Origin: an uncultured Gammaproteobacteria bacterium
Lineage (GTDB): Bacteria; Patescibacteriota; Microgenomatia; UBA8517
Assembly: GCA_964645605.1 (NCBI GenBank)
Contig: CAZYCE010000003.1
Span: forward strand, 57,135-121,134
Reading direction: 5' to 3'
Length of the DNA: 64,000 nucleotides
Shown: positions 1 to 64,000 of the stretch, piece after piece
How positions within the stretch are numbered: position 1 is the stretch's first letter
Layout: every line of letters starts with the position of its first letter
Notes under the pieces: model-generated
Told to the model about the DNA's origin: nothing
Database searches by the model: none
What the model saw: the letters and a program-made list of their open reading frames with translations, nothing else
Translations under genes and position numbers: made by a program

Positions 1-36
1 CCTCGCTTTACAACAGTCAATTTGAAGATTGATGGG

Positions 37-1968
37 TCATAAATTTTCGACAGGGTTTTCTTTCAGAGAATTTAGAAGTTTGGGAAGACCGATAGTTGCT
101 ACCGCAACCGTGGTGTCGCCTGCTCCGTAATAAACGAAAAGTTCTTCTTTGATAACAACCGCACCGCAGGAAAAAATCGTCCCGGGTCTGAAGCCGGAGT
201 TTTCGTAAGGGGTTTCAGGTTCAATTATCGGATAGGGTAGCTGCGCCTTTATCTTTAATAAATTTTTTGAGTCGAGAAGCAACGCTCCAAGTCTGTACTT
301 TTTATCTTCTTTTGAAAGCCCGTGGAAAATAAGAAGCCATCCGTCGGTTGTTTTAATTGGAGGAGCCGCTATACCGACCTTTTCCGAATACCAGGTACCT
401 TCAGCAGGTTCCAAAAGAATATTTCCCTGGATCCAGCGCCCGTCGGAGAAATCCAGATTTTGTTCCTCCGCGACCCAAATTTTATGGTTTGTCCGGTGAA
501 AAATGACGTACTTGCCGTTAATTTTTTCCGAAACTATACATGCATTTTTGTCATTTATCTCGGAGGGAGAAATTATGACAGGCTTTGTCCAGTTCCAGTT
601 TTTATTCAGGAAATCGGTCTTGTCAATTGTGCTTATGGCGACATGGGTTCTGCCTTCCTTGAAAGCCGTATAAAAAAGATAAAGTGTGTCTTCGATTTTA
701 CTGATTCTGGGATCTTCACAGCCGTCTTTCTCTCTTTCAATTTCGGGTTTGTAAACGGGTTCAGGGAGTCTTTCGTCTATATGAAATCCGTCCGAGGAAG
801 ATGCATATCCCAAAGTTGATATACCGGATTCTCCCTGAGCCCTATAAAGGATATGGACTCGGTCTTCAAGATAAATCGCCGCGGCATTTAGGGTATATTT
901 CGACTCCCAAGAATGATCTTTAATGGGGGCGATGATCGGATTTTCCGGAAACCGGGTAAGAGTGGCCTTTTCATTTTGACGTCCCTCACCCGATTTGGAG
1001 TTTATCAACATCTTGTTAATTAAGGTTTGTAAATCTATTGTTGCAACGGCAGATACGGTGTCGGCGGCGCCGTAATAAACATAAAGGTTTTCATCGTAGA
1101 TGACCGCGCCGGTCGGAAAAATAGTGTAGGAAACTTTTCCGAAAAGCTCATATTGTTCCCTCGGGGTAAGGAGAGGTTCCTCGGTTCTTGCAACGATTTT
1201 TTGGGGGTTATCTATGTCAAGAATTGCCGTCTCTATCCCAAATTTGATATTCGGAGTGAAATAATCGCGAGCGTAGGAGTAAACAAAAAGCCAGCCGTAT
1301 TTGGTCTTGATCGGCACGGCTCCGACCTCAACCTGATGGCCGGAGTCTCTTAACAAATCAAGCTTGTGGCTCTCAAGATCCTTGTACCATCCGTCCCAGA
1401 TTTCCTGGTTCCAAATATCTTCTATTTTGTCAAAATAGGCAATTCCGATTGTTGAAGGCAGCGGCGGTCTGTCTGTGTTTGCGGTTAAGATTACCGCATA
1501 CTTGCCGTTAATTTTTTCCGGAAGAAGGCAGGCCGCTTTGGCATTAAAAGGCGTAACCAAATGCTTTTCGTCAATTGATTTAAAGTCTTTGGTTGTAGCT
1601 ACGGCGACTTTGATATTATCGGCCTTGTATGGATAACCTCCGAGGGCAGTATAAAAAATATAGTAAGTATCTCCCATTTTTGTTATTCTTGGGTCTTCAC
1701 AGCCGTACCTTTCCCAGTCATACCCGGGGGCTATAAGCTGCTTTCTTCCCACAAAGTGTATCGGGTCGGGGGATTCCGCATAGCCGATTGTTGAAAGTTC
1801 GAGTTCCTGATCCAAATACTGCATTTTTGTGGAAATAGCCCTATAAACCATTCTGAAAACCGAAGGATCCTGCCAAACGGACGGATTAAACGAAGCTTCG
1901 CTCTCCCACTTATTGCGGGAGTCGGGAACCAATATCGGATTTTCGAATGACCTAGTTAGTTTCAGCAT
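37..1968 (-). CDS. GH130-family glycosidase/phosphorylase-like protein with two tandem beta-propeller domains
   Basis: Repeated motif blocks WESxxxFNPSV...GYAxSxDxxHF...GCEDPRI(T/S)K..DTYY(I/L)FYTA in both halves. This is typical of the GH130 (DUF377) glycosidase fold. Confidence 0.5.
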   Translation of the reverse strand: MLKLTRSFENPILVPDSRNKWESEASFNPSVWQDPSVFRMVYRAISTKMQYLDQELELSTIGYAESPDPIHFVGRKQLIAPGYDWERYGCEDPRITKMGDTYYIFYTALGGYPYKADNIKVAVATTKDFKSIDEKHLVTPFNAKAACLLPEKINGKYAVILTANTDRPPLPSTIGIAYFDKIEDIWNQEIWDGWYKDLESHKLDLLRDSGHQVEVGAVPIKTKYGWLFVYSYARDYFTPNIKFGIETAILDIDNPQKIVARTEEPLLTPREQYELFGKVSYTIFPTGAVIYDENLYVYYGAADTVSAVATIDLQTLINKMLINSKSGEGRQNEKATLTRFPENPIIAPIKDHSWESKYTLNAAAIYLEDRVHILYRAQGESGISTLGYASSSDGFHIDERLPEPVYKPEIEREKDGCEDPRISKIEDTLYLFYTAFKEGRTHVAISTIDKTDFLNKNWNWTKPVIISPSEINDKNACIVSEKINGKYVIFHRTNHKIWVAEEQNLDFSDGRWIQGNILLEPAEGTWYSEKVGIAAPPIKTTDGWLLIFHGLSKEDKKYRLGALLLDSKNLLKIKAQLPYPIIEPETPYENSGFRPGTIFSCGAVVIKEELFVYYGAGDTTVAVATIGLPKLLNSLKENPVENL

Positions 1969-3793
1969 TTAATTGGGAAACGTTCCCCATGGCAATAGGA
2001 TCCAAGTGGGGAAAGTTGTCGAATTTCAGTTCATCCAAAAACTGGTCAAGGTTTGCGGTTGCAGCGGCAACGTAGGTATCACTTCCTCCGTAATAAACAA
2101 TTAGGGTGTTATCAATTACCACGGCACCGCAAGGGTAAACGACACCCTGTTTGAATCCTCCGTTTTCATAATAAGTTTCCGGTTCCAATAAGGGATGGGA
2201 CGAGCGGTACAAAACCTTTGACGGGTCATTGATATCTAAAAGCATCGCCCCAATTTTGTAACGGCCGTTATCTTGAAATCCAACCGCTTGATAAATTGCC
2301 AACCAACCGTCTTTGGTTCTTATTGGCGGAGGACCCATTCCGATTTTATTGCTGTCCCAAAAATCCGGTCGGGGATGGATTTGGTAAGTCCCTTTAAGCC
2401 AGATGTTTTTCCCGTCGAAATCATCAAGACTGTCCACCATGTCGATTAAAATGTCGGGGTAGATTCTATGAAAAACCACATATTTTCCGTTTATTTTTTC
2501 GGGAAGAATACAGGCATTCTTATCAACTACACCGGGCGGGGAAATAACCATGGGATCGCTCCAGCCCGTCCAATTTTGCTTCTCAAAATCCCTAGTGGTG
2601 ATATAGCTCAAAGCTACTCTTGGCGGGTTTTTACCGTCGTAGGCGACGTAGGTAAGATAAAACTTATCATCAATTTTCGTAATCCTGGGGTCTTCAATTC
2701 CGCCGTAGCCTCCGCCCCCGGACTCGTACGGTGAAAACTTGAGCGCTTTTCCGTATGACGGATGCTCAAATACCGCACGCGGAATGTAGGCCGGTCCGGA
2801 ACTCCTGAAATCGATATTTAATCCGTCATGGCTCACGGCATATCCCAAAACCGAAGTGTCGTGGTCTCCGATGGCTCTATACAAAAGATGAACAGCATTG
2901 TTGTGATAAATTGCGGCTGCATTAAACACCTGTTTTGATTCCCATGTTTTGTCATCCCTGGGCGAAAGAATCGGATTTCCGATGCTTCTTACAAGCTTTG
3001 CGTGAGGAAGAGGCGACTTTGCATCGGCGTATTTTTGCAAGTTATTGTGATCTACGACAAAGATGCCCTTGCCGGGCAGTTCCCAATACGAATAAAAAGT
3101 GTCGTTAAGATCCACAATTCCAACCGGCCTGACATGCATGTTTATCCACTCTTGAGGTTGATACCAAATTGCCCGGTCTGTCTTCCAAAGGATGTTTGTA
3201 GGATCTTTCGGGTCAAGAAGAACGGACCAGACGGAGTAATGGTTGTGGTCATCATGTTTTTCGTTTAGAAAATAGATTAGATGCGGTCCGTCTTTAGCCT
3301 CCTTAACACACCCGACGGTGTAATCTTTTTGAGGAACATCCATTTCTTTGATATTCCAGTTTTTTCCGTCCTCACTGAAACCTACGGATAGTTTTTTTTC
3401 GCCAAAAAAGATAACTTGCTGACCCTTATGTGTAAAATATGGAAGCTCCACTGCCGGAGTTGTGATGGGGAAAAGCCGCCCCTTGTTTTGCCACGAAGAA
3501 AAATCAAGCGATGTAGCATGATTTAAATAAGCTTTTCCTTCAAAGCTTGACAGATAAAATAAATTGTAAATATCTTGGGTTTTGGTAAACCTAAAAGAGG
3601 AAACATTCTCTATCTCTTCCCGTTTCCCGTCAGATTCAATAAAGGCTCCGCTTGCCAGCCGTACAAAAGTTTTTCCGTCTTTGCTGTAATCTATGTTAAA
3701 TTCATCGGATTTACTGCCTTCTGATTGATAGCACACAAAGATTTTCTCATCCAACGCAAAAACTCCCAATATTTTTAAATGGGCAGAACGCAT
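1952..3793 (-). CDS. GH130-like glycosidase paralogue (C-terminal GH130 domain, N-terminal unassigned propeller-like domain)
   Basis: The C-terminal half carries GNPILSPRDDKTWESKQVFNAAAI...GGIEDPRITKIDDKFYLTYVAYDG, parallel to the upstream gene. It overlaps the neighbouring gene's start by 17 nt. Confidence 0.45.
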   Translation of the reverse strand: MRSAHLKILGVFALDEKIFVCYQSEGSKSDEFNIDYSKDGKTFVRLASGAFIESDGKREEIENVSSFRFTKTQDIYNLFYLSSFEGKAYLNHATSLDFSSWQNKGRLFPITTPAVELPYFTHKGQQVIFFGEKKLSVGFSEDGKNWNIKEMDVPQKDYTVGCVKEAKDGPHLIYFLNEKHDDHNHYSVWSVLLDPKDPTNILWKTDRAIWYQPQEWINMHVRPVGIVDLNDTFYSYWELPGKGIFVVDHNNLQKYADAKSPLPHAKLVRSIGNPILSPRDDKTWESKQVFNAAAIYHNNAVHLLYRAIGDHDTSVLGYAVSHDGLNIDFRSSGPAYIPRAVFEHPSYGKALKFSPYESGGGGYGGIEDPRITKIDDKFYLTYVAYDGKNPPRVALSYITTRDFEKQNWTGWSDPMVISPPGVVDKNACILPEKINGKYVVFHRIYPDILIDMVDSLDDFDGKNIWLKGTYQIHPRPDFWDSNKIGMGPPPIRTKDGWLAIYQAVGFQDNGRYKIGAMLLDINDPSKVLYRSSHPLLEPETYYENGGFKQGVVYPCGAVVIDNTLIVYYGGSDTYVAAATANLDQFLDELKFDNFPHLDPIAMGNVSQLNAETN

Positions 3794-3962
3794 ACTACTT
3801 TATAATAAGTCCACAAGCCCTACTTAATCAAGCTTAATTAAGCTTGACAGTTTTGACGTTTGATTTTTCAGGTTCAAATTAGCGCAATTGCCTAAAAAAA
3901 AGAGTTTATTTATCTTCAAAATTTATTTTAGGTAAATTAGAAATGCACTGTATAATGTTCTT

Positions 3963-4787
3963 GTGCCTCATGCAAAAGTAAAGACCGTCGGTTTAGCTCT
4001 CGGGAGCGGTGGTTGGCGCGGGCTTGCGCACCTAGGCGTTATTAAGGAATTGGAAAAAGAAGGGATTCCGATAGATTATATTGCCGGGAGCAGTGCCGGG
4101 GCTCTCATCGGAGGGCTTTACAGTTTTTTCGGGGAAACCCGCGAAATTGAGGAGATAAATCAAAAGCTCAACTATCGTTCACTCTACGGTATGCTTTTAG
4201 ATCCGGTACGTGGCCCGGGGCTTATCGGAGGCAGAAAATACCTTGATTTTTTGGAAAAACGCGTGGGGGATGCCAGAATTGAGGACCTTAAGATAAAATT
4301 CACCGCTGTTTGTTCCGATCTTTTGGAAGGAGATACTATCGGAATTGCCAGCGGAAAACTAAGTACCGCAATCAGGGCAAGTTCTTCAATTCCCATTGTT
4401 TTTAAACCGGCAGTTATTAATGGCCGTCTTCTTGTTGACGGCGGAAATACCATGCCTGTGCCCGTAAGGATCGTAAAGGAAATGGGAGCGGATATCGTTA
4501 TCGCGGTGAATGTTTACAATAATATTTTTCCGTTCAAAAATGAATACATTAAAGGTGAAAAACTTAACTATATGGATATAACCAAAATTTCCTACCAGAT
4601 GATGCTTTCAGAGCTGGCCCGCGAAAATGTAAAAGAGGCGGATTTTGTAATCAACCCAAAAATTGTGGAGGGAAACTTCAGCTTATTCAAAAAGTTTGTT
4701 AATAATCCCGAAGCGATTGAGAGCGGGGCAAAGTCCGCAAGGGATATCATTCCTCTCCTGAAAAAAAGAATTTATGAGCCTTTATAA
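3963..4787 (+). CDS. patatin-like phospholipase
   Basis: GLALGSGGWRG oxyanion/Gly-rich motif, GSSAG nucleophile elbow (GxSxG), and DGG downstream. Confidence 0.75.
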   Translation: MPHAKVKTVGLALGSGGWRGLAHLGVIKELEKEGIPIDYIAGSSAGALIGGLYSFFGETREIEEINQKLNYRSLYGMLLDPVRGPGLIGGRKYLDFLEKRVGDARIEDLKIKFTAVCSDLLEGDTIGIASGKLSTAIRASSSIPIVFKPAVINGRLLVDGGNTMPVPVRIVKEMGADIVIAVNVYNNIFPFKNEYIKGEKLNYMDITKISYQMMLSELARENVKEADFVINPKIVEGNFSLFKKFVNNPEAIESGAKSARDIIPLLKKRIYEPL

Positions 4788-5462
4788 ATCGGTTGAGTTT
4801 TCGGTAATGTCGCTGTAAAAATTGGTTTTTTCGAACAGTCCGTCCATGTCAAAAATTATAAATTTCCTTGTAATCTGCTTTAGAATTTTTTCTTTTGCGA
4901 GTTTTTCTATTGCGACGCTTGCCGTTTCCCTTGAAATTCCTGCGAGATTGGCAATATCCTGATGCGTCAATTGTAGCTTAATAATAGTGCCGTCCTTAGT
5001 CTTTTCTCCGAATCTTTTTGCCGCAATGAGAAGGGCTGATGCCACTCTGGTGTCGGCATTGCCGACAAGGAGATGATTATAGTTGGTCAAAAGTCCGTCT
5101 ACACCCGAAAGAATCCTTTTAATAAGATCCAATGTCACCTCAGAATTTTCACTCAAAAAATTTTCGATATCATTCCTTGGAACTTTATAAAGGGCGGCAT
5201 TTGTCATGGTTTCAAAGGCATAATTGTTGGTAACTTGTCCGAGCGCCCAAAACATCGGGAAAAAAGAACCCTGTTTGAAAATATTCAGGGTAAGCTCATT
5301 GCCGTTAGCCAAAATAGTGTTCATTTTTACGTATCCTTCTTTTAGATAAAAAACGCCGCCCGGTTCATCTCCCAGAGAAACTAGAGTTGTCCCTTTTTTG
5401 TAGGAAAGAAGCTTCGATTTTGCAAAATGCTCGTCCAGCGTTTCGATTATTTTATCGTTCAT
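4782..5462 (-). CDS. Crp/Fnr-family transcriptional regulator
   Basis: N-terminal cNMP-binding beta-roll (GDEPGGVFYLKEGYVKM...) plus a C-terminal HTH (QDIANLAGISRETASVAIEKL). Confidence 0.7.
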   Translation of the reverse strand: MNDKIIETLDEHFAKSKLLSYKKGTTLVSLGDEPGGVFYLKEGYVKMNTILANGNELTLNIFKQGSFFPMFWALGQVTNNYAFETMTNAALYKVPRNDIENFLSENSEVTLDLIKRILSGVDGLLTNYNHLLVGNADTRVASALLIAAKRFGEKTKDGTIIKLQLTHQDIANLAGISRETASVAIEKLAKEKILKQITRKFIIFDMDGLFEKTNFYSDITENSTDL

Positions 5463-5722
5463 GCCTACCGTAATAAATATTACAAAAAGATTGTAACACA
5501 GCTTACAGAATATTAACTCAATTATTATTATGATCTTCTCATGACAATAAACATTAAGAAGTACATGGAGGAGGGTATCTCGGAAGTGTTTGGTTTTATG
5601 GACGATTTTTACAAGCTGTTCACGATGAGGGTAAGTTAATTAAAGCTATGACATTCCAAAGCGGATTACCGCCCTGAGTAGTTTAAACCGAAATTTGAGC
5701 TTAATATCCTTTTATAAGGGAG

Positions 5723-5756
5723 AGGCGGCAGCTAAAACTGCCGCCTCTTTTTATTT
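5723..5756 (+). terminator. rho-independent terminator hairpin (gaggcggcag-ctaaaa-ctgccgcctc followed by TTTTTATTT)
   Basis: Perfect 10-bp GC-rich stem followed by a T-tract, about 80 nt downstream of a 32-codon small ORF (5541..5639). Confidence 0.5.
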
Positions 5757-6040
5757 GTTTTAATCGACAAATGTCAGGTTAACGCCTTTTTTATCGGCCG
5801 GGGGACTCTCGAGCCGGCAATACTTATGACGAGATTTGGGATTCACACTCTCGGAATGAGTTTCCCTTAGGTCTATCAAATATAATGAGGTTATCGAGCT
5901 TCCGCGGGATATATTGTGAAGAAAAAAATCAAAATCGGCAGCAAGATAAAAACTGTTTTGTAATTTCCCTCTTCATAGTTGAAAGAAAAACGCCCTTTAG
6001 CCCGTATAACAAGTAGATAGATGAAAGGGGGTGAAAAAAT

Positions 6041-6412
6041 ATGAACAAAACAATTTTAACTTTAGCAGGTATCGCACTCGGGGTAGGAGCATTATTTGCT
6101 ATCTCTTCAAGCGCGCTTGCCTATAGAGGAGATCCAAATGTTACGGGTCCTAACTACACAGCCGAAAGGCATGAGGCTATGACAAGTGCATTTGAAAATA
6201 AAGACTACAGTGCCTGGAAGGCTCAGGTGCAGGGTAGGGGTAGAGTTGCCCAAGTAGTCAATGAGAGCAATTTTGGCAAGTTTGCCGAAATGCATCAGTT
6301 GATGCTTGACGGGAAAACCGCAGAGGCAAATGCAATTAGAACCGAACTTGGATTGGGACTACAAAACGGTTCCGGCCAAGGTATGGGTTACGGCAGAAAC
6401 GTTAACCGTTAA
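6041..6412 (+). CDS. small secreted protein (signal peptide), unknown function
   Basis: N-terminal MNKTILTLAGIALGVGALFAISSSALA signal-like segment, with a strong GGGGTG RBS upstream. Confidence 0.45.
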   Translation: MNKTILTLAGIALGVGALFAISSSALAYRGDPNVTGPNYTAERHEAMTSAFENKDYSAWKAQVQGRGRVAQVVNESNFGKFAEMHQLMLDGKTAEANAIRTELGLGLQNGSGQGMGYGRNVNR

Positions 6413-6511
6413 AGCCGTATAGCAATTACCGGGACCTCACCTAATAAGTGGGGTTTTGGTAATGGAATGAAGAAAAAAACATGAACGGAATTTATACTAA
6501 AATAGAAAATA

Positions 6512-7057
6512 ATGAAAGACTTACTGAAATTATCGGACGAAAGGATAGTTGAACTGATCCGAAAGAAAGACAAGGAACTCTTTGTTCACATAATAAAGCG
6601 TTATCAGGATAAGCTTATGAGATATGCAAATTATTTGCTGGGGGATGAGCACAAAGCTGCCGATGTCGTTCAGGAGTCATTTATAAAAACCTATATAAAC
6701 TTAAACGGTTTTGATACCAAAAAAAAGTTCAGCAGTTATATATATAGAATTGTCCATAATGAAGCCATAAACTTAATCCATAAGGAAAAAAAACAGGTTT
6801 CGTTATATGAGGGAATTGATTTTGAAAGCGGGATAGACATTGAAGATGAGTTTATTAAAAAGGAGTTGACGGACCGGACCCATAACTGTCTGGGGAAAAT
6901 GCCGGTTATTTACGGAGAGCCTTTATCTCTTTACTTTATGGAGGAAAAATCCTATGAAGAAATAAGTGATATTTTAAGAATTCCGATGGGGACGGTGGCA
7001 ACAAGAATCAATCGTGCAAAAGTTATAATGAAAAAAATATGTCAAAAAATAAAATAA
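6512..7057 (+). CDS. ECF-type RNA polymerase sigma-70 factor
   Basis: Region 2 (YIYRIVHNEAINLIHKEKK) and region 4 HTH (SYEEISDILRIPMGTVATRINRAKVIMKK). Confidence 0.8.
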   Translation: MKDLLKLSDERIVELIRKKDKELFVHIIKRYQDKLMRYANYLLGDEHKAADVVQESFIKTYINLNGFDTKKKFSSYIYRIVHNEAINLIHKEKKQVSLYEGIDFESGIDIEDEFIKKELTDRTHNCLGKMPVIYGEPLSLYFMEEKSYEEISDILRIPMGTVATRINRAKVIMKKICQKIK

Positions 7058-7533
7058 ATTTTGAAAAAGAAGTCATGTCGCGCGTTGCCTCGGGCAAGAT
7101 CGTTATGAAGCCGAAGTGGTATTTTGCTTTAGGCTCGGTTCTTTTACTTTCCGGGACAATTACAGCCTCGGTTGCTGCGGCCTTTCTTGTGAACTTAACC
7201 ATATTTCTTATTAAAAAGCAGGGTCGGGGCTATGGAAAACTTACGATGATGTTTGAAAGTTTTCCTTTCTGGGTCCCCGTTTTGGCAATTTTAGGGATCG
7301 GGGTAGGAATTCTGCTTCTTAGGAAATATGATTTTTCTTACAGGAAAAATTTCTTAGTAGTGATCATCGGGTTTATCGCCTCGGTAGTTATCGCGGGATT
7401 TGTAATTGATTCATTAGGCCTAAACAATACTTGGTCCAAAGGAGGCTTAATGAAGGGTTTTTACCAGGGGATTGAAAACCGGGGCAAAGGCTCCTTACAA
7501 AACGGCCGTGGAGGCAGGTACAATAGAAATTGA
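7039..7533 (+). CDS. membrane protein, candidate anti-sigma factor
   Basis: Overlaps the sigma gene's stop. Multiple hydrophobic TM segments. Function is assigned by position only. Confidence 0.35.
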   Translation: MSKNKINFEKEVMSRVASGKIVMKPKWYFALGSVLLLSGTITASVAAAFLVNLTIFLIKKQGRGYGKLTMMFESFPFWVPVLAILGIGVGILLLRKYDFSYRKNFLVVIIGFIASVVIAGFVIDSLGLNNTWSKGGLMKGFYQGIENRGKGSLQNGRGGRYNRN

Positions 7534-7575
7534 CAGTTATTAATTAGTAATGAATATAAAGGGGGTGAGTACAAG

Positions 7576-8256
7576 ATGAAGAAATTATTATATGTAATCC
7601 CGGTCTTGGCGGTCTTCGGATTGGCTTCTACTGTATATGCTGAAAGTAACGATGTAGGAGCTCAAACGGGACAGGGGACCCAGCAGCAGCTACATACAGC
7701 GTCTCCTTCTCCGACCGGTGTTCAAAATAAAAATCAGGTTAAAACTCAAAATGAGGCAGAGGACTCACAGCTCATGTTGAATACGGAGGAAAAAGAAAAT
7801 CTCGGGGACGAACAGCAAGTCGGCTCGCAAGGCGGCGGCTTAAACACCGAGCATATGAGCGAAGTTGCCAAGCAGGTTCAGGCTCTTCTGCAGGTAAGAA
7901 CAACTGGCGGAATTGGCCAGCAGGTCAGAGAAATCGCTCAAGCGCAAAATCAAGCCCAAATCCAGATTCAGGCACAGTTGGACAAACTCGAATCAAAAGG
8001 AAAATTGGCAAGATTTTTGACGGGTACAAATTTCGAGGCTGTCAAAGGCCTCCAACAGCAAATTGATGCGAATCAGCTAAGAATTCAAGAGCTGACTAAG
8101 CTTGCAACACAGCTTACTAATCAAAGCGATATCGCTTCCGTTCAGGCAACGATACAGGCTTTGATTCAGGAAAATGTGTCTTTACAGGATAGAATTGCGG
8201 CGGAAGTTCAAACCAGAAGTCTATTCGGCTGGTTATTTAGATTGTTTGTCCAATAA
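7576..8256 (+). CDS. secreted Gln-rich coiled-coil protein
   Basis: Signal peptide MKKLLYVIPVLAVFGLASTVYA followed by Q-rich heptad-like repeats. Confidence 0.4.
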   Translation: MKKLLYVIPVLAVFGLASTVYAESNDVGAQTGQGTQQQLHTASPSPTGVQNKNQVKTQNEAEDSQLMLNTEEKENLGDEQQVGSQGGGLNTEHMSEVAKQVQALLQVRTTGGIGQQVREIAQAQNQAQIQIQAQLDKLESKGKLARFLTGTNFEAVKGLQQQIDANQLRIQELTKLATQLTNQSDIASVQATIQALIQENVSLQDRIAAEVQTRSLFGWLFRLFVQ

Positions 8257-8283
8257 ATTGACGATGGTTCAATGTGGGCATTG

Positions 8284-8300
8284 ACACCCCAGGGGGGTGT
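8284..8300. promoter_or_regulatory. GC-rich palindrome acacccc-agg-ggggtgt, candidate CsoR-family operator
   Basis: Perfect 7-bp inverted repeat about 17 nt upstream of the CsoR-like gene start. CsoR/RcnR-family operators are G/C-tract palindromes. Confidence 0.45.
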
Positions 8301-8316
8301 GTGTTAATGTTTCTTC

Positions 8317-8556
8317 ATGAAGACAATCACGGCGCGGCTCAACAATATAACCGGTCAGATTGAAGGGGTCAAAAAGATGGTGGATAAAAATTCCGACTGC
8401 CTTCAGGTTCTTACTCAGTTAAAAGCAGTTAAATCAGCCGTCGGAAGCGTGATGGACACGGTCATTGAAGAACAGTTTAATACCTGCATGAAATCCATGA
8501 AGAAAGAGGATAAAGAAATGTTTATTAATATAAAAAGCTATGTCAAAACCAATTGA
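8317..8556 (+). CDS. CsoR/RcnR/FrmR-family (DUF156) sensing repressor, 2-Cys (CstR-like) variant
   Basis: Family signature RLNNITGQIEGVKKMVDKNSDCLQVLTQLKAVKSA. Cys28 and Cys57 are present. The position where CsoR has His is Gln53. Confidence 0.7.
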   Translation: MKTITARLNNITGQIEGVKKMVDKNSDCLQVLTQLKAVKSAVGSVMDTVIEEQFNTCMKSMKKEDKEMFINIKSYVKTN

Positions 8557-8884
8557 TCTAACACCCGAAAATTTTGAAAAAGAGGTAATAAAATCAAATA
8601 TTCCTACACTTGTTGACTTCTGGGCTCCCTGGTGCGGACCTTGTCGCATGATGGCACCCGTTCTCGAAGATATGGCCGAAAAATTTGACGGTAAATTTAA
8701 GATTGCAAAATTAAACACCGAAGAACCTCAAAACCAAAGTTTAGCGGCAATATTTCAAATCCAAAGTATTCCGAATATGAAAGTCTTTAAGGACGGTAAA
8801 ATCGTTCATGAATTTATAGGTTTCAGACCGAAGGAAGTTTTTGAGAAAGAAATCTCCGAACTCACTGAGAAGTTTGGTTTATAA
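8540..8884 (+). CDS. trxA: thioredoxin
   Basis: WAPWCGPC active site. Overlaps the upstream repressor gene by 17 nt. Confidence 0.85.
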   Translation: MSKPIDLTPENFEKEVIKSNIPTLVDFWAPWCGPCRMMAPVLEDMAEKFDGKFKIAKLNTEEPQNQSLAAIFQIQSIPNMKVFKDGKIVHEFIGFRPKEVFEKEISELTEKFGL

Positions 8885-8945
8885 ACTTTTGGGAATCACC
8901 GCGAAAAAAAAGATTAACCCTCCGGTTCGCTCCGCTTTTCTGAAA

Positions 8946-9773
8946 TTATTTTATCTTAAGGCGTTTTGGTAAGTAGTTTTGCTTTGAAACAATTTTTCTA
9001 CCGGTTTCTTTTTCTAACTTCTTCCTCGCATCACCCGCAATATTTCCACCACGTCTCGAAACCAATTTATTTTTCTCAAATCCAATCGGATGTTCGACCT
9101 TTGTAATTTCGGTGGTAGATGCCTCTCCAAGGGCGGAAAACAAAAGTTCTAAATCGTTCATGTGATCTCTTAGATTTTGTCTTTTTATTCCTTTATATTT
9201 TTTATACTCCGTCGGTGTTATACCAAATGTTGCCTTGGAAATTTCAGCAGTTAAAATTTGATATTCCTTGGGCAGTTCCACGCCGTGTTTTTGCCATTGG
9301 TCTGTTAATGTTTCACGAATCTCAATACCGCGCATGCGCATCTCAATCCATCTGTCCGGATAGCCTTTAGCTTTATAAATTGCACGCGCACGCTTTTGTG
9401 CAAGTTCCGGATCTTCAATTTCCTGGATTCTCTCATAACCTACTTTTGCCAACCAGCGCTTAAACGGTTCGGCTTTTGGAGATGGAATTGACTCAATTAA
9501 GCGGAAAAGTGTCTCTGTGTTTACACAGTCAGTTAAATACATTTTTCCATCCTTTGATTTTAATTTCAGTTGTCCGATTTTATCGGACAACTCAACATAA
9601 CCCTCAGTTTTGATTTTTTTCTTGAGGTCGCTCCAATACTTGCGGGGTCTATCCGAACCAGTCAACGTTTCTATAACATCAATAACCGAGAACCACCACT
9701 CATTTTTATGAATTAATTTTCTAATTTCTTTTTGCCTAAAAATAGCAATTTTTGTCTCTGAAGAACTATTCAT
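8946..9773 (-). CDS. DinD-like (DNA-damage-inducible protein D) Bro-N domain protein
   Basis: N-terminal Bro-N-like WFSVIDVIETLTGSDRPRKYW. The C-terminal block QWQKHGVELPKEYQILTAEISKATFGITPTEYKKYKGIKRQNLRDHMNDLELLFSALGE closely parallels E. coli DinD. Confidence 0.65.
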   Translation of the reverse strand: MNSSSETKIAIFRQKEIRKLIHKNEWWFSVIDVIETLTGSDRPRKYWSDLKKKIKTEGYVELSDKIGQLKLKSKDGKMYLTDCVNTETLFRLIESIPSPKAEPFKRWLAKVGYERIQEIEDPELAQKRARAIYKAKGYPDRWIEMRMRGIEIRETLTDQWQKHGVELPKEYQILTAEISKATFGITPTEYKKYKGIKRQNLRDHMNDLELLFSALGEASTTEITKVEHPIGFEKNKLVSRRGGNIAGDARKKLEKETGRKIVSKQNYLPKRLKIK

Positions 9774-9865
9774 AATTCAATTTAAACCGAATATTTACCG
9801 AAGTCAATAACTAACTAAGTTAAAAAACTTGATGCAAGCTCCCCCTGCAGTTAAACTAGGGCTAC

Positions 9866-10459
9866 ATGATTAAAACTGTTCTTTTTGATTACGCGGGCGT
9901 CATAACTCCCACAAAAAACAATTTTGATTTTGCTCTTAAATACAGCAAGCGTTTCGGCTTAGCTCCGGAGGAGCTGATGAAGCTTACTTATGAAAATTGG
10001 GACGAAGCCGCCACAGGGGGCTTGGAAAGCAGTGTTTTTTGGAGGCAGATTGCCGGAAAACTTAAAATTAAACCCGATGAGCTGATCGGCCTTCTTATAG
10101 AAACATTTCCTATTGATGAAAGAGTGGTAGATATAATCAGGAAAACAAAGGAAAATCACGCGACCGTTCTTTTTTCCAATCAGGAGAAAGCTTGGCTAGA
10201 AAAAGTAATTGACGACAATGATTTGAGAGGGATATTTACTTATTTTGTGAACTCGTATAATGTCGGGGCCAGAAAACCGGATCCGGAAATTTTTCTTGAA
10301 GCTTTAAAAATATCGGGCTCTCTTCCCGAAGAAACTCTTTTAGTGGATGATTCTTTAGAGAATGTCGAGGCGGCCAAAAAATTGGGGATTAATGCAATTC
10401 AATTTGAGAATTTTAACCAGTTTCTTGAGGAGTATAAAAAATACATAAATATTGATTAG
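9866..10459 (+). CDS. HAD-superfamily hydrolase (subfamily IA)
   Basis: Motif I (LFDYAGVIT) and motif IV (LLVDDSLENVEAAKKLGI). Confidence 0.7.
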   Translation: MIKTVLFDYAGVITPTKNNFDFALKYSKRFGLAPEELMKLTYENWDEAATGGLESSVFWRQIAGKLKIKPDELIGLLIETFPIDERVVDIIRKTKENHATVLFSNQEKAWLEKVIDDNDLRGIFTYFVNSYNVGARKPDPEIFLEALKISGSLPEETLLVDDSLENVEAAKKLGINAIQFENFNQFLEEYKKYINID

Positions 10460-10496
10460 TAAGAATCTTCCCCAAGTGAGTTTTTTCAAGGGGTAT

Positions 10497-10519
10497 TTTG
10501 CAAGGTACCGCCTTGTAAA
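10497..10519. promoter_or_regulatory. palindromic site ttttgCAAGGTaccgCCTTGtaaa (motif copy 1)
   Basis: Near-perfect dyad CAAGGTG-n-CACCTTG. It is one of three copies: 10497, 10943 and 34577. Confidence 0.4.
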
Positions 10520-10539
10520 TACTTATTTATTCCTTCCTG

Positions 10540-10920
10540 CTATTTCTGCTTCCAAATGAAACCAAGCGTGGCGATCAAAGATTTGATAGAAATATAGAAT
10601 ACCTGAATCAGATAAATAACCAAAAATATAGGTAAAAATATGAAATATGGAATAAAAAGACAAGCACAGATGATTGCCGTATACATTATTCCGTCAGGCT
10701 TTTTATTAAGAAACATAAACACCACCGTCGTCACGGCGACTACAGCTAATAAATAACGGACAGAAAATCCCAAAAAATTGAACCGTGCAGTGTTATTCTT
10801 CAGACGCCTTCCAATCCTTCCATAATTATCCTTATACGCCCTCACAAATGAAGCAATAAGATCTATTTCGTCAAAAATCTCCCACTCGAGATCGATCTTC
10901 ATTAATCTTGATTTTACCAC
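10540..10920 (-). CDS. small integral membrane protein, unknown function
   Basis: Three predicted TM helices. The gene is bracketed on both sides by the CAAGGTG-N-CACCTTG palindrome. Confidence 0.4.
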   Translation of the reverse strand: MVKSRLMKIDLEWEIFDEIDLIASFVRAYKDNYGRIGRRLKNNTARFNFLGFSVRYLLAVVAVTTVVFMFLNKKPDGIMYTAIICACLFIPYFIFLPIFLVIYLIQVFYISIKSLIATLGFIWKQK

Positions 10921-10942
10921 CTACGGTTACTTAGTTCCCAAT

Positions 10943-10962
10943 TTCAAGGTGCCACCTTGCAA
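10943..10962. promoter_or_regulatory. palindromic site ttCAAGGTGcCACCTTGcaa (motif copy 2)
   Basis: Perfect 7+1+7 dyad immediately upstream of the membrane-protein gene start. Confidence 0.4.
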
Positions 10963-10978
10963 AACCCTGCAAATGAAA

Positions 10979-11359
10979 TTACTCAACAGGCTCGATAAAA
11001 ATCGGGGGGATATGGTGCTCGGAACGGATGGTATTACAATCCGTAGAACCAATGGAAAAATGTCTTGCGGCATATTCCCTTTCCTCATGTCTTGAGCAAT
11101 CCCCATCGGGGAGTCTGTTGGGACACGGGCCGTTTAAAGAAACAACATAGAAATCTCCGCCTTCCAAACCTTCTCTTGAGTACTCCGTGTAAAACACGCC
11201 GGGAATTTTGGAATATTTGATGTCCGCAAGCTCCTTTATAGAATCGACATGCTTGGCTTTCGGAAAGAGTCTTGTTCTTTCGCACCCTGTGACCTCAATA
11301 TCAATATTTTCGCAGCAATAGCCGTAGCATCCGGAATCCGTGCATCTGTTTCTTTCCAT
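10979..11359 (-). CDS. Cys-rich protein (CxxxxCxxxCC cluster), possible metal-chelating domain
   Basis: The track ORF (10979..11563) overlaps the NUDIX gene. The internal Met at 11359 (MERNRCTDSGCYGYCC...) removes the overlap. Multiple Cys residues are present. Function is unknown. Confidence 0.3.
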   Translation of the reverse strand: MERNRCTDSGCYGYCCENIDIEVTGCERTRLFPKAKHVDSIKELADIKYSKIPGVFYTEYSREGLEGGDFYVVSLNGPCPNRLPDGDCSRHEEREYAARHFSIGSTDCNTIRSEHHIPPIFIEPVE

Positions 11360-11445
11360 AGAGAAAGTATTATACCCCGCAAGGTTCACACTTAAAAGAT
11401 TATTGTGATACAAAAAATTAGCTGAAGTACTATATAATAAGATCC

Positions 11446-11865
11446 ATGAAGCAAGTTGTACAAAAAGTAATTGCCGGGGTGGCAATAGTAGATAACGGCA
11501 AAATTTTAATTGTCCAAAGATCGGCGGAAGAAGATATCTTTCCAAATCTTTGGGAATTTCCAAGCGGGAAAAAAGAACCGATGGAAAAAGTTGAGGAAGC
11601 TGCGAAGCGCGAAGCCAAGGAAGAAACGGGGCTTGAAGTTAAAATCGGAAAGCCGGTTTACGTTTTTAATTTCGGATGGGAAAAAGAGGGTGAAATAAGA
11701 GATGCCACGGAAATAGTTTTTCTGGGAAAGGTTGATGGTAAACCCGAAGTTAAGATAAGTCGCGAGCATCAAAATTTTGCTTGGGTAGACGCAGACGAAA
11801 TTGAAAATTACGATGCTTTAAAAGAAACCAAAGAAGCGGCGAGGGAAGCCCTATTCGATGCTTAG
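11446..11865 (+). CDS. NUDIX hydrolase
   Basis: Nudix box GKKEPMEKVEEAAKREAKEETGL. Confidence 0.8.
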   Translation: MKQVVQKVIAGVAIVDNGKILIVQRSAEEDIFPNLWEFPSGKKEPMEKVEEAAKREAKEETGLEVKIGKPVYVFNFGWEKEGEIRDATEIVFLGKVDGKPEVKISREHQNFAWVDADEIENYDALKETKEAAREALFDA

Positions 11866-12309
11866 TATTTCCCCTTCAAATTCTTGTTCGCCGGAAGTAT
11901 AGGAAAAACTTTCTCCAATTTTCTTTCCGTTCAATGACTTTCCAAGGGGAGAGTCAATTGAAATTAAATTAAACCCGTTTATAAAAACGGGATTCTCCAC
12001 AAAATACAGTTCTTTTTCGCTGCCGTTTGTGTATTTGACTAAGACATAAGAGACGGTCCTAATTTTCTCCGGCACTTCCGTGTCTAAAGATTTTTGAAGC
12101 TCGTCGAACAACTTTTTAACTACCGAGTACTTCTGCATACTCAAATTCGCCGTATTTTTGGCATGTTCCACGTCTCCGGCCAGTGAATATGAAGCAACCA
12201 GCCCTGCACTTAATTCGTTTGCGTCGCTTTTGGATTTATGGGCGGTTTGCCCGGCAGCTTCTTCCAGTCTCTTTACTTCTTCAAAAAGTATTCCAATTTT
12301 TTGTCTCAT
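11851..12309 (-). CDS. GreA/GreB-family transcript cleavage factor paralogue (divergent)
   Basis: N-terminal coiled coil plus a C-terminal FKBP-like segment PLGKSLNGKKIGESFSYTSGEQEFEGEILSIE. A canonical GreA also lies at 63144..63602. Confidence 0.5.
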   Translation of the reverse strand: MRQKIGILFEEVKRLEEAAGQTAHKSKSDANELSAGLVASYSLAGDVEHAKNTANLSMQKYSVVKKLFDELQKSLDTEVPEKIRTVSYVLVKYTNGSEKELYFVENPVFINGFNLISIDSPLGKSLNGKKIGESFSYTSGEQEFEGEILSIE

Positions 12310-12310
12310 G

Positions 12311-12859
12311 TCAGGAGAGTTTTTTATACATCAAAACGGAGTCTTCAAATTGTCCGTTTCTATAAATTCCTTCGGGGAGCATTCCGTATTCAACAAATCC
12401 CATTTTCTTATATAAATCTTTGGCAATACTATTTGTGGAAAAAACATCCAATGTGACAATTCTAATATCCGGAATTTTTCCTTTCGCTTCTTTTAGAACC
12501 AAATCCATTAACAATTTTCCCATTCCCTCGCCTCTGAAACCTTTTCTAATGGTAATTCCAAAAATTCCAATATGCTTTTCAACTTTATCCATCATGTGTA
12601 TCTCGCTTTCACCCACTAATTCATTGTTACAAAATGCCAAAAGCTGGACCGATTTAGCCTCTTTTATTGTCTTCAATTTATCTTTCAAATATTTCGTCTC
12701 GCTTTCCAAAGTTTCCTTTTCACCTTGGGAAGAAATAAAGGTCCTTTCTTCCGAAGCCTCATTTATAAATTGGAGCATTTTTTCCACGTCACCAATTTCC
12801 GGATAACGGACAATAATATCTCTTCCTTTTTTAGTCTTTCCCCGAAAAACAATGCTCAT
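12311..12859 (-). CDS. GNAT-family N-acetyltransferase
   Basis: Motif A (IRKGFRGEGMGKLLM). Confidence 0.75.
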   Translation of the reverse strand: MSIVFRGKTKKGRDIIVRYPEIGDVEKMLQFINEASEERTFISSQGEKETLESETKYLKDKLKTIKEAKSVQLLAFCNNELVGESEIHMMDKVEKHIGIFGITIRKGFRGEGMGKLLMDLVLKEAKGKIPDIRIVTLDVFSTNSIAKDLYKKMGFVEYGMLPEGIYRNGQFEDSVLMYKKLS

Positions 12860-13422
12860 GTATTAATTATTTTTTTAAATTCATTTAATGTTTCAATTTT
12901 ATCACTTTCCTTATTCCACCAAATTGTTTCCATTCCGAGCTTTTCGGCAACTTCAACGTTTTCTAAAGTATCATCCATAAAAAGACAATCTTCCGGTTTA
13001 ACCTTTAGTCTGTCACATGTAATCAAAAATATTTCCGGATCCGGTTTTCTAACACCTTCTATTGCCGAGTTGACAAAAAGATCGAACTCCTTAAAACCAA
13101 ATTTATTGTACCAATATTCCCTGGCTATAGCATTACCGTTATTGATAACTGCCAGTTTGTACTTCTTTTTAAGTTCGGGTAAAAGTTTCCACAAATATTC
13201 AAACCGCTCAAATCTTTCGGGCATGATTTTTGCAGCCCTTTCGATTTCATCATCGTTCAACTTGAGCTCCCTTTTAACATCTTTGATAAGTTTTGCATCA
13301 TCGACATGATTAAAAAGTTTTTCTATATTTTCCGTGTTTATCTCGTCGATTGTTTTGGGAACATAATCCTTCTTTTTAAAAACTAACACTCCGACCATGT
13401 CGAAAAGAATTGCCTTGATCAT
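12856..13422 (-). CDS. HAD-superfamily hydrolase
   Basis: MIKAILFDMVGVLV DxD motif. It is a paralogue of 9866..10459. Confidence 0.7.
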   Translation of the reverse strand: MIKAILFDMVGVLVFKKKDYVPKTIDEINTENIEKLFNHVDDAKLIKDVKRELKLNDDEIERAAKIMPERFERFEYLWKLLPELKKKYKLAVINNGNAIAREYWYNKFGFKEFDLFVNSAIEGVRKPDPEIFLITCDRLKVKPEDCLFMDDTLENVEVAEKLGMETIWWNKESDKIETLNEFKKIINT

Positions 13423-13443
13423 GGGTCAATTTTACCACTTTTA

Positions 13444-13953
13444 ATGGGGAATACTTTGCCCGTCATTTTTGATAGAATTGTTGGAATGGAAATAAAAATT
13501 ACTTTAGTTAATTTCAAAGATAAAGAAGTATTGAGAGCTCTGATCAATGATTATCAAAAGGGGATTCTAAAATCGGAAAAACCGGAAGAGTACAAATATC
13601 TGGGCAGTTATTGGCAAAAACCTGACAGATATGCTTATTTTATTGAAGTTGACGGAAAGATTGCAGGATTTGTTTTGGTTAATAACTATAATTTGGTTGA
13701 AATGGATGCCAAAAATATTTCCGAATTTTATATTAAGCCGGAGTTTAGGAAAAAAGGTGTTGGCAAGATGTCCTCAAAAAAAGTTTTTGATCTTTTTCCG
13801 GGTAAGTGGGAAGTCAGAGAACTTGAATCAAACCCCACGGCTCAAAAATTTTGGAGAAATGTCATAGCGGAATATACGGATAATAATTATAAAGAGGTTA
13901 TTTTGGATAATGAAAAATGGCACGGTCCGGTCCAGACTTTTAATTTATTATAA
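13444..13953 (+). CDS. GNAT-like acetyltransferase
   Basis: FYIKPEFRKKGVGK acetyl-CoA binding motif. Confidence 0.5.
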   Translation: MGNTLPVIFDRIVGMEIKITLVNFKDKEVLRALINDYQKGILKSEKPEEYKYLGSYWQKPDRYAYFIEVDGKIAGFVLVNNYNLVEMDAKNISEFYIKPEFRKKGVGKMSSKKVFDLFPGKWEVRELESNPTAQKFWRNVIAEYTDNNYKEVILDNEKWHGPVQTFNLL

Positions 13954-14451
13954 AACCCTAATACTTTTTTCAATTAATTTTCCTTCTTTATCGTGGTCAA
14001 AGAATCCGAAGATAAAAGCATCGGGGTGTTTGGAAAGAATCTTAATATACTCTTTGATGTCTGTCGGCGTAGGTAGGGGGTCGATATCTTTCGGGTCAAT
14101 CCAGTGAAAAGTCCCGTCTTTCGTGGGTTTTACGTTAATTTGTTTTGCAATATTTACGATAAAATAAACATTTACCCATTCTGAATCTGACGGGGGGTAC
14201 GGATGTTGTGTTATCGAGTAAGGTCTAATCGACCCAAACTCTGTTATTCCGCTTTCTTCCTCAATTTCGCGGATGAGGGCGTCATAAAAACTCTCGTGAG
14301 GTTCTACTTTTCCGCCAATTCCGGAATAAAGTCCCGGGTCAACTTTCTTATCGTCGGCTCTTTTGAGCAATAAAACCTTGCCGTCGCACCAAATTAAAGC
14401 ATTGACCGAAAGAACTGTTTTGTAGTCAGTGTATTTTTTAAAGTCATTCAT
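13948..14451 (-). CDS. NUDIX hydrolase
   Basis: GIGGKVEPHESFYDALIREIEEESGI Nudix box. Confidence 0.75.
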   Translation of the reverse strand: MNDFKKYTDYKTVLSVNALIWCDGKVLLLKRADDKKVDPGLYSGIGGKVEPHESFYDALIREIEEESGITEFGSIRPYSITQHPYPPSDSEWVNVYFIVNIAKQINVKPTKDGTFHWIDPKDIDPLPTPTDIKEYIKILSKHPDAFIFGFFDHDKEGKLIEKSIRVL

Positions 14452-14508
14452 ATTGTTTGCTGTCCATCCGCAATGGTTATTTTAGCACCGGCGGGTTAAA
14501 ATCAAAAC

Positions 14509-14853
14509 ATGAATATCAAGGCCTATCTGGGTCAGAAAGTTGATGTAGTGGTAGACCGGCCGCTCGGTTCCAAACATCCCGAACACGGTTTTACATATGA
14601 AGTTAATTACGGATATGTTCCGAAAACTCTTGCTCCCGATGGAGAAGAGATCGATGCATACGTATTGGGTTTGGGCAAACCTGTCGACAAAATTTCGGGA
14701 GTTTGTATGGCCATAATCCATCGGATCAACGATAAAGATGATAAATTGGTTGTGGCTCCGAATGGTGAAAACTTTTCGGATGCAGAAATAGAAAAATTAA
14801 TAGAGTTTCAAGAGAAATGGTTTAAACACATTATCCTTAGAGCGAAGATTTAG
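14509..14853 (+). CDS. short inorganic-pyrophosphatase-like protein (N-terminally truncated relative to family I PPases)
   Basis: NYGYVPKTLAPDGEEIDAYVLG parallels PPase NYGYI..T...DGDPVDVLV. KLVVAP parallels KLVAVP. It is 114 aa versus about 175 aa for a full PPase. Confidence 0.45.
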   Translation: MNIKAYLGQKVDVVVDRPLGSKHPEHGFTYEVNYGYVPKTLAPDGEEIDAYVLGLGKPVDKISGVCMAIIHRINDKDDKLVVAPNGENFSDAEIEKLIEFQEKWFKHIILRAKI

Positions 14854-15039
14854 GTAGTTCCAATTCTTCTTTGTAAACTTCCTGCGCCGGATTAAATTCC
14901 CATGGGGAATGTTTAATATCTTAACTTGTAGTCCCTTTTCTTTTGCTGCATTTACAACCCTGTCTCTGAGTTCTTGGGAAAAATATCAAAACTTCCGGAT
15001 AGTCTGACCCTTTCAGGAAAGATTACTTGTTTCCGTCTT

Positions 15040-15120
15040 ACCGGAAAAAGGATTCGAAACAGATTTGCTGCCGCCGGACGGTTTGCACTGAAGCTTTAGC
15101 GTCCGGAACCTTTCTTATGG
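15040..15120. repeat. intergenic repeat family copy (J): ggattcgaaacaga...ctgccgccggacggtttgcactgaagctttagcgtccgg
   Basis: Shares the gattcgaacaga block with copies at 37.28 and 40.26 kb, and the gctgccg..tttgcactg.agc..gc.tccgg block with the copy at 36.19 kb. The ccggacg/cgtccgg 7-bp stem covaries. Confidence 0.5.
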
Positions 15121-15126
15121 TTTTAT

Positions 15127-15134
15127 TGTATAAT
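15127..15134 (+). promoter_or_regulatory. extended -10 promoter element TGTATAAT upstream of the P-type ATPase
   Basis: TGnTATAAT about 50 nt upstream of the ATG at 15186. Confidence 0.35.
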
Positions 15135-15185
15135 TTTTTAAGATGCCCATGAGTCACAGAGTGCATCGGTGGCAGTAGAGACATC

Positions 15186-17627
15186 ATGTTTACTAATGAA
15201 ACCGGACTTTTAAGCGAAGAGGTGGAGAAAAGGCAATTGCAATATGGCCAAAATATTCTGCCTGAAAAACCGCCCCCCAGCAAACTTTCGCTCTTCGTTC
15301 AACAACTGAAAAATCCGTTTGTGTACGTTCTGCTGTCGGCGGCTATTATCACACTCGTAATCGGTCAAATTACTGATTCTTTAATCATTTTTCTTGCCGT
15401 AATTATCAACACTGTCTTGGGTTTTATTCAGGAAAGTCGGGCAAGTAACGCGCTCTACGCACTTAAACATTATGTTACAAGTAAGGCGAATGTTATCCGG
15501 AACGGAAAAAGAATGTCTATTGATACGGCCGATATTGTTCCGGGGGATACGGTAATTCTGGATCAGGGTACCAAAATACCTGCTGACGGAAAACTTACTT
15601 TCGCCAACCGCTTATATATTGATGAAGCAGTGCTCACGGGAGAAAGTCTACCGGTCAATAAAAATAAAGGCGACACGGTTTATATGGGTACGGTGGTATC
15701 TTCAGGACAAGCGGTTTTAAAGGTTGAAATGATTGGGGCGGCAACCAAGATTGGGGCAATTGCGCTTCAAATTCAAGAAAACGAAGAAGACACCCCGCTT
15801 CAAAAGCAGCTTAAGGCATTTAGTAAACAACTGGTAATAGTGATTGGTATACTGACAGCGTTCGTTTTTATCCTAGGAATTTTACACAAGTTTAGCCTAA
15901 TAGAAATATTCATTACTTCGGTTGCCCTGGCAGTATCGAGCATTCCGGAAGGACTTCTTGTCTCGTTCACGGTAGTTTTGGCCATTGGAATGCAGAAGAT
16001 AATAAAACACAGGGGTTTGGTTAGAAAACTTTCGGCAGCCGAAACACTCGGAGGAGTTACTGTTATTTGTGTTGATAAAACCGGCACTCTAACGCAGGGA
16101 AAAATGGAAGTAGTTGATTATCTGGGTGACAAAAAACAACTTGCCGAGCAGGTACTATTGGCAAACGATTTGGACGATCCAATCGTGGTTTCTGCATTCG
16201 AGTGGGGCAGAACGGTTATAGGTAATTTTATTTCAAAACATCAGCGGATTGACAGCATCCCCTTCTCTTCAAAAGAACGGTTTTTTGTCAGTCTTCACAA
16301 ATGGTCTGACGATAAAAATACGCTTTTTGTAAATGGAGCCCCGGAGATTTTACTGGAATGGACAACGGCATCGGAAGAGGAAAAGGGTGAGATTATCAAA
16401 AATATTGACGAATTAACAAAACATGGCAAGAGGTTGATAGGGTTTGCAAGAAAAGAAGTATCGCCGGATAAAAAGGAATTGGATACCGAGGATGCCAAAG
16501 GTGGGCTTACCTGGATCGGAATATTGGCCTTTAATGATCCTGTACGGGATGGAGTCAAGGAAGCTCTGGGTTTAACCCGTGACGCCGGAATAAAAACAAT
16601 AGTGATTACAGGAGACTATCCGAAAACTTCAGAATTTGTCCTGTCTGAGTTGGGGATTCCTGTAAAAAAAGATGAAATATTGCTTGGAAGTGAGCTGGAA
16701 AAGTTAACCCTGGAAGAATTATCCCGGAAGGTAAAGTTTATCAAACTTTTTGCCAGGACTTCTCCCGATCAAAAGTTAAAAATAGTAGAGGCTTTGAAAA
16801 AAAACGGTGAAATAGTGGCTATGATGGGCGATGGAGTTAATGATGCTCCCGCGCTTCATAGATCTGACATTGGCGTCGTGGTCGGTGATGCCACGGATGT
16901 TGCTAAAGAATCGGCAGATCTGGTTCTCTTGGACTCTAATTTTGCGACAATAATCGGAGCAATAGAAGAGGGAAGAGTAATGTTTGAAAATATCAGAAAA
17001 ATTATTCTTTATCTTTTGAGTGATGCATTTGCCGAAATAATTGTGGTTACGGGAAGTATCGCCATCGGTTTGCCCTTGCCTATTACTGCCGTTCAGATAT
17101 TGTGGATAAATCTAGTTTCCGACGGTTTTCCGAATCTTGCCTTGACCGTAGATCCCAAAAGAGTTGATATTATGAAGGAAAAGCCCCGCCCGCCCCAAGA
17201 ACAATTGGTAAATAGATGGATGATTACTCTAATAGGCCTTGTGAGTCTAATCGCGGGTCTCATTACTTTTTCTTCCTTTATGATTGTTTACAAAATGACA
17301 AACGATATCACTATGGCCCGTTCTATGGCCTTTATCACGCTTGGGCTCGATTCACTCGCCTATGTTTTCTCGGTTAGGGCTCTTATGACTCCTTTTTGGA
17401 AGAATCACCTTTTTGAAAATAAATGGCTGGTAATTGCTGTTCTTACCGGATTTACTTTTCAAGTGGTACCGTTCTTAACGCCTTCTTTAAGACAATTTTT
17501 CGGACTAAGTAATCTTAGCTTGGTTTATTGGATAATAGCGATTTGCTTGTCCGTCTTTATGTTTTTTGTGATCGAAATATTTAAGGCTGGTTACAAATTA
17601 AATGAGGTAAAAAAGTGGTTAAAATAG
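15186..17627 (+). CDS. cation-transporting P-type ATPase (P2-type, Ca2+/Mg2+-like)
   Basis: DKTGTLT phosphorylation motif, TGDYPKT, and the MGDGVNDAPAL hinge. About 10 TM segments. Confidence 0.85.
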   Translation: MFTNETGLLSEEVEKRQLQYGQNILPEKPPPSKLSLFVQQLKNPFVYVLLSAAIITLVIGQITDSLIIFLAVIINTVLGFIQESRASNALYALKHYVTSKANVIRNGKRMSIDTADIVPGDTVILDQGTKIPADGKLTFANRLYIDEAVLTGESLPVNKNKGDTVYMGTVVSSGQAVLKVEMIGAATKIGAIALQIQENEEDTPLQKQLKAFSKQLVIVIGILTAFVFILGILHKFSLIEIFITSVALAVSSIPEGLLVSFTVVLAIGMQKIIKHRGLVRKLSAAETLGGVTVICVDKTGTLTQGKMEVVDYLGDKKQLAEQVLLANDLDDPIVVSAFEWGRTVIGNFISKHQRIDSIPFSSKERFFVSLHKWSDDKNTLFVNGAPEILLEWTTASEEEKGEIIKNIDELTKHGKRLIGFARKEVSPDKKELDTEDAKGGLTWIGILAFNDPVRDGVKEALGLTRDAGIKTIVITGDYPKTSEFVLSELGIPVKKDEILLGSELEKLTLEELSRKVKFIKLFARTSPDQKLKIVEALKKNGEIVAMMGDGVNDAPALHRSDIGVVVGDATDVAKESADLVLLDSNFATIIGAIEEGRVMFENIRKIILYLLSDAFAEIIVVTGSIAIGLPLPITAVQILWINLVSDGFPNLALTVDPKRVDIMKEKPRPPQEQLVNRWMITLIGLVSLIAGLITFSSFMIVYKMTNDITMARSMAFITLGLDSLAYVFSVRALMTPFWKNHLFENKWLVIAVLTGFTFQVVPFLTPSLRQFFGLSNLSLVYWIIAICLSVFMFFVIEIFKAGYKLNEVKKWLK

Positions 17628-17639
17628 TATGGAAGTTGT

Positions 17640-17830
17640 ACGTCGGCTTCGAAGAGCTTAATTTGACCGGTATAGACTGATTGTTTTTGATGGAAAACGA
17701 TTATTCAATGACCGGTACATGGGGGTGCAATGCTTGGCTAAGCATTGGGTTTTCGAACCTCTCGAACCCATAACTGCCATTCCAAGTGCGCCGCTTTTTA
17801 AGGTTAAGTGAGTCATTTGGGGCACCATAA
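17640..17830. repeat. intergenic repeat family copy (I) with perfect hairpin gcaatgctt-ggct-aagcattg
   Basis: Contains the ..tgcttggct(g/a)agcat.. core and the gaacc..cgaacccataactg tail, both shared with copies at 46.6 and 47.2 kb. Confidence 0.5.
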
Positions 17831-17904
17831 AGAGGGACATATTTACAATATAATATCTATGATATTGATTTTTCCTATAGTATAATGTACAATCACGCCA
17901 ATTT

Positions 17905-19014
17905 ATGAATACTGAAAGATTGACTGGTTTGAGGATAAACCCAATCTTGAAAGACTTGGGTGAGGCCTCTTTTCTCTCAGAAAAATATGGTATTCCCCGA
18001 CAGGACATAATATTGACATCCCTCAACCTGTCTGGAGTTTCTTCTGATATTTCAGAATCTCGTGTACGTTTTCATTTTACACCGGAAGGGACGAAAAAAG
18101 ATTTCTACCTTGCTCTTTGTGTTAATACCACCCCCGGTACATTCGAACTCAAGAACCAAGCAATTTTTCTGTCGGGAGAAAAAATAGGCGATACTTCTTC
18201 CATAGAGAATGATACATGTAATGACAATTATTTTAGAAGGAATGGCACTGAATTGACCCTGAATACAAACTCAAGAAGTTTGTGTAAAGGATGCGCAATC
18301 TGTGGAACTTATTCTCTGGAAGCTGATGATAAAGAACGGCTTCTTAGAAAAACATTGCTTTCACAGAGAGTCAAGGAAATCATGAATCAGCAGCAACAGA
18401 ATGATTGCTCAAGCCTTTGCCGTGTAACTCTTTGTACTGGATGCTTTGGGAATGAAAAGGCTACTGTGGATCATATTTTGGATTTGAACGATGTATTAAA
18501 AGATCTTAACTTTCATGGAACCCTACGCTACATAGGCTCCGAAATTACAACAGAAGAAGCTCTTGACGAAATCGCCGGCAAAGTTGATCGTTTTGCTCTA
18601 TCCTTCTCCGTTGAAACCTTTACCAGAAGGGCGGAACTGCTACGCAATATAAAATCAAGATTTTCATTTGAAGACATTAAAAGTGCTCTTGAAAGATCTG
18701 CTGAAAGGGGAATTGAAACCAATATTCTATACGTTTTGGGTCTTGATCCGCTACGCGCTTTTGAGGAAGGCTTTAAAGAACTCCAGCCACTGATGAATCA
18801 TTTCCCTGTTGTTAATTTGTTTCAGATATATAGTCCTGAGCAAGCATTACTTAGAACAAGCGAGGCGAATGGAATTGAATATTATTTAACTGCCAGGAAG
18901 ATCCTAGAGGAGATGTACGCTGGTTCAGACTTAAGACCGGAATCATGGGAAAACTACCGTCCGTTGTGGTATTTATCTTTTGGAAGGGATGGCAAAAATG
19001 ACATCAGAATTTGA
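17905..19014 (+). CDS. Cys-rich protein with CX2CX2C and CX3CX4CX2C clusters, possible Fe-S / radical-SAM-like enzyme
   Basis: SLCKGCAICGTY and DCSSLCRVTLCTGC clusters. Downstream segments (RFALSFSVETF, ILYVLGLD) resemble radical-SAM barrel strands. This is not canonical CX3CX2C. Confidence 0.3.
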   Translation: MNTERLTGLRINPILKDLGEASFLSEKYGIPRQDIILTSLNLSGVSSDISESRVRFHFTPEGTKKDFYLALCVNTTPGTFELKNQAIFLSGEKIGDTSSIENDTCNDNYFRRNGTELTLNTNSRSLCKGCAICGTYSLEADDKERLLRKTLLSQRVKEIMNQQQQNDCSSLCRVTLCTGCFGNEKATVDHILDLNDVLKDLNFHGTLRYIGSEITTEEALDEIAGKVDRFALSFSVETFTRRAELLRNIKSRFSFEDIKSALERSAERGIETNILYVLGLDPLRAFEEGFKELQPLMNHFPVVNLFQIYSPEQALLRTSEANGIEYYLTARKILEEMYAGSDLRPESWENYRPLWYLSFGRDGKNDIRI

Positions 19015-19528
19015 CAGGCCGATAAAAGAGGAAAGTAGAAAAGAGGCAGAGAGAAAATATGTAGAATTACTTATAAATCAGGGGGTCGATTTTGCGACAG
19101 GAGTACCCTGTGGAGTGCAGAAATATGTGATTGAATCACTTTCCTCAAGGCAAGAGGTTGCTCATATTCCGGCAACTCGAGAGTCCGAAGCTATAGGAAT
19201 AGCAGCTGGTGCATACCTTGCAGGCAAGAAACCACTTGTTTATATGCAAAATTCAGGGTTGCTTGAGTGTGTAAATGATATCTCATCATTATTATTGAGC
19301 TATAAAATTCCTGTATTATTATCTGTTTCATGGCGTGGTGCTCCGGGTGAAGATGCACCTCAACATTTTCTTAACGGTACCGCAACACCATTAATTTTGA
19401 AGGATTTGGGAATTTCCCACTTTATTATTAAGAATGATGAACAGGACTCGATTGTTAAAAAAGCCTATGAAGAAATGAAATCTACTCAAAAACCTGTGGC
19501 AATTTTGATTAGAAGGGAGGAATTCTAA
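18980..19528 (+). CDS. sulfopyruvate/phosphonopyruvate decarboxylase alpha-subunit-like protein (TPP enzyme N-terminal domain, ComD/Ppd family)
   Basis: GIAAGAYLAGKKPLVYMQNSGL is near-identical to the ComD/Ppd signature. The likely start is the ATG at 18998, which overlaps the upstream stop. Confidence 0.65.
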   Translation: MEGMAKMTSEFDRPIKEESRKEAERKYVELLINQGVDFATGVPCGVQKYVIESLSSRQEVAHIPATRESEAIGIAAGAYLAGKKPLVYMQNSGLLECVNDISSLLLSYKIPVLLSVSWRGAPGEDAPQHFLNGTATPLILKDLGISHFIIKNDEQDSIVKKAYEEMKSTQKPVAILIRREEF

Positions 19529-19529
19529 T

Positions 19530-20579
19530 ATGGACCGAAAAGAAGCAATTGATACAATTTTCCAAAATCTAGACAAAAATGACGCAGTTATTTCTTCTAC
19601 GGGACTTATAAGTCGGGAGATATTTAAAAGTTATGATAGCGAGAGAAATTTTTACATGGTCGGTTCGATGGGATTGGCTTCTTCAATAGCGCTGGGCGTC
19701 GCATTAAATAGACAAGATAGAGAGGTTTTTGTTATCGAAGGAGATGCGTCGGTATTAATGAACCTTGGTAGTTTAGCTACAATCGGGCATTTTCAGCCAA
19801 AAAATTTAGCACACATTGTTCTGGATAATAAAGCCTATGCATCCTGCAGCGAAGAGCCGTCAGTTTCAACAACGACTGATTTAAGTGAAATCGCTAAAGT
19901 TACAGGCTACAAGAGGATTGCAAGAGTAGATAACTCTACAGATTTGGTTAAAATGTTGTCTGGTGCCGATAAAAGTACTGGGCCTACATTCATATTGGTT
20001 GAGATTGAATTGGGGGGTGAAAGGAATTTACCTAGACCGATGGATTTACCAAAAAATGCAGACAATTTTCGAACATTTTTGTCACAAGTGCCGGAAAGTA
20101 ATTTTGGACACTCAAATATTGAGGTAGAGGGGACTGAACTCATTGAAAAATTTAAAAATACCTTAAAAGACATTTCGGTTTCAAATATAGAAGATTTTTC
20201 CGGTATTGGTATCATTTTATACAATTCGAACGTTCTGCTGGAAAATACTCACACAGACACTCGTTTAAGCACACCTCCACTGAACCATTTCAGGTTAGGA
20301 GAACAAGATTGCTTAAACTTTCTCGCGGATATCTCGCAGCATCGTAATCCATTTCATGACGGTTTCGTTTTCTTTAATGAAAAAGGGGTGTTAACGCATA
20401 TAGCTCAATACTTTGTCCCGTCAGTTGTTCCGGGAATTATCCCCAATGAAAGTGCGGGAATCAGGTTTCATTCGGCAAAATACGGTTCGTTTGTTAACGG
20501 AGTGATAGCAACAGGTGTCGTCAGTCGCAAACAGTCAGCCTATTTTTTCATAAAAGGTGAACAAAATCTTATTAAGTAG
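19530..20579 (+). CDS. decarboxylase beta-subunit-like (TPP-binding, ComE/Ppd family) fused to a C-terminal DAC (diadenylate cyclase)-like domain
   Basis: The N-terminal half carries ISSTGLISRE...NFYMVGSMGLASSIALGVAL...GDASVLMNLGSLATIG...LDNKAY (TPP-binding GDG-like fold). The C-terminal residues ~215-349 carry FHDGFVFF...KGVLTHIAQYFVPS...AGIRFHSAKYGSFVNGVIATGVVSRK. This parallels CdaA LHDGAMIV...RIAAAACYLPLS...LGTRHRAAVGISEVTDSLTIIVSEE. Confidence 0.6.
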   Translation: MDRKEAIDTIFQNLDKNDAVISSTGLISREIFKSYDSERNFYMVGSMGLASSIALGVALNRQDREVFVIEGDASVLMNLGSLATIGHFQPKNLAHIVLDNKAYASCSEEPSVSTTTDLSEIAKVTGYKRIARVDNSTDLVKMLSGADKSTGPTFILVEIELGGERNLPRPMDLPKNADNFRTFLSQVPESNFGHSNIEVEGTELIEKFKNTLKDISVSNIEDFSGIGIILYNSNVLLENTHTDTRLSTPPLNHFRLGEQDCLNFLADISQHRNPFHDGFVFFNEKGVLTHIAQYFVPSVVPGIIPNESAGIRFHSAKYGSFVNGVIATGVVSRKQSAYFFIKGEQNLIK

Positions 20580-20581
20580 AC

Positions 20582-21235
20582 ATGGCTAATATTGAACGGG
20601 AGATGCAAAGGGAATGGGATAATATATATACAGGGCGGGATCCCGCCGTTTATAAAAACCATAAAACATATCAAGACGGCCTGGTGGAAGTTATAAAATT
20701 GTGGAAGACTCGGGGTGTGGAAACGGTTCTGGATTTGGGTTGTGGAATCGGTAGAAATTCATTACAGATAAAGAAAAACGGCCTTAACGTTTTTGGCATT
20801 GATATTTCACTGTATGCCCTCACCTTACTTAACTCAGATCTTCACACGCAGAACTCAGTTGAAGGAAGTTTTAGCAATCTCCCATTTGCCAATGGATCTT
20901 TTGATGCAGTTTTGGCCACGAGGGTACTTCAACACGGTTCCTTAGAAAATGTTCAAACAGGCATTAAGGAAATAGCACGGGTATTAAAACCAAATGGAAC
21001 TGCTTTTGTCACCGTTTGCGGCAGATTCTCGCATGGAGAAGTGCGACCTAATTTAATTAAAACTGCTACAAAAATTAAAGACCATCTTTATGTCCCAAAT
21101 TATGGACAAGAAAAAGGTGTCACTCACTATATTTTCAATAAAAAAAATATTAAAGAAACGTTCCGTAATTTCTCAATACCAAAAATCTGGAAAGATAGTG
21201 ACGATTATTATTGTTTTTTAGCTTATAAAAAATGA
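20582..21235 (+). CDS. class I SAM-dependent methyltransferase (1 of 3 tandem)
   Basis: VLDLGCGIGRNS motif I and the acidic-loop FDAVLATRVLQH post-I motif. Confidence 0.75.
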   Translation: MANIEREMQREWDNIYTGRDPAVYKNHKTYQDGLVEVIKLWKTRGVETVLDLGCGIGRNSLQIKKNGLNVFGIDISLYALTLLNSDLHTQNSVEGSFSNLPFANGSFDAVLATRVLQHGSLENVQTGIKEIARVLKPNGTAFVTVCGRFSHGEVRPNLIKTATKIKDHLYVPNYGQEKGVTHYIFNKKNIKETFRNFSIPKIWKDSDDYYCFLAYKK

Positions 21236-21981
21236 CTATTAATATCGAAGGAGAAACAAGCGAGCGTTACACGGAAATAGCCGGTAGCTACGCTTCTGAT
21301 TCGAGGAGTGTGTTAAATCAAGATCAAAGAAAAGAGCTGGACATATTCGGATCGCTGCTTCCCCGTCATCCGTCAAAAATAATAGATATCGGTTGTGGAA
21401 CGGGTAAGGCCGGAAAGTATTTGGCTTCGCTTGGAAACGAACTTTACGGATTAGATTTGTCAAGTGGAATGCTCAACGAAGCAAAAAGTGCCTTTAATCT
21501 TGGCGGTTTGGAGTTCAAACCAATCCGAGCAAATATGAGAAGTTTACCCTTCCGGGATGATTCCTTCGACGGTATTAGTTCCGTTGCTTCTTTAATTCAT
21601 GTATCACCGGAAAATCGGGATTTTGTATTTCAGGAGTTTTCAAGAATATTAAAGCCGGAAGGTGTAATTTATTTGTCTGTTCAAAATATGCTCTCGCCCA
21701 AGCATGTTAAACGGGTAATACAATCTTCCTTTTGCAATCTCGGTTTTGATGAAAAAGGACAATATTATTTAAAGCCAAAAAAGATAGACGAGTTACTGCT
21801 CACCAATATTTTCACAAGGCTCAGGCAGGGATATGCTTATCTTGATCAAAGGCATTGGTATTATCCGACAAAAAAAGAACTTTATCAAAAACTCAAAATT
21901 AATAATCTGGCACCTGTCTGGAGTTGTGGCTCTTTATCTGATAGATTAAGTATTATTGCTATAAAAGAAAAAGATAAATAG
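21232..21981 (+). CDS. class I SAM-dependent methyltransferase (2 of 3)
   Basis: IIDIGCGTGKAGKYL motif I. Overlaps the upstream gene by 4 nt (ATGA). Confidence 0.75.
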   Translation: MTINIEGETSERYTEIAGSYASDSRSVLNQDQRKELDIFGSLLPRHPSKIIDIGCGTGKAGKYLASLGNELYGLDLSSGMLNEAKSAFNLGGLEFKPIRANMRSLPFRDDSFDGISSVASLIHVSPENRDFVFQEFSRILKPEGVIYLSVQNMLSPKHVKRVIQSSFCNLGFDEKGQYYLKPKKIDELLLTNIFTRLRQGYAYLDQRHWYYPTKKELYQKLKINNLAPVWSCGSLSDRLSIIAIKEKDK

Positions 21982-21985
21982 AGTT

Positions 21986-22648
21986 ATGGATACCCAGTGG
22001 AATAAAATCTACAAACAGAAAAAATTATCTTATGTAAGCAGCCTCTCAACATGGAGTGATATGGTATTTTTTTTACAAAAAAGATCCGCTCGTACCGTTT
22101 TAGATGTGGGTTGCGGCAGCGGCCAACATCTGCTGGATCTGGCAAAAAAAGGCTTTAATGTTTCGGGAATTGATAATTCAGGTGAAGCAATAGCTCTTGC
22201 ACAAAACCTTTTCAAAAAAAATAAACTAAAAGCAAATTTGCTGGTCGCAGACATGCACAAGAAGATTCCGTTTAAAGATAATAGTTTTGATGCGGTCTAC
22301 AGTTTACGGACACTCAACCATGGGGATAGTAAGGATATCGAAAATACTTTTTCTGAGATAAAAAGAGTTTTAAAAAAGAATGGCATATTCTTTTTTACCG
22401 TTCAGAAAATTTTAGGCTTCAGAGACAATCTTGGAAAACATAGGCTGAACAATTTAATCATCAATTTTGTAAAACCACGTACATATATCAAACTCGAAAG
22501 TGACGAAAAAGGCGTCAAACACTTTTTGTTTAATAAAAATATTTTAATAAGACTTTTAAAGGGATACAAAATATTGAAATTTTGGGTTGATTACGGAAAA
22601 CAAGATTGGGAAAAGTATTATTGCGTTCTTGCGGAAAAGATCAATTAA
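21986..22648 (+). CDS. class I SAM-dependent methyltransferase (3 of 3, paralogue of the first)
   Basis: VLDVGCGSGQHLLDL motif I. The C-terminal KGVKHFLFNKN...YYCVLAEK parallels MT1's KGVTHYIFNKK...YYCFLAYK. Confidence 0.75.
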   Translation: MDTQWNKIYKQKKLSYVSSLSTWSDMVFFLQKRSARTVLDVGCGSGQHLLDLAKKGFNVSGIDNSGEAIALAQNLFKKNKLKANLLVADMHKKIPFKDNSFDAVYSLRTLNHGDSKDIENTFSEIKRVLKKNGIFFFTVQKILGFRDNLGKHRLNNLIINFVKPRTYIKLESDEKGVKHFLFNKNILIRLLKGYKILKFWVDYGKQDWEKYYCVLAEKIN

Positions 22649-23271
22649 CTTTGCCTTATACCGTCAAGCCACAGATTAAGCTTTTTGTAAAAAACAGGTT
22701 CCATACCGGTTGAATCCATTTTGCTTTTGACGGACTCAACGAACAAAAATCTTTCAAGTCCGGAGTTGTGGACAATTTCCTTATCTATGGGTCTAACGGC
22801 CGGAATGTTTCCGTCTATACCGTTTTCAAAATGACTTATTGGGAAACTTGCTTTTTCAAGTCCCCTATCCCACGTAGCATCAATTGGAATTTCTATACCG
22901 TTTGACTCGACTTCTAAGGAAAGGTGTAATTGCACGGGCATTAAATCTGCTAATTTTTTTAGATGTATAGGATAATCAACGGCCAAATCCTGCCAGAGAA
23001 ACGGTGTAGTAACATACTTTACCTTAAATTGTTTCTTGGAAAGAACTTCTCCCAGAAAATAATGTTTTGCCGAACAGGCACCCCTTCTGCGCCTGGCAAA
23101 GTCGTCTATGAGTTCATCGTAGGAAAAATGGCGTTCATACTTAATGTGTTCAAATGGGTAGTCCCGTATAAGGACGCACAATCTTGTTAGAGATTCGTCA
23201 TTTTCACCCGTCTCTCTGGACTGCAAATGTCCGGCTGGCTCATTTTCTTTTGGCATATTCGTGAACGGCAT
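22645..23271 (-). CDS. hypothetical protein, possible Cys-His-Asp transglutaminase/NAT-fold enzyme
   Basis: RRRRGACSAKHYFLGEVL resembles the catalytic-Cys segment of arylamine N-acetyltransferase and transglutaminase-like proteins. This is a weak call. Confidence 0.25.
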   Translation of the reverse strand: MPFTNMPKENEPAGHLQSRETGENDESLTRLCVLIRDYPFEHIKYERHFSYDELIDDFARRRRGACSAKHYFLGEVLSKKQFKVKYVTTPFLWQDLAVDYPIHLKKLADLMPVQLHLSLEVESNGIEIPIDATWDRGLEKASFPISHFENGIDGNIPAVRPIDKEIVHNSGLERFLFVESVKSKMDSTGMEPVFYKKLNLWLDGIRQS

Positions 23272-23351
23272 CCAAATATATACTATAAGTCTAAAAAGGT
23301 CAACTTTTGGTTACCCTCACCGGTAAAATCTTTATATGCTAAAATCGGTCT

Positions 23352-23975
23352 ATGGTTATCTATTTCGTGCGGCATGGAGAATCGGAAGGAAATAAAAATG
23401 GTCTTCACCAAGGGCCTGATGTACCGCTTTCTCAAGAGGGGATTCGACAAGCTCAGGTTCTTGCCGAAAGGCTCACAAAACACTCGATTGACATAATCTA
23501 CGCGAGCCCAATGGTTAGGACGAAACAAACTTCTGAAATAATTTCCGATAGACTGAAGATCCCTGTTGAACTTTGGGAGAATCTTAGAGAAATAAGGAAC
23601 CCGAGTGAGATCTGGGGTAAATCTGCCGAAGATAAAAAGATTTTAGAAATCAAGGAATCAGCAAAAAAGGAATTCCTCAAGGGGAATAGCCGTTATTCTG
23701 ATGAGGAGACATTTGAAGAATTAGATAAAAGGGCTAAAGGAATTCTTGAACATTTGCTTTTACGTCATAAGGACCAAAATGTCTTGTGCGTGTCTCATGC
23801 GACTATGATAAAAATGGTTGTCCTTAAAGCTTTACTTGAAGAGGGGCTGACTCCCGAAATCTTTCTGCAATTAAGAGAACACATGTGGATCAAGAATACC
23901 GGAATTACAGTTCTGGAAAATACAGATAAGTGGGGTTGGACTCTTGTAAACTGGAATGACACAGCACACCTATAA
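23352..23975 (+). CDS. histidine phosphatase family protein (phosphoglycerate-mutase-like)
   Basis: YFVRHGESEGN RHG motif and CVSHATMIK. Confidence 0.75.
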   Translation: MVIYFVRHGESEGNKNGLHQGPDVPLSQEGIRQAQVLAERLTKHSIDIIYASPMVRTKQTSEIISDRLKIPVELWENLREIRNPSEIWGKSAEDKKILEIKESAKKEFLKGNSRYSDEETFEELDKRAKGILEHLLLRHKDQNVLCVSHATMIKMVVLKALLEEGLTPEIFLQLREHMWIKNTGITVLENTDKWGWTLVNWNDTAHL

Positions 23976-24069
23976 CCACAGAGATTTTAATGTCAAAAGC
24001 TGTTTTAGGTAAGGATGACACTACCCCTTTTGCGACAAATGCTTGAAGCTTAACTGTTTTTAACAGATG

Positions 24070-24612
24070 TCAATTACCTGGTTTTAGTACAAGGTGATGG
24101 GTTTCATATTCAAATAACACAGGGTCTTGCAGATTAAATAACTCTTTGATAATGAGTATCGCAAAATTCGCAGCTTTGGTATAATTCTCGTGGAAATTTA
24201 TACTTACATCTATTTTGCCTTTCCCAAAGTTTCTTCTTCCTATTGCCGACTCTTCAATATTTGATTTTTTTATTAATTTAGAAAGTTCCTTACTTTTTCT
24301 TTCATATTCGTTCTCCTTCCAAGCCGGAACGATAAGATAAATATCCACTCCGCTTCTCATGAACTGAACCCCAACGTTTCTGTAGTCATCAAAAATGAAA
24401 ATAACAAATGAGCGGTTTGGCAAATGTTTTAGGGCAAATTTGATAAAAGGGAAAGTCGAATCGCTTTTAAACGACATTTTATGGCTCCAGTAGTAAAAAA
24501 GTCTCCATGAATAAATCTTCTGCCAAGTTCTAAATACTGAACCCCAGAAATCAAATTCAATAACAACTTCTACTCCTAAAATTTTCTTCTTAAAAATAAA
24601 GGGTGAAAACAT
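24070..24612 (-). CDS. hypothetical protein
   Basis: ORF only. No motif was recognised. Confidence 0.3.
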   Translation of the reverse strand: MFSPFIFKKKILGVEVVIEFDFWGSVFRTWQKIYSWRLFYYWSHKMSFKSDSTFPFIKFALKHLPNRSFVIFIFDDYRNVGVQFMRSGVDIYLIVPAWKENEYERKSKELSKLIKKSNIEESAIGRRNFGKGKIDVSINFHENYTKAANFAILIIKELFNLQDPVLFEYETHHLVLKPGN

Positions 24613-24624
24613 TGAAAAATTATA

Positions 24625-25908
24625 TTATTCATAGAACCAATCCCATCCGGGGTTGTCTACTTCAACAATTTTACTTTTTAACATTTTATAAACCCCGTCT
24701 TCCAAAACAGTTTTCCATGTTCCTTCGTAATAATGATCCTCAACCTCACCGTCTACCCAGTTTTTGGTGGAGAATTTTACAAATGCGGTATCTTTTGTAT
24801 TTTCGAACCTCTCCGATTTAATAATATCGACGTCAAGAATATCGGTAAACCTGCCGGTCCACTCTTCAAAATTGGTTTTCTGTAAGTATTCCGTACTAAG
24901 AAGATTGAATCCGTCTTCCATTCTTCTTGCCTTAAGATATGTATAGAAAGCATAAACAGCATCCTCGGGGGATTTTGAAGGATCAACCTGAATTTTTGCT
25001 ATATCGTTATCGGTGAAGTTGGGAATCAAAGTTGAAATATTCTGAGCCCCTATAAATAGGGACAGACCTGCAACTCCCATTGTGTTTACCCCGACAAGGC
25101 TTCCGCATTGGTCAACAAGGGGTCCGCCGCTCATTCCGGGAACAAGACTCATATTTGTTTGGACATACCCGATCGGGTCTTTCCTGGAGGTTCTGTAATC
25201 TATGAAGTTTCCTTTAACTACGGTAGCGTTGCCTACCATATCGGTACCCAGCGCATACCCTGCAGAGATAAGCGGCTCATTGTCGTAAAATCCAAGCTCC
25301 TCGGGTAGGGAATATACGAAATCGGGATATTTGCCGTCGATAAATAGCAGTGCAAGGTCCGTATTTTTATCCCCGATAATTTTCGTAGGAGTCACAATCG
25401 TTCCTTCAGCCAAAATAATTTTTGGACTTGGTTCACCGGCAATCACATGGAAATTTGTTAATACCTGATTTTCACTTATAAAGAATCCCGACCCTTCCAT
25501 ATAACTTCCTTCAATTCTGACAACGGATTTTTTAAGTTTATCCGTTGTCGCGGGACCGCAGAAAATTTTTGCGAATGATCCGTATTGTTTTCTTAAATAA
25601 TCGGCAATTACCACTAGCGAAAAGAAGAGATAGATGATGATAACTACGTACACAATAGATTTCAAAAAGTTTTTGAGGCTTTTGAAAGGATATTTAATGC
25701 AGTCGATGATAAGCCCGATAATGGCAAGGATTAGTTTTATCAAAAACTTGATTAGGTAGTAAAGGGTATAGGTTATAAACTTGATGGGGAAGAGGTAAAT
25801 GGGAAAAAGAAGTTTTTTAAAATAAGCCTTAAGCCTTGAAGTAATATTTTTAAATTTAGACTTAATTTTCCCGGCCAGTCTTTCAAAAATGTCCATGTTA
25901 TTTTTCAA
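24625..25908 (-). CDS. membrane-anchored trypsin-like (S1) serine protease with unassigned C-terminal domain
   Basis: TM helices in the first ~100 aa. Catalytic triad context TNFHVIAG, DLALL and GMSGGPLV. Confidence 0.7.
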   Translation of the reverse strand: MKNNMDIFERLAGKIKSKFKNITSRLKAYFKKLLFPIYLFPIKFITYTLYYLIKFLIKLILAIIGLIIDCIKYPFKSLKNFLKSIVYVVIIIYLFFSLVVIADYLRKQYGSFAKIFCGPATTDKLKKSVVRIEGSYMEGSGFFISENQVLTNFHVIAGEPSPKIILAEGTIVTPTKIIGDKNTDLALLFIDGKYPDFVYSLPEELGFYDNEPLISAGYALGTDMVGNATVVKGNFIDYRTSRKDPIGYVQTNMSLVPGMSGGPLVDQCGSLVGVNTMGVAGLSLFIGAQNISTLIPNFTDNDIAKIQVDPSKSPEDAVYAFYTYLKARRMEDGFNLLSTEYLQKTNFEEWTGRFTDILDVDIIKSERFENTKDTAFVKFSTKNWVDGEVEDHYYEGTWKTVLEDGVYKMLKSKIVEVDNPGWDWFYE

Positions 25909-26653
25909 ATTTTCTTATCGCTTTTCTGTAATTGCAAAAATCGCAATCTTCCCCGGACTCCGGTAGTTTATCCGACTTAAGGCACTCAATAGCTTCTTGA
26001 ACTGTTCCATCCACCCAAGAATCATCCCCTTTATAGGGAATAATTTTAATATCAAACTCAAGTTTTCCGTCAAAAGCCTTTTTGTCTGTTTTTCCGTTGC
26101 AGTAAACAAAGTAGCCTGTTTTTGAAACATCATAACCGTTTTTTCTAAACAGCCATTGGTATATCTCCATTTGCCTTTTATATCCTTTCTGCCAATCGGC
26201 ATCCAAGTTTACTTCATCCTCTTTGGAAGTGGCTTTGTAGTCCACGATAATAAACTCACCCTTGGGATTAACCCAAACATCATCAACCCCTCCGGCTATT
26301 ACGACATTTGTTCCCGGAACATTATATGTAACCCCTCTCTTCATGGAATCCCTCCATTCGTCAATTTTTTCATGAGCGAGGGGAATTGCATCAATTCCGT
26401 ATGTTTCCATTAATGGGTGTTTTGTCCCGTTGGCTCTATGAATGTCAAATTCCTTCTTGAGAAGCTTATCTACGGCGGAGTTAAGCGAAAAAGGATATCC
26501 GGGCGGTTGGGCAACACCAAGTTTCCTATCGAGGTAAAAACAGCGGGGACATTTGATAAAATCATCAACCTTCCCTCGGCTCAATCTAAATGGTGCTTTT
26601 GAATCAGAATCATAAAGCCTCGTTAAACGGTTTGGGTTGTAATATTCACTCAT
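25898..26653 (-). CDS. Cas4-like / RecB-family PD-(D/E)XK nuclease with 4-Cys Fe-S cluster
   Basis: N-terminal CPRCFY and C-terminal CDFC cysteines. GGVDDVWV (motif II), IVDYKAT (D/ExK) and QMEIYQWL (QxxxY). No CRISPR array lies nearby. Confidence 0.6.
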   Translation of the reverse strand: MSEYYNPNRLTRLYDSDSKAPFRLSRGKVDDFIKCPRCFYLDRKLGVAQPPGYPFSLNSAVDKLLKKEFDIHRANGTKHPLMETYGIDAIPLAHEKIDEWRDSMKRGVTYNVPGTNVVIAGGVDDVWVNPKGEFIIVDYKATSKEDEVNLDADWQKGYKRQMEIYQWLFRKNGYDVSKTGYFVYCNGKTDKKAFDGKLEFDIKIIPYKGDDSWVDGTVQEAIECLKSDKLPESGEDCDFCNYRKAIRKFEK

Positions 26654-26680
26654 ATTTATCTTCGGTTACAGTAAGAAGTG

Positions 26681-26872
26681 TCATTTAATTCTTCCTGGAT
26701 CTCCTTTATTTATGTCATGAACAACCCTCTTAACGTAATCATTAATCCATACGTCAATATAGCTTATTGAACTCCCCTTTTTACTTTTGGGTTTGTTCTG
26801 AATATTCTTTATTTTATTTTCAATATTTTTCATCATATTTGTTTTTTTGTTGGGATTATAATACTGTGACAT
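26681..26872 (-). CDS. small hypothetical protein; its N-terminus (MSQYYNPNKK) parallels the downstream nuclease (MSEYYNPNRL)
   Basis: ORF plus the shared N-terminal motif. It may be a duplicated gene-start remnant. Confidence 0.25.
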   Translation of the reverse strand: MSQYYNPNKKTNMMKNIENKIKNIQNKPKSKKGSSISYIDVWINDYVKRVVHDINKGDPGRIK

Positions 26873-27624
26873 CAGGATTCGGTAAACTTGTCTATGACAA
26901 TCTCGGATAAAATATTAAAATATAATAATTCTTTCTGGGTTAATTCATCATTGTGTTGAATTTTATTTCTGTACAAGGCAAGTTCCCGAAGGTGATACTT
27001 ATATTGCAGCGCTTCATCACGGTCTATAAATAGATCGGAAAACATTTCCATGTTTTCCCTGAATATTTTGAAAAAATCCATAATTCCTGCAGCGGATAGC
27101 ACGTCGGATGGATTAGAATAATCAGGCCTCATATGAATATTTCTTTCGTAAATACCAACCAAATCCAAACGGATAGGTTCTGGTATGTGAAGTAACCAAT
27201 GTGTTGAATATCTAACCATGAAATGACTACAAAATGAATTTCTTAATACAGTTTCGAGTGTTGCAATATTCTTTCTGGCAGTTTCGAGAAGAATCAGGTC
27301 TTTTAAATTTAAATTTTTGGGTTTTGTTTTGGAGACGATTATGGCATCCTCACCAGGGTTTCTTATAGACCACCTTATTCCCCCAGACATGAGGACTCTC
27401 TTTTTAAGTAATCCCTTATTTCCCATCTGAATAATAGAGCTTTTTACCCTTCTCTTCATGTTTCCGTACGTTCTTTCTACTCCAAAAACCTTTTTCGCAA
27501 CCGCCGTCACAAGACTTGATTCGTCTCTTTCCCGACCTTCGGAAATTTCCAATAAAATTGCATCCTTAAACGACATCTTCATTCTTTTCATTCTTCTTTT
27601 CCGTGCTTTTCTTTTTTTAATCAT
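26872..27624 (-). CDS. basic N-terminal DNA-binding-like domain protein with C-terminal HEPN-type Rx4H motif
   Basis: N-terminal KRKARKRRMKRMK basic tract. C-terminal ALYRNKIQHN (R-x4-H) in a predicted helical segment. Confidence 0.35.
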   Translation of the reverse strand: MIKKRKARKRRMKRMKMSFKDAILLEISEGRERDESSLVTAVAKKVFGVERTYGNMKRRVKSSIIQMGNKGLLKKRVLMSGGIRWSIRNPGEDAIIVSKTKPKNLNLKDLILLETARKNIATLETVLRNSFCSHFMVRYSTHWLLHIPEPIRLDLVGIYERNIHMRPDYSNPSDVLSAAGIMDFFKIFRENMEMFSDLFIDRDEALQYKYHLRELALYRNKIQHNDELTQKELLYFNILSEIVIDKFTES

Positions 27625-27632
27625 CTATTATT

Positions 27633-28028
27633 TTAGCCAATTTCCTCTTTAATTTTGTTTATACAAAATTGTAAGTTGTCATATATATCGGTTTCCCAAA
27701 AACGAAAGACTTTCCACCCATCTTTTTTTAATTCGTTATTCACTTTTTTATCCCTTTCCATGTTAATTCTGATTTTTTCTTTCCAGAATTTATTGTAATT
27801 GGGTGCTTCCTTGCTATAGTTTCTTCCATGCCAAAAATCACCGTCGCAGAAAATAACAATTTTACTGTCTATTATGACCATATCCGGTTTTCCCGGAAGC
27901 GGAAAATTTTTTTCAAATCCAATTCCCGAAGTATTCAAAGCGGCACCCAGCATTAATTCAATATCCGTATCCTTATTTCTCACCTTTGCCATTAACTCCT
28001 TTCTTTTTTTAATGGAAATTCTATCCAT
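27633..28028 (-). CDS. vsr: very-short-patch repair endonuclease
   Basis: LPGKPDMVIIDSKIVIFCDGDFWHG...WKEKIRINMERD...GWKVFRFWE, the full Vsr signature. Confidence 0.85.
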   Translation of the reverse strand: MDRISIKKRKELMAKVRNKDTDIELMLGAALNTSGIGFEKNFPLPGKPDMVIIDSKIVIFCDGDFWHGRNYSKEAPNYNKFWKEKIRINMERDKKVNNELKKDGWKVFRFWETDIYDNLQFCINKIKEEIG

Positions 28029-28029
28029 A

Positions 28030-29064
28030 TTACTGATTATTATTTATGGTCTTAATTATATTGGCCGCAATTGCTTCAATAACGGGAATTGCCACACTAT
28101 TACCGATCTGTTTCATCCTTTGGTTGGGCGACAGCTGATCAGGAAATTTGAAGTTACTCGGAAAGCCCATCATTGATTTTGCCTCGTCAACGGTGAGTTG
28201 ATGAGGTTTTCTTTTTTTGGAATTCTTTTCGAAGAATAAATAAGAATCCCATGTTCTTTTATCGTTTACCCAAATTTTATTGTCATCGACTCTGATATAA
28301 GAATCGTCTGGCGTTTTGTGTTTATCTAGCCAATTGTTACTTTTATATGCCGAGCCTACACCACCCAACCTAATTGTTCTTCCGACACGATTGGGCCAAC
28401 CCAATCGTGTTATGTCTGACGAGTCCCACTCTTCGTTCAAGTTTTTAAAGAATTCTGATAAGGTAACAGGTTCTTCATGCGTCGGCTTCGGCCACCACGA
28501 ATCATCAGGAGCCGCGCGTAAAACATCTTCCCTAAAACCGACCATGTACACTCTATCTCTTTTTGTGGGGAGTCCAAATTGTGAAGCCTTATAGGTGTGG
28601 ATAGAAATTGGATAACCCGCACTTTTCATTTCGCTTTTAATAAAATCGATTAGTTTGCCGTTGTTTCCATTGGGAATATTAAGTAAGTTTCTGACATTTT
28701 CCAAAAATACGGCTTTTGGTTTTTTTTCGCGAACAATCTGAACAATATATTGGAAAAGTGTTCCTCTGTGATCATCAACTCCTCTTTTTTTACCGACAAC
28801 ACTAAAAGGTTGGCATGGAAATCCCGCACAAACAATATCTATACCTGTGGGGATGCCTCTTCTTACAACGGGATCTTTTATATCACCAAGGAGCTTCGTT
28901 CCTTTAAAGTTTTTTGAATATGTCAAACTCGCTTTATCGTCGATATCTACTGCAAGTACGCATTCTGAGGGTATTCTAAGTTTTTCTGAGGACTGTTTTA
29001 TTCCCAAATGAAATCCACCAATTCCGGAAAAAAGATCAACGAATTGTAATTTGTTCTTTCTCAT
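28030..29064 (-). CDS. dcm: DNA (cytosine-5)-methyltransferase
   Basis: Motif I FVDLFSGIGGFHLG, motif IV GFPCQPFS, ENV motif VI (FLENVRNL) and C-terminal GNSV. Confidence 0.9.
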   Translation of the reverse strand: MRKNKLQFVDLFSGIGGFHLGIKQSSEKLRIPSECVLAVDIDDKASLTYSKNFKGTKLLGDIKDPVVRRGIPTGIDIVCAGFPCQPFSVVGKKRGVDDHRGTLFQYIVQIVREKKPKAVFLENVRNLLNIPNGNNGKLIDFIKSEMKSAGYPISIHTYKASQFGLPTKRDRVYMVGFREDVLRAAPDDSWWPKPTHEEPVTLSEFFKNLNEEWDSSDITRLGWPNRVGRTIRLGGVGSAYKSNNWLDKHKTPDDSYIRVDDNKIWVNDKRTWDSYLFFEKNSKKRKPHQLTVDEAKSMMGFPSNFKFPDQLSPNQRMKQIGNSVAIPVIEAIAANIIKTINNNQ

Positions 29065-29076
29065 GCAAACACCGTT

Positions 29077-29826
29077 TCAACTTAGCTTAGAGAGAAAATC
29101 ACGGCAACCATCAAGTAACTGTCGCATTTGGATGTCACTCATCGAAGAGAGTATTTTATATGATCCGTAATAGTTAAGTTTTTTCATTAATTCACGATAC
29201 TTAAGTTCCCTGCCTGGTTCAAATAATTTAGGGTTGTCCTTCTCAAAATCCAAAATTGAGCTAATCATTTTTTTGTTTTTTCCCTGATATCCTGAATAAA
29301 TTGTCCTTGTTTGATCCAAGTCACGAAAGGCTAATCGCGATAATTCATAAGGGTCACGTCTTTTATTGTCAAAGGTTAAATAAATAATCCACCAAAGTTT
29401 TGAGATCTCATTTCTCATCAAGTCGTTTGCAGAACTATTTTCTACAAACCAATGAGTTAAGACGTGGTTAACCAACTGTTCATTAGTTTTGTGGCTCGAA
29501 GGAACAGGGCTTCTTTTTTGCATATAGTTCCAAAATACCGTGTGTGAAAGACATGACCAAATCCTTGGATCTGTTGCATAATCTGGCTTTAATCCGTGAA
29601 TTTTTTCAAAAAGAATTTTGCCGTTCTCAAACTCGAATTGAGTTTTGTCTTTACCCTCTGGCTCAAGGAGTTTGATATCGTCATCAATGGTAACTGTGGG
29701 GTGTTCCCAAACGCATTCCTCTTTTATCGGAAATGAACTAGCCGAATAAAGGGGCAATGATTTGGAATTTTTCACTGCATCTTTGAGCTCCACCAAGTAG
29801 GCGTTTGTAAAAAGTTTAAGTTTCAT
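29077..29826 (-). CDS. hypothetical protein (candidate cognate nuclease/effector)
   Basis: ORF translationally coupled to dcm. No motif was recognised. Confidence 0.3.
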   Translation of the reverse strand: MKLKLFTNAYLVELKDAVKNSKSLPLYSASSFPIKEECVWEHPTVTIDDDIKLLEPEGKDKTQFEFENGKILFEKIHGLKPDYATDPRIWSCLSHTVFWNYMQKRSPVPSSHKTNEQLVNHVLTHWFVENSSANDLMRNEISKLWWIIYLTFDNKRRDPYELSRLAFRDLDQTRTIYSGYQGKNKKMISSILDFEKDNPKLFEPGRELKYRELMKKLNYYGSYKILSSMSDIQMRQLLDGCRDFLSKLS

Positions 29827-30739
29827 TATATTGTTCGTTTATGCTTTCCTTAGTTGTGAGGGGAATAAGGCCCTCAATACTTATTAATTGCCTTGAAAAA
29901 GGAAGCCTCATTATTAATTGTGAAATTCTTGGTATATCTACAACTTGAAAATCTAAAGAGTCTGTTTCTTCGTTGTAGTAAATAGATAATTTCTCATCTC
30001 TTTTAATCTTGTGTTTAAGCATTTTATACCACGTATATTTTGGTTGTTCTGAGGATTGGTTTATGTATGCCAATATATAATTCAAAACTGGAAATACTAA
30101 CGAACTATGATAAATTGCCGGAATAAATTGATTTCTTCCAAAATAATCGAATTTTTTATGATCTTCGTGGGTCATATAAATTATTATTTTCTGGTTATCA
30201 AAACCGATTTCGAGTGGTTCCGCCTTTCCACCATTTGGATTGTCTACTACAACAAAAAAATTTTTAACTAATTTTGTTGATTGGAAAATTTTCTCCGCCC
30301 AAAAAATTTTTTCATTTGTAAAAGCTAAAATATCACCCGCATCTAAATCAAAACCGTTATCCAAATACTCATCATTAAAATTAGGGCTTTTATATTGGGC
30401 AATAGATGCTGTCGCTACGATAAAAAACTGAATTGCTACCTCCTCCGAAACATCATCCGCAGAGATCATAATTTCTTGAGTTTCACTCTTACTGTTGTAT
30501 GTGCTTCTGTAAATTGTACTTTCACACTGTATATCGACACAAAAACAAGCCTTATCATCTTGTATTAATTTTTCAATTGTCCTCTCAGCAAGATGGTGTT
30601 TGATCTTAAAATTATAAAAATGACCCCCATCTTTTTCTGTTATACTCGTTGCAACCATCCCAACATCATATTCTCCAGCAATGTCGCCCTCCCTTCCTAA
30701 AACTGGATATGGATATGATTTATTAGTCAATATTTTCAT
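29816..30739 (-). CDS. hypothetical protein
   Basis: ORF overlapping both neighbours. No motif was recognised. Confidence 0.3.
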   Translation of the reverse strand: MKILTNKSYPYPVLGREGDIAGEYDVGMVATSITEKDGGHFYNFKIKHHLAERTIEKLIQDDKACFCVDIQCESTIYRSTYNSKSETQEIMISADDVSEEVAIQFFIVATASIAQYKSPNFNDEYLDNGFDLDAGDILAFTNEKIFWAEKIFQSTKLVKNFFVVVDNPNGGKAEPLEIGFDNQKIIIYMTHEDHKKFDYFGRNQFIPAIYHSSLVFPVLNYILAYINQSSEQPKYTWYKMLKHKIKRDEKLSIYYNEETDSLDFQVVDIPRISQLIMRLPFSRQLISIEGLIPLTTKESINEQYNET

Positions 30740-32735
30740 ATTTTGCCTTTAGTCCTAAAGAGTATTTTTCATTGCTTTCAAAATATACAATCAGTTTAAC
30801 TTTTCCTTCATTGTCCGTAACAATATTATGAATTATATTGCCGTTAGTTATTAATGACTTCCCGGATATTTCTTCTGCGCCTGAAATTATTGGTGAGTTA
30901 TAGTCTATGCCGCTTTCGGTACCCCAGCCCAATATTAAATCCAATTTTTTATATTCCTGAAGGTCTAAGTTAATGTTGTATTTCCATTCACCATTTTTAC
31001 TCTTCGTTGCGAATGATCTAAAATCAGCATTCTTTAAGACAACCTCTTCACCTGAATGATTTTCATTACCCCCGTAGCCGTGACCGTGACCGTGGCCGCC
31101 TTCACGAATTAATACACCATTTTTCCCTTTTACACCCATCGTTGACACTGGAATAGTAACTACTGTTCGCCTTTCGAGCTTTTCAATTTCATGAATGTCG
31201 CCGGTGGCTCTGAGTGCGGTTTCTTCATCTGTTGGTTCACCGAATCCTGAATTCTCCATTGATGTGTCAAAACCTGCAAACTCATCGGGATTTTCTATCC
31301 CCAGCATGTCTTCCATTTCGGGTATTTCGCTTTCTTTAACAGATATAGTTTTACCTATCTCTCCCATAAAATCACTAACAAAGTCACGGAGTTCAACTTC
31401 TGCCGCCTCCGCCATCCGTTTTACCTGATCACTTTCTCCTGGTTTAACATAACTTGCCTTCCATTCATTGTGGGGGGCGTTTTCCATTTTGCGTAAAATT
31501 ATATTTCCCTCTCTACTCTCACATACGAATACAGCTGCAAATTTTTGAGGAAAAGCAAATACTTTATTCATAACCACCATTCCGTTATTCCTAACAAATT
31601 GAATTTTATTCTGGAAATCATTATTAAAGGAATAATACATTTTTAAATCGCCAAGAATTGTTGTCTTTTTCATGTACGGTTTTTCTTTATGTTCTGTATA
31701 TGCCCAGAGGTACGGAAAAGGATTCGGTCTAGTTTTGGTATCTGGTTTGTAAGTATCAAAAATCCCAGTTAAGCTTTTACCTAAATTATCCTTATTAACA
31801 ATAATGTCTTCAATTTGAACTTCCAAAAGTCCATCTTGAATTGCTTTCCAAAAATTGTACAGAATTTTTGTTGTCATCAGTTTTTTCCAGAAACCGCTAT
31901 CATCGAAATCGACAACATAAATATCTGTTCCTTGTTTTTCATCTAACCTCCGGAACATATATGGAATCTGATTCTTGGTACGAACCGGTTCCTGATTTTT
32001 TAAACCAAATGATCCACTACCTTGTTTCTTTTTGTTGTTAAAAATATGTGTATTTAAATCTAATAGGCCCCCAAAAACATATTTGTCTGTGTCAAAAATG
32101 CTGGAGTAAAAAAGAGTTCTAAATCCAGATAAATTATAAAAAGAAGCTTTTCCAAGACCCCACGAGCCACCACTTGTTTCACCTTTATTTGTTGATCCCT
32201 CTGTTTTAGCGAAACAGTAGAAATTGCTCTCGAGATATTTGGGGTCATTGGGGTCGCCACTCAAGCCCTGCGTATTATAATCACTAATTTTCAAAATTTT
32301 AATAAATTCATTTTTGGTAATCTTGTCTATGGCATCACCGTAAAATTTCTTTACATTCGGGTCGCGATAATATTCTTGACAAGCCTGGAATATGGATTTT
32401 AGTTGATCTGGGTTGGGAATTTCTTTCGCTTTTATTTTTAATAACTCGAATTTGGCAATTGCAGGGCCTTCCACGTTTTCGTCTTTAGCATCGAGTATGT
32501 TTTGAATAGCTTCTCTGGCCAAAGATTGTCTGGGGTCTTCTAAGAAATTAGATCCAAGAGGCGCATTAAATCCGTCATCTCTTCCATGTCCCAGATCTTC
32601 GAATTCGTAATTTAAATCAGCCATTTTATAATTGGAATTTAACTTTCTTTGTATAAGTAAATTTGGATTTTGCGTTATTTTTTGCCCCATCGATTGCGGT
32701 AAATATCTTTTGAATTTCGGAATCAGTATAATCAT
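30723..32735 (-). CDS. GHKL (Bergerat-fold, HATPase_c) ATPase, MORC/paraMORC-like
   Basis: N-box SLAREAIQNILDA and G2 box GGSWGLGKASF. The likely true start is MADLNYE at about 32624, 1 nt after the stop of the upstream 79-aa ORF. A GHGHGHGYGG low-complexity tract lies in the C-terminal third. Confidence 0.55.
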   Translation of the reverse strand: MIILIPKFKRYLPQSMGQKITQNPNLLIQRKLNSNYKMADLNYEFEDLGHGRDDGFNAPLGSNFLEDPRQSLAREAIQNILDAKDENVEGPAIAKFELLKIKAKEIPNPDQLKSIFQACQEYYRDPNVKKFYGDAIDKITKNEFIKILKISDYNTQGLSGDPNDPKYLESNFYCFAKTEGSTNKGETSGGSWGLGKASFYNLSGFRTLFYSSIFDTDKYVFGGLLDLNTHIFNNKKKQGSGSFGLKNQEPVRTKNQIPYMFRRLDEKQGTDIYVVDFDDSGFWKKLMTTKILYNFWKAIQDGLLEVQIEDIIVNKDNLGKSLTGIFDTYKPDTKTRPNPFPYLWAYTEHKEKPYMKKTTILGDLKMYYSFNNDFQNKIQFVRNNGMVVMNKVFAFPQKFAAVFVCESREGNIILRKMENAPHNEWKASYVKPGESDQVKRMAEAAEVELRDFVSDFMGEIGKTISVKESEIPEMEDMLGIENPDEFAGFDTSMENSGFGEPTDEETALRATGDIHEIEKLERRTVVTIPVSTMGVKGKNGVLIREGGHGHGHGYGGNENHSGEEVVLKNADFRSFATKSKNGEWKYNINLDLQEYKKLDLILGWGTESGIDYNSPIISGAEEISGKSLITNGNIIHNIVTDNEGKVKLIVYFESNEKYSLGLKAKYENID

Positions 32736-32865
32736 ACGAGCTTCTGTTGGATAAATTTCCCAACAACCGCAGGTCGTTTAAAATACGATTTACCCTTCGG
32801 GTTGCCAATCTTTCAAATCTTTGGTGTCTTGTTTCCGACATGTCTATTATATGGGATACTATCAC
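32626..32865 (-). CDS. small basic protein, possible DNA-binding partner of the ATPase
   Basis: 79-aa ORF whose stop abuts the inferred ATPase start. RFERLATRRVNRILNDL helix. Confidence 0.3.
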   Translation of the reverse strand: MIVSHIIDMSETRHQRFERLATRRVNRILNDLRLLGNLSNRSSYDYTDSEIQKIFTAIDGAKNNAKSKFTYTKKVKFQL

Positions 32866-32930
32866 TAAATATAGTATTTGTCAATAGTTATATACATATT
32901 TAATCTACAGAGTATATTTAACAACTTAAA

Positions 32931-33791
32931 TCAACCTAATCCAAACTTTTCTTTTAATGAAGATTCTTGTATTAAATATTTAAAGAATTCCTCAACTTGT
33001 TCAATTCTTACAATTTTAATGAATGGTCTTAGCTCGTGAAAAGTGCCGGAAAGAAGTTCGCTTACTTTCTCGAAATTGACACTATCTACAACTATGAATG
33101 GCTCACTATTCCATAGATCAAATGCATGTTTTAGTTTTGACAATGCCTGATGTGGACTTCCACCAATCTGAACTTCAAAAACTTTAGTCGGAACCCCTCG
33201 TGGGACTCTACGCCATGCAACATCCAATCTTTCACTATCAATCCCGTATTCTTTTTCACTTATAAAATGTTCCATTTGACCGATTTCCGTAAGTTTGTCC
33301 CTAATTTGATTATGTAAAGAAAGCTCGGGAGTCACCGTTTTTATTGGAATCTCCAGTTTGACGGCGTTGATAGTCAAATTGAGTTTGTCCGAAAGCCTGG
33401 CCATTAACTCTTTAACAACTTCTTCCTTACTAACGGGGTTAACTCCCGCCTGTAGACTTAACGATAAGTCATTTACGGCAACGGCGCTTTCTTGCCATTT
33501 TTCGGGAGAAAGAACACCCAAAATTTGAAAATCAAAACGGTACGGATAAATAACACTCTTCGCTCTAATCTCATCGGGCCAGAGCGGTTTATCTTGCTTA
33601 AACTTAGACTCAAGCTTACCGAGACCAATTAACCCTTTTATTGGAGATTTTGCGTAAAAAAGAAGATAATCACCCCTTTCGAGCTTTTTCCATCTGGAGA
33701 CAAGACCACCTTCCCGAACTCCCCAAATATTGCCGTTATTAAATGCCGTTTCCCAATTTTCTTCGTTGCCAGTCAGTATCCAAACTCTCAT
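32931..33791 (-). CDS. EVE/PUA-like domain protein with possible C-terminal nuclease domain (candidate modification-dependent restriction enzyme)
   Basis: N-terminal MRVWILTGNEENWETAFNNGNIWGVREGG...GDYLLFYAKSP matches the EVE fold. The C-terminal D..(VFEVQ)..K spacing is weakly PD-(D/E)XK-like. Confidence 0.45.
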   Translation of the reverse strand: MRVWILTGNEENWETAFNNGNIWGVREGGLVSRWKKLERGDYLLFYAKSPIKGLIGLGKLESKFKQDKPLWPDEIRAKSVIYPYRFDFQILGVLSPEKWQESAVAVNDLSLSLQAGVNPVSKEEVVKELMARLSDKLNLTINAVKLEIPIKTVTPELSLHNQIRDKLTEIGQMEHFISEKEYGIDSERLDVAWRRVPRGVPTKVFEVQIGGSPHQALSKLKHAFDLWNSEPFIVVDSVNFEKVSELLSGTFHELRPFIKIVRIEQVEEFFKYLIQESSLKEKFGLG

Positions 33792-33866
33792 TCTTGCCTA
33801 TTTTAGCACTATTTTATTTCAAAGGCTTAATATACCTACAACAAGACAATTGGCCAACTCTTATGT

Positions 33867-34289
33867 TTAGTTGGCAGCCCCGCTAGGCTGCAAGCGCACA
33901 AAACCGCATTTTTCCCCGTCGCTCAATCCGACGATGGTCAGGCGGGAAAAAAATTCCTCCCAAGTCTTTCCTACCGTTTTAAGAAGCACAAAGGTTCCGT
34001 TTACAACCTTAAGCCCTTCCCAATGGTCCAGGCATTTAGTTATGACCACAATATTTTCCGGATTATAGATATTCCTGTAAACCATGTTTTTTTCATCAGA
34101 TTTTCCGTTATAAGTATCAAGATCTGGTTCATAAAGCGCCGTAGCGGACATATTGACCCCTTGCTCTCTATAAAAATTAGCAAAAAGTATGTTGAGAGGA
34201 AACTCGGACAGCTCCGGCTTGCCCTCGATCTCAAGTTTTTTTGGGACAAACCCGAATCCCTGCGTTTGGTTATTATTTACTTCCATCAT
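33867..34289 (-). CDS. hypothetical protein
   Basis: ORF only. Confidence 0.3.
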   Translation of the reverse strand: MMEVNNNQTQGFGFVPKKLEIEGKPELSEFPLNILFANFYREQGVNMSATALYEPDLDTYNGKSDEKNMVYRNIYNPENIVVITKCLDHWEGLKVVNGTFVLLKTVGKTWEEFFSRLTIVGLSDGEKCGFVRLQPSGAAN

Positions 34290-34518
34290 TTTTAATCACC
34301 TCCCTTCTTTACCAACAAAAAACCTCTCCGAAAGAGAGGTTTGAAAAAAACATTGCCAGTAAAAAATCGGCCAAATCTTTCCCTTTCGGGCTGGATTTAG
34401 CACCGTAATAAAAAACTTTTTACCCGGTTGCTGAGTGGATCAACGGGCCAGTGCCCTAACCACTACTCTAGATTTTTTGCCTTATGAGGTAATTATAATA
34501 CCAATTCTTCAAATTCTT

Positions 34519-34538
34519 CAAGGTATTTTTTTACCTTG
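34519..34538. promoter_or_regulatory. palindrome CAAGGTA-T7-TACCTTG
   Basis: Dyad related to the CAAGGTG-N-CACCTTG motif. A further half-site ttCAAGGTA lies at 34552. Confidence 0.35.
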
Positions 34539-34576
34539 CGGGGACTATTCTTTCAAGGTACTTTTCTAAAAATTAA

Positions 34577-34598
34577 TTTGAAGGTGGCACCTTGTGAA
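34577..34598. promoter_or_regulatory. palindromic site tttgAAGGTGgCACCTTgtgaa (motif copy 3)
   Basis: Same dyad as the copies at 10.5 and 10.9 kb. Confidence 0.4.
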
Positions 34599-34730
34599 TA
34601 AAAACACGGGCTATTTGAGGGATCGGGTCACTAGGGAGGTGCATATGCCGATTCGGTACCTCGGTCCGGACCCATTGTATCATTATAACTCTTGTCCCGC
34701 CCCAAGGCTAAATGAGAAAAATGAGACACC
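34595..34730. repeat. intergenic repeat family copy (D)
   Basis: ggctatttgaggg...gggtcactaggg...cctcggtccggacc...ccccaaggctaaatgagaaaaatgagaca. It shares blocks with copies at 37.3, 40.3 and 47.2 kb. Confidence 0.5.
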
Positions 34731-34780
34731 GTAAAGGAGTGATTGATTGTATTTTCAAGCTCGGATGGTAAAATTCAAAC

Positions 34781-36049
34781 ATGTCTACATCCGAAGGCAT
34801 TATTGAAAGATCGAGATTTGGGAAAAAGTTTATTAAACCACTTTATGATTCGTACTGTTTTTCAAATATTCCGGCAACCATTCAATCCCTTCTGGGTGTG
34901 ACAGGAAACACGGGGCTTCCCGGGGACGTTTTACCCTCAGGGGAATACAAGGAATACCAAAAAGTTGTTTTTCTCTTCATAGACGCTTTTGGCTGGAAGT
35001 TTTTCGAAAAATATAAAAATAAATATCCGGTTTTGCAAAGATTTGTAGATAAAGGAGTTGTTTCTAAAATTACTGCACAATTTCCGTCAACGACCGCGGC
35101 TGAGGTTACAACAATGAATACCGGATTATCGGTTGGGGAGAGCGGAGTTTATGAATGGTTTTATTATGAACCAAAACTTGATGCCGTTATCGCACCCCTC
35201 CTTTTTTCTTATGCGAAAGATGACGGACGGGGAACGTTGGCACAAACAGGTATTGATCCTGCCAAGCTATATCCAACAGAAACGTTATATGAAAAGCTTA
35301 AAAACCGAGGAGTTAAATCCAATCTTTTTCTCTCTTCCGAATTTGCGAATTCAGAGTACAACTTGGCTGTAGGTAGAGGCGCAAATATATATCCTTTTGG
35401 TTCGGTTGCAGAAGCCCTAACAAATCTTTCCGAAATGCTTGTTAAAGAGTCGGAAAAGTCTTATTTTTATTTCTATTACGGAAAGATTGACACAATGGGC
35501 CATGAATACGGAACAGAATCAAGATATTTTGAATCCGAAGTTGACCTTCTTTTTACCGCTTTGGAGCACATATTTATGAAGTTTGTTGAAGGAAAAGTTA
35601 AAGACACAATAATTCTTCTCAGTGCCGATCACGGCCAAACAAACGTGGACCCCAAAACAACCTTTTATTTAAACAGGGAAATTAAAGATATTTCCAAATA
35701 TCTGAAAACCGCCAAGAATGGCGAGGTGATTGTCCCGGCAGGGTCGTGCAGGGATATGTTTTTACATGTAAGGGAAAATTCTTTGGATGAGCTTTCCGGA
35801 ATACTTAATGAAAAATTGAAAGGGAAGGTTGAAATATATAAAGTCGAAAAACTTATCAAGGACGGATTCTTTGGCAGAAATATATCAAAAGAATTTACCG
35901 AGCGGGTCGGAAATCTTGTAATACTTCCGTATGCAGGAGAATCTGTTTGGTGGTATGAAGAAGGGGTTTTTGAACAAAAACATATAGGACATCACGGTGG
36001 CTTAACTCCGGAAGAAATGGAAATTCCATTTCTGGTTTTACCTATGTAG
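34781..36049 (+). CDS. alkaline-phosphatase-superfamily protein (type I phosphodiesterase / nucleotide pyrophosphatase family)
   Basis: FIDAFGW metal-ligand motif, FPSTTAAEVTTMNTG nucleophile region and LSADHGQ. Confidence 0.6.
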   Translation: MSTSEGIIERSRFGKKFIKPLYDSYCFSNIPATIQSLLGVTGNTGLPGDVLPSGEYKEYQKVVFLFIDAFGWKFFEKYKNKYPVLQRFVDKGVVSKITAQFPSTTAAEVTTMNTGLSVGESGVYEWFYYEPKLDAVIAPLLFSYAKDDGRGTLAQTGIDPAKLYPTETLYEKLKNRGVKSNLFLSSEFANSEYNLAVGRGANIYPFGSVAEALTNLSEMLVKESEKSYFYFYYGKIDTMGHEYGTESRYFESEVDLLFTALEHIFMKFVEGKVKDTIILLSADHGQTNVDPKTTFYLNREIKDISKYLKTAKNGEVIVPAGSCRDMFLHVRENSLDELSGILNEKLKGKVEIYKVEKLIKDGFFGRNISKEFTERVGNLVILPYAGESVWWYEEGVFEQKHIGHHGGLTPEEMEIPFLVLPM

Positions 36050-36089
36050 TTAATTCAACGGGGATTATATTGGATTATAAATCATCTCT

Positions 36090-36240
36090 TGTGCGATTTT
36101 TCCGAACAATAAACGTACCGTCCGGATGTTGGGAGAAAAAACTGGCGGTTTTGGAGGTATTTTTGGGCTCTTGAGGAATCTTGGTTGTTGGCCGCTGCCG
36201 AACGATTTGCACTGCAGCCTCGGCATCCGGCGATCCTAGA
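36090..36240. repeat. intergenic repeat family copy (H)
   Basis: Starts ctcttgtgcgattt. Contains ttttggaggtatttttgggctc and gctgccgaacgatttgcactgcagcctcggcatccgg. Confidence 0.5.
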
Positions 36241-37066
36241 GCCTATTTTTTCTTATTAAGTTACCGGTTGAGTCAAGTTCATCCAATCTTAAACGAAAAG
36301 TTTCCGTTGTTCCGTCCGGCATTCTTAAAATATCTTCCGCATTTGCCAAGAAAGACTTTGCCAAATCCGCACGTTCGGAATCCTTGTTTTTTGCGATATT
36401 ATCGGCAGTTCTTATTTCAATTCCCGATTTCCAAACTGCCCATGTATAATAATTATTTTCTTTTAGCCATTTCCCCTCATCTGAATCATCAAAATCTTTC
36501 AGAGTCTGTTGCGCCAAACCCAACCCCTCCTCAGTTTTACCTTGTTTTATTAGTGAGTAGGAAAGAAAACCAAGGAATTCTAATCTGTTAAATCTTTCCT
36601 CGGGTTTAGTTGATTGATCGAAATATTCAAGCCCTTTTCTGTAATGAGCTTCAGATTTTCCAAATTGTCCTTTATAATCCGCATACCTTCCTAAAAATCT
36701 ATACACCCTGGCTTTTATAACTGGGTCTAAATTTTCATCATTTCCTTCGGTATATTTTTCCATAGCTTTTGATGTGGTTTCCATGATAAATATTCCTTTG
36801 GCCGCTCTGAGTGGATTTGCTTTCAGTTTTTTGGCTTTTTCCTCCATAACCATATGTTGTGCGGAAAGGAACTCTTCTTGATAAAGCTGTACAAATGTGG
36901 ATGTTTCGCCCAATTTTTCCGCTTCTTCACGAACCTTGTGGATATAGGGAATCAGCACTTCCGAGGTACCCTTCTTTTCTCTTTCAATTGCAATCTGGGT
37001 TAAAATCGCCGGTAGATTTTCTTTGGTAATTATTTCCTGTTCAACGGAACGATCTTTGTTTTCCAC
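36236..37066 (-). CDS. hypothetical alpha-helical protein
   Basis: ORF with no strong motif. It may be TPR-like. Confidence 0.3.
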   Translation of the reverse strand: MENKDRSVEQEIITKENLPAILTQIAIEREKKGTSEVLIPYIHKVREEAEKLGETSTFVQLYQEEFLSAQHMVMEEKAKKLKANPLRAAKGIFIMETTSKAMEKYTEGNDENLDPVIKARVYRFLGRYADYKGQFGKSEAHYRKGLEYFDQSTKPEERFNRLEFLGFLSYSLIKQGKTEEGLGLAQQTLKDFDDSDEGKWLKENNYYTWAVWKSGIEIRTADNIAKNKDSERADLAKSFLANAEDILRMPDGTTETFRLRLDELDSTGNLIRKNRL

Positions 37067-37154
37067 GCAGAGATTTTATCACTAAGAGACTGGTGATATC
37101 AAGCAATAATAGCCTATAGGCCTACATTGTCCGAATCCTTTTTTGTCATGGATT

Positions 37155-37192
37155 GTGGAGTCGATTAGTTCGAATCTCACTTACCCTGCCAA
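37155..37192 (+). other. tRNA 3'-end-like fragment (GGAGTCGATTAGTTCGAATCTCACTTACCCTGCCA)
   Basis: TTCGAAT T-loop-like heptamer and terminal CCA. No matching 5' acceptor strand is present upstream, so this is a fragment, not a gene. Confidence 0.3.
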
Positions 37193-37269
37193 TCTCTATA
37201 CTTATAACTCAGCCCAAAAATGCTATGAGAAGAGCGAAATATTACTGGTACCAACTGATTGTTTTTAGT

Positions 37270-37500
37270 ATACGAAACAAAGATTCGAACAGAGGCTATT
37301 TGAGGGTAGAAAACCGTTATGACATCTTTGAGATGACATGTCAGCGGTTGCCGCTGTCATAACTCTCACTTTTGAAAATACCTTTGGGCTTTTTGGATCT
37401 TATGATCGCTTAGTGTCCAATCTTGCCGCGGGATAACGATTCTCACTGTAGTCTCAGCATTCAGATGTCGAAACAACCATAAGGTCTTTGGCCGTAAATA
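37270..37500. repeat. intergenic repeat family copy (C) with internal nested hairpins
   Basis: gattcgaacagaggctatttgagggtagaaaaccgttat...cttttgaaaatacctttgggcttt...gattctcactgtagtctcagcattcagatg. Confidence 0.5.
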
Positions 37501-37608
37501 TGTTATAATTCTAAGAATGGAATTCAGATTGAGTATAAATTATTGGTACAGCAGACCTCTCGGGGAGGCCTTGTTGACGTGAGTTAGAAACTCTAGGTGC
37601 AATAAGCA

Positions 37609-37632
37609 AACCTCCCAAACGGGAGGTTTTTT
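37609..37632 (+). terminator. hairpin cctccc-aaac-gggagg + T6 directly upstream of the racemase start; the 3' arm is the only SD-like sequence
   Basis: Perfect 6-bp stem followed by TTTTTT. The ATG lies at 37644. Confidence 0.4.
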
Positions 37633-37643
37633 AATGGAAAAAT

Positions 37644-38345
37644 ATGAAAAAGGTAGGAATCATCGGAGGGTTAGGGCCAGAAACTTCAGCAGAGTTTTGT
37701 CTGAATGTGGGTTTTGCGTGTTCAAAAGTAACCGAAGTCAGGCCTAATTTGTTAGTCTCAAATGTCGCGATCCCATTAAGAATTGAAAGTGAAATCATAA
37801 ACGGTGAAAGTAAAGAAAAAGTCTTGCCGCTTTTGATTGACTCCGCAAAACAGTTGGAAAAAGCCGGGGCTGATTTTATAGTGATTCCCTGCAACACGGT
37901 TCATGTTTTTATTGAAAATATAAGAAAATCTGTAAACGTTCCTGTTCTAAGTATTATAGAAGAAGCCGGTGATTTCTTGGCAGTAAAAAATGTAAAAAGA
38001 GTTGGACTTTTAGGAACTCAGACAACGATTAAAGAAAGGTTGTTTGACAAAATTTTGAAGGAAAATAAAGTCAAGGTAGTTACCCCGGAAATGTCGGATC
38101 AATTGGAATTGAGCCGGTTGATAGACCGTTTAGTTAAAAATTCTCACGGTAAAAACGATAAAGACATATTGCTAAAGATAATCGACAATCTAATAAAGAA
38201 GAATGTTGATTGCATCCTTTTGGCATGCACAGATTTACAACTTTTAGTTAAAAGTCATCACAAAATACAGATTTTCGACACACTCGGAATTCTTGAAATA
38301 GCGACAACCAGGGAAATAATCAGCAGGTCTCCGGATCTTTTATAG
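37644..38345 (+). CDS. Asp/Glu racemase family protein (aspartate-racemase-like)
   Basis: Two catalytic Cys contexts: IVIPCNTVH and LLACTDL. Confidence 0.8.
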   Translation: MKKVGIIGGLGPETSAEFCLNVGFACSKVTEVRPNLLVSNVAIPLRIESEIINGESKEKVLPLLIDSAKQLEKAGADFIVIPCNTVHVFIENIRKSVNVPVLSIIEEAGDFLAVKNVKRVGLLGTQTTIKERLFDKILKENKVKVVTPEMSDQLELSRLIDRLVKNSHGKNDKDILLKIIDNLIKKNVDCILLACTDLQLLVKSHHKIQIFDTLGILEIATTREIISRSPDLL

Positions 38346-38575
38346 GATAATTTGGTTCGAATCCTATGCTAGTCCTATGTTAGGGATAGAAAACGGATTC
38401 TACACTATCCCCAATATCCGGAGAGAGTTTTAAACAATATCTATCTGTATAATTCACTAAAAAACCCACTTTACAGTATTTAGCAAGAAAGATTGAGAAG
38501 TTCGAGAGTACTTGGTTATATAAGTGCCTGTCATGATTGAGCTTCCGAGTCCAGTACCATTTAGGCCCATATGTT

Positions 38576-38857
38576 CTAACTCCAAGTTGTCAGAAAGTAG
38601 CGGATATATTCCGATTGTCTGACACCGTCTAAATGGCTTTGGATTACCTCAGTTGTGAGCAGTAATGGTTTTTTGTTAGTATAATCACTGAATTTACCTC
38701 CTTTTGCCTTAAATTTGTTGTATTCAGTCCAGTCCACTTCGTATACTGGACTGTAACCGCTTTTTCCGTCTTTTTCCCAACGTCGGGCGTAAACATCATT
38801 TCTACCTCTGAAAAGAGATATAAATAGTTGGATTTGATCAAAAGTAGTTTTACCCAT
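38576..38857 (-). CDS. hypothetical ORF / possible gene fragment
   Basis: Two overlapping minus-strand ORFs in different frames in a 627-nt gap. This may be a frameshifted remnant. Confidence 0.2.
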   Translation of the reverse strand: MGKTTFDQIQLFISLFRGRNDVYARRWEKDGKSGYSPVYEVDWTEYNKFKAKGGKFSDYTNKKPLLLTTEVIQSHLDGVRQSEYIRYFLTTWS

Positions 38858-38972
38858 TGTCTATATGCCTGATTGTACCAAACGGTATCACTTTTCCCAT
38901 TTGGGCTTATGGCTTTGGAAAAATTCGGAAAGTGGCACTTGACAAAAAGTAGCACTTTCTGTAAAGTTATAG

Positions 38973-40157
38973 TTGCATATGTTCTACAGGCGCAAAATTT
39001 ACACAGAGCTTTTTTCTCACGCTCAAACTTCTCTCGTAACAGTCCTTACAGGCATGAGAAGGACCGGTAAAACTACCCTAATTCAGCAGCTTCTTTTGGA
39101 TATTCCCAACAAAAACTCGCTTTATCTTGATTTACAACGTCCCGATAATCGTGAGCTTTTCAATCAAAAGAACTATGAAGCAATCCGGGAAGCGTTTATT
39201 GCCAGAGGAATATCTGCTGAAGAGCCAATGGTCATAGCTCTAGACGAAATCCAATTAGCGCCGGAAAGTCCAAGTGCAATCAAATATCTATCAGATCACC
39301 ATAAAATCAAATTTATTGTTACTGGATCAAGTTCATATTATCTCAAAAATTTGTTTTCCGAATCTCTGTCCGGAAGAAAAAAGCTCTTTGAATTATACCC
39401 ATTAGACTTTGGAGAGTTTTTAACTTTTAAAAATATTTCTTTTTCTCAAACTAATTGGTCAAAGGGAACATTTAATGTTTCGGAGTTTAACCGTCTTTCT
39501 TCATATTACGAAGAATACGTCCGTTTTGGAGGTTTCCCCCAAGTGGTGCTTGCGGAGTCTGAGAACGATAAACGGGATTTGTTGTCAGATATTATGTCAT
39601 CTTATGTAAATATTGACATTCGCTCACTTGCTGACTTTTCAGATGAACGCAATTTGTATTCACTTGCCAAGCTTTTAGCCGAAAGAATTGGTAGTAGAGT
39701 GGAGTATTCCAAGTTATCGAGACTTACGGGAATATCCCGCCCAACTGTTACTAATTATATCTCTTTTTTTGAGAAGACTTATTTAATTAACACTATTCCT
39801 GTTTATACAAAAAGTGTTGATAGAGAAATCGTAAAATCCAGAAAACTTTATTTTTGCGATACTGGGCTTGCTAACATTCTGGCGGAACTTTCGAGCGGAG
39901 CCCAATTTGAAAATACCCTTTTTAATCAACTAGCCAGAATTGGACGAGTTCAATATTTTGCTCTCAAAACTGGGCATGAAATTGATTTTATATTAAATGA
40001 AGATCTGGCAATTGAAGTAAAAGAAACCCCTTTGGAAAATGATCTAACACATTTATCTCACATGGCAACCAGGGCCAAAGTACCAAACTTCAAACTTGTT
40101 GGGAGGTATCAATCTCCAAAGTTTACAAATTATGCGTGGGCAGGGTCAATATTGTAA
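38973..40157 (+). CDS. AAA-family ATPase (AAA_14 + DUF4143 architecture)
   Basis: Walker A GMRRTGKTT, Walker B IALDEIQ, and the C-terminal DUF4143-like region. Confidence 0.7.
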   Translation: MHMFYRRKIYTELFSHAQTSLVTVLTGMRRTGKTTLIQQLLLDIPNKNSLYLDLQRPDNRELFNQKNYEAIREAFIARGISAEEPMVIALDEIQLAPESPSAIKYLSDHHKIKFIVTGSSSYYLKNLFSESLSGRKKLFELYPLDFGEFLTFKNISFSQTNWSKGTFNVSEFNRLSSYYEEYVRFGGFPQVVLAESENDKRDLLSDIMSSYVNIDIRSLADFSDERNLYSLAKLLAERIGSRVEYSKLSRLTGISRPTVTNYISFFEKTYLINTIPVYTKSVDREIVKSRKLYFCDTGLANILAELSSGAQFENTLFNQLARIGRVQYFALKTGHEIDFILNEDLAIEVKETPLENDLTHLSHMATRAKVPNFKLVGRYQSPKFTNYAWAGSIL

Positions 40158-40159
40158 TA

Positions 40160-40490
40160 CGGGTAATCCCGTATACTACCCCTTGTGCGACGTATTCATA
40201 AGTAGGTCTAATTTAACTGACATAAACTAGTCGTTTCTGGCTCACAGAAAAGGGATTCGAACAGAGGTTTTTCGAGGGTAAACAACCGTTATAATCCTCG
40301 CTTTTGAAAATAGCACTATTGGAGGAAAACAAGGTCTTTTCGAGGGGACCGGGTCACTGAGGCTGCAAATGCTTGCTGAGCATCTCGGTCTAGTCTCATT
40401 CTATCCCATTTCTCAAAGAGAAGACATCTCGGGCTTCATCACATAACTCGTGTCTTACCCCAAGGCTAAATGAGACAGCATAAAAAGAAA
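40160..40490. repeat. intergenic repeat family, longest copy (A, ~310 nt)
   Basis: atactaccccttgtgcgacg...cataagtagg...gattcgaacagagg...ttttgaaaatagcactattggagg...gggtcactgaggctgcaaatgcttgctgagcatctcggtctag...ccccaaggctaaatgagacag. Confidence 0.55.
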
Positions 40491-40603
40491 ATCATTCTCG
40501 AGTTGGGCTGGAACTTGCTCGATTTTGTAGACAGAAGTCAAAAGACCCATTAAAATACTTAGCATTGCTAATATTTAGCATATTTAATATATAATAGGGA
40601 TTT

Positions 40604-41098
40604 ATGGACAGTCTTACATTACAAACAAAACAAATGAGCAAACTCCTACCCAAGATTGTTAGAGACCTGCGGATAGCTCGTCTAATTGATGAAGTAAAAC
40701 CGGGCTTAACTACATCTCAATTAATGATTCTTTTAATTTTAAAGGACACAAAAGGTGTTCCACTCCCTGTGGGAAAATTGGCTCAGGAGTTGAGCGTTTC
40801 TTTTCCATCAGTCAGTGGGATTGTTGATAGATTGCATAAAGAGAAACTTATTGAAAGAAGTCATAGTAGGAAGGATCGTCGCTTGGTGCTTGTGAAATTG
40901 ACAGATACGGGGAAAGACATCGTTGAAAAATTACTAAACGATTTTGAGAAACTCTTGTTTAATGTTCTTGAGAAAATGCCCGAAACAGAGCGGCGAACAG
41001 TCATGAAAGCGATTGAAAAAGTTTTCGAGTTTTCGGCCGCTTTATCTAAAAATGCTTATAACAAAGGGTCATCTTTATCAGAGGCGGATATAGATTAA
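40604..41098 (+). CDS. MarR-family transcriptional regulator
   Basis: Winged HTH: LTTSQLMILLIL...LAQELSVSFPSVSGIVDRLHKEKLIER...DRRLVLVKLTDTG. Confidence 0.7.
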   Translation: MDSLTLQTKQMSKLLPKIVRDLRIARLIDEVKPGLTTSQLMILLILKDTKGVPLPVGKLAQELSVSFPSVSGIVDRLHKEKLIERSHSRKDRRLVLVKLTDTGKDIVEKLLNDFEKLLFNVLEKMPETERRTVMKAIEKVFEFSAALSKNAYNKGSSLSEADID

Positions 41099-41120
41099 AA
41101 GGACCTTTATTTTATATAAA

Positions 41121-41828
41121 ATGAGCAAATCTCCTTCCAAACAAAAAGATCTACCCTACCATATTTGTTTTATTGTTGATGGTAATCGCCGTTGGGCAAA
41201 AGAAAAAGGCTTACCCGCATTTATGGGTCATAAAAAGGGTGCGGAGCGAATAGAGGAAATTGTCAAATACGCTCAAGACTTGGGTATAAAAATTGTTACT
41301 GTTTATGCTTTTTCGACCGAGAATTGGAAAAGATCTGAAAAAGAAGTTTCCTATTTAATGAACCTTTTTGAAAATTTTGCCATCAATAAAATGAAAGACG
41401 CGGAAAAACTGGGAATGAAAATAAGAGTTTTGGGCAATCTTCAGGATCTTCCTCTATCTTTACAAAAAGTTTTGAAAAAGGGAATGAAACTGACCGAGAA
41501 CAATCAAAAAATGATTGTCAATGCCGCCTTAAGTTACGGAGGTAGAGACGAAATTACCAGAACCTTCCGTAAATTGACAGTTTTAGGAGTTAAACCTGAA
41601 GAAATCACTGAAGATTTGATAAATCAAAACTTAGATACAGCCGGTTTACCCGATCCGGATTTTATTATCAGAACATCAGGTGAGCAGAGGCTTTCTAATT
41701 TTCTTCCCTGGCAAGCCACTTATTCAGAACTATATTTTCCTAGAGTCTATTGGCCGGACTTTGACAAAAGGCAGCTTGACATTGCCATTTTAGAATTTCA
41801 AATGCGCCAAAGGAGGTTGGGAAAATAA
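41121..41828 (+). CDS. uppS: undecaprenyl-diphosphate synthase (cis-prenyltransferase)
   Basis: HICFIVDGNRRWA, AFSTENWKR and RTSGEQRLSNFLPWQ signature blocks. Confidence 0.85.
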   Translation: MSKSPSKQKDLPYHICFIVDGNRRWAKEKGLPAFMGHKKGAERIEEIVKYAQDLGIKIVTVYAFSTENWKRSEKEVSYLMNLFENFAINKMKDAEKLGMKIRVLGNLQDLPLSLQKVLKKGMKLTENNQKMIVNAALSYGGRDEITRTFRKLTVLGVKPEEITEDLINQNLDTAGLPDPDFIIRTSGEQRLSNFLPWQATYSELYFPRVYWPDFDKRQLDIAILEFQMRQRRLGK

Positions 41829-43271
41829 ATGAAAACGAGAAGTATTTTTTATAAATACCCCAAGCTTTACATAAATGGCCTCAAGTGGATTCATAAAAGC
41901 AATTTTGCCAAACGTTATCAATATATGGCCGGTTTTGCCAAAAAAAACGATTTAGTTCTGGAACCTGCCTGTGGACCGGCAACATTGGCAGATTATCTTC
42001 CCAAAAGAGTTAAATATTGCGGCTTTGATACTAATAAGGAATTTATTAACTATGCCCTCAAAAAACATTTGGATGTCTTTCTGGGAAATGTTCTTGACCC
42101 AAAAAATTATTGTCAGGCAGATGTGGTTATTGCTTGCGATATTCTTCATCATTTGAACCCAGATGATAGACAAAAGTTTATTAAAAATTGTTTTGCATCT
42201 TCCAGAAAGGTGTTTATCATTTGCGAACCGGGAAAGAATAACGGGAAAAGAAATGGCGCTTTTTACTCTTTGAGGAAACGTCTGGCAGAGTGGAGCGAAA
42301 AAGATGGTACCGGAAATTTTAAGACCGAATATTTTTTAACCCGTAGCCAACTTCTTGGTCAAATTGAGTATGGTTTTGGCATCATTCCTTCATCGGTCGA
42401 AAGAAAAACTAAAAACTTTGGGGAAGATGTTGTGGCTGTCTTTTTCAAAGATAATAATTATTATCAAGAATTAAAAACGCAAAAAACCATTTCTGCTATT
42501 GTTCCTGTTTTTAATGAAGAAAAGACCGTTGCGGGTGTAATCGAGGTTCTATTAAAAAATCCTTTAATAAACGAGGTCATTTGTATAAACGACGGTTCTA
42601 CCGATAAAACCTTGATGGTTTTGGAGGATTATAAAGATAAAATTCAACTGATTAACTTTGATAAAAACAAAGGGAAAAGTTACGCTTTGGTTGAAGGAAT
42701 AAAGAGAGCTAAAGGAGAAATTGTCTCCTTTTTTGACGCCGATTTAACCAATCTTTCTGATGGTCATATAAATACCCTTCTCGAACCAGTTTTAGAAAAC
42801 AAATTTAGGGCCGTCTTAGGACATCCGTCAAATGGATGGGTGCCTGACGTTTTCTCAAACTTGACCGGTGAACGGGTGTATTACAGAAAAGACTTAATTC
42901 CTCATCTTGAAAAAATGGCTAAAACTAGGTTTGGGGTGGAAATTTTTTTGAATAACCTTTTTTCTGAAGAGGAAACAAAAAAGATTCCCCTTAAAAAGTT
43001 AAGAGGACTTTATAAATATGAGAAACGCAATTCAACAAATGCTTTTAAAGAATATCTTGGCGAAGCAGTAGAGATCGCTCAAGAAATTGGCAAAAGAGAA
43101 GGTTTACTCCCAGGGGACTATCAAATTATTGCCCAAATTTCCAAAGTAACTAATTTTAAAGAGTTAAAAGCTAAAATAGAAAATATTTCAAATAAAAATG
43201 TTCGACAATTTTTCGAAAAATATGTCTTGATATACATAAAAATTGCCCAACACTGGTGGAGTAATTTTTGA
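41829..43271 (+). CDS. bifunctional SAM-methyltransferase / family-2 glycosyltransferase (polyprenyl-phosphate glycosyltransferase-like)
   Basis: The N-terminal half carries LEPACGPATLADYL (MT motif I). The C-terminal half carries ISAIVPVFNEEKTV...CINDGSTDKT...FFDADL (GT2 DxD). Confidence 0.65.
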   Translation: MKTRSIFYKYPKLYINGLKWIHKSNFAKRYQYMAGFAKKNDLVLEPACGPATLADYLPKRVKYCGFDTNKEFINYALKKHLDVFLGNVLDPKNYCQADVVIACDILHHLNPDDRQKFIKNCFASSRKVFIICEPGKNNGKRNGAFYSLRKRLAEWSEKDGTGNFKTEYFLTRSQLLGQIEYGFGIIPSSVERKTKNFGEDVVAVFFKDNNYYQELKTQKTISAIVPVFNEEKTVAGVIEVLLKNPLINEVICINDGSTDKTLMVLEDYKDKIQLINFDKNKGKSYALVEGIKRAKGEIVSFFDADLTNLSDGHINTLLEPVLENKFRAVLGHPSNGWVPDVFSNLTGERVYYRKDLIPHLEKMAKTRFGVEIFLNNLFSEEETKKIPLKKLRGLYKYEKRNSTNAFKEYLGEAVEIAQEIGKREGLLPGDYQIIAQISKVTNFKELKAKIENISNKNVRQFFEKYVLIYIKIAQHWWSNF

Positions 43272-43282
43272 GATATCAGGTT

Positions 43283-43455
43283 TGAAATTACCCTTTGTGC
43301 GATTTCTCTGGACCGCGAGCGCATCGTCCGAACGTTTTGGTTTCAAAACAGCCATTTTGAAGGTGTTATTGGGCTATTCCAGGCTTCACGGTCACACGGG
43401 CGCACTGCTTGGCTGAGTATCATGTCTAGACAGGTTTAGACTCATAAGTAGGAAA
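43283..43455. repeat. intergenic repeat family copy (G)
   Basis: ccctttgtgcgattt...cattttgaaggtgttattgggctatt...cacggtcacacgggcgcactgcttggctgagtatcatgtctagac...ctcataagtagg. Confidence 0.5.
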
Positions 43456-43460
43456 GTGTA

Positions 43461-43667
43461 TTGTGTAATTACAGGTATACATTACAACTTCTTCTATTTC
43501 TTTTGCAACAAGACATCAATCCCAACACAAAGGTTTGGGATATTAGAGACTATGCGAGATATGTTCTAACAAACAAAAACATTGAAGAAAAACGGGAGTT
43601 ATTTAGCCTTTTCAATTATCCATTATTTATCCAAGACAAAAACGTTACTTCACTTCGAGCACATTGA
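43461..43667 (+). pseudogene. remnant homologous to the C-terminal tail of the recombinase fragment at 58.2-58.5 kb
   Basis: DINPNTKVWDIRDYARYVLTNKNIEEKREL parallels NINPDKIPFDFREYAKYTLTRGTTPDKREI at 58206..58508. Confidence 0.4.
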
Positions 43668-43682
43668 CAACAACCCACTGAA

Positions 43683-44501
43683 ATGGTTTGTTTGTTGATA
43701 TATAATTATTTTATAAATAAGACAATAAAAGGTAATCCTGTTCTGGCACAGATAAATACAATATCTGCATACTTGTGGTTTGTTTCAGTTATTGTTTTTT
43801 CTGTCTCCATCTTCACCCAAACTTTTGGATGGTTCGGACATGAATCTTGTACATGGTTACCAGATTGTGGTGACAATAAATTGCTGGTTTGGACATTAAT
43901 TTCTCTTGGTTTGGGAATTTTATCATTTATTGTTATGTTAATTTCTGGCATTTTAAGAAAAGTGCTTAAGGGGCAAAAATGGAACGCACCGTTTAGAATC
44001 GGTGCTGGGAAGATTTCTATTCTAGCAATTTTTGTCTTAATGATCTCGCTTGCTTATTTTGTGATTATGGGTAGGATGGTGCAGGGTACTGATTCTACGT
44101 TAGATGGTCAACACATTTGGGATGCCGTCAACGTCTACAGGAAAGAAAATGGTGTTTCTGAATTACAGCAAAACGAACTTCTTTGCAATAATCTTGTAGC
44201 AAGATGGAAGCAATTTAACGAAGAAAACAATCATGATGGTTTTGAGCCCTGGTTAAAAGAATATGTCTATCCATTCGATACTTCTCACAAGTTAAAATCA
44301 GTTGCAGAGGACTACGTGGGAGGTATTAAAACAGCTGCTGGAGCCATAGTTAAATGGAAAGAATCACCAGGACATAACCTTTCACTTCTTGATCCAAAGT
44401 ACAATATTGGTTGTGCATATGCAGGAACAATACCCGGGACGGGAGGAATAGACACTGATTACGGTACTGCGATCATTATTTTAGGCGAACTTCAAAAATA
44501 G
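43683..44501 (+). CDS. membrane protein with C-terminal CAP/SCP (YkwD-like) domain
   Basis: Four TM segments. The extracellular part carries VNVYRKENGV...WKESPGHNLSLLDPKYNIGCAYAG (CAP motifs). Confidence 0.5.
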   Translation: MVCLLIYNYFINKTIKGNPVLAQINTISAYLWFVSVIVFSVSIFTQTFGWFGHESCTWLPDCGDNKLLVWTLISLGLGILSFIVMLISGILRKVLKGQKWNAPFRIGAGKISILAIFVLMISLAYFVIMGRMVQGTDSTLDGQHIWDAVNVYRKENGVSELQQNELLCNNLVARWKQFNEENNHDGFEPWLKEYVYPFDTSHKLKSVAEDYVGGIKTAAGAIVKWKESPGHNLSLLDPKYNIGCAYAGTIPGTGGIDTDYGTAIIILGELQK

Positions 44502-44544
44502 ATATTTATAAAGGACTGCTCATGGTTTTTGGAGAAAGGATCCG

Positions 44545-44700
44545 GATAGTGGTTTTTCGAGGGTAAACAACCGTTATAATCCTCGCTTTTGAAAATAGCA
44601 CTATTGGAGGAAAATAAGGGCTTTTCGAGAGGACGGGGTCACTGAGGCTGTAAATGCTTGCTGCTCGTGAGTGATTCTCACTACGGCTTCAACATTCAGG
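44545..44700. repeat. intergenic repeat family copy (B), ~90% identical to the core of copy A
   Basis: gtttttcgagggtaaacaaccgttataatcctcgcttttgaaaatagcactattggaggaaaataagggcttttcgagaggacggggtcactgaggctgtaaatgcttgctg. Confidence 0.6.
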
Positions 44701-45801
44701 CGCCCACTTGACTTTAATCGTATCATTTTGATACGATTACTGTATATGAATGATACGAAACTTAACTCTCGCCAAAAACAAATCCTTGAGCTCATAGCAA
44801 AATCGAATGGTCTTTCCCGATTGCAAATTAAGGGAAAACTAGCTGACCAATTTCAGGCTTCTATTCCTACTATCGCACGGGATCTGACTTATTTGTTAAA
44901 AAACAAATTTATTATAGTCCATGGTGACGGTAGAAATACCAACTATTCTGGAATCAATGTTTCCCCTCTCCTTAAATATTTTGATATTGACCAATATTTT
45001 TCCGTTGGGCCAGATCAAAGAACTAATGTCAAGAAAAATTTTGATTTTGGCATATTTAATAATCTTACAAAGCTGTTTACTCCAGTAGAATTATCTGGTC
45101 TGGCTCGGATTTATAAGAATTTTGACACAGAAAGTAAAATTGCCAATAAAGATGTCTATTTAAAAGAAGTTGAGAGATTTGTTATCGAACTTTCTTGGAA
45201 ATCCTCAAAGATTGAGGGCAACACCTATTCTCTTCTGGATACGGAAACTTTAATCAAACAAGAGGTGGAAGCAGAAGGACACTCCAGAGAAGAAGCTGTT
45301 ATGATTTTGAATCACAAAAGTGCCTTTGAAATCATATTGGAAAATCGGAAAGACTACCGAGAAATATCTTTCTCTCAAATCACTCAACTTCACAATATTT
45401 TAGTAAAAGGTCTGAATGTTACGACTGGAATTAGAAAACAAGCGGTGGGGATTACAGGGACAGTTTATCAACCATTAAGTAACGAGTGGCAAATTCAGAA
45501 AGCTATGGACAAGTTTGTTATTGTTTTAAATCATTCTACCCATCCACTAGAAAAAGCTCTAATAACAATTGCTATGATTTCGTATATTCAGCCATTTACT
45601 GACGGAAATAAGAGAACAGCCAGAATGCTGGCTAACGCGGTTTTGCTGGCTAATGATTATTACCCACTTTCCTACAGGAGTGTGGATGAAACCTTTTATA
45701 AAAAGGCTCTGGTTTTATTTTACGAGCAGAACAGTCTCTATTATCTAAAGCAAATTATTTTGGACCAGTATAAATTTGCGTTAAACACTTATTTCAAGTA
45801 G
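44671..45801 (+). CDS. Fic-family protein (AMPylase-type) with N-terminal HTH
   Basis: Fic motif IQPFTDGNKRTARML (HxFx[DE]GNGRxxR, with H replaced by Q). Confidence 0.75.
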   Translation: MILTTASTFRRPLDFNRIILIRLLYMNDTKLNSRQKQILELIAKSNGLSRLQIKGKLADQFQASIPTIARDLTYLLKNKFIIVHGDGRNTNYSGINVSPLLKYFDIDQYFSVGPDQRTNVKKNFDFGIFNNLTKLFTPVELSGLARIYKNFDTESKIANKDVYLKEVERFVIELSWKSSKIEGNTYSLLDTETLIKQEVEAEGHSREEAVMILNHKSAFEIILENRKDYREISFSQITQLHNILVKGLNVTTGIRKQAVGITGTVYQPLSNEWQIQKAMDKFVIVLNHSTHPLEKALITIAMISYIQPFTDGNKRTARMLANAVLLANDYYPLSYRSVDETFYKKALVLFYEQNSLYYLKQIILDQYKFALNTYFK

Positions 45802-46524
45802 TTTGATAAGTTTTTCCTCCCAGCCGAAACATGTTTTCCTCCCTTTCAAATTCCTAAATTCCTTTTTGCATTCGGGATCAATTTTTGCAAATTCGATGAG
45901 CACATCTATCACCTCTTCAATAAACCCCCCAACAGTTCCTTCAGAGTCGTCAACTCCACTCTGAAGTTTTTTATCCAGACGGAGTAAGAGCTCAATTATT
46001 AAATCTGTAGTTTGTACACTAATCGGCAATTTACTAATTAGTGTTGAAAGTCTATTAACACCTTCGGTTAAAGAATTCTGATATGCAAACCAAGTTTTTG
46101 AAGGCCCCGAATAATATTTAATAAAACTGATAGCGTAGGTTATTTCTTTCTTGATATTTTTTAACTCGTTGTTGGTTAATTGGCCAATATTTCCGCTGGC
46201 ACTTGGTTTAGTAATCTGAATCTTATCACCTGTCTTTATCTTCTTTCCCCTTAGAATTCCGTAAATTGCTGTAGCGACCATATGTTTACAAAGGGTGTTG
46301 TTTTGGCCCAAATAGCACTCACACATTCCTGAATCATATTTTTGAGTGGATACTGATACGCGGTAAGGTTGACTACCCAAGACCGTTGATATAAAAGTAT
46401 AACCGTTATCTTTGAACTCGGTCACCTTCCCACCTTCATACAAAATTATGGCTTTTTGAAAAGTGTCTTCGTCAACTCCGTACTTAATCTTTTCTAAATC
46501 GTATTTGGGAATTGTGAGAACCAT
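45781..46524 (-). CDS. SWIM-zinc-finger protein
   Basis: CECYLGQNNTLCKH (CxCx(n)CxH). Convergent with fic and overlapping it by 21 nt. Confidence 0.45.
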   Translation of the reverse strand: MVLTIPKYDLEKIKYGVDEDTFQKAIILYEGGKVTEFKDNGYTFISTVLGSQPYRVSVSTQKYDSGMCECYLGQNNTLCKHMVATAIYGILRGKKIKTGDKIQITKPSASGNIGQLTNNELKNIKKEITYAISFIKYYSGPSKTWFAYQNSLTEGVNRLSTLISKLPISVQTTDLIIELLLRLDKKLQSGVDDSEGTVGGFIEEVIDVLIEFAKIDPECKKEFRNLKGRKTCFGWEEKLIKLLEISV

Positions 46525-46599
46525 TTGATATCAACTTGTATTATATTCCAATAAGGATAAAAAAGACTGTCATACGGTCTTTATCCTGACAACGAGCGT

Positions 46600-46720
46600 A
46601 CGGTACGAGAATTTGGTATTTAAAATAGCACTTTTGAAGGTATTGTTGGGCTTATTTAGGCATTACGGTCACTGGGGTGCCCTGTTTGGCTGAGCATCTC
46701 GGTCTAGGACCATTCGAGCC
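46600..46720. repeat. intergenic repeat family copy (F)
   Basis: tagcacttttgaaggtattgttgggcttatttaggcattacggtcactggggtgccctgtttggctgagcatctcggtctaggaccattcgagcctataa. Confidence 0.55.
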
Positions 46721-46746
46721 TATAAACAATTATTTAAAAATTATTC

Positions 46747-47121
46747 TTACAACGAGTTTATATAGGTGGCAGCCACCAATAAAAATTCGGGATGTTCCTC
46801 GGTGACAAGATGGTCTCCAGGCAAATAAGGTTTTATACCATGCCCGACCATCGTCTTAGACAAAACCTCCTTAAGTACGTCTGCCTGGTTTTCACTTAAA
46901 TCTACATCTTTATTACATAATTCGAGTAATCTTAACTTCTCTCTGGCAGAAAGTTCCTGTAATTGTTCTGATACCTGTGTGTCAGTTATGGTTCCATCTG
47001 GGGGGATATTTCTAAACTTAATACCATCGGTAAATTTTCCCAACAGAGGTTTTTCGTTTTTTACTTGTGCATACTTCTCTGCAAAAGAAGTGTTTGCTAA
47101 TGCTTTTTCTTCGTTATCCAT
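46747..47121 (-). CDS. hypothetical protein
   Basis: ORF only. Confidence 0.3.
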   Translation of the reverse strand: MDNEEKALANTSFAEKYAQVKNEKPLLGKFTDGIKFRNIPPDGTITDTQVSEQLQELSAREKLRLLELCNKDVDLSENQADVLKEVLSKTMVGHGIKPYLPGDHLVTEEHPEFLLVAATYINSL

Positions 47122-47179
47122 TTTATCTCACCCCCTTTCCTTAAAAATTTCATCTTGGTTCGTAAATTGAGACTGAGCT

Positions 47180-47290
47180 CGTTTTATTTGCTTGGCTGAG
47201 CAGTGTGGTCTCGGACCATTCAGACCCATAACTGATTACTCCAAGTGTATCACACTCGAGGCTAAATGAGACAGATGAGACACTATAAAA
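47180..47290. repeat. intergenic repeat family copy (E)
   Basis: tgcttggctgagcagtgtggtctcggaccattcagacccataactg...ctcgaggctaaatgagacagatgagaca. Confidence 0.5.
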
Positions 47291-47413
47291 AGGGAATGTC
47301 TTAAATAACAGACCTGATGTAGTTTGATATACTAACTAATTCGGGTATGTTTCATTACAATTTAAGTACAGCAATTAATAGCAAGAATTAGAAAACGTGA
47401 GTAAAATATAGCT

Positions 47414-47704
47414 ATGACAGTTGAGTTTGCTGATAAATATAGGCAAAAGCAAATAGAAGAATACAGCCTGATTTTTAAAACTTACCCGGAGCTTAAAAAA
47501 ACTGCTCAAAAATACTGGGCTCAAGTTCAGGGTATGAATTCAAGACAGGAAAGAAAATTATTTGATGGCGTAGTTTTGGAAATCTCTAACCAATTATTAG
47601 ATAACACAGTATTCCTGGCAGCCATGGATCGGGAGGGAAAAGATCCTATAGAATGTGCTATAATTGAAAGCTTTTTTATGATAGACATTGTCCCAGATGT
47701 CTAG
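47414..47704 (+). CDS. hypothetical protein
   Basis: ORF only. Confidence 0.3.
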   Translation: MTVEFADKYRQKQIEEYSLIFKTYPELKKTAQKYWAQVQGMNSRQERKLFDGVVLEISNQLLDNTVFLAAMDREGKDPIECAIIESFFMIDIVPDV

Positions 47705-47719
47705 TTTAAAGCTAAATAT

Positions 47720-49486
47720 ATGACTGAACAGAAAGGAGATGTGCTAAGATTTTCTAAAGATATGTCGGAGGCAAGATCTGCCAAACCGCTTGTCGTACAA
47801 AATATTCACAAGGAGTATGGGGATCGTGTGGTTTTGGATAATGTAAGTATTTCAATAAACACAGGTGACAGGATTGCACTTGTGGGTAAAAATGGATCTG
47901 GTAAATCAACGCTTATGAGAATAGTAGCGGGTTTGGAAACTTCAGATAAGGGATCTGTAATAAATCCAGGATTGAGAGTTGGGTTTCTCGGCCAGGATTT
48001 TACTTTAGATAACGATAAATCCGTTTACAAAGTTGCGACTGAAGGCGTTGCAGAGTTTACGGACCTTCTACAGAAATTCGAACAAATGTCAGAAAATTAT
48101 CAATCTAATAATTCTGAGTTTGTAGAGAATTACACCAGAATCCTAGATATCCTTCAAAGAAATGATGCTTTTAAAATTCCGGACAGAGTTAGTACTGTAC
48201 TTAAAAACTTGGGAATTGATCACGATCTGGAATCTAAGGTATCAACACTAAGCGGAGGTCAAATGGTGCGGCTTGCACTTGCTAGGATATTAATTTCGAA
48301 ACCCGATATACTCTTTTTGGATGAACCAACCAACCATCTAGATCTTCATGCAAATTTATGGCTAAGAAACTTTCTAAATAGTTGGGAAGGTGGTTTTGTT
48401 GTTGTTTCTCACGATAGAGATTTCCTTAACGAAGTGACGAAATCAACATGGGAATTGGATGAGGGTCACATTGAGCAATTTGGTGGTAACTATAATTTCT
48501 ATAAAGAACAAAAAGGTCTAAAGGAATCAGCGCAGGAAAGAGAGGTTGTTCGGCTGGGTAAGGAAGTTAGGAAAGCAAAGAAGAAAATAGAAAAAGAAAA
48601 AGAACGGGCTGCCCATAGTGCTAGACGTGATTTAAGCAAAAATCCTGAAGACTTGGACCGATTTAGAGCACATTATTTCAAAGAAAGAGCCGAAAAATCA
48701 GCTGGCAAAAATAAGGGTGTTTCTGAAGATAAACACTCAGAACTTTCTGAGCAACTAAGACAATCGAAAAGAAAAATACCTCAAAGAATATCTCCTAATA
48801 TGACAGAGTCAGAAACCCACAAAGGTAAACGTCTTCTTTCTGCAAAAGATATTTCCTGCTCATACGGCGATAGTGTTGTCATAGAACAGGCATCCATTAA
48901 CGTCTCTTTCGGTGATCGTATTGCTCTTTTTGGAAATAATGGAGCCGGTAAATCGACTTTAATTCAAGGTTTGATTGGTTCTGATTCTGTACATGTTGAC
49001 GGTGATTTAGAATCTTCTCCTAATATAAACATCCAGTATATGGATCAAAACTATCGCTTTGTCGATAGAAACAGATCTGTCTTGGAAAATATGCAAAGCG
49101 CCGCACCGTCTACTAATGTTGATGATTTGAGAGTACACCTGGCGCGTTTTTTATTTAGGCAAGGAAACGACGTTACAAAAATGGCTAAAGTTTTAAGCGG
49201 GGGCGAAATCGCACGCTTGGCGCTTGCAATGATCTCCTTACAACCAATTGATTTATTGATTTTGGATGAACCGACAAACAATCTCGATGTGTCGTCCATT
49301 GAAGAGGTTGAGTCTGTCTTATCAAACTTTAAAGGGGCAATTCTGGTAGTTTCGCACGACATTACATTTCTTAAAAATATAGGAATAAATGAATCGTATG
49401 TCATAGCAGATGGATCTTTAAAACATCTAATTTCCAACCCGGACAACACAGATTCTTTCAAAAAAGAACTTCTTTCCAATCTCTGA
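47720..49486 (+). CDS. ABC-F family ATPase (two ABC domains, long charged linker)
   Basis: Two Walker A motifs (GKNGSGKST, GNNGAGKST), two LSGG signatures, and a basic linker about 100 aa long. Confidence 0.85.
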   Translation: MTEQKGDVLRFSKDMSEARSAKPLVVQNIHKEYGDRVVLDNVSISINTGDRIALVGKNGSGKSTLMRIVAGLETSDKGSVINPGLRVGFLGQDFTLDNDKSVYKVATEGVAEFTDLLQKFEQMSENYQSNNSEFVENYTRILDILQRNDAFKIPDRVSTVLKNLGIDHDLESKVSTLSGGQMVRLALARILISKPDILFLDEPTNHLDLHANLWLRNFLNSWEGGFVVVSHDRDFLNEVTKSTWELDEGHIEQFGGNYNFYKEQKGLKESAQEREVVRLGKEVRKAKKKIEKEKERAAHSARRDLSKNPEDLDRFRAHYFKERAEKSAGKNKGVSEDKHSELSEQLRQSKRKIPQRISPNMTESETHKGKRLLSAKDISCSYGDSVVIEQASINVSFGDRIALFGNNGAGKSTLIQGLIGSDSVHVDGDLESSPNINIQYMDQNYRFVDRNRSVLENMQSAAPSTNVDDLRVHLARFLFRQGNDVTKMAKVLSGGEIARLALAMISLQPIDLLILDEPTNNLDVSSIEEVESVLSNFKGAILVVSHDITFLKNIGINESYVIADGSLKHLISNPDNTDSFKKELLSNL

Positions 49487-49491
49487 TAAAT

Positions 49492-50346
49492 TTATAATTC
49501 AGGGGCAATCTTAGTAAGCAGATTGGTTAATTCTTTATCTATTTCAGATATTCTCTTTAGAACAAAATCTTTCTCACCTTTGTCTTTAAACTGGTTATTT
49601 GAAAGAATTAAGCCAATAGCTTTAAAAATCTCCAGATATGTCCCAATTTTTCCGGTTGGGCGTTCTTTGCGACGCCAATAGATCTCGCTTACTTGTTTTT
49701 GGTGAATTCTATAGTCAGTAAGAATCTTGTCTAAAAAGTAAACGTCATATTTAGCCGCAATTTTTATGTACATATTAAAATCAAATGTATTTTTTGCAAA
49801 TTCCGCTTCATATAGACCTACTTTATCGTAGACGCTTTTGTTACATATCATTGTCGATGAATTTGTTAGGCAACAACCATATTTGATTGTATAGAACAAA
49901 TAATCTAACCCCGAAAGATATCCCGAAGGGGTAAAATCATAACCCCACCTCATTAGATAATTACCCTTCACATCCATTTTATTGGCATGAGCAAAAACAA
50001 AACCAAGTTTTGGATATTTGTTGTAGATCTTCATTGTTTCCGAAATAAAATTAGAATGTAAAATGTCATCGTCACCAAGAATGACAATGTACTTGCCTTT
50101 GGCAAGCTGTATGCTTCTGTTCCAGCTTCCCATCATTCCTATATTTATTTCGTTTTTTGTATATACAATTCTGGAATCTTTGTAGGATTTAACCACAGAC
50201 TCGGTGTTGTCAGTTGAACCACCGTCAATTATTAAGACTTCTATATTGATATATTTTTGGACAAGACAACTTTCAATGGCAGTTTTTAGGAATTCTGCAC
50301 GGTTATATGTAGGAATAGCGATTGTAACTAGATGTTGTTTATTCAT
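49492..50346 (-). CDS. family-2 glycosyltransferase
   Basis: IAIPTYNRAEFL...IIDGGSTDNT and the DDD DxD motif. Confidence 0.8.
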   Translation of the reverse strand: MNKQHLVTIAIPTYNRAEFLKTAIESCLVQKYINIEVLIIDGGSTDNTESVVKSYKDSRIVYTKNEINIGMMGSWNRSIQLAKGKYIVILGDDDILHSNFISETMKIYNKYPKLGFVFAHANKMDVKGNYLMRWGYDFTPSGYLSGLDYLFYTIKYGCCLTNSSTMICNKSVYDKVGLYEAEFAKNTFDFNMYIKIAAKYDVYFLDKILTDYRIHQKQVSEIYWRRKERPTGKIGTYLEIFKAIGLILSNNQFKDKGEKDFVLKRISEIDKELTNLLTKIAPEL

Positions 50347-51562
50347 AATGTTTTATAATCTGACGAAGCATATTCCTCGGACTGTTTACTCTCTGATAAT
50401 TTATTGATTGATTCCCCGATTCATTGCTGCTTTTCATTTCCGATTTTCCTTTAATTATAATCTCCAATTCTTTACGTAAATTATCTATTGTTTGCTTCGG
50501 TTCATTAAGTTTGTAGTCAAAAATATGACCTGCATTAAATCTCCGTGATTCGTCAGCCATCCAAGTTCCAGACGACACTACACAAATCTGATTATACATT
50601 CTAGCTATAATATAAATTTCCGAGACTCTTTTATCATAACTTTGCGGATGGTATGGCATTACGACCACGTCCGAGGTTGCAACTATTCTTTGAAAATTCA
50701 GAGGATCAATAGCTGATTCTATAAATTCCACTCTACTATCAGACTCCAATTCTTGCCGGACTCTTTTGAATTGAACTGATTCCTGGACGTCGTAACCCCT
50801 GCCGTTATAATCTTGAATAATAATCCTTTCTCCAGCTGAAGGCGTATCTTTTACAGCTTCGAGAAATAACAAAAGACCCTTCTCATATCTGCCATCGCCC
50901 AAAAAGGAAATAGTAAATCCAACACTTTCAGGTTTGTCATCTGTCTTTAAGTCTTTGTGAAATTCGATAGGCAAAGGGAGCATGCCAATATTCATTGGTG
51001 AAAACGAATTTAAAAGCTGGTTTAGTTTTCGGCTTCGCGTTGTCCAAATAGAAACAACATTTTTAAAATCCACGGCTTCAATAAACGATTCGGCTAAGAG
51101 TTCTTTGTTTGTCAAAAAGTAACTATCCTCAAGAGTTTGTCTAAATGTTAACGCCGGTGGAAAAAATTGATGAATTTGAAATGCAAACTTAGGTTGTTTA
51201 TCCTTATGTTTTCCAAGGAATGTTTTAACGCCCAAAATCTCATTCGAGTAGGCAGTTGGGATTACCACAAGATCGCTTGTGCCTAATTGTAATTTTTCAT
51301 GAACTTTCTCCATATCCTCATGGAAGGTCGATCCCTTGTCATCTAAATTCTGAAAACATGTGTTTGTGATAACCGGATGAACCTCTCCAAGCAATCTTTG
51401 TACAGAGCTGTCTGTGTCTCGATTTGTTACGATCTCCAAGTCAACTTTACTCGTGTCAGTTACAGAACTTTTTATGGAACAAGCCCCTTCAATAGGATGA
51501 CCAAAATTCGTCTTAAGATTGGGGTCTATCCAAACAATTCTCTCTATTTCAGAATTAACCAT
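50339..51562 (-). CDS. hypothetical protein (possibly a GT-B glycosyltransferase)
   Basis: ORF in a glycan operon. No confident motif. Confidence 0.3.
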   Translation of the reverse strand: MVNSEIERIVWIDPNLKTNFGHPIEGACSIKSSVTDTSKVDLEIVTNRDTDSSVQRLLGEVHPVITNTCFQNLDDKGSTFHEDMEKVHEKLQLGTSDLVVIPTAYSNEILGVKTFLGKHKDKQPKFAFQIHQFFPPALTFRQTLEDSYFLTNKELLAESFIEAVDFKNVVSIWTTRSRKLNQLLNSFSPMNIGMLPLPIEFHKDLKTDDKPESVGFTISFLGDGRYEKGLLLFLEAVKDTPSAGERIIIQDYNGRGYDVQESVQFKRVRQELESDSRVEFIESAIDPLNFQRIVATSDVVVMPYHPQSYDKRVSEIYIIARMYNQICVVSSGTWMADESRRFNAGHIFDYKLNEPKQTIDNLRKELEIIIKGKSEMKSSNESGNQSINYQRVNSPRNMLRQIIKHYE

Positions 51563-52352
51563 TTTGTTTATTAATTAACTCCTTTCTAATCTTATCCGCA
51601 CATTGTGTGAAATCTTTACTCAAAATTCCCCTGTTTGTTTCCGCTAAGTTATAAAGAGTCGCAACTTGTAAATCTTCAGAATTATTTACATTTATAAAAT
51701 CAGGTATTTCTATAAGGGATGTTTTGTAACCTAGCTGTCTGCAATATTCAAAAAAATCTTCGATTTCACGCTTATCAAATTCCAGAAACCTTTCCAGATA
51801 TTGCTTTATCTCGGCTTTAAAAAGTGCGGTGCCTGACCATTTATATCCATCTTTGTTTTTCGGAATAGCCTTTTTAATTACTGACGTAACTTCTGATCCA
51901 TCCGTAAAAACAATACCCCCGAGAGACAGATCTTTAGAATGAAAAGCCTTTGCGGCTGCGAGATATATTTGCTTCCCGTTTATCTCTACATCAAATTTGT
52001 CAAAAGGGTTATCTCGAAAGTAAATATCCCCAAGAGTCAGAAGTACAATGGTATCAGGGTCAATATTTTTTAACAGATTTCTAAGTGTTGACAGCGGCCC
52101 TTTCTCATCGTTGGTTTTGTATACAACTTCGACACGGGAGTAATCCTCCAGCGATCTTTTTATTTGGTTATAAAATAATTCATTAGTTGCGATCGTTATA
52201 TTGTTTGACCCATTTTGGATTGACTGTTGAACTTGTCTATGAAGCAAAGTGGTATTCCCCAGGGGCATAAGAGCCTTCGGAACACCTTTTGATAGATATC
52301 CCAAACGGCTTGCCTTACCCCCAGCCAGAATAATATGTAATTTGTTTGTCAT
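51555..52352 (-). CDS. sugar-phosphate nucleotidyltransferase
   Basis: IILAGGKASRLG nucleotide-binding signature. Confidence 0.65.
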   Translation of the reverse strand: MTNKLHIILAGGKASRLGYLSKGVPKALMPLGNTTLLHRQVQQSIQNGSNNITIATNELFYNQIKRSLEDYSRVEVVYKTNDEKGPLSTLRNLLKNIDPDTIVLLTLGDIYFRDNPFDKFDVEINGKQIYLAAAKAFHSKDLSLGGIVFTDGSEVTSVIKKAIPKNKDGYKWSGTALFKAEIKQYLERFLEFDKREIEDFFEYCRQLGYKTSLIEIPDFINVNNSEDLQVATLYNLAETNRGILSKDFTQCADKIRKELINKQNG

Positions 52353-52354
52353 AG

Positions 52355-53146
52355 TTAAGTTAATTTCTGATCAAATATTACTTTTGCCTCTTTTTCCCAG
52401 CTTATTAGTGGAGCCAGCCATGGCAAATGAACGTGAGTGGCAAGCGATGGAATTGGTCCGACAAGTACTCTTTTATTTAACGTACCCTCTGCGTATTTAC
52501 CAAGTCCTTGTAAATCCCGAAACAACTCTCTGTCTTCCGGCCTTCCTTTGCTGTTCTCTTTGTATCTTTCAAAATATTTGATATCTTCTGCAAGAGTTCT
52601 GCTTGTTGTCGCAAAAGTCATACAGGTAGATTCCTGCGTTCTCCAATGCCTTTCGTTGGTAATATATATGACATTGTGCCAATGGGGAAGGTCGGGCCCT
52701 TTTACATAGTCAGGCTGATAACGAACAGGGTGGTCATACGGAGTTGAATAGTGAACCGGTAATTGTTTAAGAGAATGTTGTAAACCCAAAAGTGCGGGAG
52801 TAAGCCATAGATAATCGTCTTCTGCAAAAACGACTATTTTGTTTCCAGATATTGCAGAAGCTTTTCGAATAATATTAATGCTAGATTCAACATTTCCAAG
52901 TGGTTTTTGTTCAATAATCAAACCCCGTGGTTCAACCATCTGTTTTACTTTCTTCGACCATTCATCATGGGGTTTTAGATATCCATCAACAAAAACTGTC
53001 ATTTCCGATTCAGTTTCACTTTTAAGTTGATCAAACGATAACAAAAAACTTTTAAGACACAATTCCTTAGAATACCAGGTAGGTCTTGGGGCATTATTCT
53101 CTCCAGGGCAGGTTCTATAAAAAATAAATGTGGGTGATTCTATCAT
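52355..53146 (-). CDS. hypothetical protein, possible glycosyltransferase (EDD DxD-like)
   Basis: VVFAEDDYLW. Lies in the glycan operon. Confidence 0.3.
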   Translation of the reverse strand: MIESPTFIFYRTCPGENNAPRPTWYSKELCLKSFLLSFDQLKSETESEMTVFVDGYLKPHDEWSKKVKQMVEPRGLIIEQKPLGNVESSINIIRKASAISGNKIVVFAEDDYLWLTPALLGLQHSLKQLPVHYSTPYDHPVRYQPDYVKGPDLPHWHNVIYITNERHWRTQESTCMTFATTSRTLAEDIKYFERYKENSKGRPEDRELFRDLQGLGKYAEGTLNKRVLVGPIPSLATHVHLPWLAPLISWEKEAKVIFDQKLT

Positions 53147-53922
53147 TTGTTTGAAAAAACTCCGGTTTTATCGGCAATTAGTATTCTGGTTGCACTGATC
53201 ATTTGAGATAATATCTTTTTCAATGGCCTTCTTTCCTTCCAAATGTGTGATTCCAATGTGATTGGAACTATATTGCCATATTCACTTGCCAACCTAATTG
53301 TTATCAAATCTAAGCCCCATTTAAGATCTTTTTTTGAAACATATCGTTCTAGTGTTGGTAGCATGGCCTCAACAACCTCTCTCCTATAAACCTGTAATCC
53401 TGGGCTGTGTTGGCTCATTGGAAAGCCAAGCAGCGTATTACCTTCGATATTACCCATGATATTGTGGAATGCCGAATCTATGAAGCCATTCGACTCGAGA
53501 CTACGCCTATGTTCAACAAAGACACCTGTGTTTTTACTATCCTGTAAAATATCCACGGCTTTGCTAACTGCAGACATGGGATATTCACCGTCAGCGTCGG
53601 CTCGAATAATTATCTCTGCCTTGGTTTCCAGAGCTTTTCTGTAACCATCAACTAGAGATCGCGCCAGTCCAAGGTTTGATTCGTGCCTGAGGATTGTAAT
53701 GGGAGGTTCGTTCGATCCCAAGATCAGTTTTGAACTGCCGTCGTCAACTGCAATAACAGAATACTGACTACCCTCAAAAAGTAATCTAATATCTGCTACC
53801 TGGCTATCTATGGGGTGGTTGTAGGAGGGAATTACAAAGACCAATTCAGGCACAATCATACTCGCCTCGGTTCTGCTGAACCCTTCTGTAATTTGGCCAT
53901 GATAAATAGAGTCAATTTCCAT
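53143..53922 (-). CDS. family-2 glycosyltransferase
   Basis: VIPSYNH...VIAVDDGSS and ADADGE. Confidence 0.7.
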   Translation of the reverse strand: MEIDSIYHGQITEGFSRTEASMIVPELVFVIPSYNHPIDSQVADIRLLFEGSQYSVIAVDDGSSKLILGSNEPPITILRHESNLGLARSLVDGYRKALETKAEIIIRADADGEYPMSAVSKAVDILQDSKNTGVFVEHRRSLESNGFIDSAFHNIMGNIEGNTLLGFPMSQHSPGLQVYRREVVEAMLPTLERYVSKKDLKWGLDLITIRLASEYGNIVPITLESHIWKERRPLKKILSQMISATRILIADKTGVFSNK

Positions 53923-53983
53923 GCGAAGCAGTATATACTATAAGATATCAGAAGTCAAGCTCAGAATAGCCTTGATGATTAAA

Positions 53984-54736
53984 CTAATCTTCACCTAGAG
54001 CTTGTTTTATCTTTTGGGTAATTATCGCTCTATCACCCTCGTCGTTCCTGATCTGGAAATAGTTCTTTATGTTTTGGTCAGTCATAAAAGAGTTAGTGAC
54101 AGTAGAAAAGGAGTCTTTAGTAAAAAAATAATAATCAACCATAACCTGGTCAATATGTTTAACTTTGAAGGGGTACTTTAGTGCAATTCTCGCAAACAGA
54201 TCCCAATCTTCCAAAATTCCAAGACTCTCATCGAATTTGCCGATTTCATCAAATAGAGTTTTATTTATAAGCACCGAGTTGATATCTATGAAATTTGTAT
54301 AAGTTAGCTTGACCGGATTGTACTCTACATTTCTAACCTTCCTGCCAATTATTTGTCGAGACTCTTTATTTCCTGACACAAGAAACATATTTTCGCTGCA
54401 ATACCCCATCAAATATGGTTTGCAAACTTCTTGAATCATCGTTTCCAAAAAACTTGGATGCCAGTAATTGTCTGTATCTAAAAATGCAATAAATTTACCC
54501 TTGGCTAATGATAAGCCCTTATTCCTGGCTGCAGAAGCTCCTTTGTGATCTATGTGTTCATAAACAAGTCGTTTGTCTTTAATCTTTGAAAGCGTCTCTT
54601 TTGTGTTGTCAGACGATCCGTCGTCAACAATTATCAATTCAAAATCTTCATAGTTTTGGTTTAATACGCTGTTCACTGCCGTTCTAATCGTTTGAGACCG
54701 ATTATAGCTAGGCATAACAACGCTTACATTAGGCAT
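53984..54736 (-). CDS. family-2 glycosyltransferase
   Basis: VVMPSYNRSQTI...IIVDDGSSDNT and the LDTDN DxD motif. Confidence 0.8.
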   Translation of the reverse strand: MPNVSVVMPSYNRSQTIRTAVNSVLNQNYEDFELIIVDDGSSDNTKETLSKIKDKRLVYEHIDHKGASAARNKGLSLAKGKFIAFLDTDNYWHPSFLETMIQEVCKPYLMGYCSENMFLVSGNKESRQIIGRKVRNVEYNPVKLTYTNFIDINSVLINKTLFDEIGKFDESLGILEDWDLFARIALKYPFKVKHIDQVMVDYYFFTKDSFSTVTNSFMTDQNIKNYFQIRNDEGDRAIITQKIKQALGED

Positions 54737-54759
54737 AATCTATTTTAACATACATCGTC

Positions 54760-54790
54760 ACAAATGGTTGTGATCCGCATACTACCCCTT
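54760..54790. repeat. intergenic repeat family fragment (K): atactaccccttgtgcgacg, 20/20 identical to the 5' end of copy A
   Basis: Exact 20-mer shared with 40171-40190. Confidence 0.5.
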
Positions 54791-54964
54791 GTGCGACGCT
54801 GAATTAGGTCAGTTTCTTTTTGTCTTCATAGAGTTTCATCCGATGTTTTTTACTGTATTCCAAAGCAGGATTGGTGAATCCCTTCTTGGCAATAAATTTA
54901 ACAACACCTTTTCTATTACTCACCATTTCTTATCACCACCTTATTATATTTATCCTAAGGATAT

Positions 54965-56671
54965 TTATCTTTTAGTCCAAAAACTTTTCATAAACTCGTT
55001 GTAATCCAAAGAATCTTTACTCATTTCGCTTTTCTTCATAATCATTGGGTAATCCTTATAAAAATGCTTCAAATATGTTGTGACCAGTGGATAATATTTC
55101 TCATAACTGGCACCAATTTGAGGCACGAAATATTCACCGTCATATCGGTATATTCCCCAAACAACTCTGTTGCCCCTTCCCCCTTGTTCTCTTTTCGCGA
55201 TTCTGGTCATCTTATTAATCACGTCTTGTCCTAAGTCTTTAAATTCTTCATTAATCACTTTCTCGATATCGGGAGTAATTGGTCCGTCCTTCGGATATTC
55301 ATCAACCATCTCTGCTACCTCTAAATATCCGTCATTATCAAAATCGGCTGCAGTTAAACTTCCGACCTCACCCGACCAAAACAAACAATCGTATGCGCTT
55401 TTTACATCCCGAGTCAGACAAATTGGCAATATTCCATACCCTCCGGTCTTTAGTTCAAATAGTCCGAAGAACATTGTTTGGGATGAATGAGGGCCAACTA
55501 CAAACTCATAACTTACGAATTGCTTCCCGTCTTTTTTCATACCTACAAAAGCTTTTGCGCTGCCGGAGAGAGGCTGCTCAATCGGTATACTATCGGGGAG
55601 TCTTCCGATTTCATTGCCTTTTTCATCATAAGCAACAAGGGAGATATCCGGAAACTCACTTGTTTCGCTCTGAGAATAGGTAAGACGAAGGGTTTCTTCT
55701 TTTCCGTCACCATTCAAATCAACCCTTTTGTCTTCTTTGCCTGAAGTATTGTTTTTTGAAAAAACATTTTTAGGATATTTTTTATCAAATTTGGAAAGGA
55801 TTACGCTTAAGGGGTCATAGGCAAGATTGTTGACATCATAATAATCTAAGGCCCCGTAGATTAATTCATCGGCCTGGTTATATAAATCACTCCATTCATT
55901 TTGTTTGACAGTCGTAATTTTATTGTAAGAATCATAAAAAAGTGTCAACAGGTCTCCATGTTTGTATTTTGCAATTATCTCTCCCGTTTTTTTATTCACT
56001 TCCGGGGCTGAATAATTATTCTCGGTAGCATCACTTAGAAGGTTATAAATGTCTATCTTGGTGTTTATATCAGCCAAGACCGCATTGTAATAATCGCTCG
56101 TCATAAATCCGTTATCAAAGAACTTCTTTAAATTGTCTCTGGTATCTCCCAAGTCCTTGACCTTGGTATAAAGCTCATCAAGAGTGACCCCTTTAGTATC
56201 CAACGCCTGACTGAATTGATCACTTTTAGTTAAAATAACATTCATTCCTCCTTCATATTCTTTTAATGAGTTAAATTTCCTTAAAGAAGAGTAATACTTA
56301 TCAAAAGCTTCCTTCTTTAAAGCCAGGAACTCCTTGTATTTTTTTGGTAAAAGGAACTTAAACTTTAACTGTTTATTTAGAATCGATTCATGTTCATTGA
56401 TAAGAAGATCTACCTTGTTCAGATCAGCCGCAATATCAATCGAGAGATTCTCAACTTCCGGACCTGTTTTTTGTCCGCCCTCTCTTCCGCTTCTTTGTTC
56501 AATATGATCATTGGCTACCTGTCTAGCTTCCTGAATTGAAGAAAAAATTTCTCTGCCTTTATACTCAAGTTGGTTAAAATAAAATCTGGGAAATAGGAAC
56601 AAAAATAAAGCAAGTAGAAGAAATACAGGAACAATAATGAGAAGTTTCAGTTTCATACTTCTTATTAACAT
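54965..56671 (-). CDS. membrane-anchored extracytoplasmic protein, unknown function
   Basis: N-terminal TM (LKLLIIVPVFLLLALFLFLF) and a large hydrophilic remainder. Confidence 0.35.
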   Translation of the reverse strand: MLIRSMKLKLLIIVPVFLLLALFLFLFPRFYFNQLEYKGREIFSSIQEARQVANDHIEQRSGREGGQKTGPEVENLSIDIAADLNKVDLLINEHESILNKQLKFKFLLPKKYKEFLALKKEAFDKYYSSLRKFNSLKEYEGGMNVILTKSDQFSQALDTKGVTLDELYTKVKDLGDTRDNLKKFFDNGFMTSDYYNAVLADINTKIDIYNLLSDATENNYSAPEVNKKTGEIIAKYKHGDLLTLFYDSYNKITTVKQNEWSDLYNQADELIYGALDYYDVNNLAYDPLSVILSKFDKKYPKNVFSKNNTSGKEDKRVDLNGDGKEETLRLTYSQSETSEFPDISLVAYDEKGNEIGRLPDSIPIEQPLSGSAKAFVGMKKDGKQFVSYEFVVGPHSSQTMFFGLFELKTGGYGILPICLTRDVKSAYDCLFWSGEVGSLTAADFDNDGYLEVAEMVDEYPKDGPITPDIEKVINEEFKDLGQDVINKMTRIAKREQGGRGNRVVWGIYRYDGEYFVPQIGASYEKYYPLVTTYLKHFYKDYPMIMKKSEMSKDSLDYNEFMKSFWTKR

Positions 56672-56865
56672 TAATTCAGATATTTATCAATTTTATCAAT
56701 ATTAGAATCACTTATTTTTTAAATCAACTAACATATGTGAATCATCACCAAGTTTTACAAGAAGATAATATTTACCTTTTATATAAACATTCATTTGACC
56801 GGTACCCCTTAAACTACACATAGTTTCTGTATAATCAGAAGCTTGTATTAAGGGGGTGAAAAAGG

Positions 56866-57120
56866 TTGAAATCTAAAATAGCACCGGAAGTTAAATCAGA
56901 AGTTTTAGGGAAAATTAAAGGTGGAGAAAGTGTTGCTTCATTAGCTGAAAAGTTTGGTATCTCAGTCAAAACAATATATGGCTGGTTAAGATGGGAAACT
57001 ACAAACAAGGTAAGTTGGATGGAATATTCAAGGCTAAAGAAGGAGAATCAAACATTAAAAGAGATTGTTGGAGTTCTTACACTGGAGCTTCAGAAGTCAA
57101 AAAAAAAGACAATTAATTGA
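56866..57120 (+). CDS. IS3 transposase OrfA (HTH)
   Basis: SVASLAEKFGISVKTIYGWLR HTH and a leucine-zipper-like C-terminus. Confidence 0.8.
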   Translation: MKSKIAPEVKSEVLGKIKGGESVASLAEKFGISVKTIYGWLRWETTNKVSWMEYSRLKKENQTLKEIVGVLTLELQKSKKKTIN

Positions 57121-57952
57121 GATTATTCAAATTAAGGTTAAAACTGCCACCAAGTCTCTTTTATCAGTTTTATTTGGTCTAACTAGAAAAAGTTTATATT
57201 GGCAATCAAGTTCAGAAGCCAAAGATGAACTTCTTAAAAACCAAATACTTGACTGTCTGGCAGTTAATCCCAGTTATGGCCACAGGAGGCTTGCTTTGGC
57301 CTTGGGGGTTGGCAAGAAAAGAGTGAGAAGGGTTATGAAGCTGTATGGAATCAAGCCTTACAAAAGGAAAGCCAGGTGGGCAAAGAAGAGAGACAAAGGC
57401 AAGCCTGACAGTGGATTTCCAAACCTAATCAAAGGTTCCTGCCCAATCAGGCCAAAAATTGTCTATGTTGATGACTTCACAAGACTAAGTTGGAATGGAA
57501 AGATAATTTATCTAGCTACTTTTATGGACCTTTTTACAAGGGAAATAGTGGGATGGAGTATTTCAACCAGGCACACCCATGAACTTATCCAAAATGCTTT
57601 TAAAGAAGTCTTAACTTATTTTGGCAAACCCCAAATAATCCACACTGACCAAGGAAGTGAATACACATCAAAGGAATATACAAAATTAATGACTAGCCTC
57701 AATGTCAAAATCAGTATGAGCAAGAAAGGCAGTCCTTGGGAAAATGGTTTCCAAGAATCTTTCTATGATAACTTTAAAACTGACCTGGGTTTGGAATTTG
57801 AAAGGTTTGAAACAATTGGAGAATTTGTTGAAGCAATTCACAAAACAATTAATTATTACAACACACAAAGGATTCACTTATCCTTAAAAACTTCACCCAC
57901 CAAATTCAGACAAAATTTCGTTTCAAAAACTCTCAGAAAGAGTGTGTATTAA
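57065..57952 (+). CDS. IS3 transposase OrfB (DDE integrase core, rve)
   Basis: YVDDFT...HTDQGSEYTS...ENGFQESFY (D, D, E triad contexts). Confidence 0.8.
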   Translation: MLEFLHWSFRSQKKRQLIEIIQIKVKTATKSLLSVLFGLTRKSLYWQSSSEAKDELLKNQILDCLAVNPSYGHRRLALALGVGKKRVRRVMKLYGIKPYKRKARWAKKRDKGKPDSGFPNLIKGSCPIRPKIVYVDDFTRLSWNGKIIYLATFMDLFTREIVGWSISTRHTHELIQNAFKEVLTYFGKPQIIHTDQGSEYTSKEYTKLMTSLNVKISMSKKGSPWENGFQESFYDNFKTDLGLEFERFETIGEFVEAIHKTINYYNTQRIHLSLKTSPTKFRQNFVSKTLRKSVY

Positions 57953-57969
57953 AAGGGGTACTTGACACC

Positions 57970-58507
57970 CGCCACTAACCAGTAAAGAAATATTTGATAA
58001 AGTACAGAGGAATTTAGTAATACCTTTTCAAAAAGCCAAATGGGGCAGCAAAACATTTACATTTAAAGACCTTGCTGTCTGTGGAAGCTGTGGAGCCGTA
58101 TTCGTAGCAGAAGATAAATATGGAAAAAGTAAATTCAGAGAGCCAAAATATCACGTCTACAACCACTGCACCAGAAGAAGAGATCCAAACTGTCCTGAAC
58201 CGTATGTGACTGAAGAAAAGCTCGTTAAAGAGCTGGTAAGGTATATTAACTTCACAACCGTAGCCCATCCACAGATGATTCACTATACAGAAAAGATCAA
58301 GTTTGGCATGGAACAGTACAAAAAACTGAGAAACGAGATATTTATCCAACAGAACATTAATCCAGATAAAATACCGTTTGATTTTAGAGAATATGCAAAA
58401 TACACCCTTACCCGAGGAACAACACCGGATAAAAGAGAAATCATTAACGCCTTGGGAGGCATTATTTACATCCACAATCAAATGGTTTGTTCAGCTCCGT
58501 CAAAATA
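57970..58507 (+). pseudogene. C-terminal remnant of a large serine recombinase (zinc beta-ribbon + tail), truncated at the IS3 right end
   Basis: The frame reads ...LAVCGSCGAVFVAEDKYGKSKFREPKYHVYNHCTRRRDPNCPEPYVTEEKLVKELV... (CxxC...C...C ribbon). The ORF 58206..58508 is its tail. No N-terminal catalytic domain is present. Confidence 0.45.
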
Positions 58508-58689
58508 AACACAACCTTCCTCCACGGTTCGAATCCAAATTGACGGGTTAACATGGATTAGAACACGTTTAGCTCAACACTAAAAAATCGAGCGTAGTTA
58601 TAGGTCCGATACATTTGACTAAAAATCAAGCTTTTAGAGGGCATTATTGGAATGAATAAACATCTCGATCAGAGGCTATAGAGTATTTA

Positions 58690-58760
58690 GCTGTGGGTCA
58701 GGGATTTGAACCCCGATAACATCCTCCAGAGGGATGTGTCCTACCGTTAGACGAACCCAC
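58690..58760 (-). tRNA. tRNA-Gln (anticodon CTG)
   Basis: Minus-strand cloverleaf. Acceptor TGTGGGT/ACCCACA, D-stem GTCT/GGAC, anticodon stem CATCC/GGATG with loop CTCTGGA, T-arm CGGGG-TTCAAAT-CCCTG. CCA is not encoded. Confidence 0.7.
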
Positions 58761-58894
58761 AATGTAAGTATGCGTATTCTAACATTTTGAAGCTTATTGT
58801 GGAATTGCTGGTGGTAGGAGGGCTAGTTATTTTTAAGATTTCTAAAAATAGCTTGTCGCTACCACCTATTCAATTGTTTGAAAGAAATAAATAA

Positions 58895-59323
58895 TTATGT
58901 GTATGGCACTTTTCTTGCACCAATTAAGAATTGTGCCCTGGGATCGAATGCAATACTGAGAGCCTTAAACCTGGTGTTGTCTTGGACTCTACCAAGCTTT
59001 AAGGCAAGTATTTTTCCAACACACGTGTATGGATCCCTATAATCATCATCGCCGTTATATCCAAGCGTGTGCAGATCTATACCTGTACAGCTGCAAAGCA
59101 GCTTAGAAAATAAGCAGTTCGTATTGCCGTCAATCGGGAGATCAAAGGCATTCCTAAAATCTGTTTCGATGTCGAGTGGAAGATAGCCTTTTGCCTGATT
59201 GATGCGTAACACAACTTCGTCTCCCCAAAAACCAAGGGCATATAGCCACCCTACTAGGGGATCTTCGTCAGGGTCGAGCAATTTCGACTTAAACTTAACG
59301 AGATGTAGAAACGTAACAACCAT
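58895..59323 (-). CDS. hypothetical protein
   Basis: ORF only. Confidence 0.3.
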   Translation of the reverse strand: MVVTFLHLVKFKSKLLDPDEDPLVGWLYALGFWGDEVVLRINQAKGYLPLDIETDFRNAFDLPIDGNTNCLFSKLLCSCTGIDLHTLGYNGDDDYRDPYTCVGKILALKLGRVQDNTRFKALSIAFDPRAQFLIGARKVPYT

Positions 59324-59439
59324 TTTGTTCCTTCCTTTCTTTTAAGATAGGTGGATATGAATGAATGATGTTTTGGCGAAAAATATTTCTTTCAAAGAGC
59401 GAGAACCTATAATAACATATTGTGATTGTTAATCAATAA

Positions 59440-59817
59440 TTAGGGAAATATTTTCGGAACAAAAATTAATAAACCTATAAATATTGCCGCAATTGAGGCT
59501 ACAAGCACGGCGCCGGCGGAGACATCTTTGGCAATTTTTGCCCTTGGATTAATTTCGGGACTGATAATATCCACCATTGCCTCTATTGCGGTATTAACCA
59601 GTTCCAAAATTAAGACTGAAGCAATAACTATGATAAGATCAAACCACTCCTCGGGCGAGATGTTTAAGATTGCTCCGGTGACAGCGGCCAGAACCCCCAT
59701 AAAAATTTGGATTCTGAAGTTTCTTCCTTTCTTAAATTCTGTTTTTATGCCTTCAAAAGCAAATCCAAAGCTTTTTAGCAGGGAATGTTTTGTCTCCAGG
59801 GAGTGATCTTCAATCAT
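59440..59817 (-). CDS. dgkA: diacylglycerol/undecaprenol kinase (DgkA family)
   Basis: Three TM helices and the conserved ELVNTAIEAMVD / AKDVSAG blocks. Confidence 0.8.
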   Translation of the reverse strand: MIEDHSLETKHSLLKSFGFAFEGIKTEFKKGRNFRIQIFMGVLAAVTGAILNISPEEWFDLIIVIASVLILELVNTAIEAMVDIISPEINPRAKIAKDVSAGAVLVASIAAIFIGLLIFVPKIFP

Positions 59818-59840
59818 AAATAAATGATATCATGAAATGA

Positions 59841-60314
59841 ATGGACGATATTATAGTTGAGATTTTTGCAACATTTCTAATCTGGGTTTTGTATGCAGGT
59901 TTGATCATTTTGTGGTTTATTGACGGCAAAATAAGAAAAGAACAGGTCCTTCATGCTCTTTTTGCCGGAGCCATTGCCTGGACCATTGTTTTTGCGATAA
60001 AGAGGCTTTTTCCCACAATCAGGCCATATATGACAAACGGCAAGGAAATTGAGGTTTTGGTTCCTCCCACCGATGGGGCTTTCCCTTCGTCCCATACGGC
60101 ATTGGCTTTCAGCCTTGCGGTGACTGTATTTATGCATGATCGTAAAATCGGGTATTGGTACCTGATAGGCGCACTAATTATCGGGGCGGCTCGAGTTTTG
60201 GCAAATGTTCATTATCCGATCGATATCCTTGGTGGAGCCTTCGTTGGAACCTTGGTTGCCGTAATCGTTGAGAAAACACATATGTTTCAGCTTCTTCCAA
60301 GAAAGAAAAAGTAA
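59841..60314 (+). CDS. PAP2-family phosphatase (undecaprenyl-diphosphatase-like)
   Basis: PSSHTA and HYPIDILGGAFVG (PAP2 motifs 2 and 3). Confidence 0.75.
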   Translation: MDDIIVEIFATFLIWVLYAGLIILWFIDGKIRKEQVLHALFAGAIAWTIVFAIKRLFPTIRPYMTNGKEIEVLVPPTDGAFPSSHTALAFSLAVTVFMHDRKIGYWYLIGALIIGAARVLANVHYPIDILGGAFVGTLVAVIVEKTHMFQLLPRKKK

Positions 60315-60365
60315 AATTGAACTTGACAATTAGCAGATCAAATAGTAGACTGCTAAAATACGCAT

Positions 60366-62804
60366 ATGGCAAAAGAAATTGCACCCGTTAAAGACGCGTC
60401 ACGAAGAGTGTTGATTGTTCCGGTTAGGGGATCGGTCGTTTTTCCCCATACGGACACGCTTGTTTCCTTCGGTAGAGCAAAAAGCGTGGCAGCCGTAAAC
60501 TCGGCATTCCAGGATGATCGTGTGATAGCCATCTTTTCCCAAAAGGACCCTCGAACGGCGGATCCCGTAGAGGATGATCTTAATACGATTGGTACAATCG
60601 CGACCATCACTCAAATGATGGCCACGGAAGGTGAAATACATGCACTCATACGTGGGCAGGCCAGGATTGAACTTAAGGAGATTATTTCGGATGAGCCGTA
60701 TCTTGTCGGCAAGGTAAAAGAAGTAACGGAAGAGCTGGAGGACAGTCCGGAGATTGGCGTTTTGGCAAAAAAAATTCAGGAGCTTTTCAAAAAAGCCATC
60801 AACCTAGGTAAACAGGCGGAAATAATGACCGTGATGAAGCTTGTTTCGGGCAACGTTGAACCGATCGAGGTAAGTGATCAAGTAGCCTCACTTTTGGATA
60901 TAAAACCGGCCGAGAAACAAAAGATTTTGGAGGAAATAAACGTTAAAAAAAGACTGAGAGTTGTTTTGGACTACCTGAGCAAAGAGATTAACGCACTAGA
61001 GGTTGAGCAGACAATTTCTTCAAAAACCCAAAAGAGATTTGAGGATCAAATGAAAAAAGCCATGCTTCGTGAGAAGAAAAGAACTATTGAGGAAGAACTG
61101 GGTGAAATGGATGAGGAGGGGGAAATCAGCAGCGAAGAGTTTAAGGAATATAAAACAAAAATTAAAGTTGCCGGCATGCCGCCCGATGTAAAAGACCGGG
61201 CGGAAAAAGAACTCAAGCGTTTAAGCGAAATGTCTCCGAATAACCCCGAGGGGGCTTATATCAGAAATTACCTGGACTGGCTTTGCGATGTGCCTTGGAG
61301 TAAAGAATCTCCCAATAATGTTGCCATGAGTAAAGCCTCAAAAATTTTGGAAGACGAGCATTACGGAATTGAAAAAGCAAAAGAGCGTATTTTGGAGTTT
61401 CTGGCAGTAATGAAACTCAAAAAAGAAGAAAAAAAACAAAAAAAAGGCACGTCTGAAGCTCACCCCACAATTTTGTGTTTCATAGGTCCTCCCGGGGTCG
61501 GCAAAACTTCTATAGGCCGTTCCATTGCCAAAGCCCTAAACCGCAAGTTTGTCCGTGTATCTTTGGGTGGTATCAGGGATGAAGCCGAAATCAGAGGACA
61601 TAGGAGAACTTATGTAGGGGCCATGCCCGGCAGGATTATTCAGGGAATGAAGACGGCTGGCACAAAAAACCCCGTTTTTATGCTTGATGAAATAGATAAG
61701 GTGGGAGTTGATTTTAGGGGAGATCCTTCAAGTGCCCTTTTGGAGGCATTGGATCCCGAGCAGAATAAAGAATTCTCCGACCATTATCTTGAAGTCCCAT
61801 TTGATCTTTCCGAAGTTATGTTTATATGTACCGGAAATGTGCTTGATACAATTCCTGCACCTCTTCGTGACAGGATGGAAGTAATTACATTCCCCGGCTA
61901 TACCGAAGAAGAAAAGTTTCAGATTGCCAAGAAATTCCTTTGGCCAAAGCAGGTTGAGGCCCAGGGTTTATCTAAACTAAACATAAAAATTTCAGATTCA
62001 GGAATCAGGGAGGTAATTGAAAGTTACACAAGAGAGGCGGGAGTTAGAAATTTGGAAAGAAATCTGGCCAGTGTTTGTAGAAAGGTCGCCAGACTTGTGG
62101 CTGAAAAGAAAAAATATCCAAAAATGATTGAGAAAGCGGATGTCAGGAAATTTTTGGGAAATCAAAGATTTTCCTCCCAAATTGCGGAAAAGAAAGATGA
62201 AATCGGAATGAGTACGGGTCTTTCGGTAACTCCATTCGGAGGGGAAATTCTTTTTATAGAAGTCTCTTTAATGCCCGGAAAGGGTAGGCTGACTCTCACG
62301 GGACAGCTGGGGGATGTTATGAAGGAGTCGGCAAAAGCGGCTTTCACTTGGACAAGATCGCATTATCACGAGCTTGGCCTTAGACCGGATTTTGCGGAAA
62401 ACATAGATGTCCATATACATGTTCCCGAGGGTGCGGTCCAGAAAGACGGTCCTTCGGCGGGCGTTGCGATTACCACCGCTCTTGTTTCAGCACTAACCGG
62501 CATTCCCGTAAAGCGCCATGTGGGTATGACCGGTGAAGTTACCCTAAGAGGAAGGGTTTTGGAAATAGGGGGTTTGAAGGACAAATCCATTGCCGGTCAT
62601 CGAGCCGGACTTACGACAATAATTGCCCCTAAAGAAAACAAAAAAGACTTGGACGACATTCCCGTGCAGGTTAAAAAGGATATTAAATTTGTATTTGCGG
62701 AAGAAGTGGAAGACGTATTGCGGGTTGCTTTTACAGGATGGCCACCCAAAACCATAATTAAAAAAGATTTTTCTCCTATTTCCGCCACGCTCGTGGCTAA
62801 TTAA
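60366..62804 (+). CDS. lon: ATP-dependent Lon protease
   Basis: Walker A GPPGVGKTS, the sensor region, and the catalytic DGPSAG serine / K dyad context. Confidence 0.9.
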   Translation: MAKEIAPVKDASRRVLIVPVRGSVVFPHTDTLVSFGRAKSVAAVNSAFQDDRVIAIFSQKDPRTADPVEDDLNTIGTIATITQMMATEGEIHALIRGQARIELKEIISDEPYLVGKVKEVTEELEDSPEIGVLAKKIQELFKKAINLGKQAEIMTVMKLVSGNVEPIEVSDQVASLLDIKPAEKQKILEEINVKKRLRVVLDYLSKEINALEVEQTISSKTQKRFEDQMKKAMLREKKRTIEEELGEMDEEGEISSEEFKEYKTKIKVAGMPPDVKDRAEKELKRLSEMSPNNPEGAYIRNYLDWLCDVPWSKESPNNVAMSKASKILEDEHYGIEKAKERILEFLAVMKLKKEEKKQKKGTSEAHPTILCFIGPPGVGKTSIGRSIAKALNRKFVRVSLGGIRDEAEIRGHRRTYVGAMPGRIIQGMKTAGTKNPVFMLDEIDKVGVDFRGDPSSALLEALDPEQNKEFSDHYLEVPFDLSEVMFICTGNVLDTIPAPLRDRMEVITFPGYTEEEKFQIAKKFLWPKQVEAQGLSKLNIKISDSGIREVIESYTREAGVRNLERNLASVCRKVARLVAEKKKYPKMIEKADVRKFLGNQRFSSQIAEKKDEIGMSTGLSVTPFGGEILFIEVSLMPGKGRLTLTGQLGDVMKESAKAAFTWTRSHYHELGLRPDFAENIDVHIHVPEGAVQKDGPSAGVAITTALVSALTGIPVKRHVGMTGEVTLRGRVLEIGGLKDKSIAGHRAGLTTIIAPKENKKDLDDIPVQVKKDIKFVFAEEVEDVLRVAFTGWPPKTIIKKDFSPISATLVAN

Positions 62805-62895
62805 TTAGCCGTCATATTGGTCTTTTGGCTTCAAGTTTGATAAGCAAAGCTTGCCGCTCGGCAATTGAATCTGCCTCGTGGTAAAATATCGACAA

Positions 62896-62971
62896 GGCCC
62901 CATCGTCTAGCGGTCTAGGACACCAGGTTCTCATCCTGGTAACTTGGGTTCGAGTCCCAATGGGGTCACCA
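62896..62971 (+). tRNA. tRNA-Glu (anticodon CTC), CCA encoded
   Basis: GGCCCCA...TTCTCAT loop...TTGGG-TTCGAGT-CCCAA...TGGGGTC-A-CCA cloverleaf. Confidence 0.8.
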
Positions 62972-63143
62972 AATGTTATTTTTTGATATATTTTGAGTTT
63001 CTTGACAAAGGCTGCATTTATAGCTACAATCTCCCCTTGTTGGGTAAAAAACCGTCCCTCTTCGGCAAAAAGGGGGACTATTTTTTTCACAAAATCTGTA
63101 GCAGAATTCAATTCTTGAATTTTGATACGTCATTAAAACTATC

Positions 63144-63602
63144 ATGAAAAGCGATGTCAAATTGACTAAGGAAGGACTGGAGACTTTAAAAGCAGAGCTC
63201 ACAGACCTTCGTGATGTCAAAAGACCAAGATTGGTTGACCGCCTTGCCAACGCGCGTTCTCAGGGAGATCTTAGCGAGAATAGCGATTATCAGTCTGCTA
63301 AAGAGGAACTTGAATTTCTTGACGGTAGGATTGAAGAGCTTGAAGAGGTTATTAAAACCGCTTCTGTTGCCCCGGCGGTCAAGTCGGGTGGAGTAGATGT
63401 AGGGACAAAAGTGACGGTTAAGGTTAACGGCAAAGAGATTGTGTTTAATATAGTGGGTGATTGGGAAGCAGACCCTGTTAATAAAAAGATTTCCCACGAG
63501 TCCCCTCTTGGAAGGGCATTGGTTGGCAAAAAAGTTGGCGATAAAGTCGAGGTCGAAGCCCCGGCAGGCAAAGTCCACTACGAAATACTTGCAATAGAAT
63601 AA
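63144..63602 (+). CDS. greA: transcription elongation factor GreA
   Basis: LTKEGLETLKAELTDL...DLSENSDYQSAKEE and the C-terminal FKBP-like domain. Confidence 0.85.
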   Translation: MKSDVKLTKEGLETLKAELTDLRDVKRPRLVDRLANARSQGDLSENSDYQSAKEELEFLDGRIEELEEVIKTASVAPAVKSGGVDVGTKVTVKVNGKEIVFNIVGDWEADPVNKKISHESPLGRALVGKKVGDKVEVEAPAGKVHYEILAIE

Positions 63603-63642
63603 GCATTGAATAAAACTCCCTTTGAAGCTAGAATAGCTTAGA

Positions 63643-64000
63643 ATGCATTGGGCAGACAAAATCGCTAAAGAAATAATAGCCTCAGGCAAATATAAACCTT
63701 ATTGGGTTGATGATATGAAGACACCATCGGGTTATGCCCATATTGGTTCTGTTTTGGGACCGATGATTCACAGTTCGATATACCGTGCATTGAAAGACGC
63801 GGGTCAAGATACCACTTTTACGTATGTGATTAACGATTTCGACGTAGCCGACGAATTCCCTCCAAATTTTAAGGACCAACTTCAGGAACATGCCGGCAAA
63901 GTACTAAAAATGATTCCGTCTCCGGTTGAAGGTTTTGATAATTTAGCGGATCTCTTGGCGGATGACCTTAAAAAATCATTAGCATATTTGGGTTTTGAGG
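63643..64000 (+). CDS. class I lysyl-tRNA synthetase-like (5' partial, runs off window)
   Basis: MHWADKIAKEII...TPSGYAHIGSVLGPM parallels class-I LysRS (HWAD.IA..II ... PSG..HIG). Not in the ORF track because no stop falls in the window. Confidence 0.5.
   Translation, partial: MHWADKIAKEIIASGKYKPYWVDDMKTPSGYAHIGSVLGPMIHSSIYRALKDAGQDTTFTYVINDFDVADEFPPNFKDQLQEHAGKVLKMIPSPVEGFDNLADLLADDLKKSLAYLGFE

Follow-up and report, generated by a model that had tools for sequence, protein, structure and literature searches.

Short dispersed palindromes in Microgenomates DNA as probable REP-type elements of a REP/REPIN-RAYT system

We analyzed a set of short dyads in the DNA presented above, a stretch of 64 kb that we refer to as the window, and compared them with related sequences in other genomes and in metagenomes. 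The window belongs to a Woesebacteria-like genome of the Candidate Phyla Radiation (CPR). The dyads are probably REP-type elements of a REP/REPIN-RAYT system that Woesebacteria share with further Microgenomates (Patescibacteria/CPR). Most likely they were left behind by a small mobile element and are not transcription-factor sites. The same palindrome recurs in related genomes. There it lies beside genes for RAYT-like transposases, occurs inside protein-coding genes, and is present in some close relatives and absent from others. By analogy with described systems, the repeats would be mobilized by the RAYT-like protein through a hairpin in single-stranded DNA.

Palindrome copies in the window

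The first-pass annotation had described three perfect 21-bp dyads and a related hairpin. The sequences are where it placed them (Table 1), but the description was overstated. Only copy A is a perfect 7+1+7 palindrome, of 15 bp, and its flanking TTT and AAA are out of register. Copy B is a perfect dyad of 6+1+6 only (AAGGTG-G-CACCTT, 34581-34593), with the outer G...G unpaired. Copy C is degenerate and imperfect, reading GCAAGGTA-C-CGCCTTGT at 10499-10517, with two mismatches to the 12-base core. The related hairpin is present as well, with a spacer of T6 where T7 had been given.

Table 1. Positions of the palindrome copies and associated features in the window.
Feature	Position	Strand	Sequence	Remark
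Copy C, degenerate	10497..10519	.	TTTGCAAGGTACCGCCTTGTAAA	REP copy
Orphan ORF, 120 aa, predicted membrane segments	10540..10902	-		Bracketed by C and A; context, outside the repeat
Copy A	10941..10963	.	Core CAAGGTG-C-CACCTTG, 10945-10959	REP copy
Related hairpin	34519..34538	.	CAAGGTA-T6-TACCTTG	Arms CAAGGT/ACCTTG common to the REP family
Lone half-site, between the 34519 hairpin and copy B	34554..34561	.	CAAGGTAC	Sequence reading only
Copy B	34576..34598	.	Core AAGGTG-G-CACCTTG, 34581-34594	REP copy

All three copies are extragenic single copies, and there are no doublets in the window. Copies C and A bracket a small gene for a predicted membrane protein, as the annotation had noted (the ORF ends at 10902 or 10920, minus strand). 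Copy C lies between the convergent ends of a HAD gene (9866-10459, plus strand) and this orphan ORF. Copy A starts 17 nt past the stop of an ORF at 10979-11563 (minus strand), and its center is ~50 nt upstream of the orphan-ORF ATG at 10902. Copy B lies in the divergent intergenic region between a SAM-riboswitch gene (minus strand) and an AlkP-family gene (plus strand). It was correctly described as upstream of a gene, being 194 nt before the gene start at 34781. The sequence around it is one copy of an intergenic repeat of ~130-250 nt, and the paralogous copies of that repeat have GAAAATAGCACTATTG at the corresponding position. Alignment of copy B to these paralogues gave no clear indel, a result that is unlike a simple insertion and counts against the REP/REPIN-RAYT reading.

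The palindrome is more frequent than expected. There are two exact matches to AAGGTGNCACCTT in the window and none in each of 100 dinucleotide shuffles. When two mismatches were allowed, we found three matches compared to 2.3 expected, so copy C is not significant by this test alone. A 23-nt consensus that is independent of the window, TTTACAAGGTGNCACCTTGTAAA, was taken from a close relative (L211, described below). Copies C and A each have three mismatches to it and copy B has four; allowing up to five mismatches, there are three matches in the window, compared to 0.05 expected and a maximum of one in 60 Markov shuffles. Chance recurrence of a short palindrome would fit the two-mismatch count, which equals expectation, and the half-site words AAGGTG and CAAGGT, which are not over-represented in the window. 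It is refuted by the shuffles, by the consensus matches, and by the presence of the same 23-mer at the orthologous locus of L211, and we regard its probability as negligible. Taken with the further dyads of related loci (below), the short palindrome is repeated at many sites, as expected of REP sequences (about 20-40 nt), though its copy number is low.

Two further features lie near copy B. The membership of the 34519 hairpin in the REP family is uncertain because its loop is 6 nt long, despite its CAAGGT/ACCTTG arms. Read on the minus strand, its left arm provides TTGAAG as the -35 box for the predicted promoter of the SAM riboswitch (TTGAAG-18-TATAAT, 34521-34492, minus strand). The half-site may be a decayed arm; taken alone, it is insignificant.

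Repeats and transposase genes in related genomes

The closest relative among the retrieved loci, L211, is 91.6% identical in nucleotide sequence to window positions 9691-10443, which cover the HAD gene. Straight after the HAD stop, L211 has TTTACAAGGTGCCACCTTGTAAA at 901, a second REP at 949, and a gene at 986-1666 for a 226-aa IS200/RAYT-like protein (Pfam Y1_Tnp, 43 bits; cutoff 23). This gene carries an in-frame REP at 1162, and past its end the 23-mer TTTACAAGGTGCCACCTTGTAAA occurs again, at 1673. The L211 repeats are flanked by TTTAC/GTAAA. Copy C is at the same place as the first L211 repeat, just after the HAD stop, and blastn paired the window copies with the outer L211 repeats: copy C with positions 900-924 (88% over 25 nt) and copy A with the repeat 3' of the RAYT gene (92% over 26 nt).

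The orphan ORF sits where L211 holds the RAYT-like gene. There is no residual nucleotide similarity between that gene and window positions 10520-10940. The ORF was called as a gene on a Logan contig. Its sole match among 5.8 billion proteins was itself, and it belongs to no Pfam family. The site after the HAD gene is hypervariable, with REP-REP-RAYT-REP in L211 and an unrelated orphan ORF in the window. In relatives with HAD proteins 74-89% identical, the repeat is missing and different genes follow HAD. One such relative, L210, has kept the syntenic Crp-family gene and has no dyad in 20 kb. Copy B is likewise missing upstream of AlkP orthologues of 80-90% identity. The first-pass annotation had offered, as an alternative, a miniature element with the dyads as its inverted repeats and the membrane gene as its cargo. 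This was right as to the mobile direction, and the flanking pair corresponds to the repeats that bracket the RAYT-like gene in L211. However, the copies are self-palindromic REP-type hairpins and not terminal inverted repeats of a larger element, and we found no sign of the orphan ORF, which has no homologue but itself, moving with the repeats.

RAYT-like genes flanked by the palindrome were found at at least nine loci, representing about six distinct genes. They lie directly between or beside AAGGTGNCACCTT dyads in L011/L158/L169/L180, L177, L168, L155, L161 and L178. Repeat-flanked Y1 genes are thus present in relatives (L211, L011, L155, L161, L168, L177 and L178) but not in the window. The absence of a RAYT gene from the 64 kb counts against the REP/REPIN-RAYT reading. 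A tblastn search of the window with two RAYT proteins gave one weak match, at 20009-20200 (minus strand; E = 5e-4), which we rejected as a RAYT remnant because it runs antisense to a TPP-enzyme gene and matches no Pfam family.

The RAYT-like proteins are 224-234 aa long and 22-100% identical to the L011 protein. Their Pfam Y1_Tnp scores exceed the gathering threshold, and their alignment shows no variation in the HUH motif (NHFH) or in the Tyr of RYIHxNP. Among NCBIfam models, NF047646 (REP-associated tyrosine transposase) fits them best, with scores of 32-62 bits that are below the equivalog cutoff of 80. Among solved structures, the best relative of the protein profile is ISDra2 TnpA (2XM3; E = 2e-4); only the profile search gave a match, and the L211 protein used as a lone query against solved structures gave none. 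One 307-kb contig has five repeat loci and one RAYT gene.

The palindrome family and its proposed spread

A metagenome scan yielded 80 loci, most of them doublets of the form AAGGTGxCACCTTG-loop(2-10 nt)-CAAGGTGx'CACCTT. The center bases x and x' are complementary, so that the whole doublet can form one long hairpin, as in REPINs; this was found in most of the 80 loci and in L034 and L054. The L054 doublet folds with -19 kcal/mol (z -9.6). Spacing within doublets varies from 15 to 25 bp, center to center. Beyond the dyads by which the loci had been ascertained, there were 19 further dyads in 514 kb of the loci, compared to ~0.03 expected. The density in related loci, ~1 per 27 kb, is similar to that of the two perfect copies in the 64-kb window. 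Among the 119 matches listed for GTDB genomes, at least 10 are Patescibacteria and at least seven are Microgenomates. Six of the seven listed Microgenomates have a multi-dyad architecture, and one MAG accounts for three matches, which we take as a sign of enrichment in this lineage.

REPs are expected to be extragenic. This holds for the window copies, but of the 83 related sites, 35 fall in frame inside long ORFs, including those for UvrC, Xaa-Pro aminopeptidase and a PPAT/DUF359 fusion. There the palindrome adds a short peptide (KGVTL/QGDTL/RCHLA/KVTPC). In some orthologues only 46-54% identical, a dyad is present at the same codon position. This counts against a pure REP/REPIN-RAYT reading and hints at selection on the DNA sequence, and at a host function beyond selfish spread. 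It is possible, though doubtful, that the repeats constitute a lineage-wide, undescribed REPIN-RAYT system of Woese-, Gottesman- and Woykebacteria in which the repeat is under purifying selection at the DNA level and serves the host instead of being purely selfish. The 15-nt core would then have stayed the same over deep divergence, and its presence within essential genes and the RAYT gene would be tolerated or even selected. If so, the repeat could be, for example, the binding site of a genome-organizing protein, or a recombination or replication signal.

For the REP-type elements themselves, we propose the following mechanism by analogy with TnpA(REP) and the IS200/IS605 transposases. The unit is a palindrome of ~15-23 nt, (TTTA)CAAGGTG-N-CACCTTG(TAAA), which can form a hairpin when the DNA is single-stranded. 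Related genomes have it as single copies and as inverted doublets that make a 14-16-bp hairpin. A putative Y1 HUH tyrosine transposase of the RAYT/IS200 superfamily, encoded between repeats in those genomes, would recognize this hairpin where DNA is single-stranded, for example at a replication fork, and would then cut beside it and copy or move the repeat. In the window, copies C and A mark the hypervariable site after the HAD gene, and copy B is a solitary copy in another intergenic region. As secondary effects, it is possible that copy C acts as a 3'-end hairpin between the convergent genes, and that -35-like TTGNAA hexamers at repeat ends affect neighboring genes.

Alternative readings and comparison with known systems

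The first-pass annotation had favored a dimeric transcription-factor operator, with Crp/Fnr (4782-5462) or MarR (40604-41098) as candidate regulators. Under this reading, one of these or another factor would bind the 7-1-7 dyad and thereby regulate the orphan membrane gene and the gene at 34781. Each of the two perfect window copies does lie in an intergenic region upstream of a gene, a placement that would suit an operator too, and the 7-1-7 geometry is that of the inverted repeats in Fur-family boxes, whose sequence is unrelated. Distant Microgenomates also retain the exact core, even at one orthologous codon position, and such conservation implies a partner that recognizes the sequence specifically. 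We nonetheless consider an operator very unlikely. The dyad is missing from the orthologous intergenic regions of relatives with 74-90% protein identity (AlkP, 80-90%; around HAD, 74-89%), and in L210, the one relative compared in this respect, a Crp-family gene is accompanied by no dyad in 20 kb. Many related sites are inside ORFs, others flank transposase genes, and the doublets, with their variable spacing and complementary centers, have the properties of hairpins and not of operators. Copy A is centered near -48 and copy B ~180 nt 5' of the predicted extended -10 boxes, so that they have no common position relative to promoters. The MarR and Crp genes are each preceded by a different palindrome of their own, TTAGCATTGCTAA at 40559 and TTACAA-N5-TTGTAA at 5480. 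Upstream of 34781, TTGATT was rejected as a -35 box, with a spacer of 20 nt, and only the extended -10 box was retained. Comparison of the core with the sigma-54 promoter (TGGCAC-N5-TTGC) gave no fit.

The copies could also be host hairpins acting at the RNA level, as transcript 3' ends, stabilizers or terminators, under selection for such a role and with no connection to mobility. Copy C is between convergent genes and is flagged as terminator-like, and its single-stranded DNA hairpin (-6.6 kcal/mol, z -4.85) folds better than shuffled sequence; copy A, for its part, follows closely on the stop of the upstream ORF. However, the 1-nt centers of copies A and B leave stems of 5-6 bp with triloops and poor z-scores (-1.9 and -1.2), and these copies have no usable loop or U-tract, so we rejected intrinsic terminators. 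Copy B is not 3' of any gene. Rfam, at gathering and permissive thresholds, had no family at the dyads and matched only the nearby SAM riboswitch, and the repeated intergenic family around copy B had no covariation (RNAalifold, -0.4 kcal/mol). With RAYT linkage and intragenic copies also left unexplained, we judge this reading highly improbable. The weakness of the single copies as hairpins (-2.5 to -6.6 kcal/mol) also counts against the REP/REPIN-RAYT reading, as do the lack of doublets in the window, the missing GTAG/CGTC tag (below) and the NCBIfam scores below the cutoff. The 34519 hairpin has -4.5 kcal/mol (z -4.0).

A third reading takes the dyads as the ends of an autonomous IS200/IS605-type insertion sequence, with miniature (PATE-like) derivatives and an active, multi-copy Y1 gene. 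The dyads would then be left-end and right-end hairpins, as opposed to dispersed REPs accompanying a domesticated single-copy RAYT. As in IS608 and ISDra2, there is a Y1 HUH transposase with aligned HUH motif and catalytic Tyr, and a single-stranded DNA hairpin is the presumed substrate. In L011, the gene has subterminal hairpins to its left and right that share one orientation, and the extended flanking repeats of L011 and L064 are in direct orientation, like IS200/IS605 ends. The proteins match Pfam Y1_Tnp and have ISDra2 TnpA as their best solved relative. In contrast, the repeats, mostly solitary or in REPIN-like inverted doublets, far outnumber transposase genes, as on the 307-kb contig, and no contig has a second full RAYT element. 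The closest curated model is REP-associated and not IS200, and the proteins are longer than a typical IS200 TnpA, which has about 140-150 aa. No multi-copy full-length element, left or right ends, or target tetranucleotide of IS200/IS605 elements or their palindrome-associated derivatives could be identified in the contigs examined. We consider this reading unlikely.

REP and REPIN sequences with their RAYT (TnpA-REP) proteins are described from Escherichia, Pseudomonas, Stenotrophomonas and other bacteria (PMC2817692, PMC3116915, PMC3733652, PMC8266576). The family described here is like them in being a short dispersed palindrome found as single copies and as inverted long-hairpin doublets, in bracketing a Y1 HUH transposase gene that it far outnumbers, and in differing in presence between close relatives, with some copies persisting at orthologous sites. 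It differs in its host, a member of the Patescibacteria (CPR) with a genome of ~1 Mb, and in its low copy number (roughly 1 per 27-32 kb, or ~30-40 per Mb by extrapolation). No conserved GTAG/CGTC tag, a usual mark of the REP superfamilies described so far, occurs in the core or flanks of the window copies, the L211 copies and the 83 metagenome sites, among which the flanks vary. Each unit is itself a perfect odd-centered palindrome, and the arms of the doublet hairpin are therefore self-complementary. Approximately 40% of the sampled sites are in coding sequences, in frame, including the RAYT gene, and the proteins, of about 225-235 aa, score below the NCBIfam RAYT cutoff.

Because the repeats are routinely in frame in genes such as uvrC, they have a trait in common with the intragenic palindromes of Rickettsia. 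Rickettsia palindromic elements also add a short peptide to proteins in a small, reduced genome. They are found in Alphaproteobacteria and are about 100-150 bp long, and no transposase is known for them. The elements described here, in contrast, are 15-45 nt long and linked to a Y1 transposase, and they do not belong to that group.

Nearly all work on REP/REPIN-RAYT systems concerns Proteobacteria. In a full-text literature search, no paper connected them with Patescibacteria or the Candidate Phyla Radiation, and the palindrome family appears to be previously undescribed in Patescibacteria. For the window, our results do away with a misleading regulatory clue: no Crp/Fnr or MarR regulon should be inferred from the dyads. 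RAYT-linked palindromes in ultra-small CPR genomes would widen the known range of REP/REPIN-RAYT elements, and the 23-nt hairpin and 226-aa protein make a tractable pair for studying repeat spread. The repeats would also be of value for annotation, in that they extend CPR proteins by short peptide segments and flag hypervariable loci.

Palindromes in the window and their gene setting

The first-pass annotation had described a 21-bp perfect dyad present three times. We found palindromes at all three places (copies A, B and C), but none of them is perfect over 21 bp, and copy C is imperfect. The related CAAGGTA/TACCTTG hairpin reported at 34519 was recovered from the sequence, with T6 between its arms. 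There were two exact matches to AAGGTGNCACCTT in the 64 kb, and none in each of 100 dinucleotide-preserving shuffles. When two mismatches were allowed, the window had three matches compared to 2.3 expected, which is not an excess, and half-site words were not enriched in the window.

Positions of the palindromes and of neighboring sequence features (window coordinates unless a fetched locus, L-number, is given)
Feature	Position	Sequence	Remark
Copy A	10945-10959	CAAGGTG-C-CACCTTG	perfect 7+1+7 palindrome
Copy B	34581-34593	AAGGTG-G-CACCTT	perfect 6+1+6 palindrome
Copy C	10497	GCAAGGTA-C-CGCCTTGT	two mismatches to the 12-base core
Extra hairpin	34519-34538	CAAGGTA-T6-TACCTTG	
Lone CAAGGTAC	34554	CAAGGTAC	
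Palindrome upstream of MarR gene (40604)	40559-40580	TTAGCA-T-TGCTAA	perfect, plus a third TTAGCA half-site; ~25-45 nt upstream
Palindrome upstream of Crp/Fnr-family gene (start 5462, minus strand)	5480-5496	TTACAA-N5-TTGTAA	18-34 nt upstream
Extended -10 boxes	10911-10919 (-); 34766-34774 (+); ~47398-47407 (+); L123 ~370-385	TGnTAAAAT or TGATATAAT	two bases, not one, between TG and TAAAAT at 47398
Intergenic family (~100-250 nt)	17651-17835; 34600-34740; 37238-37450; 40210-40480; 44495-44680; 46619-46735; 47165-47295; L125 6215-6335	GGCTATTTGAGGG; AACCGTTATAATCCTC..TTTTGAAAATAGCAC; GCTGAGCA..GGTC..GGACC; AAGGCTAAATGAGA..GAGACAC..TAAA	blocks in common
In-frame palindrome in RAYT-like genes	L211 1162-1184; L011 1794; L155 1394; L168 830; L177 4685		encodes IALQGGTLLI, SFKGVTFKGV or TVQGVTLHGM
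Repeat in PPAT/DUF359 fusion	L137 3741-3761; L143 2361-2381; L194 ~4553	TTTAAAGGTGNCACCTTGCAA...	same codon position

Two coding regions converge on copy C with their 3' ends, a HAD hydrolase gene (9866-10459, plus strand) and a 120-aa ORF (10540-10902, minus strand). The ORF has no Pfam family and no homologue besides itself among 5.8 billion proteins. Copy A is ~50 nt upstream of the ATG of this ORF and 17 nt past the stop of an uncalled ORF, 10979-11563 (minus strand). An ORF at 10979-11360 (minus strand), not called by the metagenome gene caller, is rich in Cys motifs (CYGYCC..., CPNRLPDGDC); its sole Pfam match is weak (DUF6413, E = 0.007), and it may encode a small metal-binding protein or be a pseudogene. 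On the other side of the HAD gene, a CsoR/RcnR-family (Trns_repr_metal) gene overlaps a thioredoxin gene (8317-8884, plus strand), a pair kept in relatives L210 and L214. The thioredoxin-HAD interval holds a YgaP-like membrane gene in relatives and a Bro-N domain gene (8946-9773, minus strand) in the window.

Copy B is within a 300-nt divergent intergenic region, with a SAM-I riboswitch (34370-34478, minus strand; 45.3 bits, just over the gathering score of 44.4) on one side and an AlkP-family phosphodiesterase gene (start 34781) on the other. The predicted riboswitch promoter, TTGAAG-18-TATAAT, overlaps the 34519 hairpin. Downstream of the riboswitch are a 140-aa ORF without a Pfam family (33867-34289, minus strand) and an EVE-domain gene (32931-33791, minus strand), which are unusual S-box cargo. 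One copy of a repeated intergenic family, copies of which precede several genes, contains copy B. This family had no Rfam match, and a quick RNAalifold test gave neither a consensus structure nor covariation. One relative has the family ahead of its AlkP orthologue, and another does not.

For both genes downstream of copies A and B, an extended -10 box, TGGTAAAAT, can be read from the sequence 6-8 nt ahead of the ATG. Copy A is centered near -48 with respect to these boxes and copy B ~180 nt upstream, so the two share no common operator position. The extended -10 boxes in the table all lie 6-8 nt before start codons, without a Shine-Dalgarno sequence; this arrangement would produce leaderless transcripts and suggests that leaderless mRNAs are common in the source organism.

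A repeat family associated with Y1 transposase genes

A search with the HAD protein identified a relative at 90% protein identity, contig L211, that is 91.6% identical to the window in nucleotide sequence through the HAD gene, where similarity ends. The sole further blastn matches between the two were copies C and A, which paired with the outer repeats of L211. Immediately after the HAD stop in L211 comes the 23-mer TTTACAAGGTGCCACCTTGTAAA, followed by another repeat that is imperfect, a Y1_Tnp gene (226 aa) that contains a repeat in frame, and a further copy of the same 23-mer. The L211 repeats and the window copies are the same C/G-centered variant, and copies C, A and B differ from the 23-mer at three, three and four positions, respectively. 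Judged by sequence, all three, including the imperfect copy C, are members of the L211 repeat family, because the window had three matches to the 23-mer at ≤5 mismatches compared to 0.05 expected.

There was no repeat after the HAD gene in L212/213 (89% identity), L210 (87%), L214 (78%) or L215 (74%), each of which has different genes there. The HAD-NUDIX interval spans 10460-11445 in the window (the orphan ORF, unrelated to the L211 transposase gene, between copies C and A, and the uncalled ORF), 891-1904 in L211 (the RAYT-like gene, then a cold-shock gene) and 10598-18030 in L210 (7.4 kb, with an EcoO109I-type restriction-modification system, an SMC-like ATPase and a nuclease). Gene content at this spot differs in each relative, and repeats occur in only some of them, so that the spot is hypervariable and polymorphic for the repeats even among close relatives. 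At the orthologous AlkP gene, relatives at 90%, 88% and 80% identity likewise had no counterpart of copy B upstream. The window AlkP protein is 80% identical to its counterpart in Woesebacteria GW2011_GWB1_39_12, which indicates a Woesebacteria-like genome.

The association with Y1 transposase genes extends beyond L211. In L011, a 234-aa Pfam Y1_Tnp gene lies exactly between two of the dyad-bearing units described below, and a third unit is in frame within the gene. Homologues of this protein detected by tblastn (22-100% identical) are immediately next to dyads, or flanked by them, in L158/L169/L180, L177, L168, L155, L161 and L178, with one doublet on each side in L161; all matched Pfam Y1_Tnp above threshold. 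The best NCBIfam model for these proteins was NF047646, REP-associated tyrosine transposase (RAYT), at a score under its strict cutoff. An alignment of eight of them has an invariant HUH motif (NHFH) and Tyr of RYIHxNP, and the closest solved structure to their profile was ISDra2 TnpA (E = 2e-4), with both motifs aligned. The more distant homologues L161 and L178 have no in-frame palindrome segment. We did not find a Y1 gene in the 64-kb window, where copies are single only.

Scanning GTDB species genomes for TTTNAAGGTGNCACCTTG gave at least 119 loci. Among the matches listed, 10 of 119 were from Patescibacteria and seven from Microgenomates (Woese-, Gottesman- and Woykebacteria, and MAG UBA10108 with three matches alone). 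Six of the seven Microgenomates loci listed have the dyad inside a larger architecture, either a ~35-nt conserved unit, TTTAAAGGTGNCACCTTGCAAGGTGTATATAGTAAT, or a pair of dyads spaced by 23 bp; the dyad in L088 is single. A metagenome scan with AAGGTGNCACCTTG-N0-10-CAAGGTG gave 80 loci. Most are doublets (REPIN-like inverted pairs): across a loop of 2-10 nt without conserved sequence, the first dyad is followed by its exact reverse complement, central base included, so that each doublet forms a 14-16-bp hairpin. The L054 doublet folds at -19 kcal/mol (z -9.6). Outside the ascertained sites, the 514 kb of these loci contained 19 further dyads (~1 per 27 kb) compared to ~0.03 expected; the 64-kb window has two perfect ones.

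Many copies are intragenic: 35 of 83 sites were in frame within long ORFs. Examples are uvrC, with the frame intact and both sides homologous to Flavobacterium uvrC, a Xaa-Pro aminopeptidase gene (four related contigs) and a PPAT/DUF359 fusion. The three orthologues of this fusion are only 46-54% identical in protein sequence, and the repeat nucleotides are nearly unchanged. Because the exact dyad was kept while its flanks diverged, this retention suggests DNA-level selection or a strong insertion hotspot.

Probable mobile repeats rather than operators

Of the interpretations considered, a REP/REPIN-RAYT system has the most support, with the dyads as its REP-type palindromes. If the Y1 protein behaves like TnpA(REP) and IS200/IS605 enzymes, it would recognize the folded palindrome on single-stranded DNA, cut beside it, and copy or move it. 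The dyads had been proposed to be operators of a dimeric transcription factor, Crp/Fnr or MarR. This proposal fails in view of the missing conservation in relatives, the intragenic copies, the doublet geometry and the transposase linkage; variable spacing and complementary centers indicate a hairpin-forming element, not two operators of a dimeric protein. In addition, one relative, L210, has kept the Crp-family gene but has no dyad in 20 kb, and the MarR and Crp genes are each preceded by other palindromes. The palindrome upstream of the MarR gene is plausibly an autoregulatory operator unrelated to the dyads studied here, and the Crp/Fnr-family protein is a candidate to bind the one ahead of its own gene.

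A close but less probable variant of the REP/RAYT interpretation is an autonomous IS200/IS605 element with miniature derivatives. The repeats are far more numerous than the transposase genes, and the proteins match the curated RAYT model better than the one for IS200. Chance recurrence is unlikely in view of the shuffles and of the matches to the L211 23-mer. Copy C could possibly provide a 3' hairpin for the genes that converge on it, and one of the TTGNAA hexamers at the repeat ends appears to be the -35 box of the riboswitch promoter; it is unlikely that the repeats are purely RNA hairpins.

The system would work in much the same way as REP/REPIN-RAYT systems described previously. In contrast to classical examples, the elements here lack the GTAG/CGTC tag, consist of units that are each a perfect odd-centered palindrome, and are present in low numbers in a ~1-Mb genome; ~40% of sampled sites are intragenic and read through in frame. 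In-frame read-through inside genes is common to these repeats and the Rickettsia palindromic elements. Our full-text literature searches found no paper tying REPINs or RAYTs to Patescibacteria. The palindromes are of moderate interest as a repeat family and of little interest as a regulatory feature of the window.

Follow-up and report, generated by a model that had tools for sequence, protein, structure and literature searches.

PanS-type diadenylate cyclases (DACs) have so far been described only from anti-phage guard systems (Panoptoo / PanDA), where they carry no regulatory domains, nearly always have an S2TM-beta effector as their partner, and lose their activity upon mutation of the DGF or G-x-R motif (bioRxiv 10.64898/2026.08.10.743927; PMC13640721); radical SAM or TPP partners are mentioned in neither of the two available Panoptoo/PanDA preprint texts. 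A radical-SAM core related to the one considered here is found within larger, clearly biosynthetic clusters on plasmids of Clostridium perfringens, Nocardia, and Streptomyces, which carry adenylating enzymes, a carrier protein, a BtrH-like transferase, exporters, and tailoring enzymes. Such contexts include the pCPF5603-type plasmid pCP721-84_1, a plasmid of S. avidinii, locus L008, and Nocardia farcinica pNF1, in which a GGDEF protein, two further radical SAM genes, a nucleoside hydrolase, and pyrF lie near the radical-SAM homologue. Our literature search found no product description for the pCPF5603 and pNF1 clusters.

Here we describe a related locus in a 64 kb window (the whole stretch of DNA analysed), in which the evidence supports the identification of a six-ORF operon as a putative small-molecule pathway. 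On balance, we lean towards reading these six co-directional genes and a seventh, convergent one as a specialised-metabolite operon, the low-GC host's version of a rare, horizontally scattered biosynthetic cassette family. The original prediction had placed six forward-strand ORFs within positions 17905-22648; all are present, with the domain types expected (a weak Radical_SAM match in gene 1, TPP_enzyme_N and TPP_enzyme_C in genes 2 and 3, and class I SAM methyltransferases in genes 4-6), and the junctions of -17, +1, +2, -4, and +4 nt are reproduced when the ATG at 18998 is taken as the start of gene 2. Such tight junctions suggest that the six genes are co-translated. The unit reaches past 22648 to a convergent ORF whose family is common to four related cassettes. 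The features are as follows.

17859..17886, + strand: candidate promoter from a consensus scan (ATGATA / 16-nt spacer / TATAAT), 19 nt upstream of the gene 1 ATG
17905..19014, + strand: gene 1, putative non-canonical radical-SAM-fold enzyme, 369 aa (N-terminal domain of ~118 aa, then a partial TIM barrel)
18283..18303, + strand: codons C127-K-G-C130-A-I-C133 of gene 1, presumed [4Fe-4S] site, invariant in 20/20 homologues
18998..19528, + strand: gene 2, TPP decarboxylase alpha subunit (ComD / Ppd N-terminal-half type; TPP_enzyme_N), 176 aa
19530..20084, + strand: gene 3 residues 1-185, TPP decarboxylase beta subunit (ComE / Ppd C-terminal-half type; TPP_enzyme_C)
20124..20570, + strand: gene 3 residues ~199-347, PanS-type minimal DAC domain of ~150 aa, from profile and BLASTP homology to PanS
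20582..21235, + strand: gene 4, class I SAM methyltransferase MT1 (Methyltransf_11/25), 217 aa
21232..21981, + strand: gene 5, class I SAM methyltransferase MT2 (Methyltransf_11/25), 249 aa
21986..22648, + strand: gene 6, class I SAM methyltransferase MT3 (Methyltransf_11/25), 220 aa
22645..23271, - strand: gene 7, convergent, 208 aa, overlapping the gene 6 stop by 4 nt; homologues in the L012, L013, L015, and L023 cassettes

The promoter-like site is weak evidence because the regional count of such sites is not above shuffled expectation, and an Rfam search of the gene 1 leader gave no riboswitch. A P-type cation ATPase is encoded directly upstream of the operon.

The 369-aa product of gene 1, originally described as a Cys-rich protein of radical-SAM-like character that might yet prove to be a known non-enzymatic family, has a true radical-SAM fold, which is an enzyme fold. 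Its Radical_SAM Pfam score is 27 bits, below the gathering score of 29.5, and no NCBIfam model matches it; its nearest solved folds are HydG, LipA, MqnE, NosL, ThiH, PylB, and BioB, with an identity of 11-17% to any solved radical SAM enzyme. As in members of that superfamily, the Cys loop of its partial TIM-barrel core follows strand 1, and strand 2 carries G-x-x-x-x-E where the GGE motif is normally located. Unlike them, the window protein has CX2CX2C in place of CX3CX2C, a novel N-terminal domain, which bears no resemblance to known nucleotide sensors, and additional conserved residues at Cys105 (19/20 homologues) and Cys180. Judged from the alignments, CX2CX2C is the canonical motif contracted by one residue: the distant relatives P0198, P0205, and P0209 retain CX3CX2C, apparently at the same position, although BLASTP against P0198 aligns the second and third Cys of the window protein and leaves the first just beyond the aligned block. 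Of the two Cys patterns predicted, CX2CX2C is invariant, while CX3CX4CX2C is present in the sequence but is not conserved as a motif, its residues being found in 20/20 (C180), 12/20 (C177), 3/20 (C168), and 1/20 (C172) homologues.

Genes 2 and 3 have their best matches in the sulfopyruvate and phosphonopyruvate decarboxylase models. Gene 2 scores 136.3 bits against TIGR03845 (cutoff 147.95) and 134.8 bits against TIGR03297 (profile positions 1-155), and gene 3 scores 186.9 bits against TIGR03297 (positions 171-360) and 159.3 bits against TIGR03846 (cutoff 221.5); the closest solved chain to the beta subunit is 9iz3_B, a putative phosphonopyruvate decarboxylase beta subunit (E 2e-23). Both halves of the predicted split ComD/ComE-type decarboxylase are confirmed, but the 349-aa 'ComE' is a fusion, exceeding beta-subunit length by about 165 aa and carrying at residues ~199-347 a second domain that the original prediction had missed. 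Pfam DAC is the best sub-threshold match to this domain in 10/10 homologues, and the family profile searched against the PDB has 37jy_A ('Panoptoo PanS synthase') as its best match, covered along the full length at E 4.7e-28, with CdaA and DisA next in rank. In BLASTP the window domain is 33% identical to PanS (E 2e-17), and the catalytic DGF and G-x-R motifs are intact in it and conserved in homologues, making it a candidate cyclic-dinucleotide synthase. The same domain also occurs free-standing in related cassettes, and is fused to the TPP beta subunit in the window and L012 and to a methyltransferase in L002 and L013; fusion to either partner suggests a role in the pathway.

MT1 and MT3 are 33% identical over their full length, and MT2 is 28-29% identical to both. 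The PDB matches of MT2 and MT3 are generic small-molecule methyltransferases, and the three proteins resemble enzymes of this kind and not the specific rRNA/tRNA methyltransferases that had been named as a competing identity. An MT1 ortholog in Saccharibacteria (L002) is fused to a DAC domain. Exhaustive N-methylation to a trimethylammonium group, as first proposed for three methyltransferases in a row, fits poorly with relatives L007, L015, and L002, which carry one or two such genes. Gene 7 has no Pfam, PADLOC, or PDB sequence match; its family has invariant Cys66, His116, and Asp131, whose spacing may represent a transglutaminase/papain-like triad.

The radical-SAM family is rare, comprising 372 of 1.84e9 (1.84 billion) cluster representatives. 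It forms 53 clusters at 90% identity and is encoded at 52 loci among 185,579 species-representative genomes, with occurrences in Saccharibacteria, DPANN archaea, Methanosarcinales, Clostridia, Bacteroidota, Gammaproteobacteria, and Actinomycetota. The radical-SAM gene almost always adjoins a TPP enzyme, either a split ComDE/Ppd-like 2-oxoacid decarboxylase (14 of 55 loci) or a divergent phosphoketolase-like protein (27 of 55); since the latter replaces it so often, the decarboxylase is not an obligatory partner. SAM methyltransferases are usual and phosphatases (HAD, at 23 loci, and PHP) frequent. About half of the loci encode a candidate cyclic-dinucleotide synthase, be it a PanS-like minimal DAC (12 loci), a GGDEF-like protein (13, in actinobacteria), or F9 (6), a weakly DAC-like protein of ~150 aa. 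A cyclase is absent from the gammaproteobacterial and some clostridial cassettes, and its role is therefore not universal. Micrarchaeota have the radical-SAM and DAC genes only, as an overlapping pair, and GrpB is fused to the radical-SAM protein in P0083, P0089, and P0107. With respect to defence, a candidate system (PDC-M33) and a Dcm/Vsr pair lie 4-10 kb from the window operon and L007 abuts a CBASS operon; no CBASS match was found among the scanned window genes, no PADLOC model matches the core proteins of the cassette, and the flanks of 27 loci hold only a handful of defence genes; by our own judgement, rather than against a computed background, this is not a clear enrichment.

An ordinary phosphonate (Ppd) or coenzyme M (ComDE) pathway, with PEP mutase and an aminotransferase, or ComABC / cysteate synthase, encoded elsewhere and the methyltransferases N-methylating aminoethylphosphonate or taurine, would account for both subunits matching the Ppd and ComDE models best, for the nearest solved chain being a putative Ppd beta subunit, and for a TIGR03297 score that, summed over the two halves, reaches 321.7 bits against a whole-protein cutoff of 312.5. 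Each subunit nonetheless falls under its own ComD or ComE cutoff, and the decarboxylases of other cassettes mostly fail both models. As the original prediction held, no PEP mutase, ComA/B/C, or aminotransferase was found among the ORFs covered in the 64 kb window (most ORFs of at least 150 aa, by Pfam scans or precomputed Pfam annotation of 13.9-40.3 kb, with a few ORFs, mostly <200 aa, outside the scans), nor among ten neighbours tested beside related cassettes. Neither pathway explains the phosphoketolase-like replacement in 27 of 55 loci, and the conserved partner, a radical-SAM enzyme, has no role in known pathways of either kind; we rank this explanation as the least probable. Extending the trimethylammonium idea, the product could be a betaine-like N-methylated compatible solute, the fused DAC coupling its synthesis to c-di-AMP osmolyte signalling. 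Cyclic di-AMP regulates potassium and compatible-solute homeostasis, the upstream gene encodes a cation ATPase, and phosphoethanolamine and glycine/sarcosine N-methyltransferases are among the generic matches of the three methyltransferases, which stand in a row. These matches, however, are limited to the Rossmann core and unspecific, relatives have anywhere from one to three methyltransferases, the cassette contains no amine-forming enzyme, regulatory domains are absent from PanS-type DACs, and the actinobacterial and clostridial settings resemble secondary metabolism, so that a solute pathway appears very improbable.

The cassette could instead act as a Panoptoo/PanDA-like guard, in which the DAC would constitutively make a decoy cyclic dinucleotide restraining an effector, here the radical-SAM enzyme and accessory enzymes in place of the membrane protein PanE, until phage sponges or nucleases remove the signal and release a toxic or antiviral activity. 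Consistent with this are the homology to PanS with catalytic motifs kept, the two-gene Micrarchaeota modules, the interchange of DAC and GGDEF-type synthases across loci (cf. Panoptoo and Panoptes), the sporadic and plasmid-borne distribution of the family, and the defence genes near the window operon and L007. However, PanS is otherwise reported almost always with S2TM-beta, the core proteins match no PADLOC model and the 27 flanks contain few defence genes, the N-terminal domain of the radical-SAM protein shows no similarity to known nucleotide sensors, and a cyclase is missing from many cassettes. An effector would also not be expected to come with TPP enzymes, phosphatases, a glycosyltransferase, NRPS-type genes, and exporters, and the DAC fusions suggest a pathway role. 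We therefore consider a guard function unlikely.

A specialised-metabolite pathway, of neither phosphonate nor coenzyme M type, remains our best reading. In the chemistry we infer, the TPP enzyme would act on a three-carbon or sugar precursor that is anionic and probably phosphorylated, giving a two-carbon aldehyde or a carbanion unit bound to TPP. The radical-SAM enzyme would be responsible for the key step, which depends on SAM and is probably radical, and the methyltransferases for tailoring the product; the DAC domain may supply c-di-AMP or cUA, to be used as a building block or to serve as a signal integral to the pathway. Several observations run counter to this reading: the closest characterised relative of the DAC serves anti-phage guard systems and not biosynthesis, gammaproteobacterial and some clostridial cassettes do without a cyclase, the Micrarchaeota pair looks more like a two-gene signalling system, and defence genes (PDC-M33, Dcm/Vsr, and the CBASS operon beside L007) are nearby.

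In comparison with ComDE and Ppd/Fom2/AepY, the window enzyme belongs to the same small decarboxylase family, is split into alpha and beta subunits, and has a readable GD-x26-DN TPP-binding motif in its beta subunit; it differs in that its subunits fall under subunit-level equivalog cutoffs, no partner from the pathway of either enzyme was found among the window ORFs covered, a cyclase domain is attached to the beta subunit, and the enzyme is swapped with a phosphoketolase-like protein across cassettes. With PanS (PDB 37jy) the DAC domain shares its minimal size of ~150 aa, DGF, G-x-R, and an extended AQYF-PP lid region, but their settings differ: the window domain is joined to the beta subunit of a TPP decarboxylase, its counterparts in relatives are joined to a methyltransferase or adjoin the radical-SAM gene, and the operon has no S2TM-beta (PanE) effector gene. 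The pCPF5603 and pNF1 clusters use a phosphoketolase-family protein and not a split decarboxylase, add NRPS-type, enolase-superfamily, extra radical SAM, and exporter genes, and have no cyclase (pCPF5603) or a GGDEF protein instead of a DAC (pNF1). Like the window operon, however, the 'putative metabolic genes' cluster of the C. perfringens cpe plasmid pCPF5603 and the N. farcinica pNF1 cluster encode homologues of the 369-aa protein (39.8% and 31% identity, respectively) that adjoin a TPP enzyme, a HAD hydrolase, and a class I methyltransferase.

The original prediction placed a six-gene operon on the plus strand, and its six ORFs were located there; the gene junctions of -17, +1, +2, -4 and +4 nt were reproduced when ATG 18998 was taken as the start of gene 2. 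The operon and the genes just beyond it are:

17905-22648 (+): operon of a 369-aa radical-SAM protein (gene 1), TPP decarboxylase alpha and beta subunits (genes 2 and 3) and methyltransferases MT1-MT3 (genes 4-6)
22645-23271 (-): gene 7, convergent with the operon, of a family with invariant Cys, His and Asp found in four CPR/DPANN/Methanosarcinales cassettes
23352-23975 (+): His_Phos_1 histidine-phosphatase gene, just past gene 7 and not conserved among relatives

A promoter-like site with TATAAT lies 19 nt 5' of the gene 1 ATG (such sites are not enriched regionally), an Rfam scan of the operon leader found no riboswitch or other element, and the GC content of the operon (0.38-0.39) is the same as that of the flanking DNA. 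The expected split decarboxylase was recovered in genes 2 and 3, which match TPP_enzyme_N and TPP_enzyme_C (Pfam) and have sulfopyruvate decarboxylase alpha/beta and phosphonopyruvate decarboxylase as top family models (NCBIfam), as were the three class I SAM methyltransferases in genes 4-6 (Pfam/NCBIfam). Full-length identity between MT1 and MT3 is 33%, MT2 shares 28-29% identity with each of them, and the PDB matches of all three are generic small-molecule methyltransferases. PDB sequence relatives were found neither for the gene 7 family nor for F9, a ~150-aa neighbour family of related cassettes. The histidine phosphatase could substitute for the HAD/PHP phosphatases of those cassettes.

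The gene 1 protein has a partial (beta/alpha)6 TIM barrel with the cluster loop after strand 1, as in the radical SAM fold. Its anticipated radical-SAM-like character is borne out by fold matches, while the match to Pfam PF04055 Radical_SAM is sub-threshold (27.0 bits, gathering score 29.5) and covers profile positions 52-152 only. Of the cysteine pattern described at the outset, CX2CX2C stands, being invariant in 20 of 20 homologues, while the second motif, CX3CX4CX2C, is not conserved; at the level of single residues, C127, C130, C133 and C180 are invariant and C105 is kept in 19 of the 20. The canonical CX3CX2C [4Fe-4S] motif is absent, with CX2CX2C as the presumed cluster site. Further non-canonical Cys spacings are known in the radical SAM superfamily. 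Three weaker metagenomic relatives (P0198, P0205 and P0209) carry the canonical CX3CX2C (e.g. CPGGCVYC, CPGACAFC), which apparently occupies the site of the CKGCAIC of the window protein; BLASTP pairs the second and third Cys of the window protein and a distant relative, the first falling just beyond the aligned block. Since these relatives keep CX3CX2C at an apparently equivalent position, the CX2CX2C of gene 1 looks like the normal loop shortened by one residue.

When 1.84 billion cluster representatives were scanned in full with HMMER, only 372 relatives came up at E <= 1e-3. The family to which gene 1 belongs is small and sharply bounded, combines the radical-SAM fold with a contracted Fe-S motif and includes no characterised member, and SAM binding and cleavage on the contracted loop is the chemical question that it poses. 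A PDB sequence search with the family profile gave a chance match only, and an exact look-up of the 369-aa protein gave no match because the public gene call begins 14 codons downstream of its start. Modelled alone, the N-terminal domain had no structural relative, and its candidacy as a cyclic-nucleotide sensor or RiPP recognition element was therefore set aside. In three metagenomic proteins of 522-531 aa (P0083, P0089 and P0107), GrpB, of nucleotidyltransferase fold, is fused N-terminally to the CX2CX2C radical-SAM protein; free-standing GrpB genes occur in several clostridial cassettes.

Among 185,579 species-representative genomes, radical-SAM relatives were found at 52 loci, in Saccharibacteria, four DPANN phyla, Methanosarcinales, Clostridia, Bacteroidota, Gamma- and Alphaproteobacteria and many Actinomycetota. 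IMG/VR contigs yielded no relatives, so a viral origin is not supported. Partner genes were counted by HMM searches over 55 loci, metagenomic loci having been added to the species-representative loci.

Partner genes of the radical-SAM relatives (loci with partner/loci searched)
Phosphoketolase-like protein: 27/55
HAD hydrolase: 23/55
F5, an unnamed ~150-aa protein: 20/55
Enolase-superfamily protein: 15/55
Split decarboxylase: 14/55
GGDEF-like protein: 13/55
PanS-like diadenylate cyclase (DAC): 12/55
F9, the weakly DAC-like ~150-aa family: 6/55

By lineage, the cassettes form four recognisable types. Where no TPP enzyme is encoded, the locus mostly lies on a short contig, is of an actinobacterial subtype that has an MMPL transporter, or comes from Micrarchaeota, in which the genes for the radical-SAM protein and the DAC overlap as a pair.

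Gene content of the cassette types
CPR/DPANN type (window included): radical-SAM, split decarboxylase, DAC, 1-3 methyltransferases, often the gene 7 family
Gammaproteobacteria type: decarboxylase, methyltransferase, radical-SAM; without cyclase
Clostridia type: phosphoketolase-like, HAD, glycosyltransferase, DAC, radical-SAM, GrpB; alternatively phosphoketolase-like, methyltransferase, radical-SAM only
Actinobacteria type: radical-SAM, enolase-like, HAD, GGDEF, F5, phosphoketolase-like

At one locus of an uncultured gammaproteobacterium (L007, 1-9095), a decarboxylase-methyltransferase-radical-SAM cassette lies directly downstream of a CBASS operon (SMODS, E1/E2, JAB, SAVED-Cap4).

Decarboxylases of this kind invite comparison with phosphonate and coenzyme M pathways. 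Gene 2 scores 136.3 bits against ComD TIGR03845 (equivalog cutoff 147.95) and gene 3 scores 159.3 bits against ComE TIGR03846 (cutoff 221.5), both below cutoff; on Ppd TIGR03297 the two halves sum to 321.7 bits (134.8 + 186.9) against a cutoff of 312.5 that is meant for an unsplit single chain. Cassette decarboxylases elsewhere score ~253-341 bits on TIGR03297 and mostly fail both the ComDE and Ppd models. PEP mutase, ComA/B/C and aminotransferase genes are, as first reported, absent from the window (Pfam over most ORFs of >= 150 aa; precomputed annotation of 13.9-40.3 kb), and the cysteate synthase or ComA/B/C context of coenzyme M synthesis was not found in the 64 kb. Among ten genes neighbouring related cassettes, too, no PEP mutase, ComA/B/C or aminotransferase turned up, two of the ten being additional HAD hydrolases. 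With the partners missing from the window and the subunits below the ComD/ComE cutoffs, we consider a phosphonate or coenzyme M pathway very unlikely; moreover, the decarboxylase is interchanged with a phosphoketolase-like enzyme, for which such a pathway cannot account. In Actinophytocola (locus L044), a genuine single-chain phosphonopyruvate decarboxylase (2138-3277; 435 bits, cutoff 312.5) lies ~5 kb from a phosphoketolase-type cassette and may mark a separate phosphonate cluster adjoining it.

At 349 aa, gene 3 is too long for ComE, the surplus being its last ~150 residues. This segment has homologues at E 1e-28 to 1e-35 in three protein contexts: small stand-alone proteins that other genomes encode beside the radical-SAM gene, the N-terminus of a Saccharibacteria methyltransferase, and the C-terminus of a TPP beta subunit (a Parvarchaeota genome). 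Pfam DAC (PF02457) is the top match in 10 of 10 homologues, at 14.4-23.2 bits and in every case below the gathering score of 27. Used alone in a word-indexed homology search, the domain brought up just one protein; it was identified instead by a PDB profile search, in which the family matched 37jy_A, "Panoptoo PanS synthase", with 100.9 bits (E 4.7e-28, profile positions 8-151 of 154), followed by the canonical DACs CdaA and DisA. The window domain itself is 33% identical to PanS (BLASTP, E 2e-17). F9 aligns to DAC with an hhalign probability of 18.6%. Across 14 sequences, H-D-G-F and G-x-R vary little or not at all; both are present in the window domain, which is predicted to be an active synthase because it keeps them. 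The preprint describing PanS reports that VcPanS mutants in the DGF or GGR motif lose activity, and that PanS, the minimal diadenylate cyclase of a two-gene guard system presented in August 2026, constitutively produces 3'3'-cUA or c-di-AMP, repressing the membrane effector PanE (bioRxiv 10.64898/2026.08.10.743927; PMC13640721).

Plasmids carry homologues of the gene 1 protein in 39 records (tblastn), of which 30 are ~75 kb C. perfringens cpe plasmids, pCPF5603 among them. On the pCPF5603-type plasmid pCP721-84_1 (L063, 1-14258), the homologue is 39.8% identical to the window protein and annotated as "hypothetical protein". In its single run of genes, ABC-2 transporters, a BtrH-N-domain protein, an adenylate-forming enzyme, an acyl carrier protein, a HAD hydrolase and an adenylation-domain protein are on one side of the homologue, and on the other are a phosphoketolase-family protein, a PHP-domain protein and a class I methyltransferase. 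The "putative metabolic genes" of this enterotoxin plasmid family, so far unexplained, make up an NRPS-like cluster. N. farcinica pNF1 has the homologue followed by an MR/MLE enzyme, a HAD hydrolase, a GGDEF-domain protein, F5, a phosphoketolase, a methyltransferase and two further radical SAM proteins, with a nucleoside hydrolase and a pyrF copy nearby, and a Streptomyces avidinii plasmid adds a creatininase-family protein, a PhyH dioxygenase, a Sua5/YrdC protein and an aminoglycoside-phosphotransferase-family gene. By ordinary criteria, these plasmid loci are biosynthetic gene clusters. The window operon is thereby tied to the long-unexplained pCPF5603 genes, and cultured Nocardia, Streptomyces, Arthrobacter and Sellimonas strains with related clusters open the question to experiment.

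Elsewhere in the window, the following features were observed:

37-3793 (-): tandem 613- and 643-aa proteins, each with a C-terminal GH130 mannoside-phosphorylase domain and a ~300-aa N-terminal extension without a match
24625-26653 (-): Trypsin_2 serine protease gene (427 aa) overlapping a PDDEXK_1 nuclease-family gene (251 aa)
27633-28028 (-): Vsr endonuclease, beside the PDC-M33 genes
28030-29064 (-): Dcm-type DNA methylase, likewise
29077-29826, 29816-30739 and 30723-32735 (-): C, B and A of PDC-M33, a PADLOC candidate defence system (E 4e-42 to 2e-91)
32931-33791 (-): EVE-domain protein
34781-36049 (+): Phosphodiest/PglZ-like protein, prolonging with the EVE gene a defence-island-like stretch; an Asp/Glu racemase lies beyond it
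38973-40157: AAA_14/DUF4143 ATPase, also beyond the PglZ-like gene
41121-43271 and 49492-54736: glycan-synthesis neighbourhood with undecaprenyl-diphosphate synthase, a methyltransferase-GT2 fusion (480 aa), four GT2, a nucleotidyltransferase and several no-match ORFs (407, 263 and 568 aa)
8946-9773 (-), 44671-45801 (+), 57065-57952 (+), 58690-58761 and 62896-62971: scattered mobile-element signs, namely a Bro-N protein, a Fic/DOC protein, and an rve integrase adjoining tRNA-Gln(CTG); tRNA-Glu(CTC) lies farther along

A Bro-N gene also lies directly upstream of the related cassette at locus L038.

We rank first, and consider on balance probable, that the operon serves small-molecule biosynthesis centred on the radical-SAM enzyme. 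Ranked second, and in our judgement decidedly unlikely, is a Panoptoo-like guard system, in which constitutive cyclic-dinucleotide synthesis would repress a toxic effector and the system would protect against phage. The relationship of the DAC domain to PanS speaks for defence, as do the two-gene radical-SAM and DAC modules of Micrarchaeota and an interchange of DAC and GGDEF that parallels Panoptoo versus Panoptes, yet many cassettes have no cyclase at all, and where the DAC is fused, it is fused to two different pathway enzymes. The patchy, plasmid-borne distribution would also suit a guard system, although the accessory genes are of the metabolite assembly and export type. Candidate system PDC-M33 with Dcm/Vsr lies 4-10 kb downstream of the operon, and CBASS adjoins the L007 cassette; among 141 flanking proteins from 27 loci, however, PADLOC flagged only a handful of defence genes (a few for restriction-modification, besides one CBASS and one candidate system), which in our judgement, made without a computed background, is no clear enrichment. 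PADLOC models (2023, older than Panoptoo) do not match the core proteins, and the N-terminal domain of gene 1 is unlike any known nucleotide sensor. It is on these points, for and against, that biosynthesis is placed above defence.

Folds, motifs, fusions and co-occurrence form the demonstrated part of the biosynthetic scheme. In its chemistry, the TPP enzyme would act on a precursor that is anionic and probably phosphorylated, namely a 3-substituted pyruvate in the case of the decarboxylase and a ketose phosphate in that of the phosphoketolase-like enzyme, and would yield a two-carbon aldehyde or a carbanion bound to TPP; a phosphorylated intermediate would agree with the recurrence of HAD, PHP and histidine phosphatases. 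The radical-SAM enzyme would carry out the committed SAM-dependent step, whose mode of SAM cleavage the contracted loop might change, the methyltransferases would tailor the product, and the cyclase would provide c-di-AMP or cUA as substrate or pathway-linked signal. More speculatively, and doubtful in our estimate, a cyclic dinucleotide or other nucleotide-linked small molecule would be made or tailored by the cassette, or the cassette would be a guard system with a wholly new enzymatic effector. In the nucleotide version, a PanS-type or GGDEF-type synthase would give the scaffold, which a radical-SAM enzyme of a new CX2CX2C subclass, the TPP-derived two-carbon unit and the methyltransferases would modify; if true, a cyclic dinucleotide would for the first time be the basis of a biosynthetic pathway, and the minimal DAC would gain its first non-immune, non-homeostatic role.

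Every component of the cassette is a member of a known superfamily; new are the CX2CX2C subfamily, the fusion of a PanS-type cyclase to a metabolic enzyme, and the alternative TPP partners. The searchable literature on radical SAM together with CX2CX2C, phosphoketolase/GGDEF, sulfopyruvate decarboxylase or PanS contains no description of the cassette, and the accessible text of the PanS preprint makes no mention of radical SAM, TPP enzymes or methyltransferases (bioRxiv 10.64898/2026.08.10.743927). PanS-type minimal cyclases, in 2026 described only beside membrane effectors in phage defence, are found here as fusion partners of metabolic enzymes too, in bacteria and archaea whose genomes are very small. 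Whereas Panoptoo/PanDA is a two-gene panS-panE system with an S2TM-beta effector, a partner found neither in the operon nor in related cassettes, the DAC here has a radical-SAM enzyme, TPP enzymes and methyltransferases as its neighbours.

Follow-up and report, generated by a model that had tools for sequence, protein, structure and literature searches.

A decarboxylase beta subunit fused to a predicted minimal diadenylate cyclase domain lies in an operon that recurs across CPR bacteria and DPANN archaea

The 64-kb window, the whole stretch of DNA analyzed here, contains a tightly packed operon in which a single protein, beta-DAC, joins the beta (TPP-binding) subunit of a split 2-oxoacid decarboxylase to a DAC (diadenylate cyclase) domain. 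The gene is one cistron of an operon that recurs with shuffled composition in CPR and DPANN, and this conserved context, which was not covered by an initial annotation confined to the fusion gene, is the main new result and more interesting than the fusion alone. Judged by its sequence, the C-terminal half belongs to the minimal DACs of the PanS type and has every catalytic residue of the PanS family. The best explanation, which stands at about an even balance of probability, is that the domain performs a catalytic nucleotidyl-transfer or cyclase step in a small-molecule or nucleotide pathway.

The Fusion Gene

Beta-DAC is a true two-domain protein (Table 1). The beta start is preceded by a strong Shine-Dalgarno sequence, and none was found before the in-frame TTG and GTG codons at the boundary between the two domains. 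An identical protein was recovered from an NCBI contig and from two Logan assemblies, and a search for the same architecture in JGI, ENA, Logan, and NCBI data yielded 12 distinct 90%-identity clusters (46–91% identity), whose carriers include a Parvarchaeota MAG (L008); another of the fusions, P0004, was seen in three assemblies. Beta and DAC are separate adjacent genes in several related loci, and the fusion may have arisen when the stop codon between two such neighbors was lost. The linker is delimited from an AF2 model of the C-terminal fragment, in which the first 10 residues have a pLDDT of 54 and helix 1 begins at fragment residue 12. The architecture had been flagged as unfamiliar, in keeping with a targeted literature search and the PanS preprint, neither of which provided a description of it. 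That preprint makes no mention of radical SAM, methyltransferase, thiamine, decarboxylase, or archaea, and a literature search for a DAC-rSAM gene cluster found nothing relevant.

Table 1. Positions of the operon genes, and of domains and motifs of beta-DAC, in the window.
Feature	Position	Strand	Remarks
Divergent radical-SAM-fold enzyme (rSAMl)	17905..19014	+	369 aa; gene callers also start at 17947
Alpha (pyrimidine-binding, TPP_enzyme_N) subunit of split Ppd/ComDE-family decarboxylase	18980..19528	+	domain and family matches
Beta-DAC fusion gene	19530..20579	+	349 aa; uninterrupted ORF
Beta (PP-binding, TPP_enzyme_C) part of fusion	19530..20084	+	residues 1-185
Linker of fusion (low confidence)	20085..20117	+	residues 186-196
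PanS-type minimal DAC domain of fusion (predicted)	20118..20579	+	residues 197-349 and stop codon
HDGF motif	20355..20366	+	H276-D277-G278-F279
Lid	20403..20426	+	A292-QYFVPS-V299
GIRFH motif	20457..20471	+	G310-I311-R312-F313-H314
Class I SAM methyltransferase 1 (MT1)	20582..21235	+	217 aa; Methyltransf_11, 78 bits
Class I SAM methyltransferase 2 (MT2)	21232..21981	+	249 aa; 4-nt overlap with MT1
Class I SAM methyltransferase 3	21986..22648	+	220 aa
Convergent Cys-His-Asp protein	22645..23271	-	208 aa; recurrent operon member
Histidine phosphatase (His_Phos_1)	23352..23975	+	207 aa; 144 bits; possible accessory member

The Decarboxylase Subunits

In its N-terminal half, beta-DAC corresponds to the beta, TPP-binding subunit of a 2-oxoacid decarboxylase of the split Ppd/ComDE family, as the initial annotation had recognized. 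Pfam TPP_enzyme_C matches residues 41–155 at 60.2 bits (cutoff 21.9), and the TPP/Mg-binding motif, of the GDG...NN type, reads G71-D72-A73 ... D99-N100. NCBIfam TIGR03297 (phosphonopyruvate decarboxylase) aligns residues 1–184 with model positions 171–360 at 186.9 bits, below an equivalog cutoff of 312.5 set for a model that spans alpha and beta together, and TIGR03846 (sulfopyruvate decarboxylase beta) scores 159.3 bits over the N-terminal part against a cutoff of 221.5. Stand-alone beta proteins of 189–217 aa, encoded in nine related loci (L012, L013, L018, L025, L028, L031-33, and L035), align with residues 1–185.

The alpha gene stops 1 nt short of beta-DAC, and its product matches TPP_enzyme_N (36.4 bits), positions 1–155 of TIGR03297 (134.7 bits), and TIGR03845 (ComD; 136.2 bits, again under the equivalog cutoff, 147.95). 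Translation of alpha probably begins at the ATG at 18998, which overlaps the rSAMl stop codon, as indicated by the junction sequence and by the gene call in a related locus (L005). Phosphonopyruvate is an unlikely substrate: six-frame translation of the window and the 35 related loci (387 kb in total) did not reveal the PEP mutase motif EDKxxxxxNS, and among the neighboring genes scanned there was no PEP_mutase Pfam match and no recognizable ComA, ComB, or ComC. A phosphonate pathway was rejected because the 387 kb contain no Ppm motif, although a pepM gene farther off in the genome would escape such a scan.

The DAC Domain

The homology of the C-terminal domain to DACs is established by profile comparison of sequences. 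Scanned as a single sequence, the region scores 12.7–14.9 bits against Pfam PF02457 (DisA_N; gathering score 27) and has no NCBIfam or PADLOC match; a word-indexed homologue search returned one relative only, and an exhaustive HMMER search was needed to assemble the family. The family profile matches solved DACs at E = 3.7e-6 to 1e-3, and PanS (PDB 37jy) was matched at E = 8e-18 and 3e-38. The domain has the central beta-sheet braced by conserved helices that is expected of the fold, bearing out the earlier assignment of the C-terminal half to the DACs. The block alignment offered at that time also held, HMMER pairing HDGF and GIRFH with PLHDGAVIV and GTRHRAAVGIS of CdaA just as proposed. No other DAC is encoded in the window.

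Key elements of the domain include F223, G225, and G227. Across 161 family members with a mean column identity of only ~24%, D277, G278, G310, and R312 never vary, and H276 and F279 hardly do. In alignment with PanS, D277, G278, F279, G310, and R312 correspond to D71, G72, F73, G106, and R108, and I311 falls at G107, a position that varies across the family. The PanS-specific lid is kept as well, reading AQYFVPSV (292–299) here and AQYFSPPI in RePanS (A86-I93); within its QYFxP motif both subgroups conserve the Q, Y/F, and P. Reading the alignments by eye revealed no evident counterpart, in the domain family, of the metal-binding Glu of canonical CdaA.

The initial annotation had described the canonical DGA and RHR motifs as replaced. 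The literal motifs are indeed absent, with DGF (277–279) and RFH (312–314) in their place and the Asp, Gly, and first Arg kept, although a fusion relative (P0008) has a literal RHR. The suggestion that these motifs are altered or degenerate did not stand. PanS minimal DACs are active enzymes that make 3'3'-cUA or c-di-AMP, and their native catalytic motifs are DGF and GGR, mutants of which are inactive (Ragucci et al., bioRxiv 10.64898/2026.08.10.743927). By this comparison DGF and G-x-R are a PanS signature, and hence the motifs appear not to be degenerate. In a crude NJ tree without support values, the DAC sequences with verified context formed one group, apart from RePanS and the Cap15-fused PanS sequences.

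The Radical SAM-Like Enzyme and Other Operon Products

The core and most constant member of the operon is rSAMl. It shows the features by which radical SAM enzymes are recognized, a TIM barrel, whether partial or complete, and a three-Cys motif of the [4Fe-4S] type; the cysteines, C127-x2-C130-x2-C133, are invariant and lie on the loop after beta1, and their spacing replaces the canonical CX3CX2C. No sequence match to rSAMl was found in PDB or NCBIfam, and all of its database entries are named 'hypothetical'. The operon defines an uncharacterised radical-SAM family with unusual Cys spacing.

Downstream of beta-DAC, MT1 has orthologues in related operons, including the DAC-methyltransferase fusions of L025/L028 and P0013. 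The 208-aa protein is encoded in the window and in seven other loci (L002, L008, L012, L018, L025, L026, and L035), with Cys66, His116, and Asp131 invariant in the alignment. A weak NAT match near the catalytic Cys (E = 0.27) and Transglut_core matches in two of seven members (4e-4) suggest that it is a probable acyl-transferase or amidase of transglutaminase/arylamine-N-acetyltransferase fold. The histidine phosphatase is a possible accessory member whose association with the operon is weak; L002/L003 have a 51%-identical copy ~3 kb downstream of the cluster, and the other loci have none. A SAM-I riboswitch was also detected and, with the Shine-Dalgarno usage, suggests a bacterial source for the window.

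A Conserved Operon in CPR and DPANN

Related loci were retrieved with a seven-sequence alignment, and the CPR label was taken from named relatives. The recurrent operon encodes the rSAM-like enzyme, TPP alpha, TPP beta, DAC, and one to four methyltransferases (FkbM as well as class I), to which HAD, an AP_endonuc_2 TIM barrel resembling sugar isomerases, the transglutaminase/NAT-like protein, or B12-rSAM are variably added. In the window the order is rSAMl, alpha, beta-DAC, and three methyltransferases, followed by the convergent transglutaminase/NAT-like gene, with intergenic gaps or overlaps of 1–4 nt. A DAC-like gene adjoins an rSAM-like gene in 18 distinct loci of the 35 retrieved.

The DAC has different fusion partners at different loci. 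It is fused to TPP beta in the window and in L002-4, L008, and L010 (the 12 clusters above), to HAD in L018-20, and to a methyltransferase in L025, L028, and P0013, and it is encoded by a separate gene of the same operon in L012, L013, and L035. A distant rSAM-like branch (L031-33) has the order alpha-beta-MT-rSAMl with no DAC within 7 kb, and minimal loci (L001, L007, L017, L021, and L034) have a DAC without alpha or beta; the DAC module and the decarboxylase module can therefore be separated, and neither strictly needs the other. The DAC clade is rare and patchy, consisting of ~46 clusters scattered over CPR and DPANN. Homologous clusters are flanked by housekeeping genes (TyrS, RecG, NusB, RNase III, FtsZ, and FtsH). 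In the window, a mobile or defense-like region begins ~1 kb downstream of the cluster, where genes for a protease with LmuA-like matches, a PDDEXK protein, a C5 DNA methylase, and an EVE-domain protein are found; no CBASS was present among the R-M and mobile genes there.

A Proposed Role as a Pathway Enzyme

The operon points to a nucleotide-based pathway rather than to phage defense, and the DAC domain would be a working enzyme of that pathway, neither a generator of defense signals nor a dead binding module. The TPP enzyme, obligately oligomeric, would bring two DAC domains together, and the pair would bind two nucleotides or adenosine-containing molecules. In metal-dependent catalysis, a ribose 3'-OH would then attack the alpha-phosphate of an NTP, giving either a dinucleotide, linear or cyclic, or a nucleotidylated intermediate. 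The rSAM enzyme, methyltransferases, and phosphatases may tailor this product or supply the DAC substrate, and the decarboxylase may supply or process a second building block derived from a 2-oxoacid. Counting against this proposal, we know of no DAC-fold enzyme that acts as a biosynthetic transferase. The fusions themselves join neighbors of unfused operons and, in compact CPR/DPANN genomes, could be near-neutral events proving only co-expression. The separability of the DAC and decarboxylase modules, the lack of an evident CdaA-type Glu, and the mobile or defense-like region downstream of the window cluster weigh against it as well.

The most serious alternative, though an unlikely one, is that the domain synthesizes c-di-AMP or 3'3'-cUA as a messenger that reports or regulates flux through the operon, gated by the tethered decarboxylase, with substrate or TPP occupancy or oligomeric state controlling DAC dimerization. 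Canonical DACs are gated in DisA and in the CdaA-GlmM complex, which provide the model for such control. All characterized DACs, including PanS as the closest relative, make signaling cyclic dinucleotides; the catalytic residues here appear intact, the window offers no second DAC, and fusion to an oligomeric enzyme would suit control through dimer geometry. However, neither the window cluster nor 30 annotated loci have a recognizable gene for a cyclic-dinucleotide receptor or effector, and a DAC that swaps among three fusion enzymes while rSAM remains its most constant neighbor is unlike a sensor of one enzyme. The distribution of the ~46 clusters also fits a housekeeping messenger poorly, and a housekeeping c-di-AMP synthase was rejected, the family being too rare and too patchy for one.

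The initial annotation had left two options, a nucleotide-binding regulatory module and an enzyme with altered chemistry. The former, in which an inactive domain acts as an allosteric regulator of the decarboxylase by binding ATP, SAM, or a dinucleotide, now seems the less likely because DGF and G-x-R are native to active PanS and the PanS lid is kept. Such a module would account for the missing literal DGA and RHR and for the sub-threshold single-sequence Pfam score, but four invariant residues (D, G, G, and R) at so low a mean identity form the pattern of a conserved active site, the literal RHR of P0008 argues in the same direction, and the domain also occurs alone or on non-TPP enzymes. 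Taken together, a purely regulatory role appears improbable.

Still less probable is an anti-phage guard of the Panoptoo/PanDA kind, in which a constitutive decoy dinucleotide represses a toxic effector and the remaining genes are either unrelated or part of a new defense system. PanS is the closest solved relative, the same HMM search also finds single-chain fusions of a Cap15 receptor with a DAC, and the defense-like genes downstream of the window cluster could be read in its favor. Against this, neither the cluster nor the 30 loci tested contained a Cap15_CD_rec/S2TM-beta protein (Cap15_CD_rec matched none of the window cluster genes), PanE gave no blastp match in 30 related loci with a single PanE reference of limited sensitivity, and no cluster protein had a PADLOC match. 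The orthologous clusters have housekeeping genes around them, the DAC is partnered with metabolic enzymes, and the clade stands apart from PanS and Cap15-fused sequences in the unsupported NJ tree. Panoptoo-type defense was rejected because these searches of the cluster and the 30 loci found no PanE and the contexts are housekeeping. Lastly, the idea that an assembly error or frameshift joined two separate genes, which the unfused neighboring genes of several related loci might seem to favor, can be dismissed with near certainty because independent assemblies carry the same ORF letter for letter and the fusion recurs in 12 divergent clusters, and internal start codons with a ribosome-binding site are wanting.

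If the pathway-enzyme reading is extended to the whole operon, CPR and DPANN may share, through horizontal transfer, an unrecognized pathway in which a biosynthetic DAC, a CX2CX2C rSAM, methyltransferases, and a Ppd-like decarboxylase yield a radical-tailored, methylated (di)nucleotide metabolite. This extension is tentative, the balance lying somewhat against it; if true, these episymbionts would be making a cofactor, an antimetabolite, or a signal passed between cells. CPR and DPANN genomes are reduced, with little dispensable content, and the operon is among the few multi-enzyme 'accessory metabolism' modules common to the two groups. To our knowledge, the only known role of DAC-fold enzymes had been to make second messengers, namely c-di-AMP in homeostasis. 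Since August 2026 they have included PanS, a DAC-fold enzyme making c-di-AMP or cUA decoys in phage defense (10.64898/2026.08.10.743927). A DAC clade with apparently intact catalytic residues in rSAM/TPP/methyltransferase/phosphatase operons would be a third context for the fold, and its three interchangeable fusion partners suggest dinucleotide or nucleotidyl chemistry as a biosynthetic step. The gene set, at six to eight genes, is compact and suited to heterologous expression.

Comparison With Known Systems

The fusion may functionally resemble the nucleotidyltransferase fusions of phosphonate pathways. In the fosfomycin pathway, for example, the radical-SAM methyltransferase Fom3 acts on a nucleotidylated intermediate. 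In Fom1 (CyTase-Ppm), FrbH, and PntC, an enzyme from a pathway with Ppd carries a nucleotidyl activation domain, and together with PhpF these provide a functional analogy, that of a nucleotidyl-transfer domain on a Ppd-pathway enzyme (Rice et al., 2019, PMC6697681). Their domains have a MobA-like or cytidylyltransferase-like fold unrelated to DAC, the nucleophile is a phosphonate oxygen whereas a ribose 3'-OH is proposed here, and their pathways have the PEP mutase that was found neither in the window nor in the 35 loci. The decarboxylase itself compares with split Ppd and ComD-ComE: as here, the alpha and beta halves with the TPP motif are encoded by adjacent genes, and their NCBIfam models (TIGR03297, TIGR03846, and TIGR03845) are the closest matches, all at sub-equivalog level. 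The operon described here differs in having no PEP mutase and in a beta subunit that carries an extra DAC domain, catalytic to judge by its conserved residues.

For rSAMl, the nearest structural group is that of HydG, ThiH, NosL, BioB, LipA, PylB, and MqnE, at ~10–17% identity; these enzymes have CX3CX2C, whereas rSAMl has CX2CX2C and an extra N-terminal domain of ~110 aa. The canonical DACs CdaA/DacA, DisA, and DacM/CdaM (PF02457) share ~16–23% identity with the domain of beta-DAC and have DGA and RHR in place of DGF, RFH, and the longer lid loop found here; the fusion, for its part, has neither the membrane anchor, the DisA HhH domain, nor the GlmM/CdaR partner of these enzymes. PanS, in Proteobacteria, stands alone at ~150 aa in a two-gene operon with PanE, a Cap15-like S2TM-beta effector, and is located in defense islands or beside CBASS, whereas the domain described here is fused to TPP beta and belongs to CPR/DPANN operons of biosynthetic-type enzymes, with Ser90 of the PanS lid replaced by Val and G107 by Ile. 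It is nonetheless with PanS (PDB 37jy; Ragucci, Haley & Kranzusch, 2026, 10.64898/2026.08.10.743927; Nabhani et al., 2026, PMC13640721) that sequence homology is clear, the two sharing a DAC core of ~150 aa, DGF, a G-x-R that replaces RHR, an aromatic residue after the Arg, and the lid AQYFxPxI.

The fusion gene and its cyclase-like domain

The window gene is a single uninterrupted ORF of 349 aa, spanning exactly the interval listed in the table. Residues 1-185 form a thiamine-pyrophosphate PP-domain (Pfam TPP_enzyme_C, 60.2 bits) with the TPP/Mg motif G71-D72-A73 ... D99-N100. The top NCBIfam models for this half are those of phosphonopyruvate decarboxylase (TIGR03297, 186.9 bits, covering only the C-terminal half of the model) and sulfopyruvate decarboxylase beta (TIGR03846, 159.3 bits), confirming the N-terminal Ppd/ComE-type core proposed in the initial annotation. 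The alpha subunit is encoded directly upstream, 1 nt separating its end from the beta start. A strong Shine-Dalgarno sequence, GGGAGGAA, lies ahead of that start.

The identical protein is present in a 129.6-kb NCBI contig and two Logan assemblies. A full-length database search for the same fusion, as had been proposed initially, recovered 12 distinct 90%-identity fusion clusters (337-375 aa, at least 94% query coverage, 46-91% identity), the remaining matches all being stand-alone beta subunits of ~191 aa. For one relative (P0004, 53% identity) there are independent assemblies from JGI, ENA and Logan, and the fusion also occurs in a Parvarchaeota MAG (L008). Given this recurrence in several assemblies and divergent clusters, and with no ribosome-binding site ahead of the in-frame TTG184 or GTG187, an assembly or frameshift artefact is vanishingly improbable and for practical purposes excluded.

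Alone, the C-terminal domain reaches 12.7-14.9 bits against the Pfam diadenylate cyclase (DAC) model, whose gathering score is 27; this is a lead, short of proof. A word-indexed search returned one relative (P0001, 155 aa, 47% identity), and the resulting two-sequence profile matched the solved structure 37jy, "Panoptoo PanS synthase" (E=8e-18), followed by CdaA (E=0.29). Exhaustive HMMER searching yielded 240 relatives at E<=1e-3, the majority stand-alone proteins of ~150 aa, and an 80-sequence profile matched PanS at 3e-38 and DacM, CdaA and DisA-type cyclases at 3.7e-6 to 1e-3. Judged by its sequence, its fold and its active site, the domain, rightly suspected from the outset of being DAC-like, belongs to the PanS-like branch of the DAC superfamily; the 64-kb window holds no second DAC.

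PanS, the synthase of the Panoptoo anti-phage system, has been described in two August 2026 preprints (Ragucci, Haley & Kranzusch, 10.64898/2026.08.10.743927; Nabhani et al., PMC13640721). Catalysis by PanS depends on the motifs DGF and GGR, mutation of which abolishes synthesis; in the RePanS structure D71, G72, G107 and R108 form an invariant active-site floor, and the bases are selected by a flexible lid, A86-I93 (10.64898/2026.08.10.743927). RePanS D71/G72/F73 correspond to window D277/G278/F279, G106/G107/R108/Y109 to G310/I311/R312/F313, and the lid AQYFSPPI to AQYFVPSV (292-299). Among the 161 family members compared, the D, G, G and R never change and H276 and F279 hardly do, while the odd-looking positions of the window, I311, F313 and H314, vary throughout; a literal RHR occurs in one fusion relative (P0008). 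The strings quoted in the initial annotation were found (HDGF at 276-279, GIRFH at 310-314), but its reading of DGF and RFH as altered catalytic motifs needs correction, DGF and G-x-R (GGR in PanS) being PanS's own type of motif; the observation stood and its interpretation only in part. Because the catalytic residues are kept and the odd positions vary family-wide, the domain has an active site like that of functioning PanS-type enzymes and does not resemble a decayed DAC.

Other relatives carry different fusions. Five single chains of 371-407 aa (P0058, P0069, P0077, P0083, P0138) carry a Cap15 cyclic-dinucleotide receptor domain at the N terminus and a PanS-like DAC at the C terminus, and look like fused PanE-PanS, effector and synthase on one polypeptide. 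Outside the rSAM-associated clade, DAC is joined to a calcineurin-like metallophosphoesterase (P0087, 441 aa) and to an RrnaAD-like methyltransferase (P0059, 384 aa).

Operon organization and partners

Thirty-five related loci were fetched and annotated by blastp and HMM comparison with the window's cluster proteins, and by Pfam for recurrent unknowns. The window operon, from the radical-SAM-like (rSAM-like) gene to MT3, is tightly packed, with gaps or overlaps of 1-4 nt.

Features of the window in map order
Feature	Position	Strand	Remark
rSAM-like gene	17905-19014	+	first operon gene
alpha (TPP_enzyme_N)	18980/18998..19528
beta-DAC	19530..20579	+
MT1, MT2, MT3			class I SAM methyltransferases; end of operon
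208-aa gene			convergent
histidine phosphatase			follows 208-aa gene
defence-/mobile-type gene run	24625-33791	-	starts ~1 kb downstream of operon
140-aa ORF	33867-34289	-	unannotated
SAM-I (S-box) riboswitch	34370-34478	-	upstream of 140-aa ORF; 45.3 bits vs gathering score 44.4
type I phosphodiesterase/nucleotide pyrophosphatase	34781-36049
AAA_14+DUF4143 ATPase	38973-40157
methyltransferase-GT2 fusion	41829-43271
Fic protein	44671-45801
glycan cluster	49492-54736		three GT2 genes + NTP_transferase
rve integrase	57065-57952		IS element
tRNA-Gln (CTG)	58690-58761
tRNA-Glu (CTC)	62896-62971

The module recurs across loci with its composition shuffled. DAC is fused to beta in the window and L002-4, L008 and L010; to HAD, with beta separate, in L018-20; and to a methyltransferase, downstream of separate alpha and beta, in L025 and L028, an architecture shared by P0013. 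A stand-alone DAC adjoins a divergent rSAM-like-alpha-beta unit in L012, L013 and L035. DAC also lies in minimal rSAM-like-DAC-methyltransferase sets (L001, L007, L017, L021), accompanies the rSAM-like gene only (L034) or follows it after a xylose-isomerase-like TIM barrel (L014, L015, L024, L029). The DAC-like and rSAM-like genes occur together in 18 distinct loci, and a distant rSAM-like branch (31-33% identity; L031-33) lies in alpha-beta-methyltransferase-rSAM-like operons (~5000-8100 in each) in which no DAC gene occurs within 7 kb. This makes the radical-SAM enzyme the operon core, and DAC and decarboxylase are separable, independently attached add-ons, both of which are fused in the window gene. 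CPR metagenomes contain many stand-alone beta subunits of the L031-33 type.

Named hosts are Micrarchaeota, Parvarchaeota and Aenigmatarchaeota among DPANN and Nealsonbacteria among CPR, Vogelbacteria and Parcubacteria (CPR) being named for beta-subunit relatives only; a Dojkabacteria genome (L009) has a DAC relative without recognisable partners. For the window, the SAM-I riboswitch points to a bacterial host.

The rSAM-like protein has no sequence match in NCBIfam or PDB, and the few of its ~100 database clusters with a source name are all "hypothetical protein", none bearing a functional name. The 67 sequences compared all share C127, C130 and C133 on the loop following beta1, with a CX2CX2C spacing in contrast to the normal CX3CX2C of radical-SAM enzymes. 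C105 and C180 are almost always conserved, and the protein has an additional N-terminal domain of ~110 aa. For the 208-aa protein, an invariant Cys/His/Asp set and marginal matches to arylamine N-acetyltransferase and Transglut_core suggest an acyl-transferase or amidase fold.

Some neighbours at other loci are absent from the window: an AP_endonuc_2 gene, encoding the TIM barrel, adjoins the DAC-like gene in five distinct loci (L011, L012, L014, L022, L029); L026 has an extra B12-binding radical-SAM enzyme (4634-6019); and a RiPP-like trio of a 52-57-aa ORF, a 474-aa Radical_SAM protein and a 268-aa transglutaminase-core protein lies directly upstream of the orthologous operon in L002/L003 (5800-8250) and L004 (215-2640). 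The window's defence-type run, not kept beside orthologous operons, includes genes for a membrane-anchored trypsin-like protease with PADLOC LmuA and RT-protease-like matches (1e-11 to 1e-12), for PDDEXK_1 and EVE-domain proteins, for a C5 cytosine DNA methylase and for a 670-aa protein lacking annotation.

Possible functions

The window protein links an intact PanS-type active site covalently to an obligately oligomeric TPP enzyme, among conserved co-operonic enzymes. We give about even chances to a joint reading in which the DAC domain, its catalysis predicted, performs a dinucleotide or nucleotidyl step in the operon's pathway and the decarboxylase adds a 2-oxoacid-derived moiety. DAC domains would pair head-to-head on the decarboxylase scaffold and there catalyse a reaction in which a ribose 3'-OH attacks the alpha-phosphate of an NTP; the product, a dinucleotide or nucleotidylated intermediate, would be tailored or supplied by the radical-SAM enzyme, methyltransferases and phosphatases, and the decarboxylase would provide the 2-oxoacid-derived moiety. 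This pathway reading is favoured because DAC has three different fusion partners, all of them enzymes of this one operon, a Rosetta-stone pattern, and because the gene most constantly found beside it encodes an enzyme and no receptor. Such fusions join genes that are adjacent elsewhere and in compact genomes may signify little beyond co-expression, and we know of no DAC-fold enzyme outside signalling so far.

We give about half that credence to the possibility that the domain makes a second messenger, either under the control of the pathway or controlling it. That so well-kept a domain is an inactive binding module seems improbable. Less probable still is a Panoptoo-like guard: no Cap15/PanE-like protein was found in the window cluster or 30 tested loci, no PADLOC model matches any cluster protein, orthologous clusters are set among housekeeping genes, and the context-verified sequences lie apart from RePanS and the Cap15-fused proteins in a crude neighbour-joining tree without support values. 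The window domain lacks the defining operon features of Panoptoo, being neither stand-alone nor paired with PanE.

Phosphonate biosynthesis was also considered and rejected; six-frame translations of the window and the 35 loci (387 kb in total) lack EDKxxxxxNS, the motif diagnostic of PEP mutase (PMC6697681), and no scanned neighbour matched Pfam PEP_mutase.

Overall, the window gene represents the recruitment of a PanS-type DAC to an operon of radical-SAM, TPP and methyltransferase genes that is conserved, though uncharacterised, in CPR and DPANN organisms. In phosphonate clusters, nucleotidyltransferase domains occur in more than two-thirds and are fused to ~60% of PEP mutases, Fom1, FrbH, PhpF and PntC being examples of nucleotidyltransferase fusions (PMC6697681); these are analogous to the window protein, although their fold differs from that of DAC.
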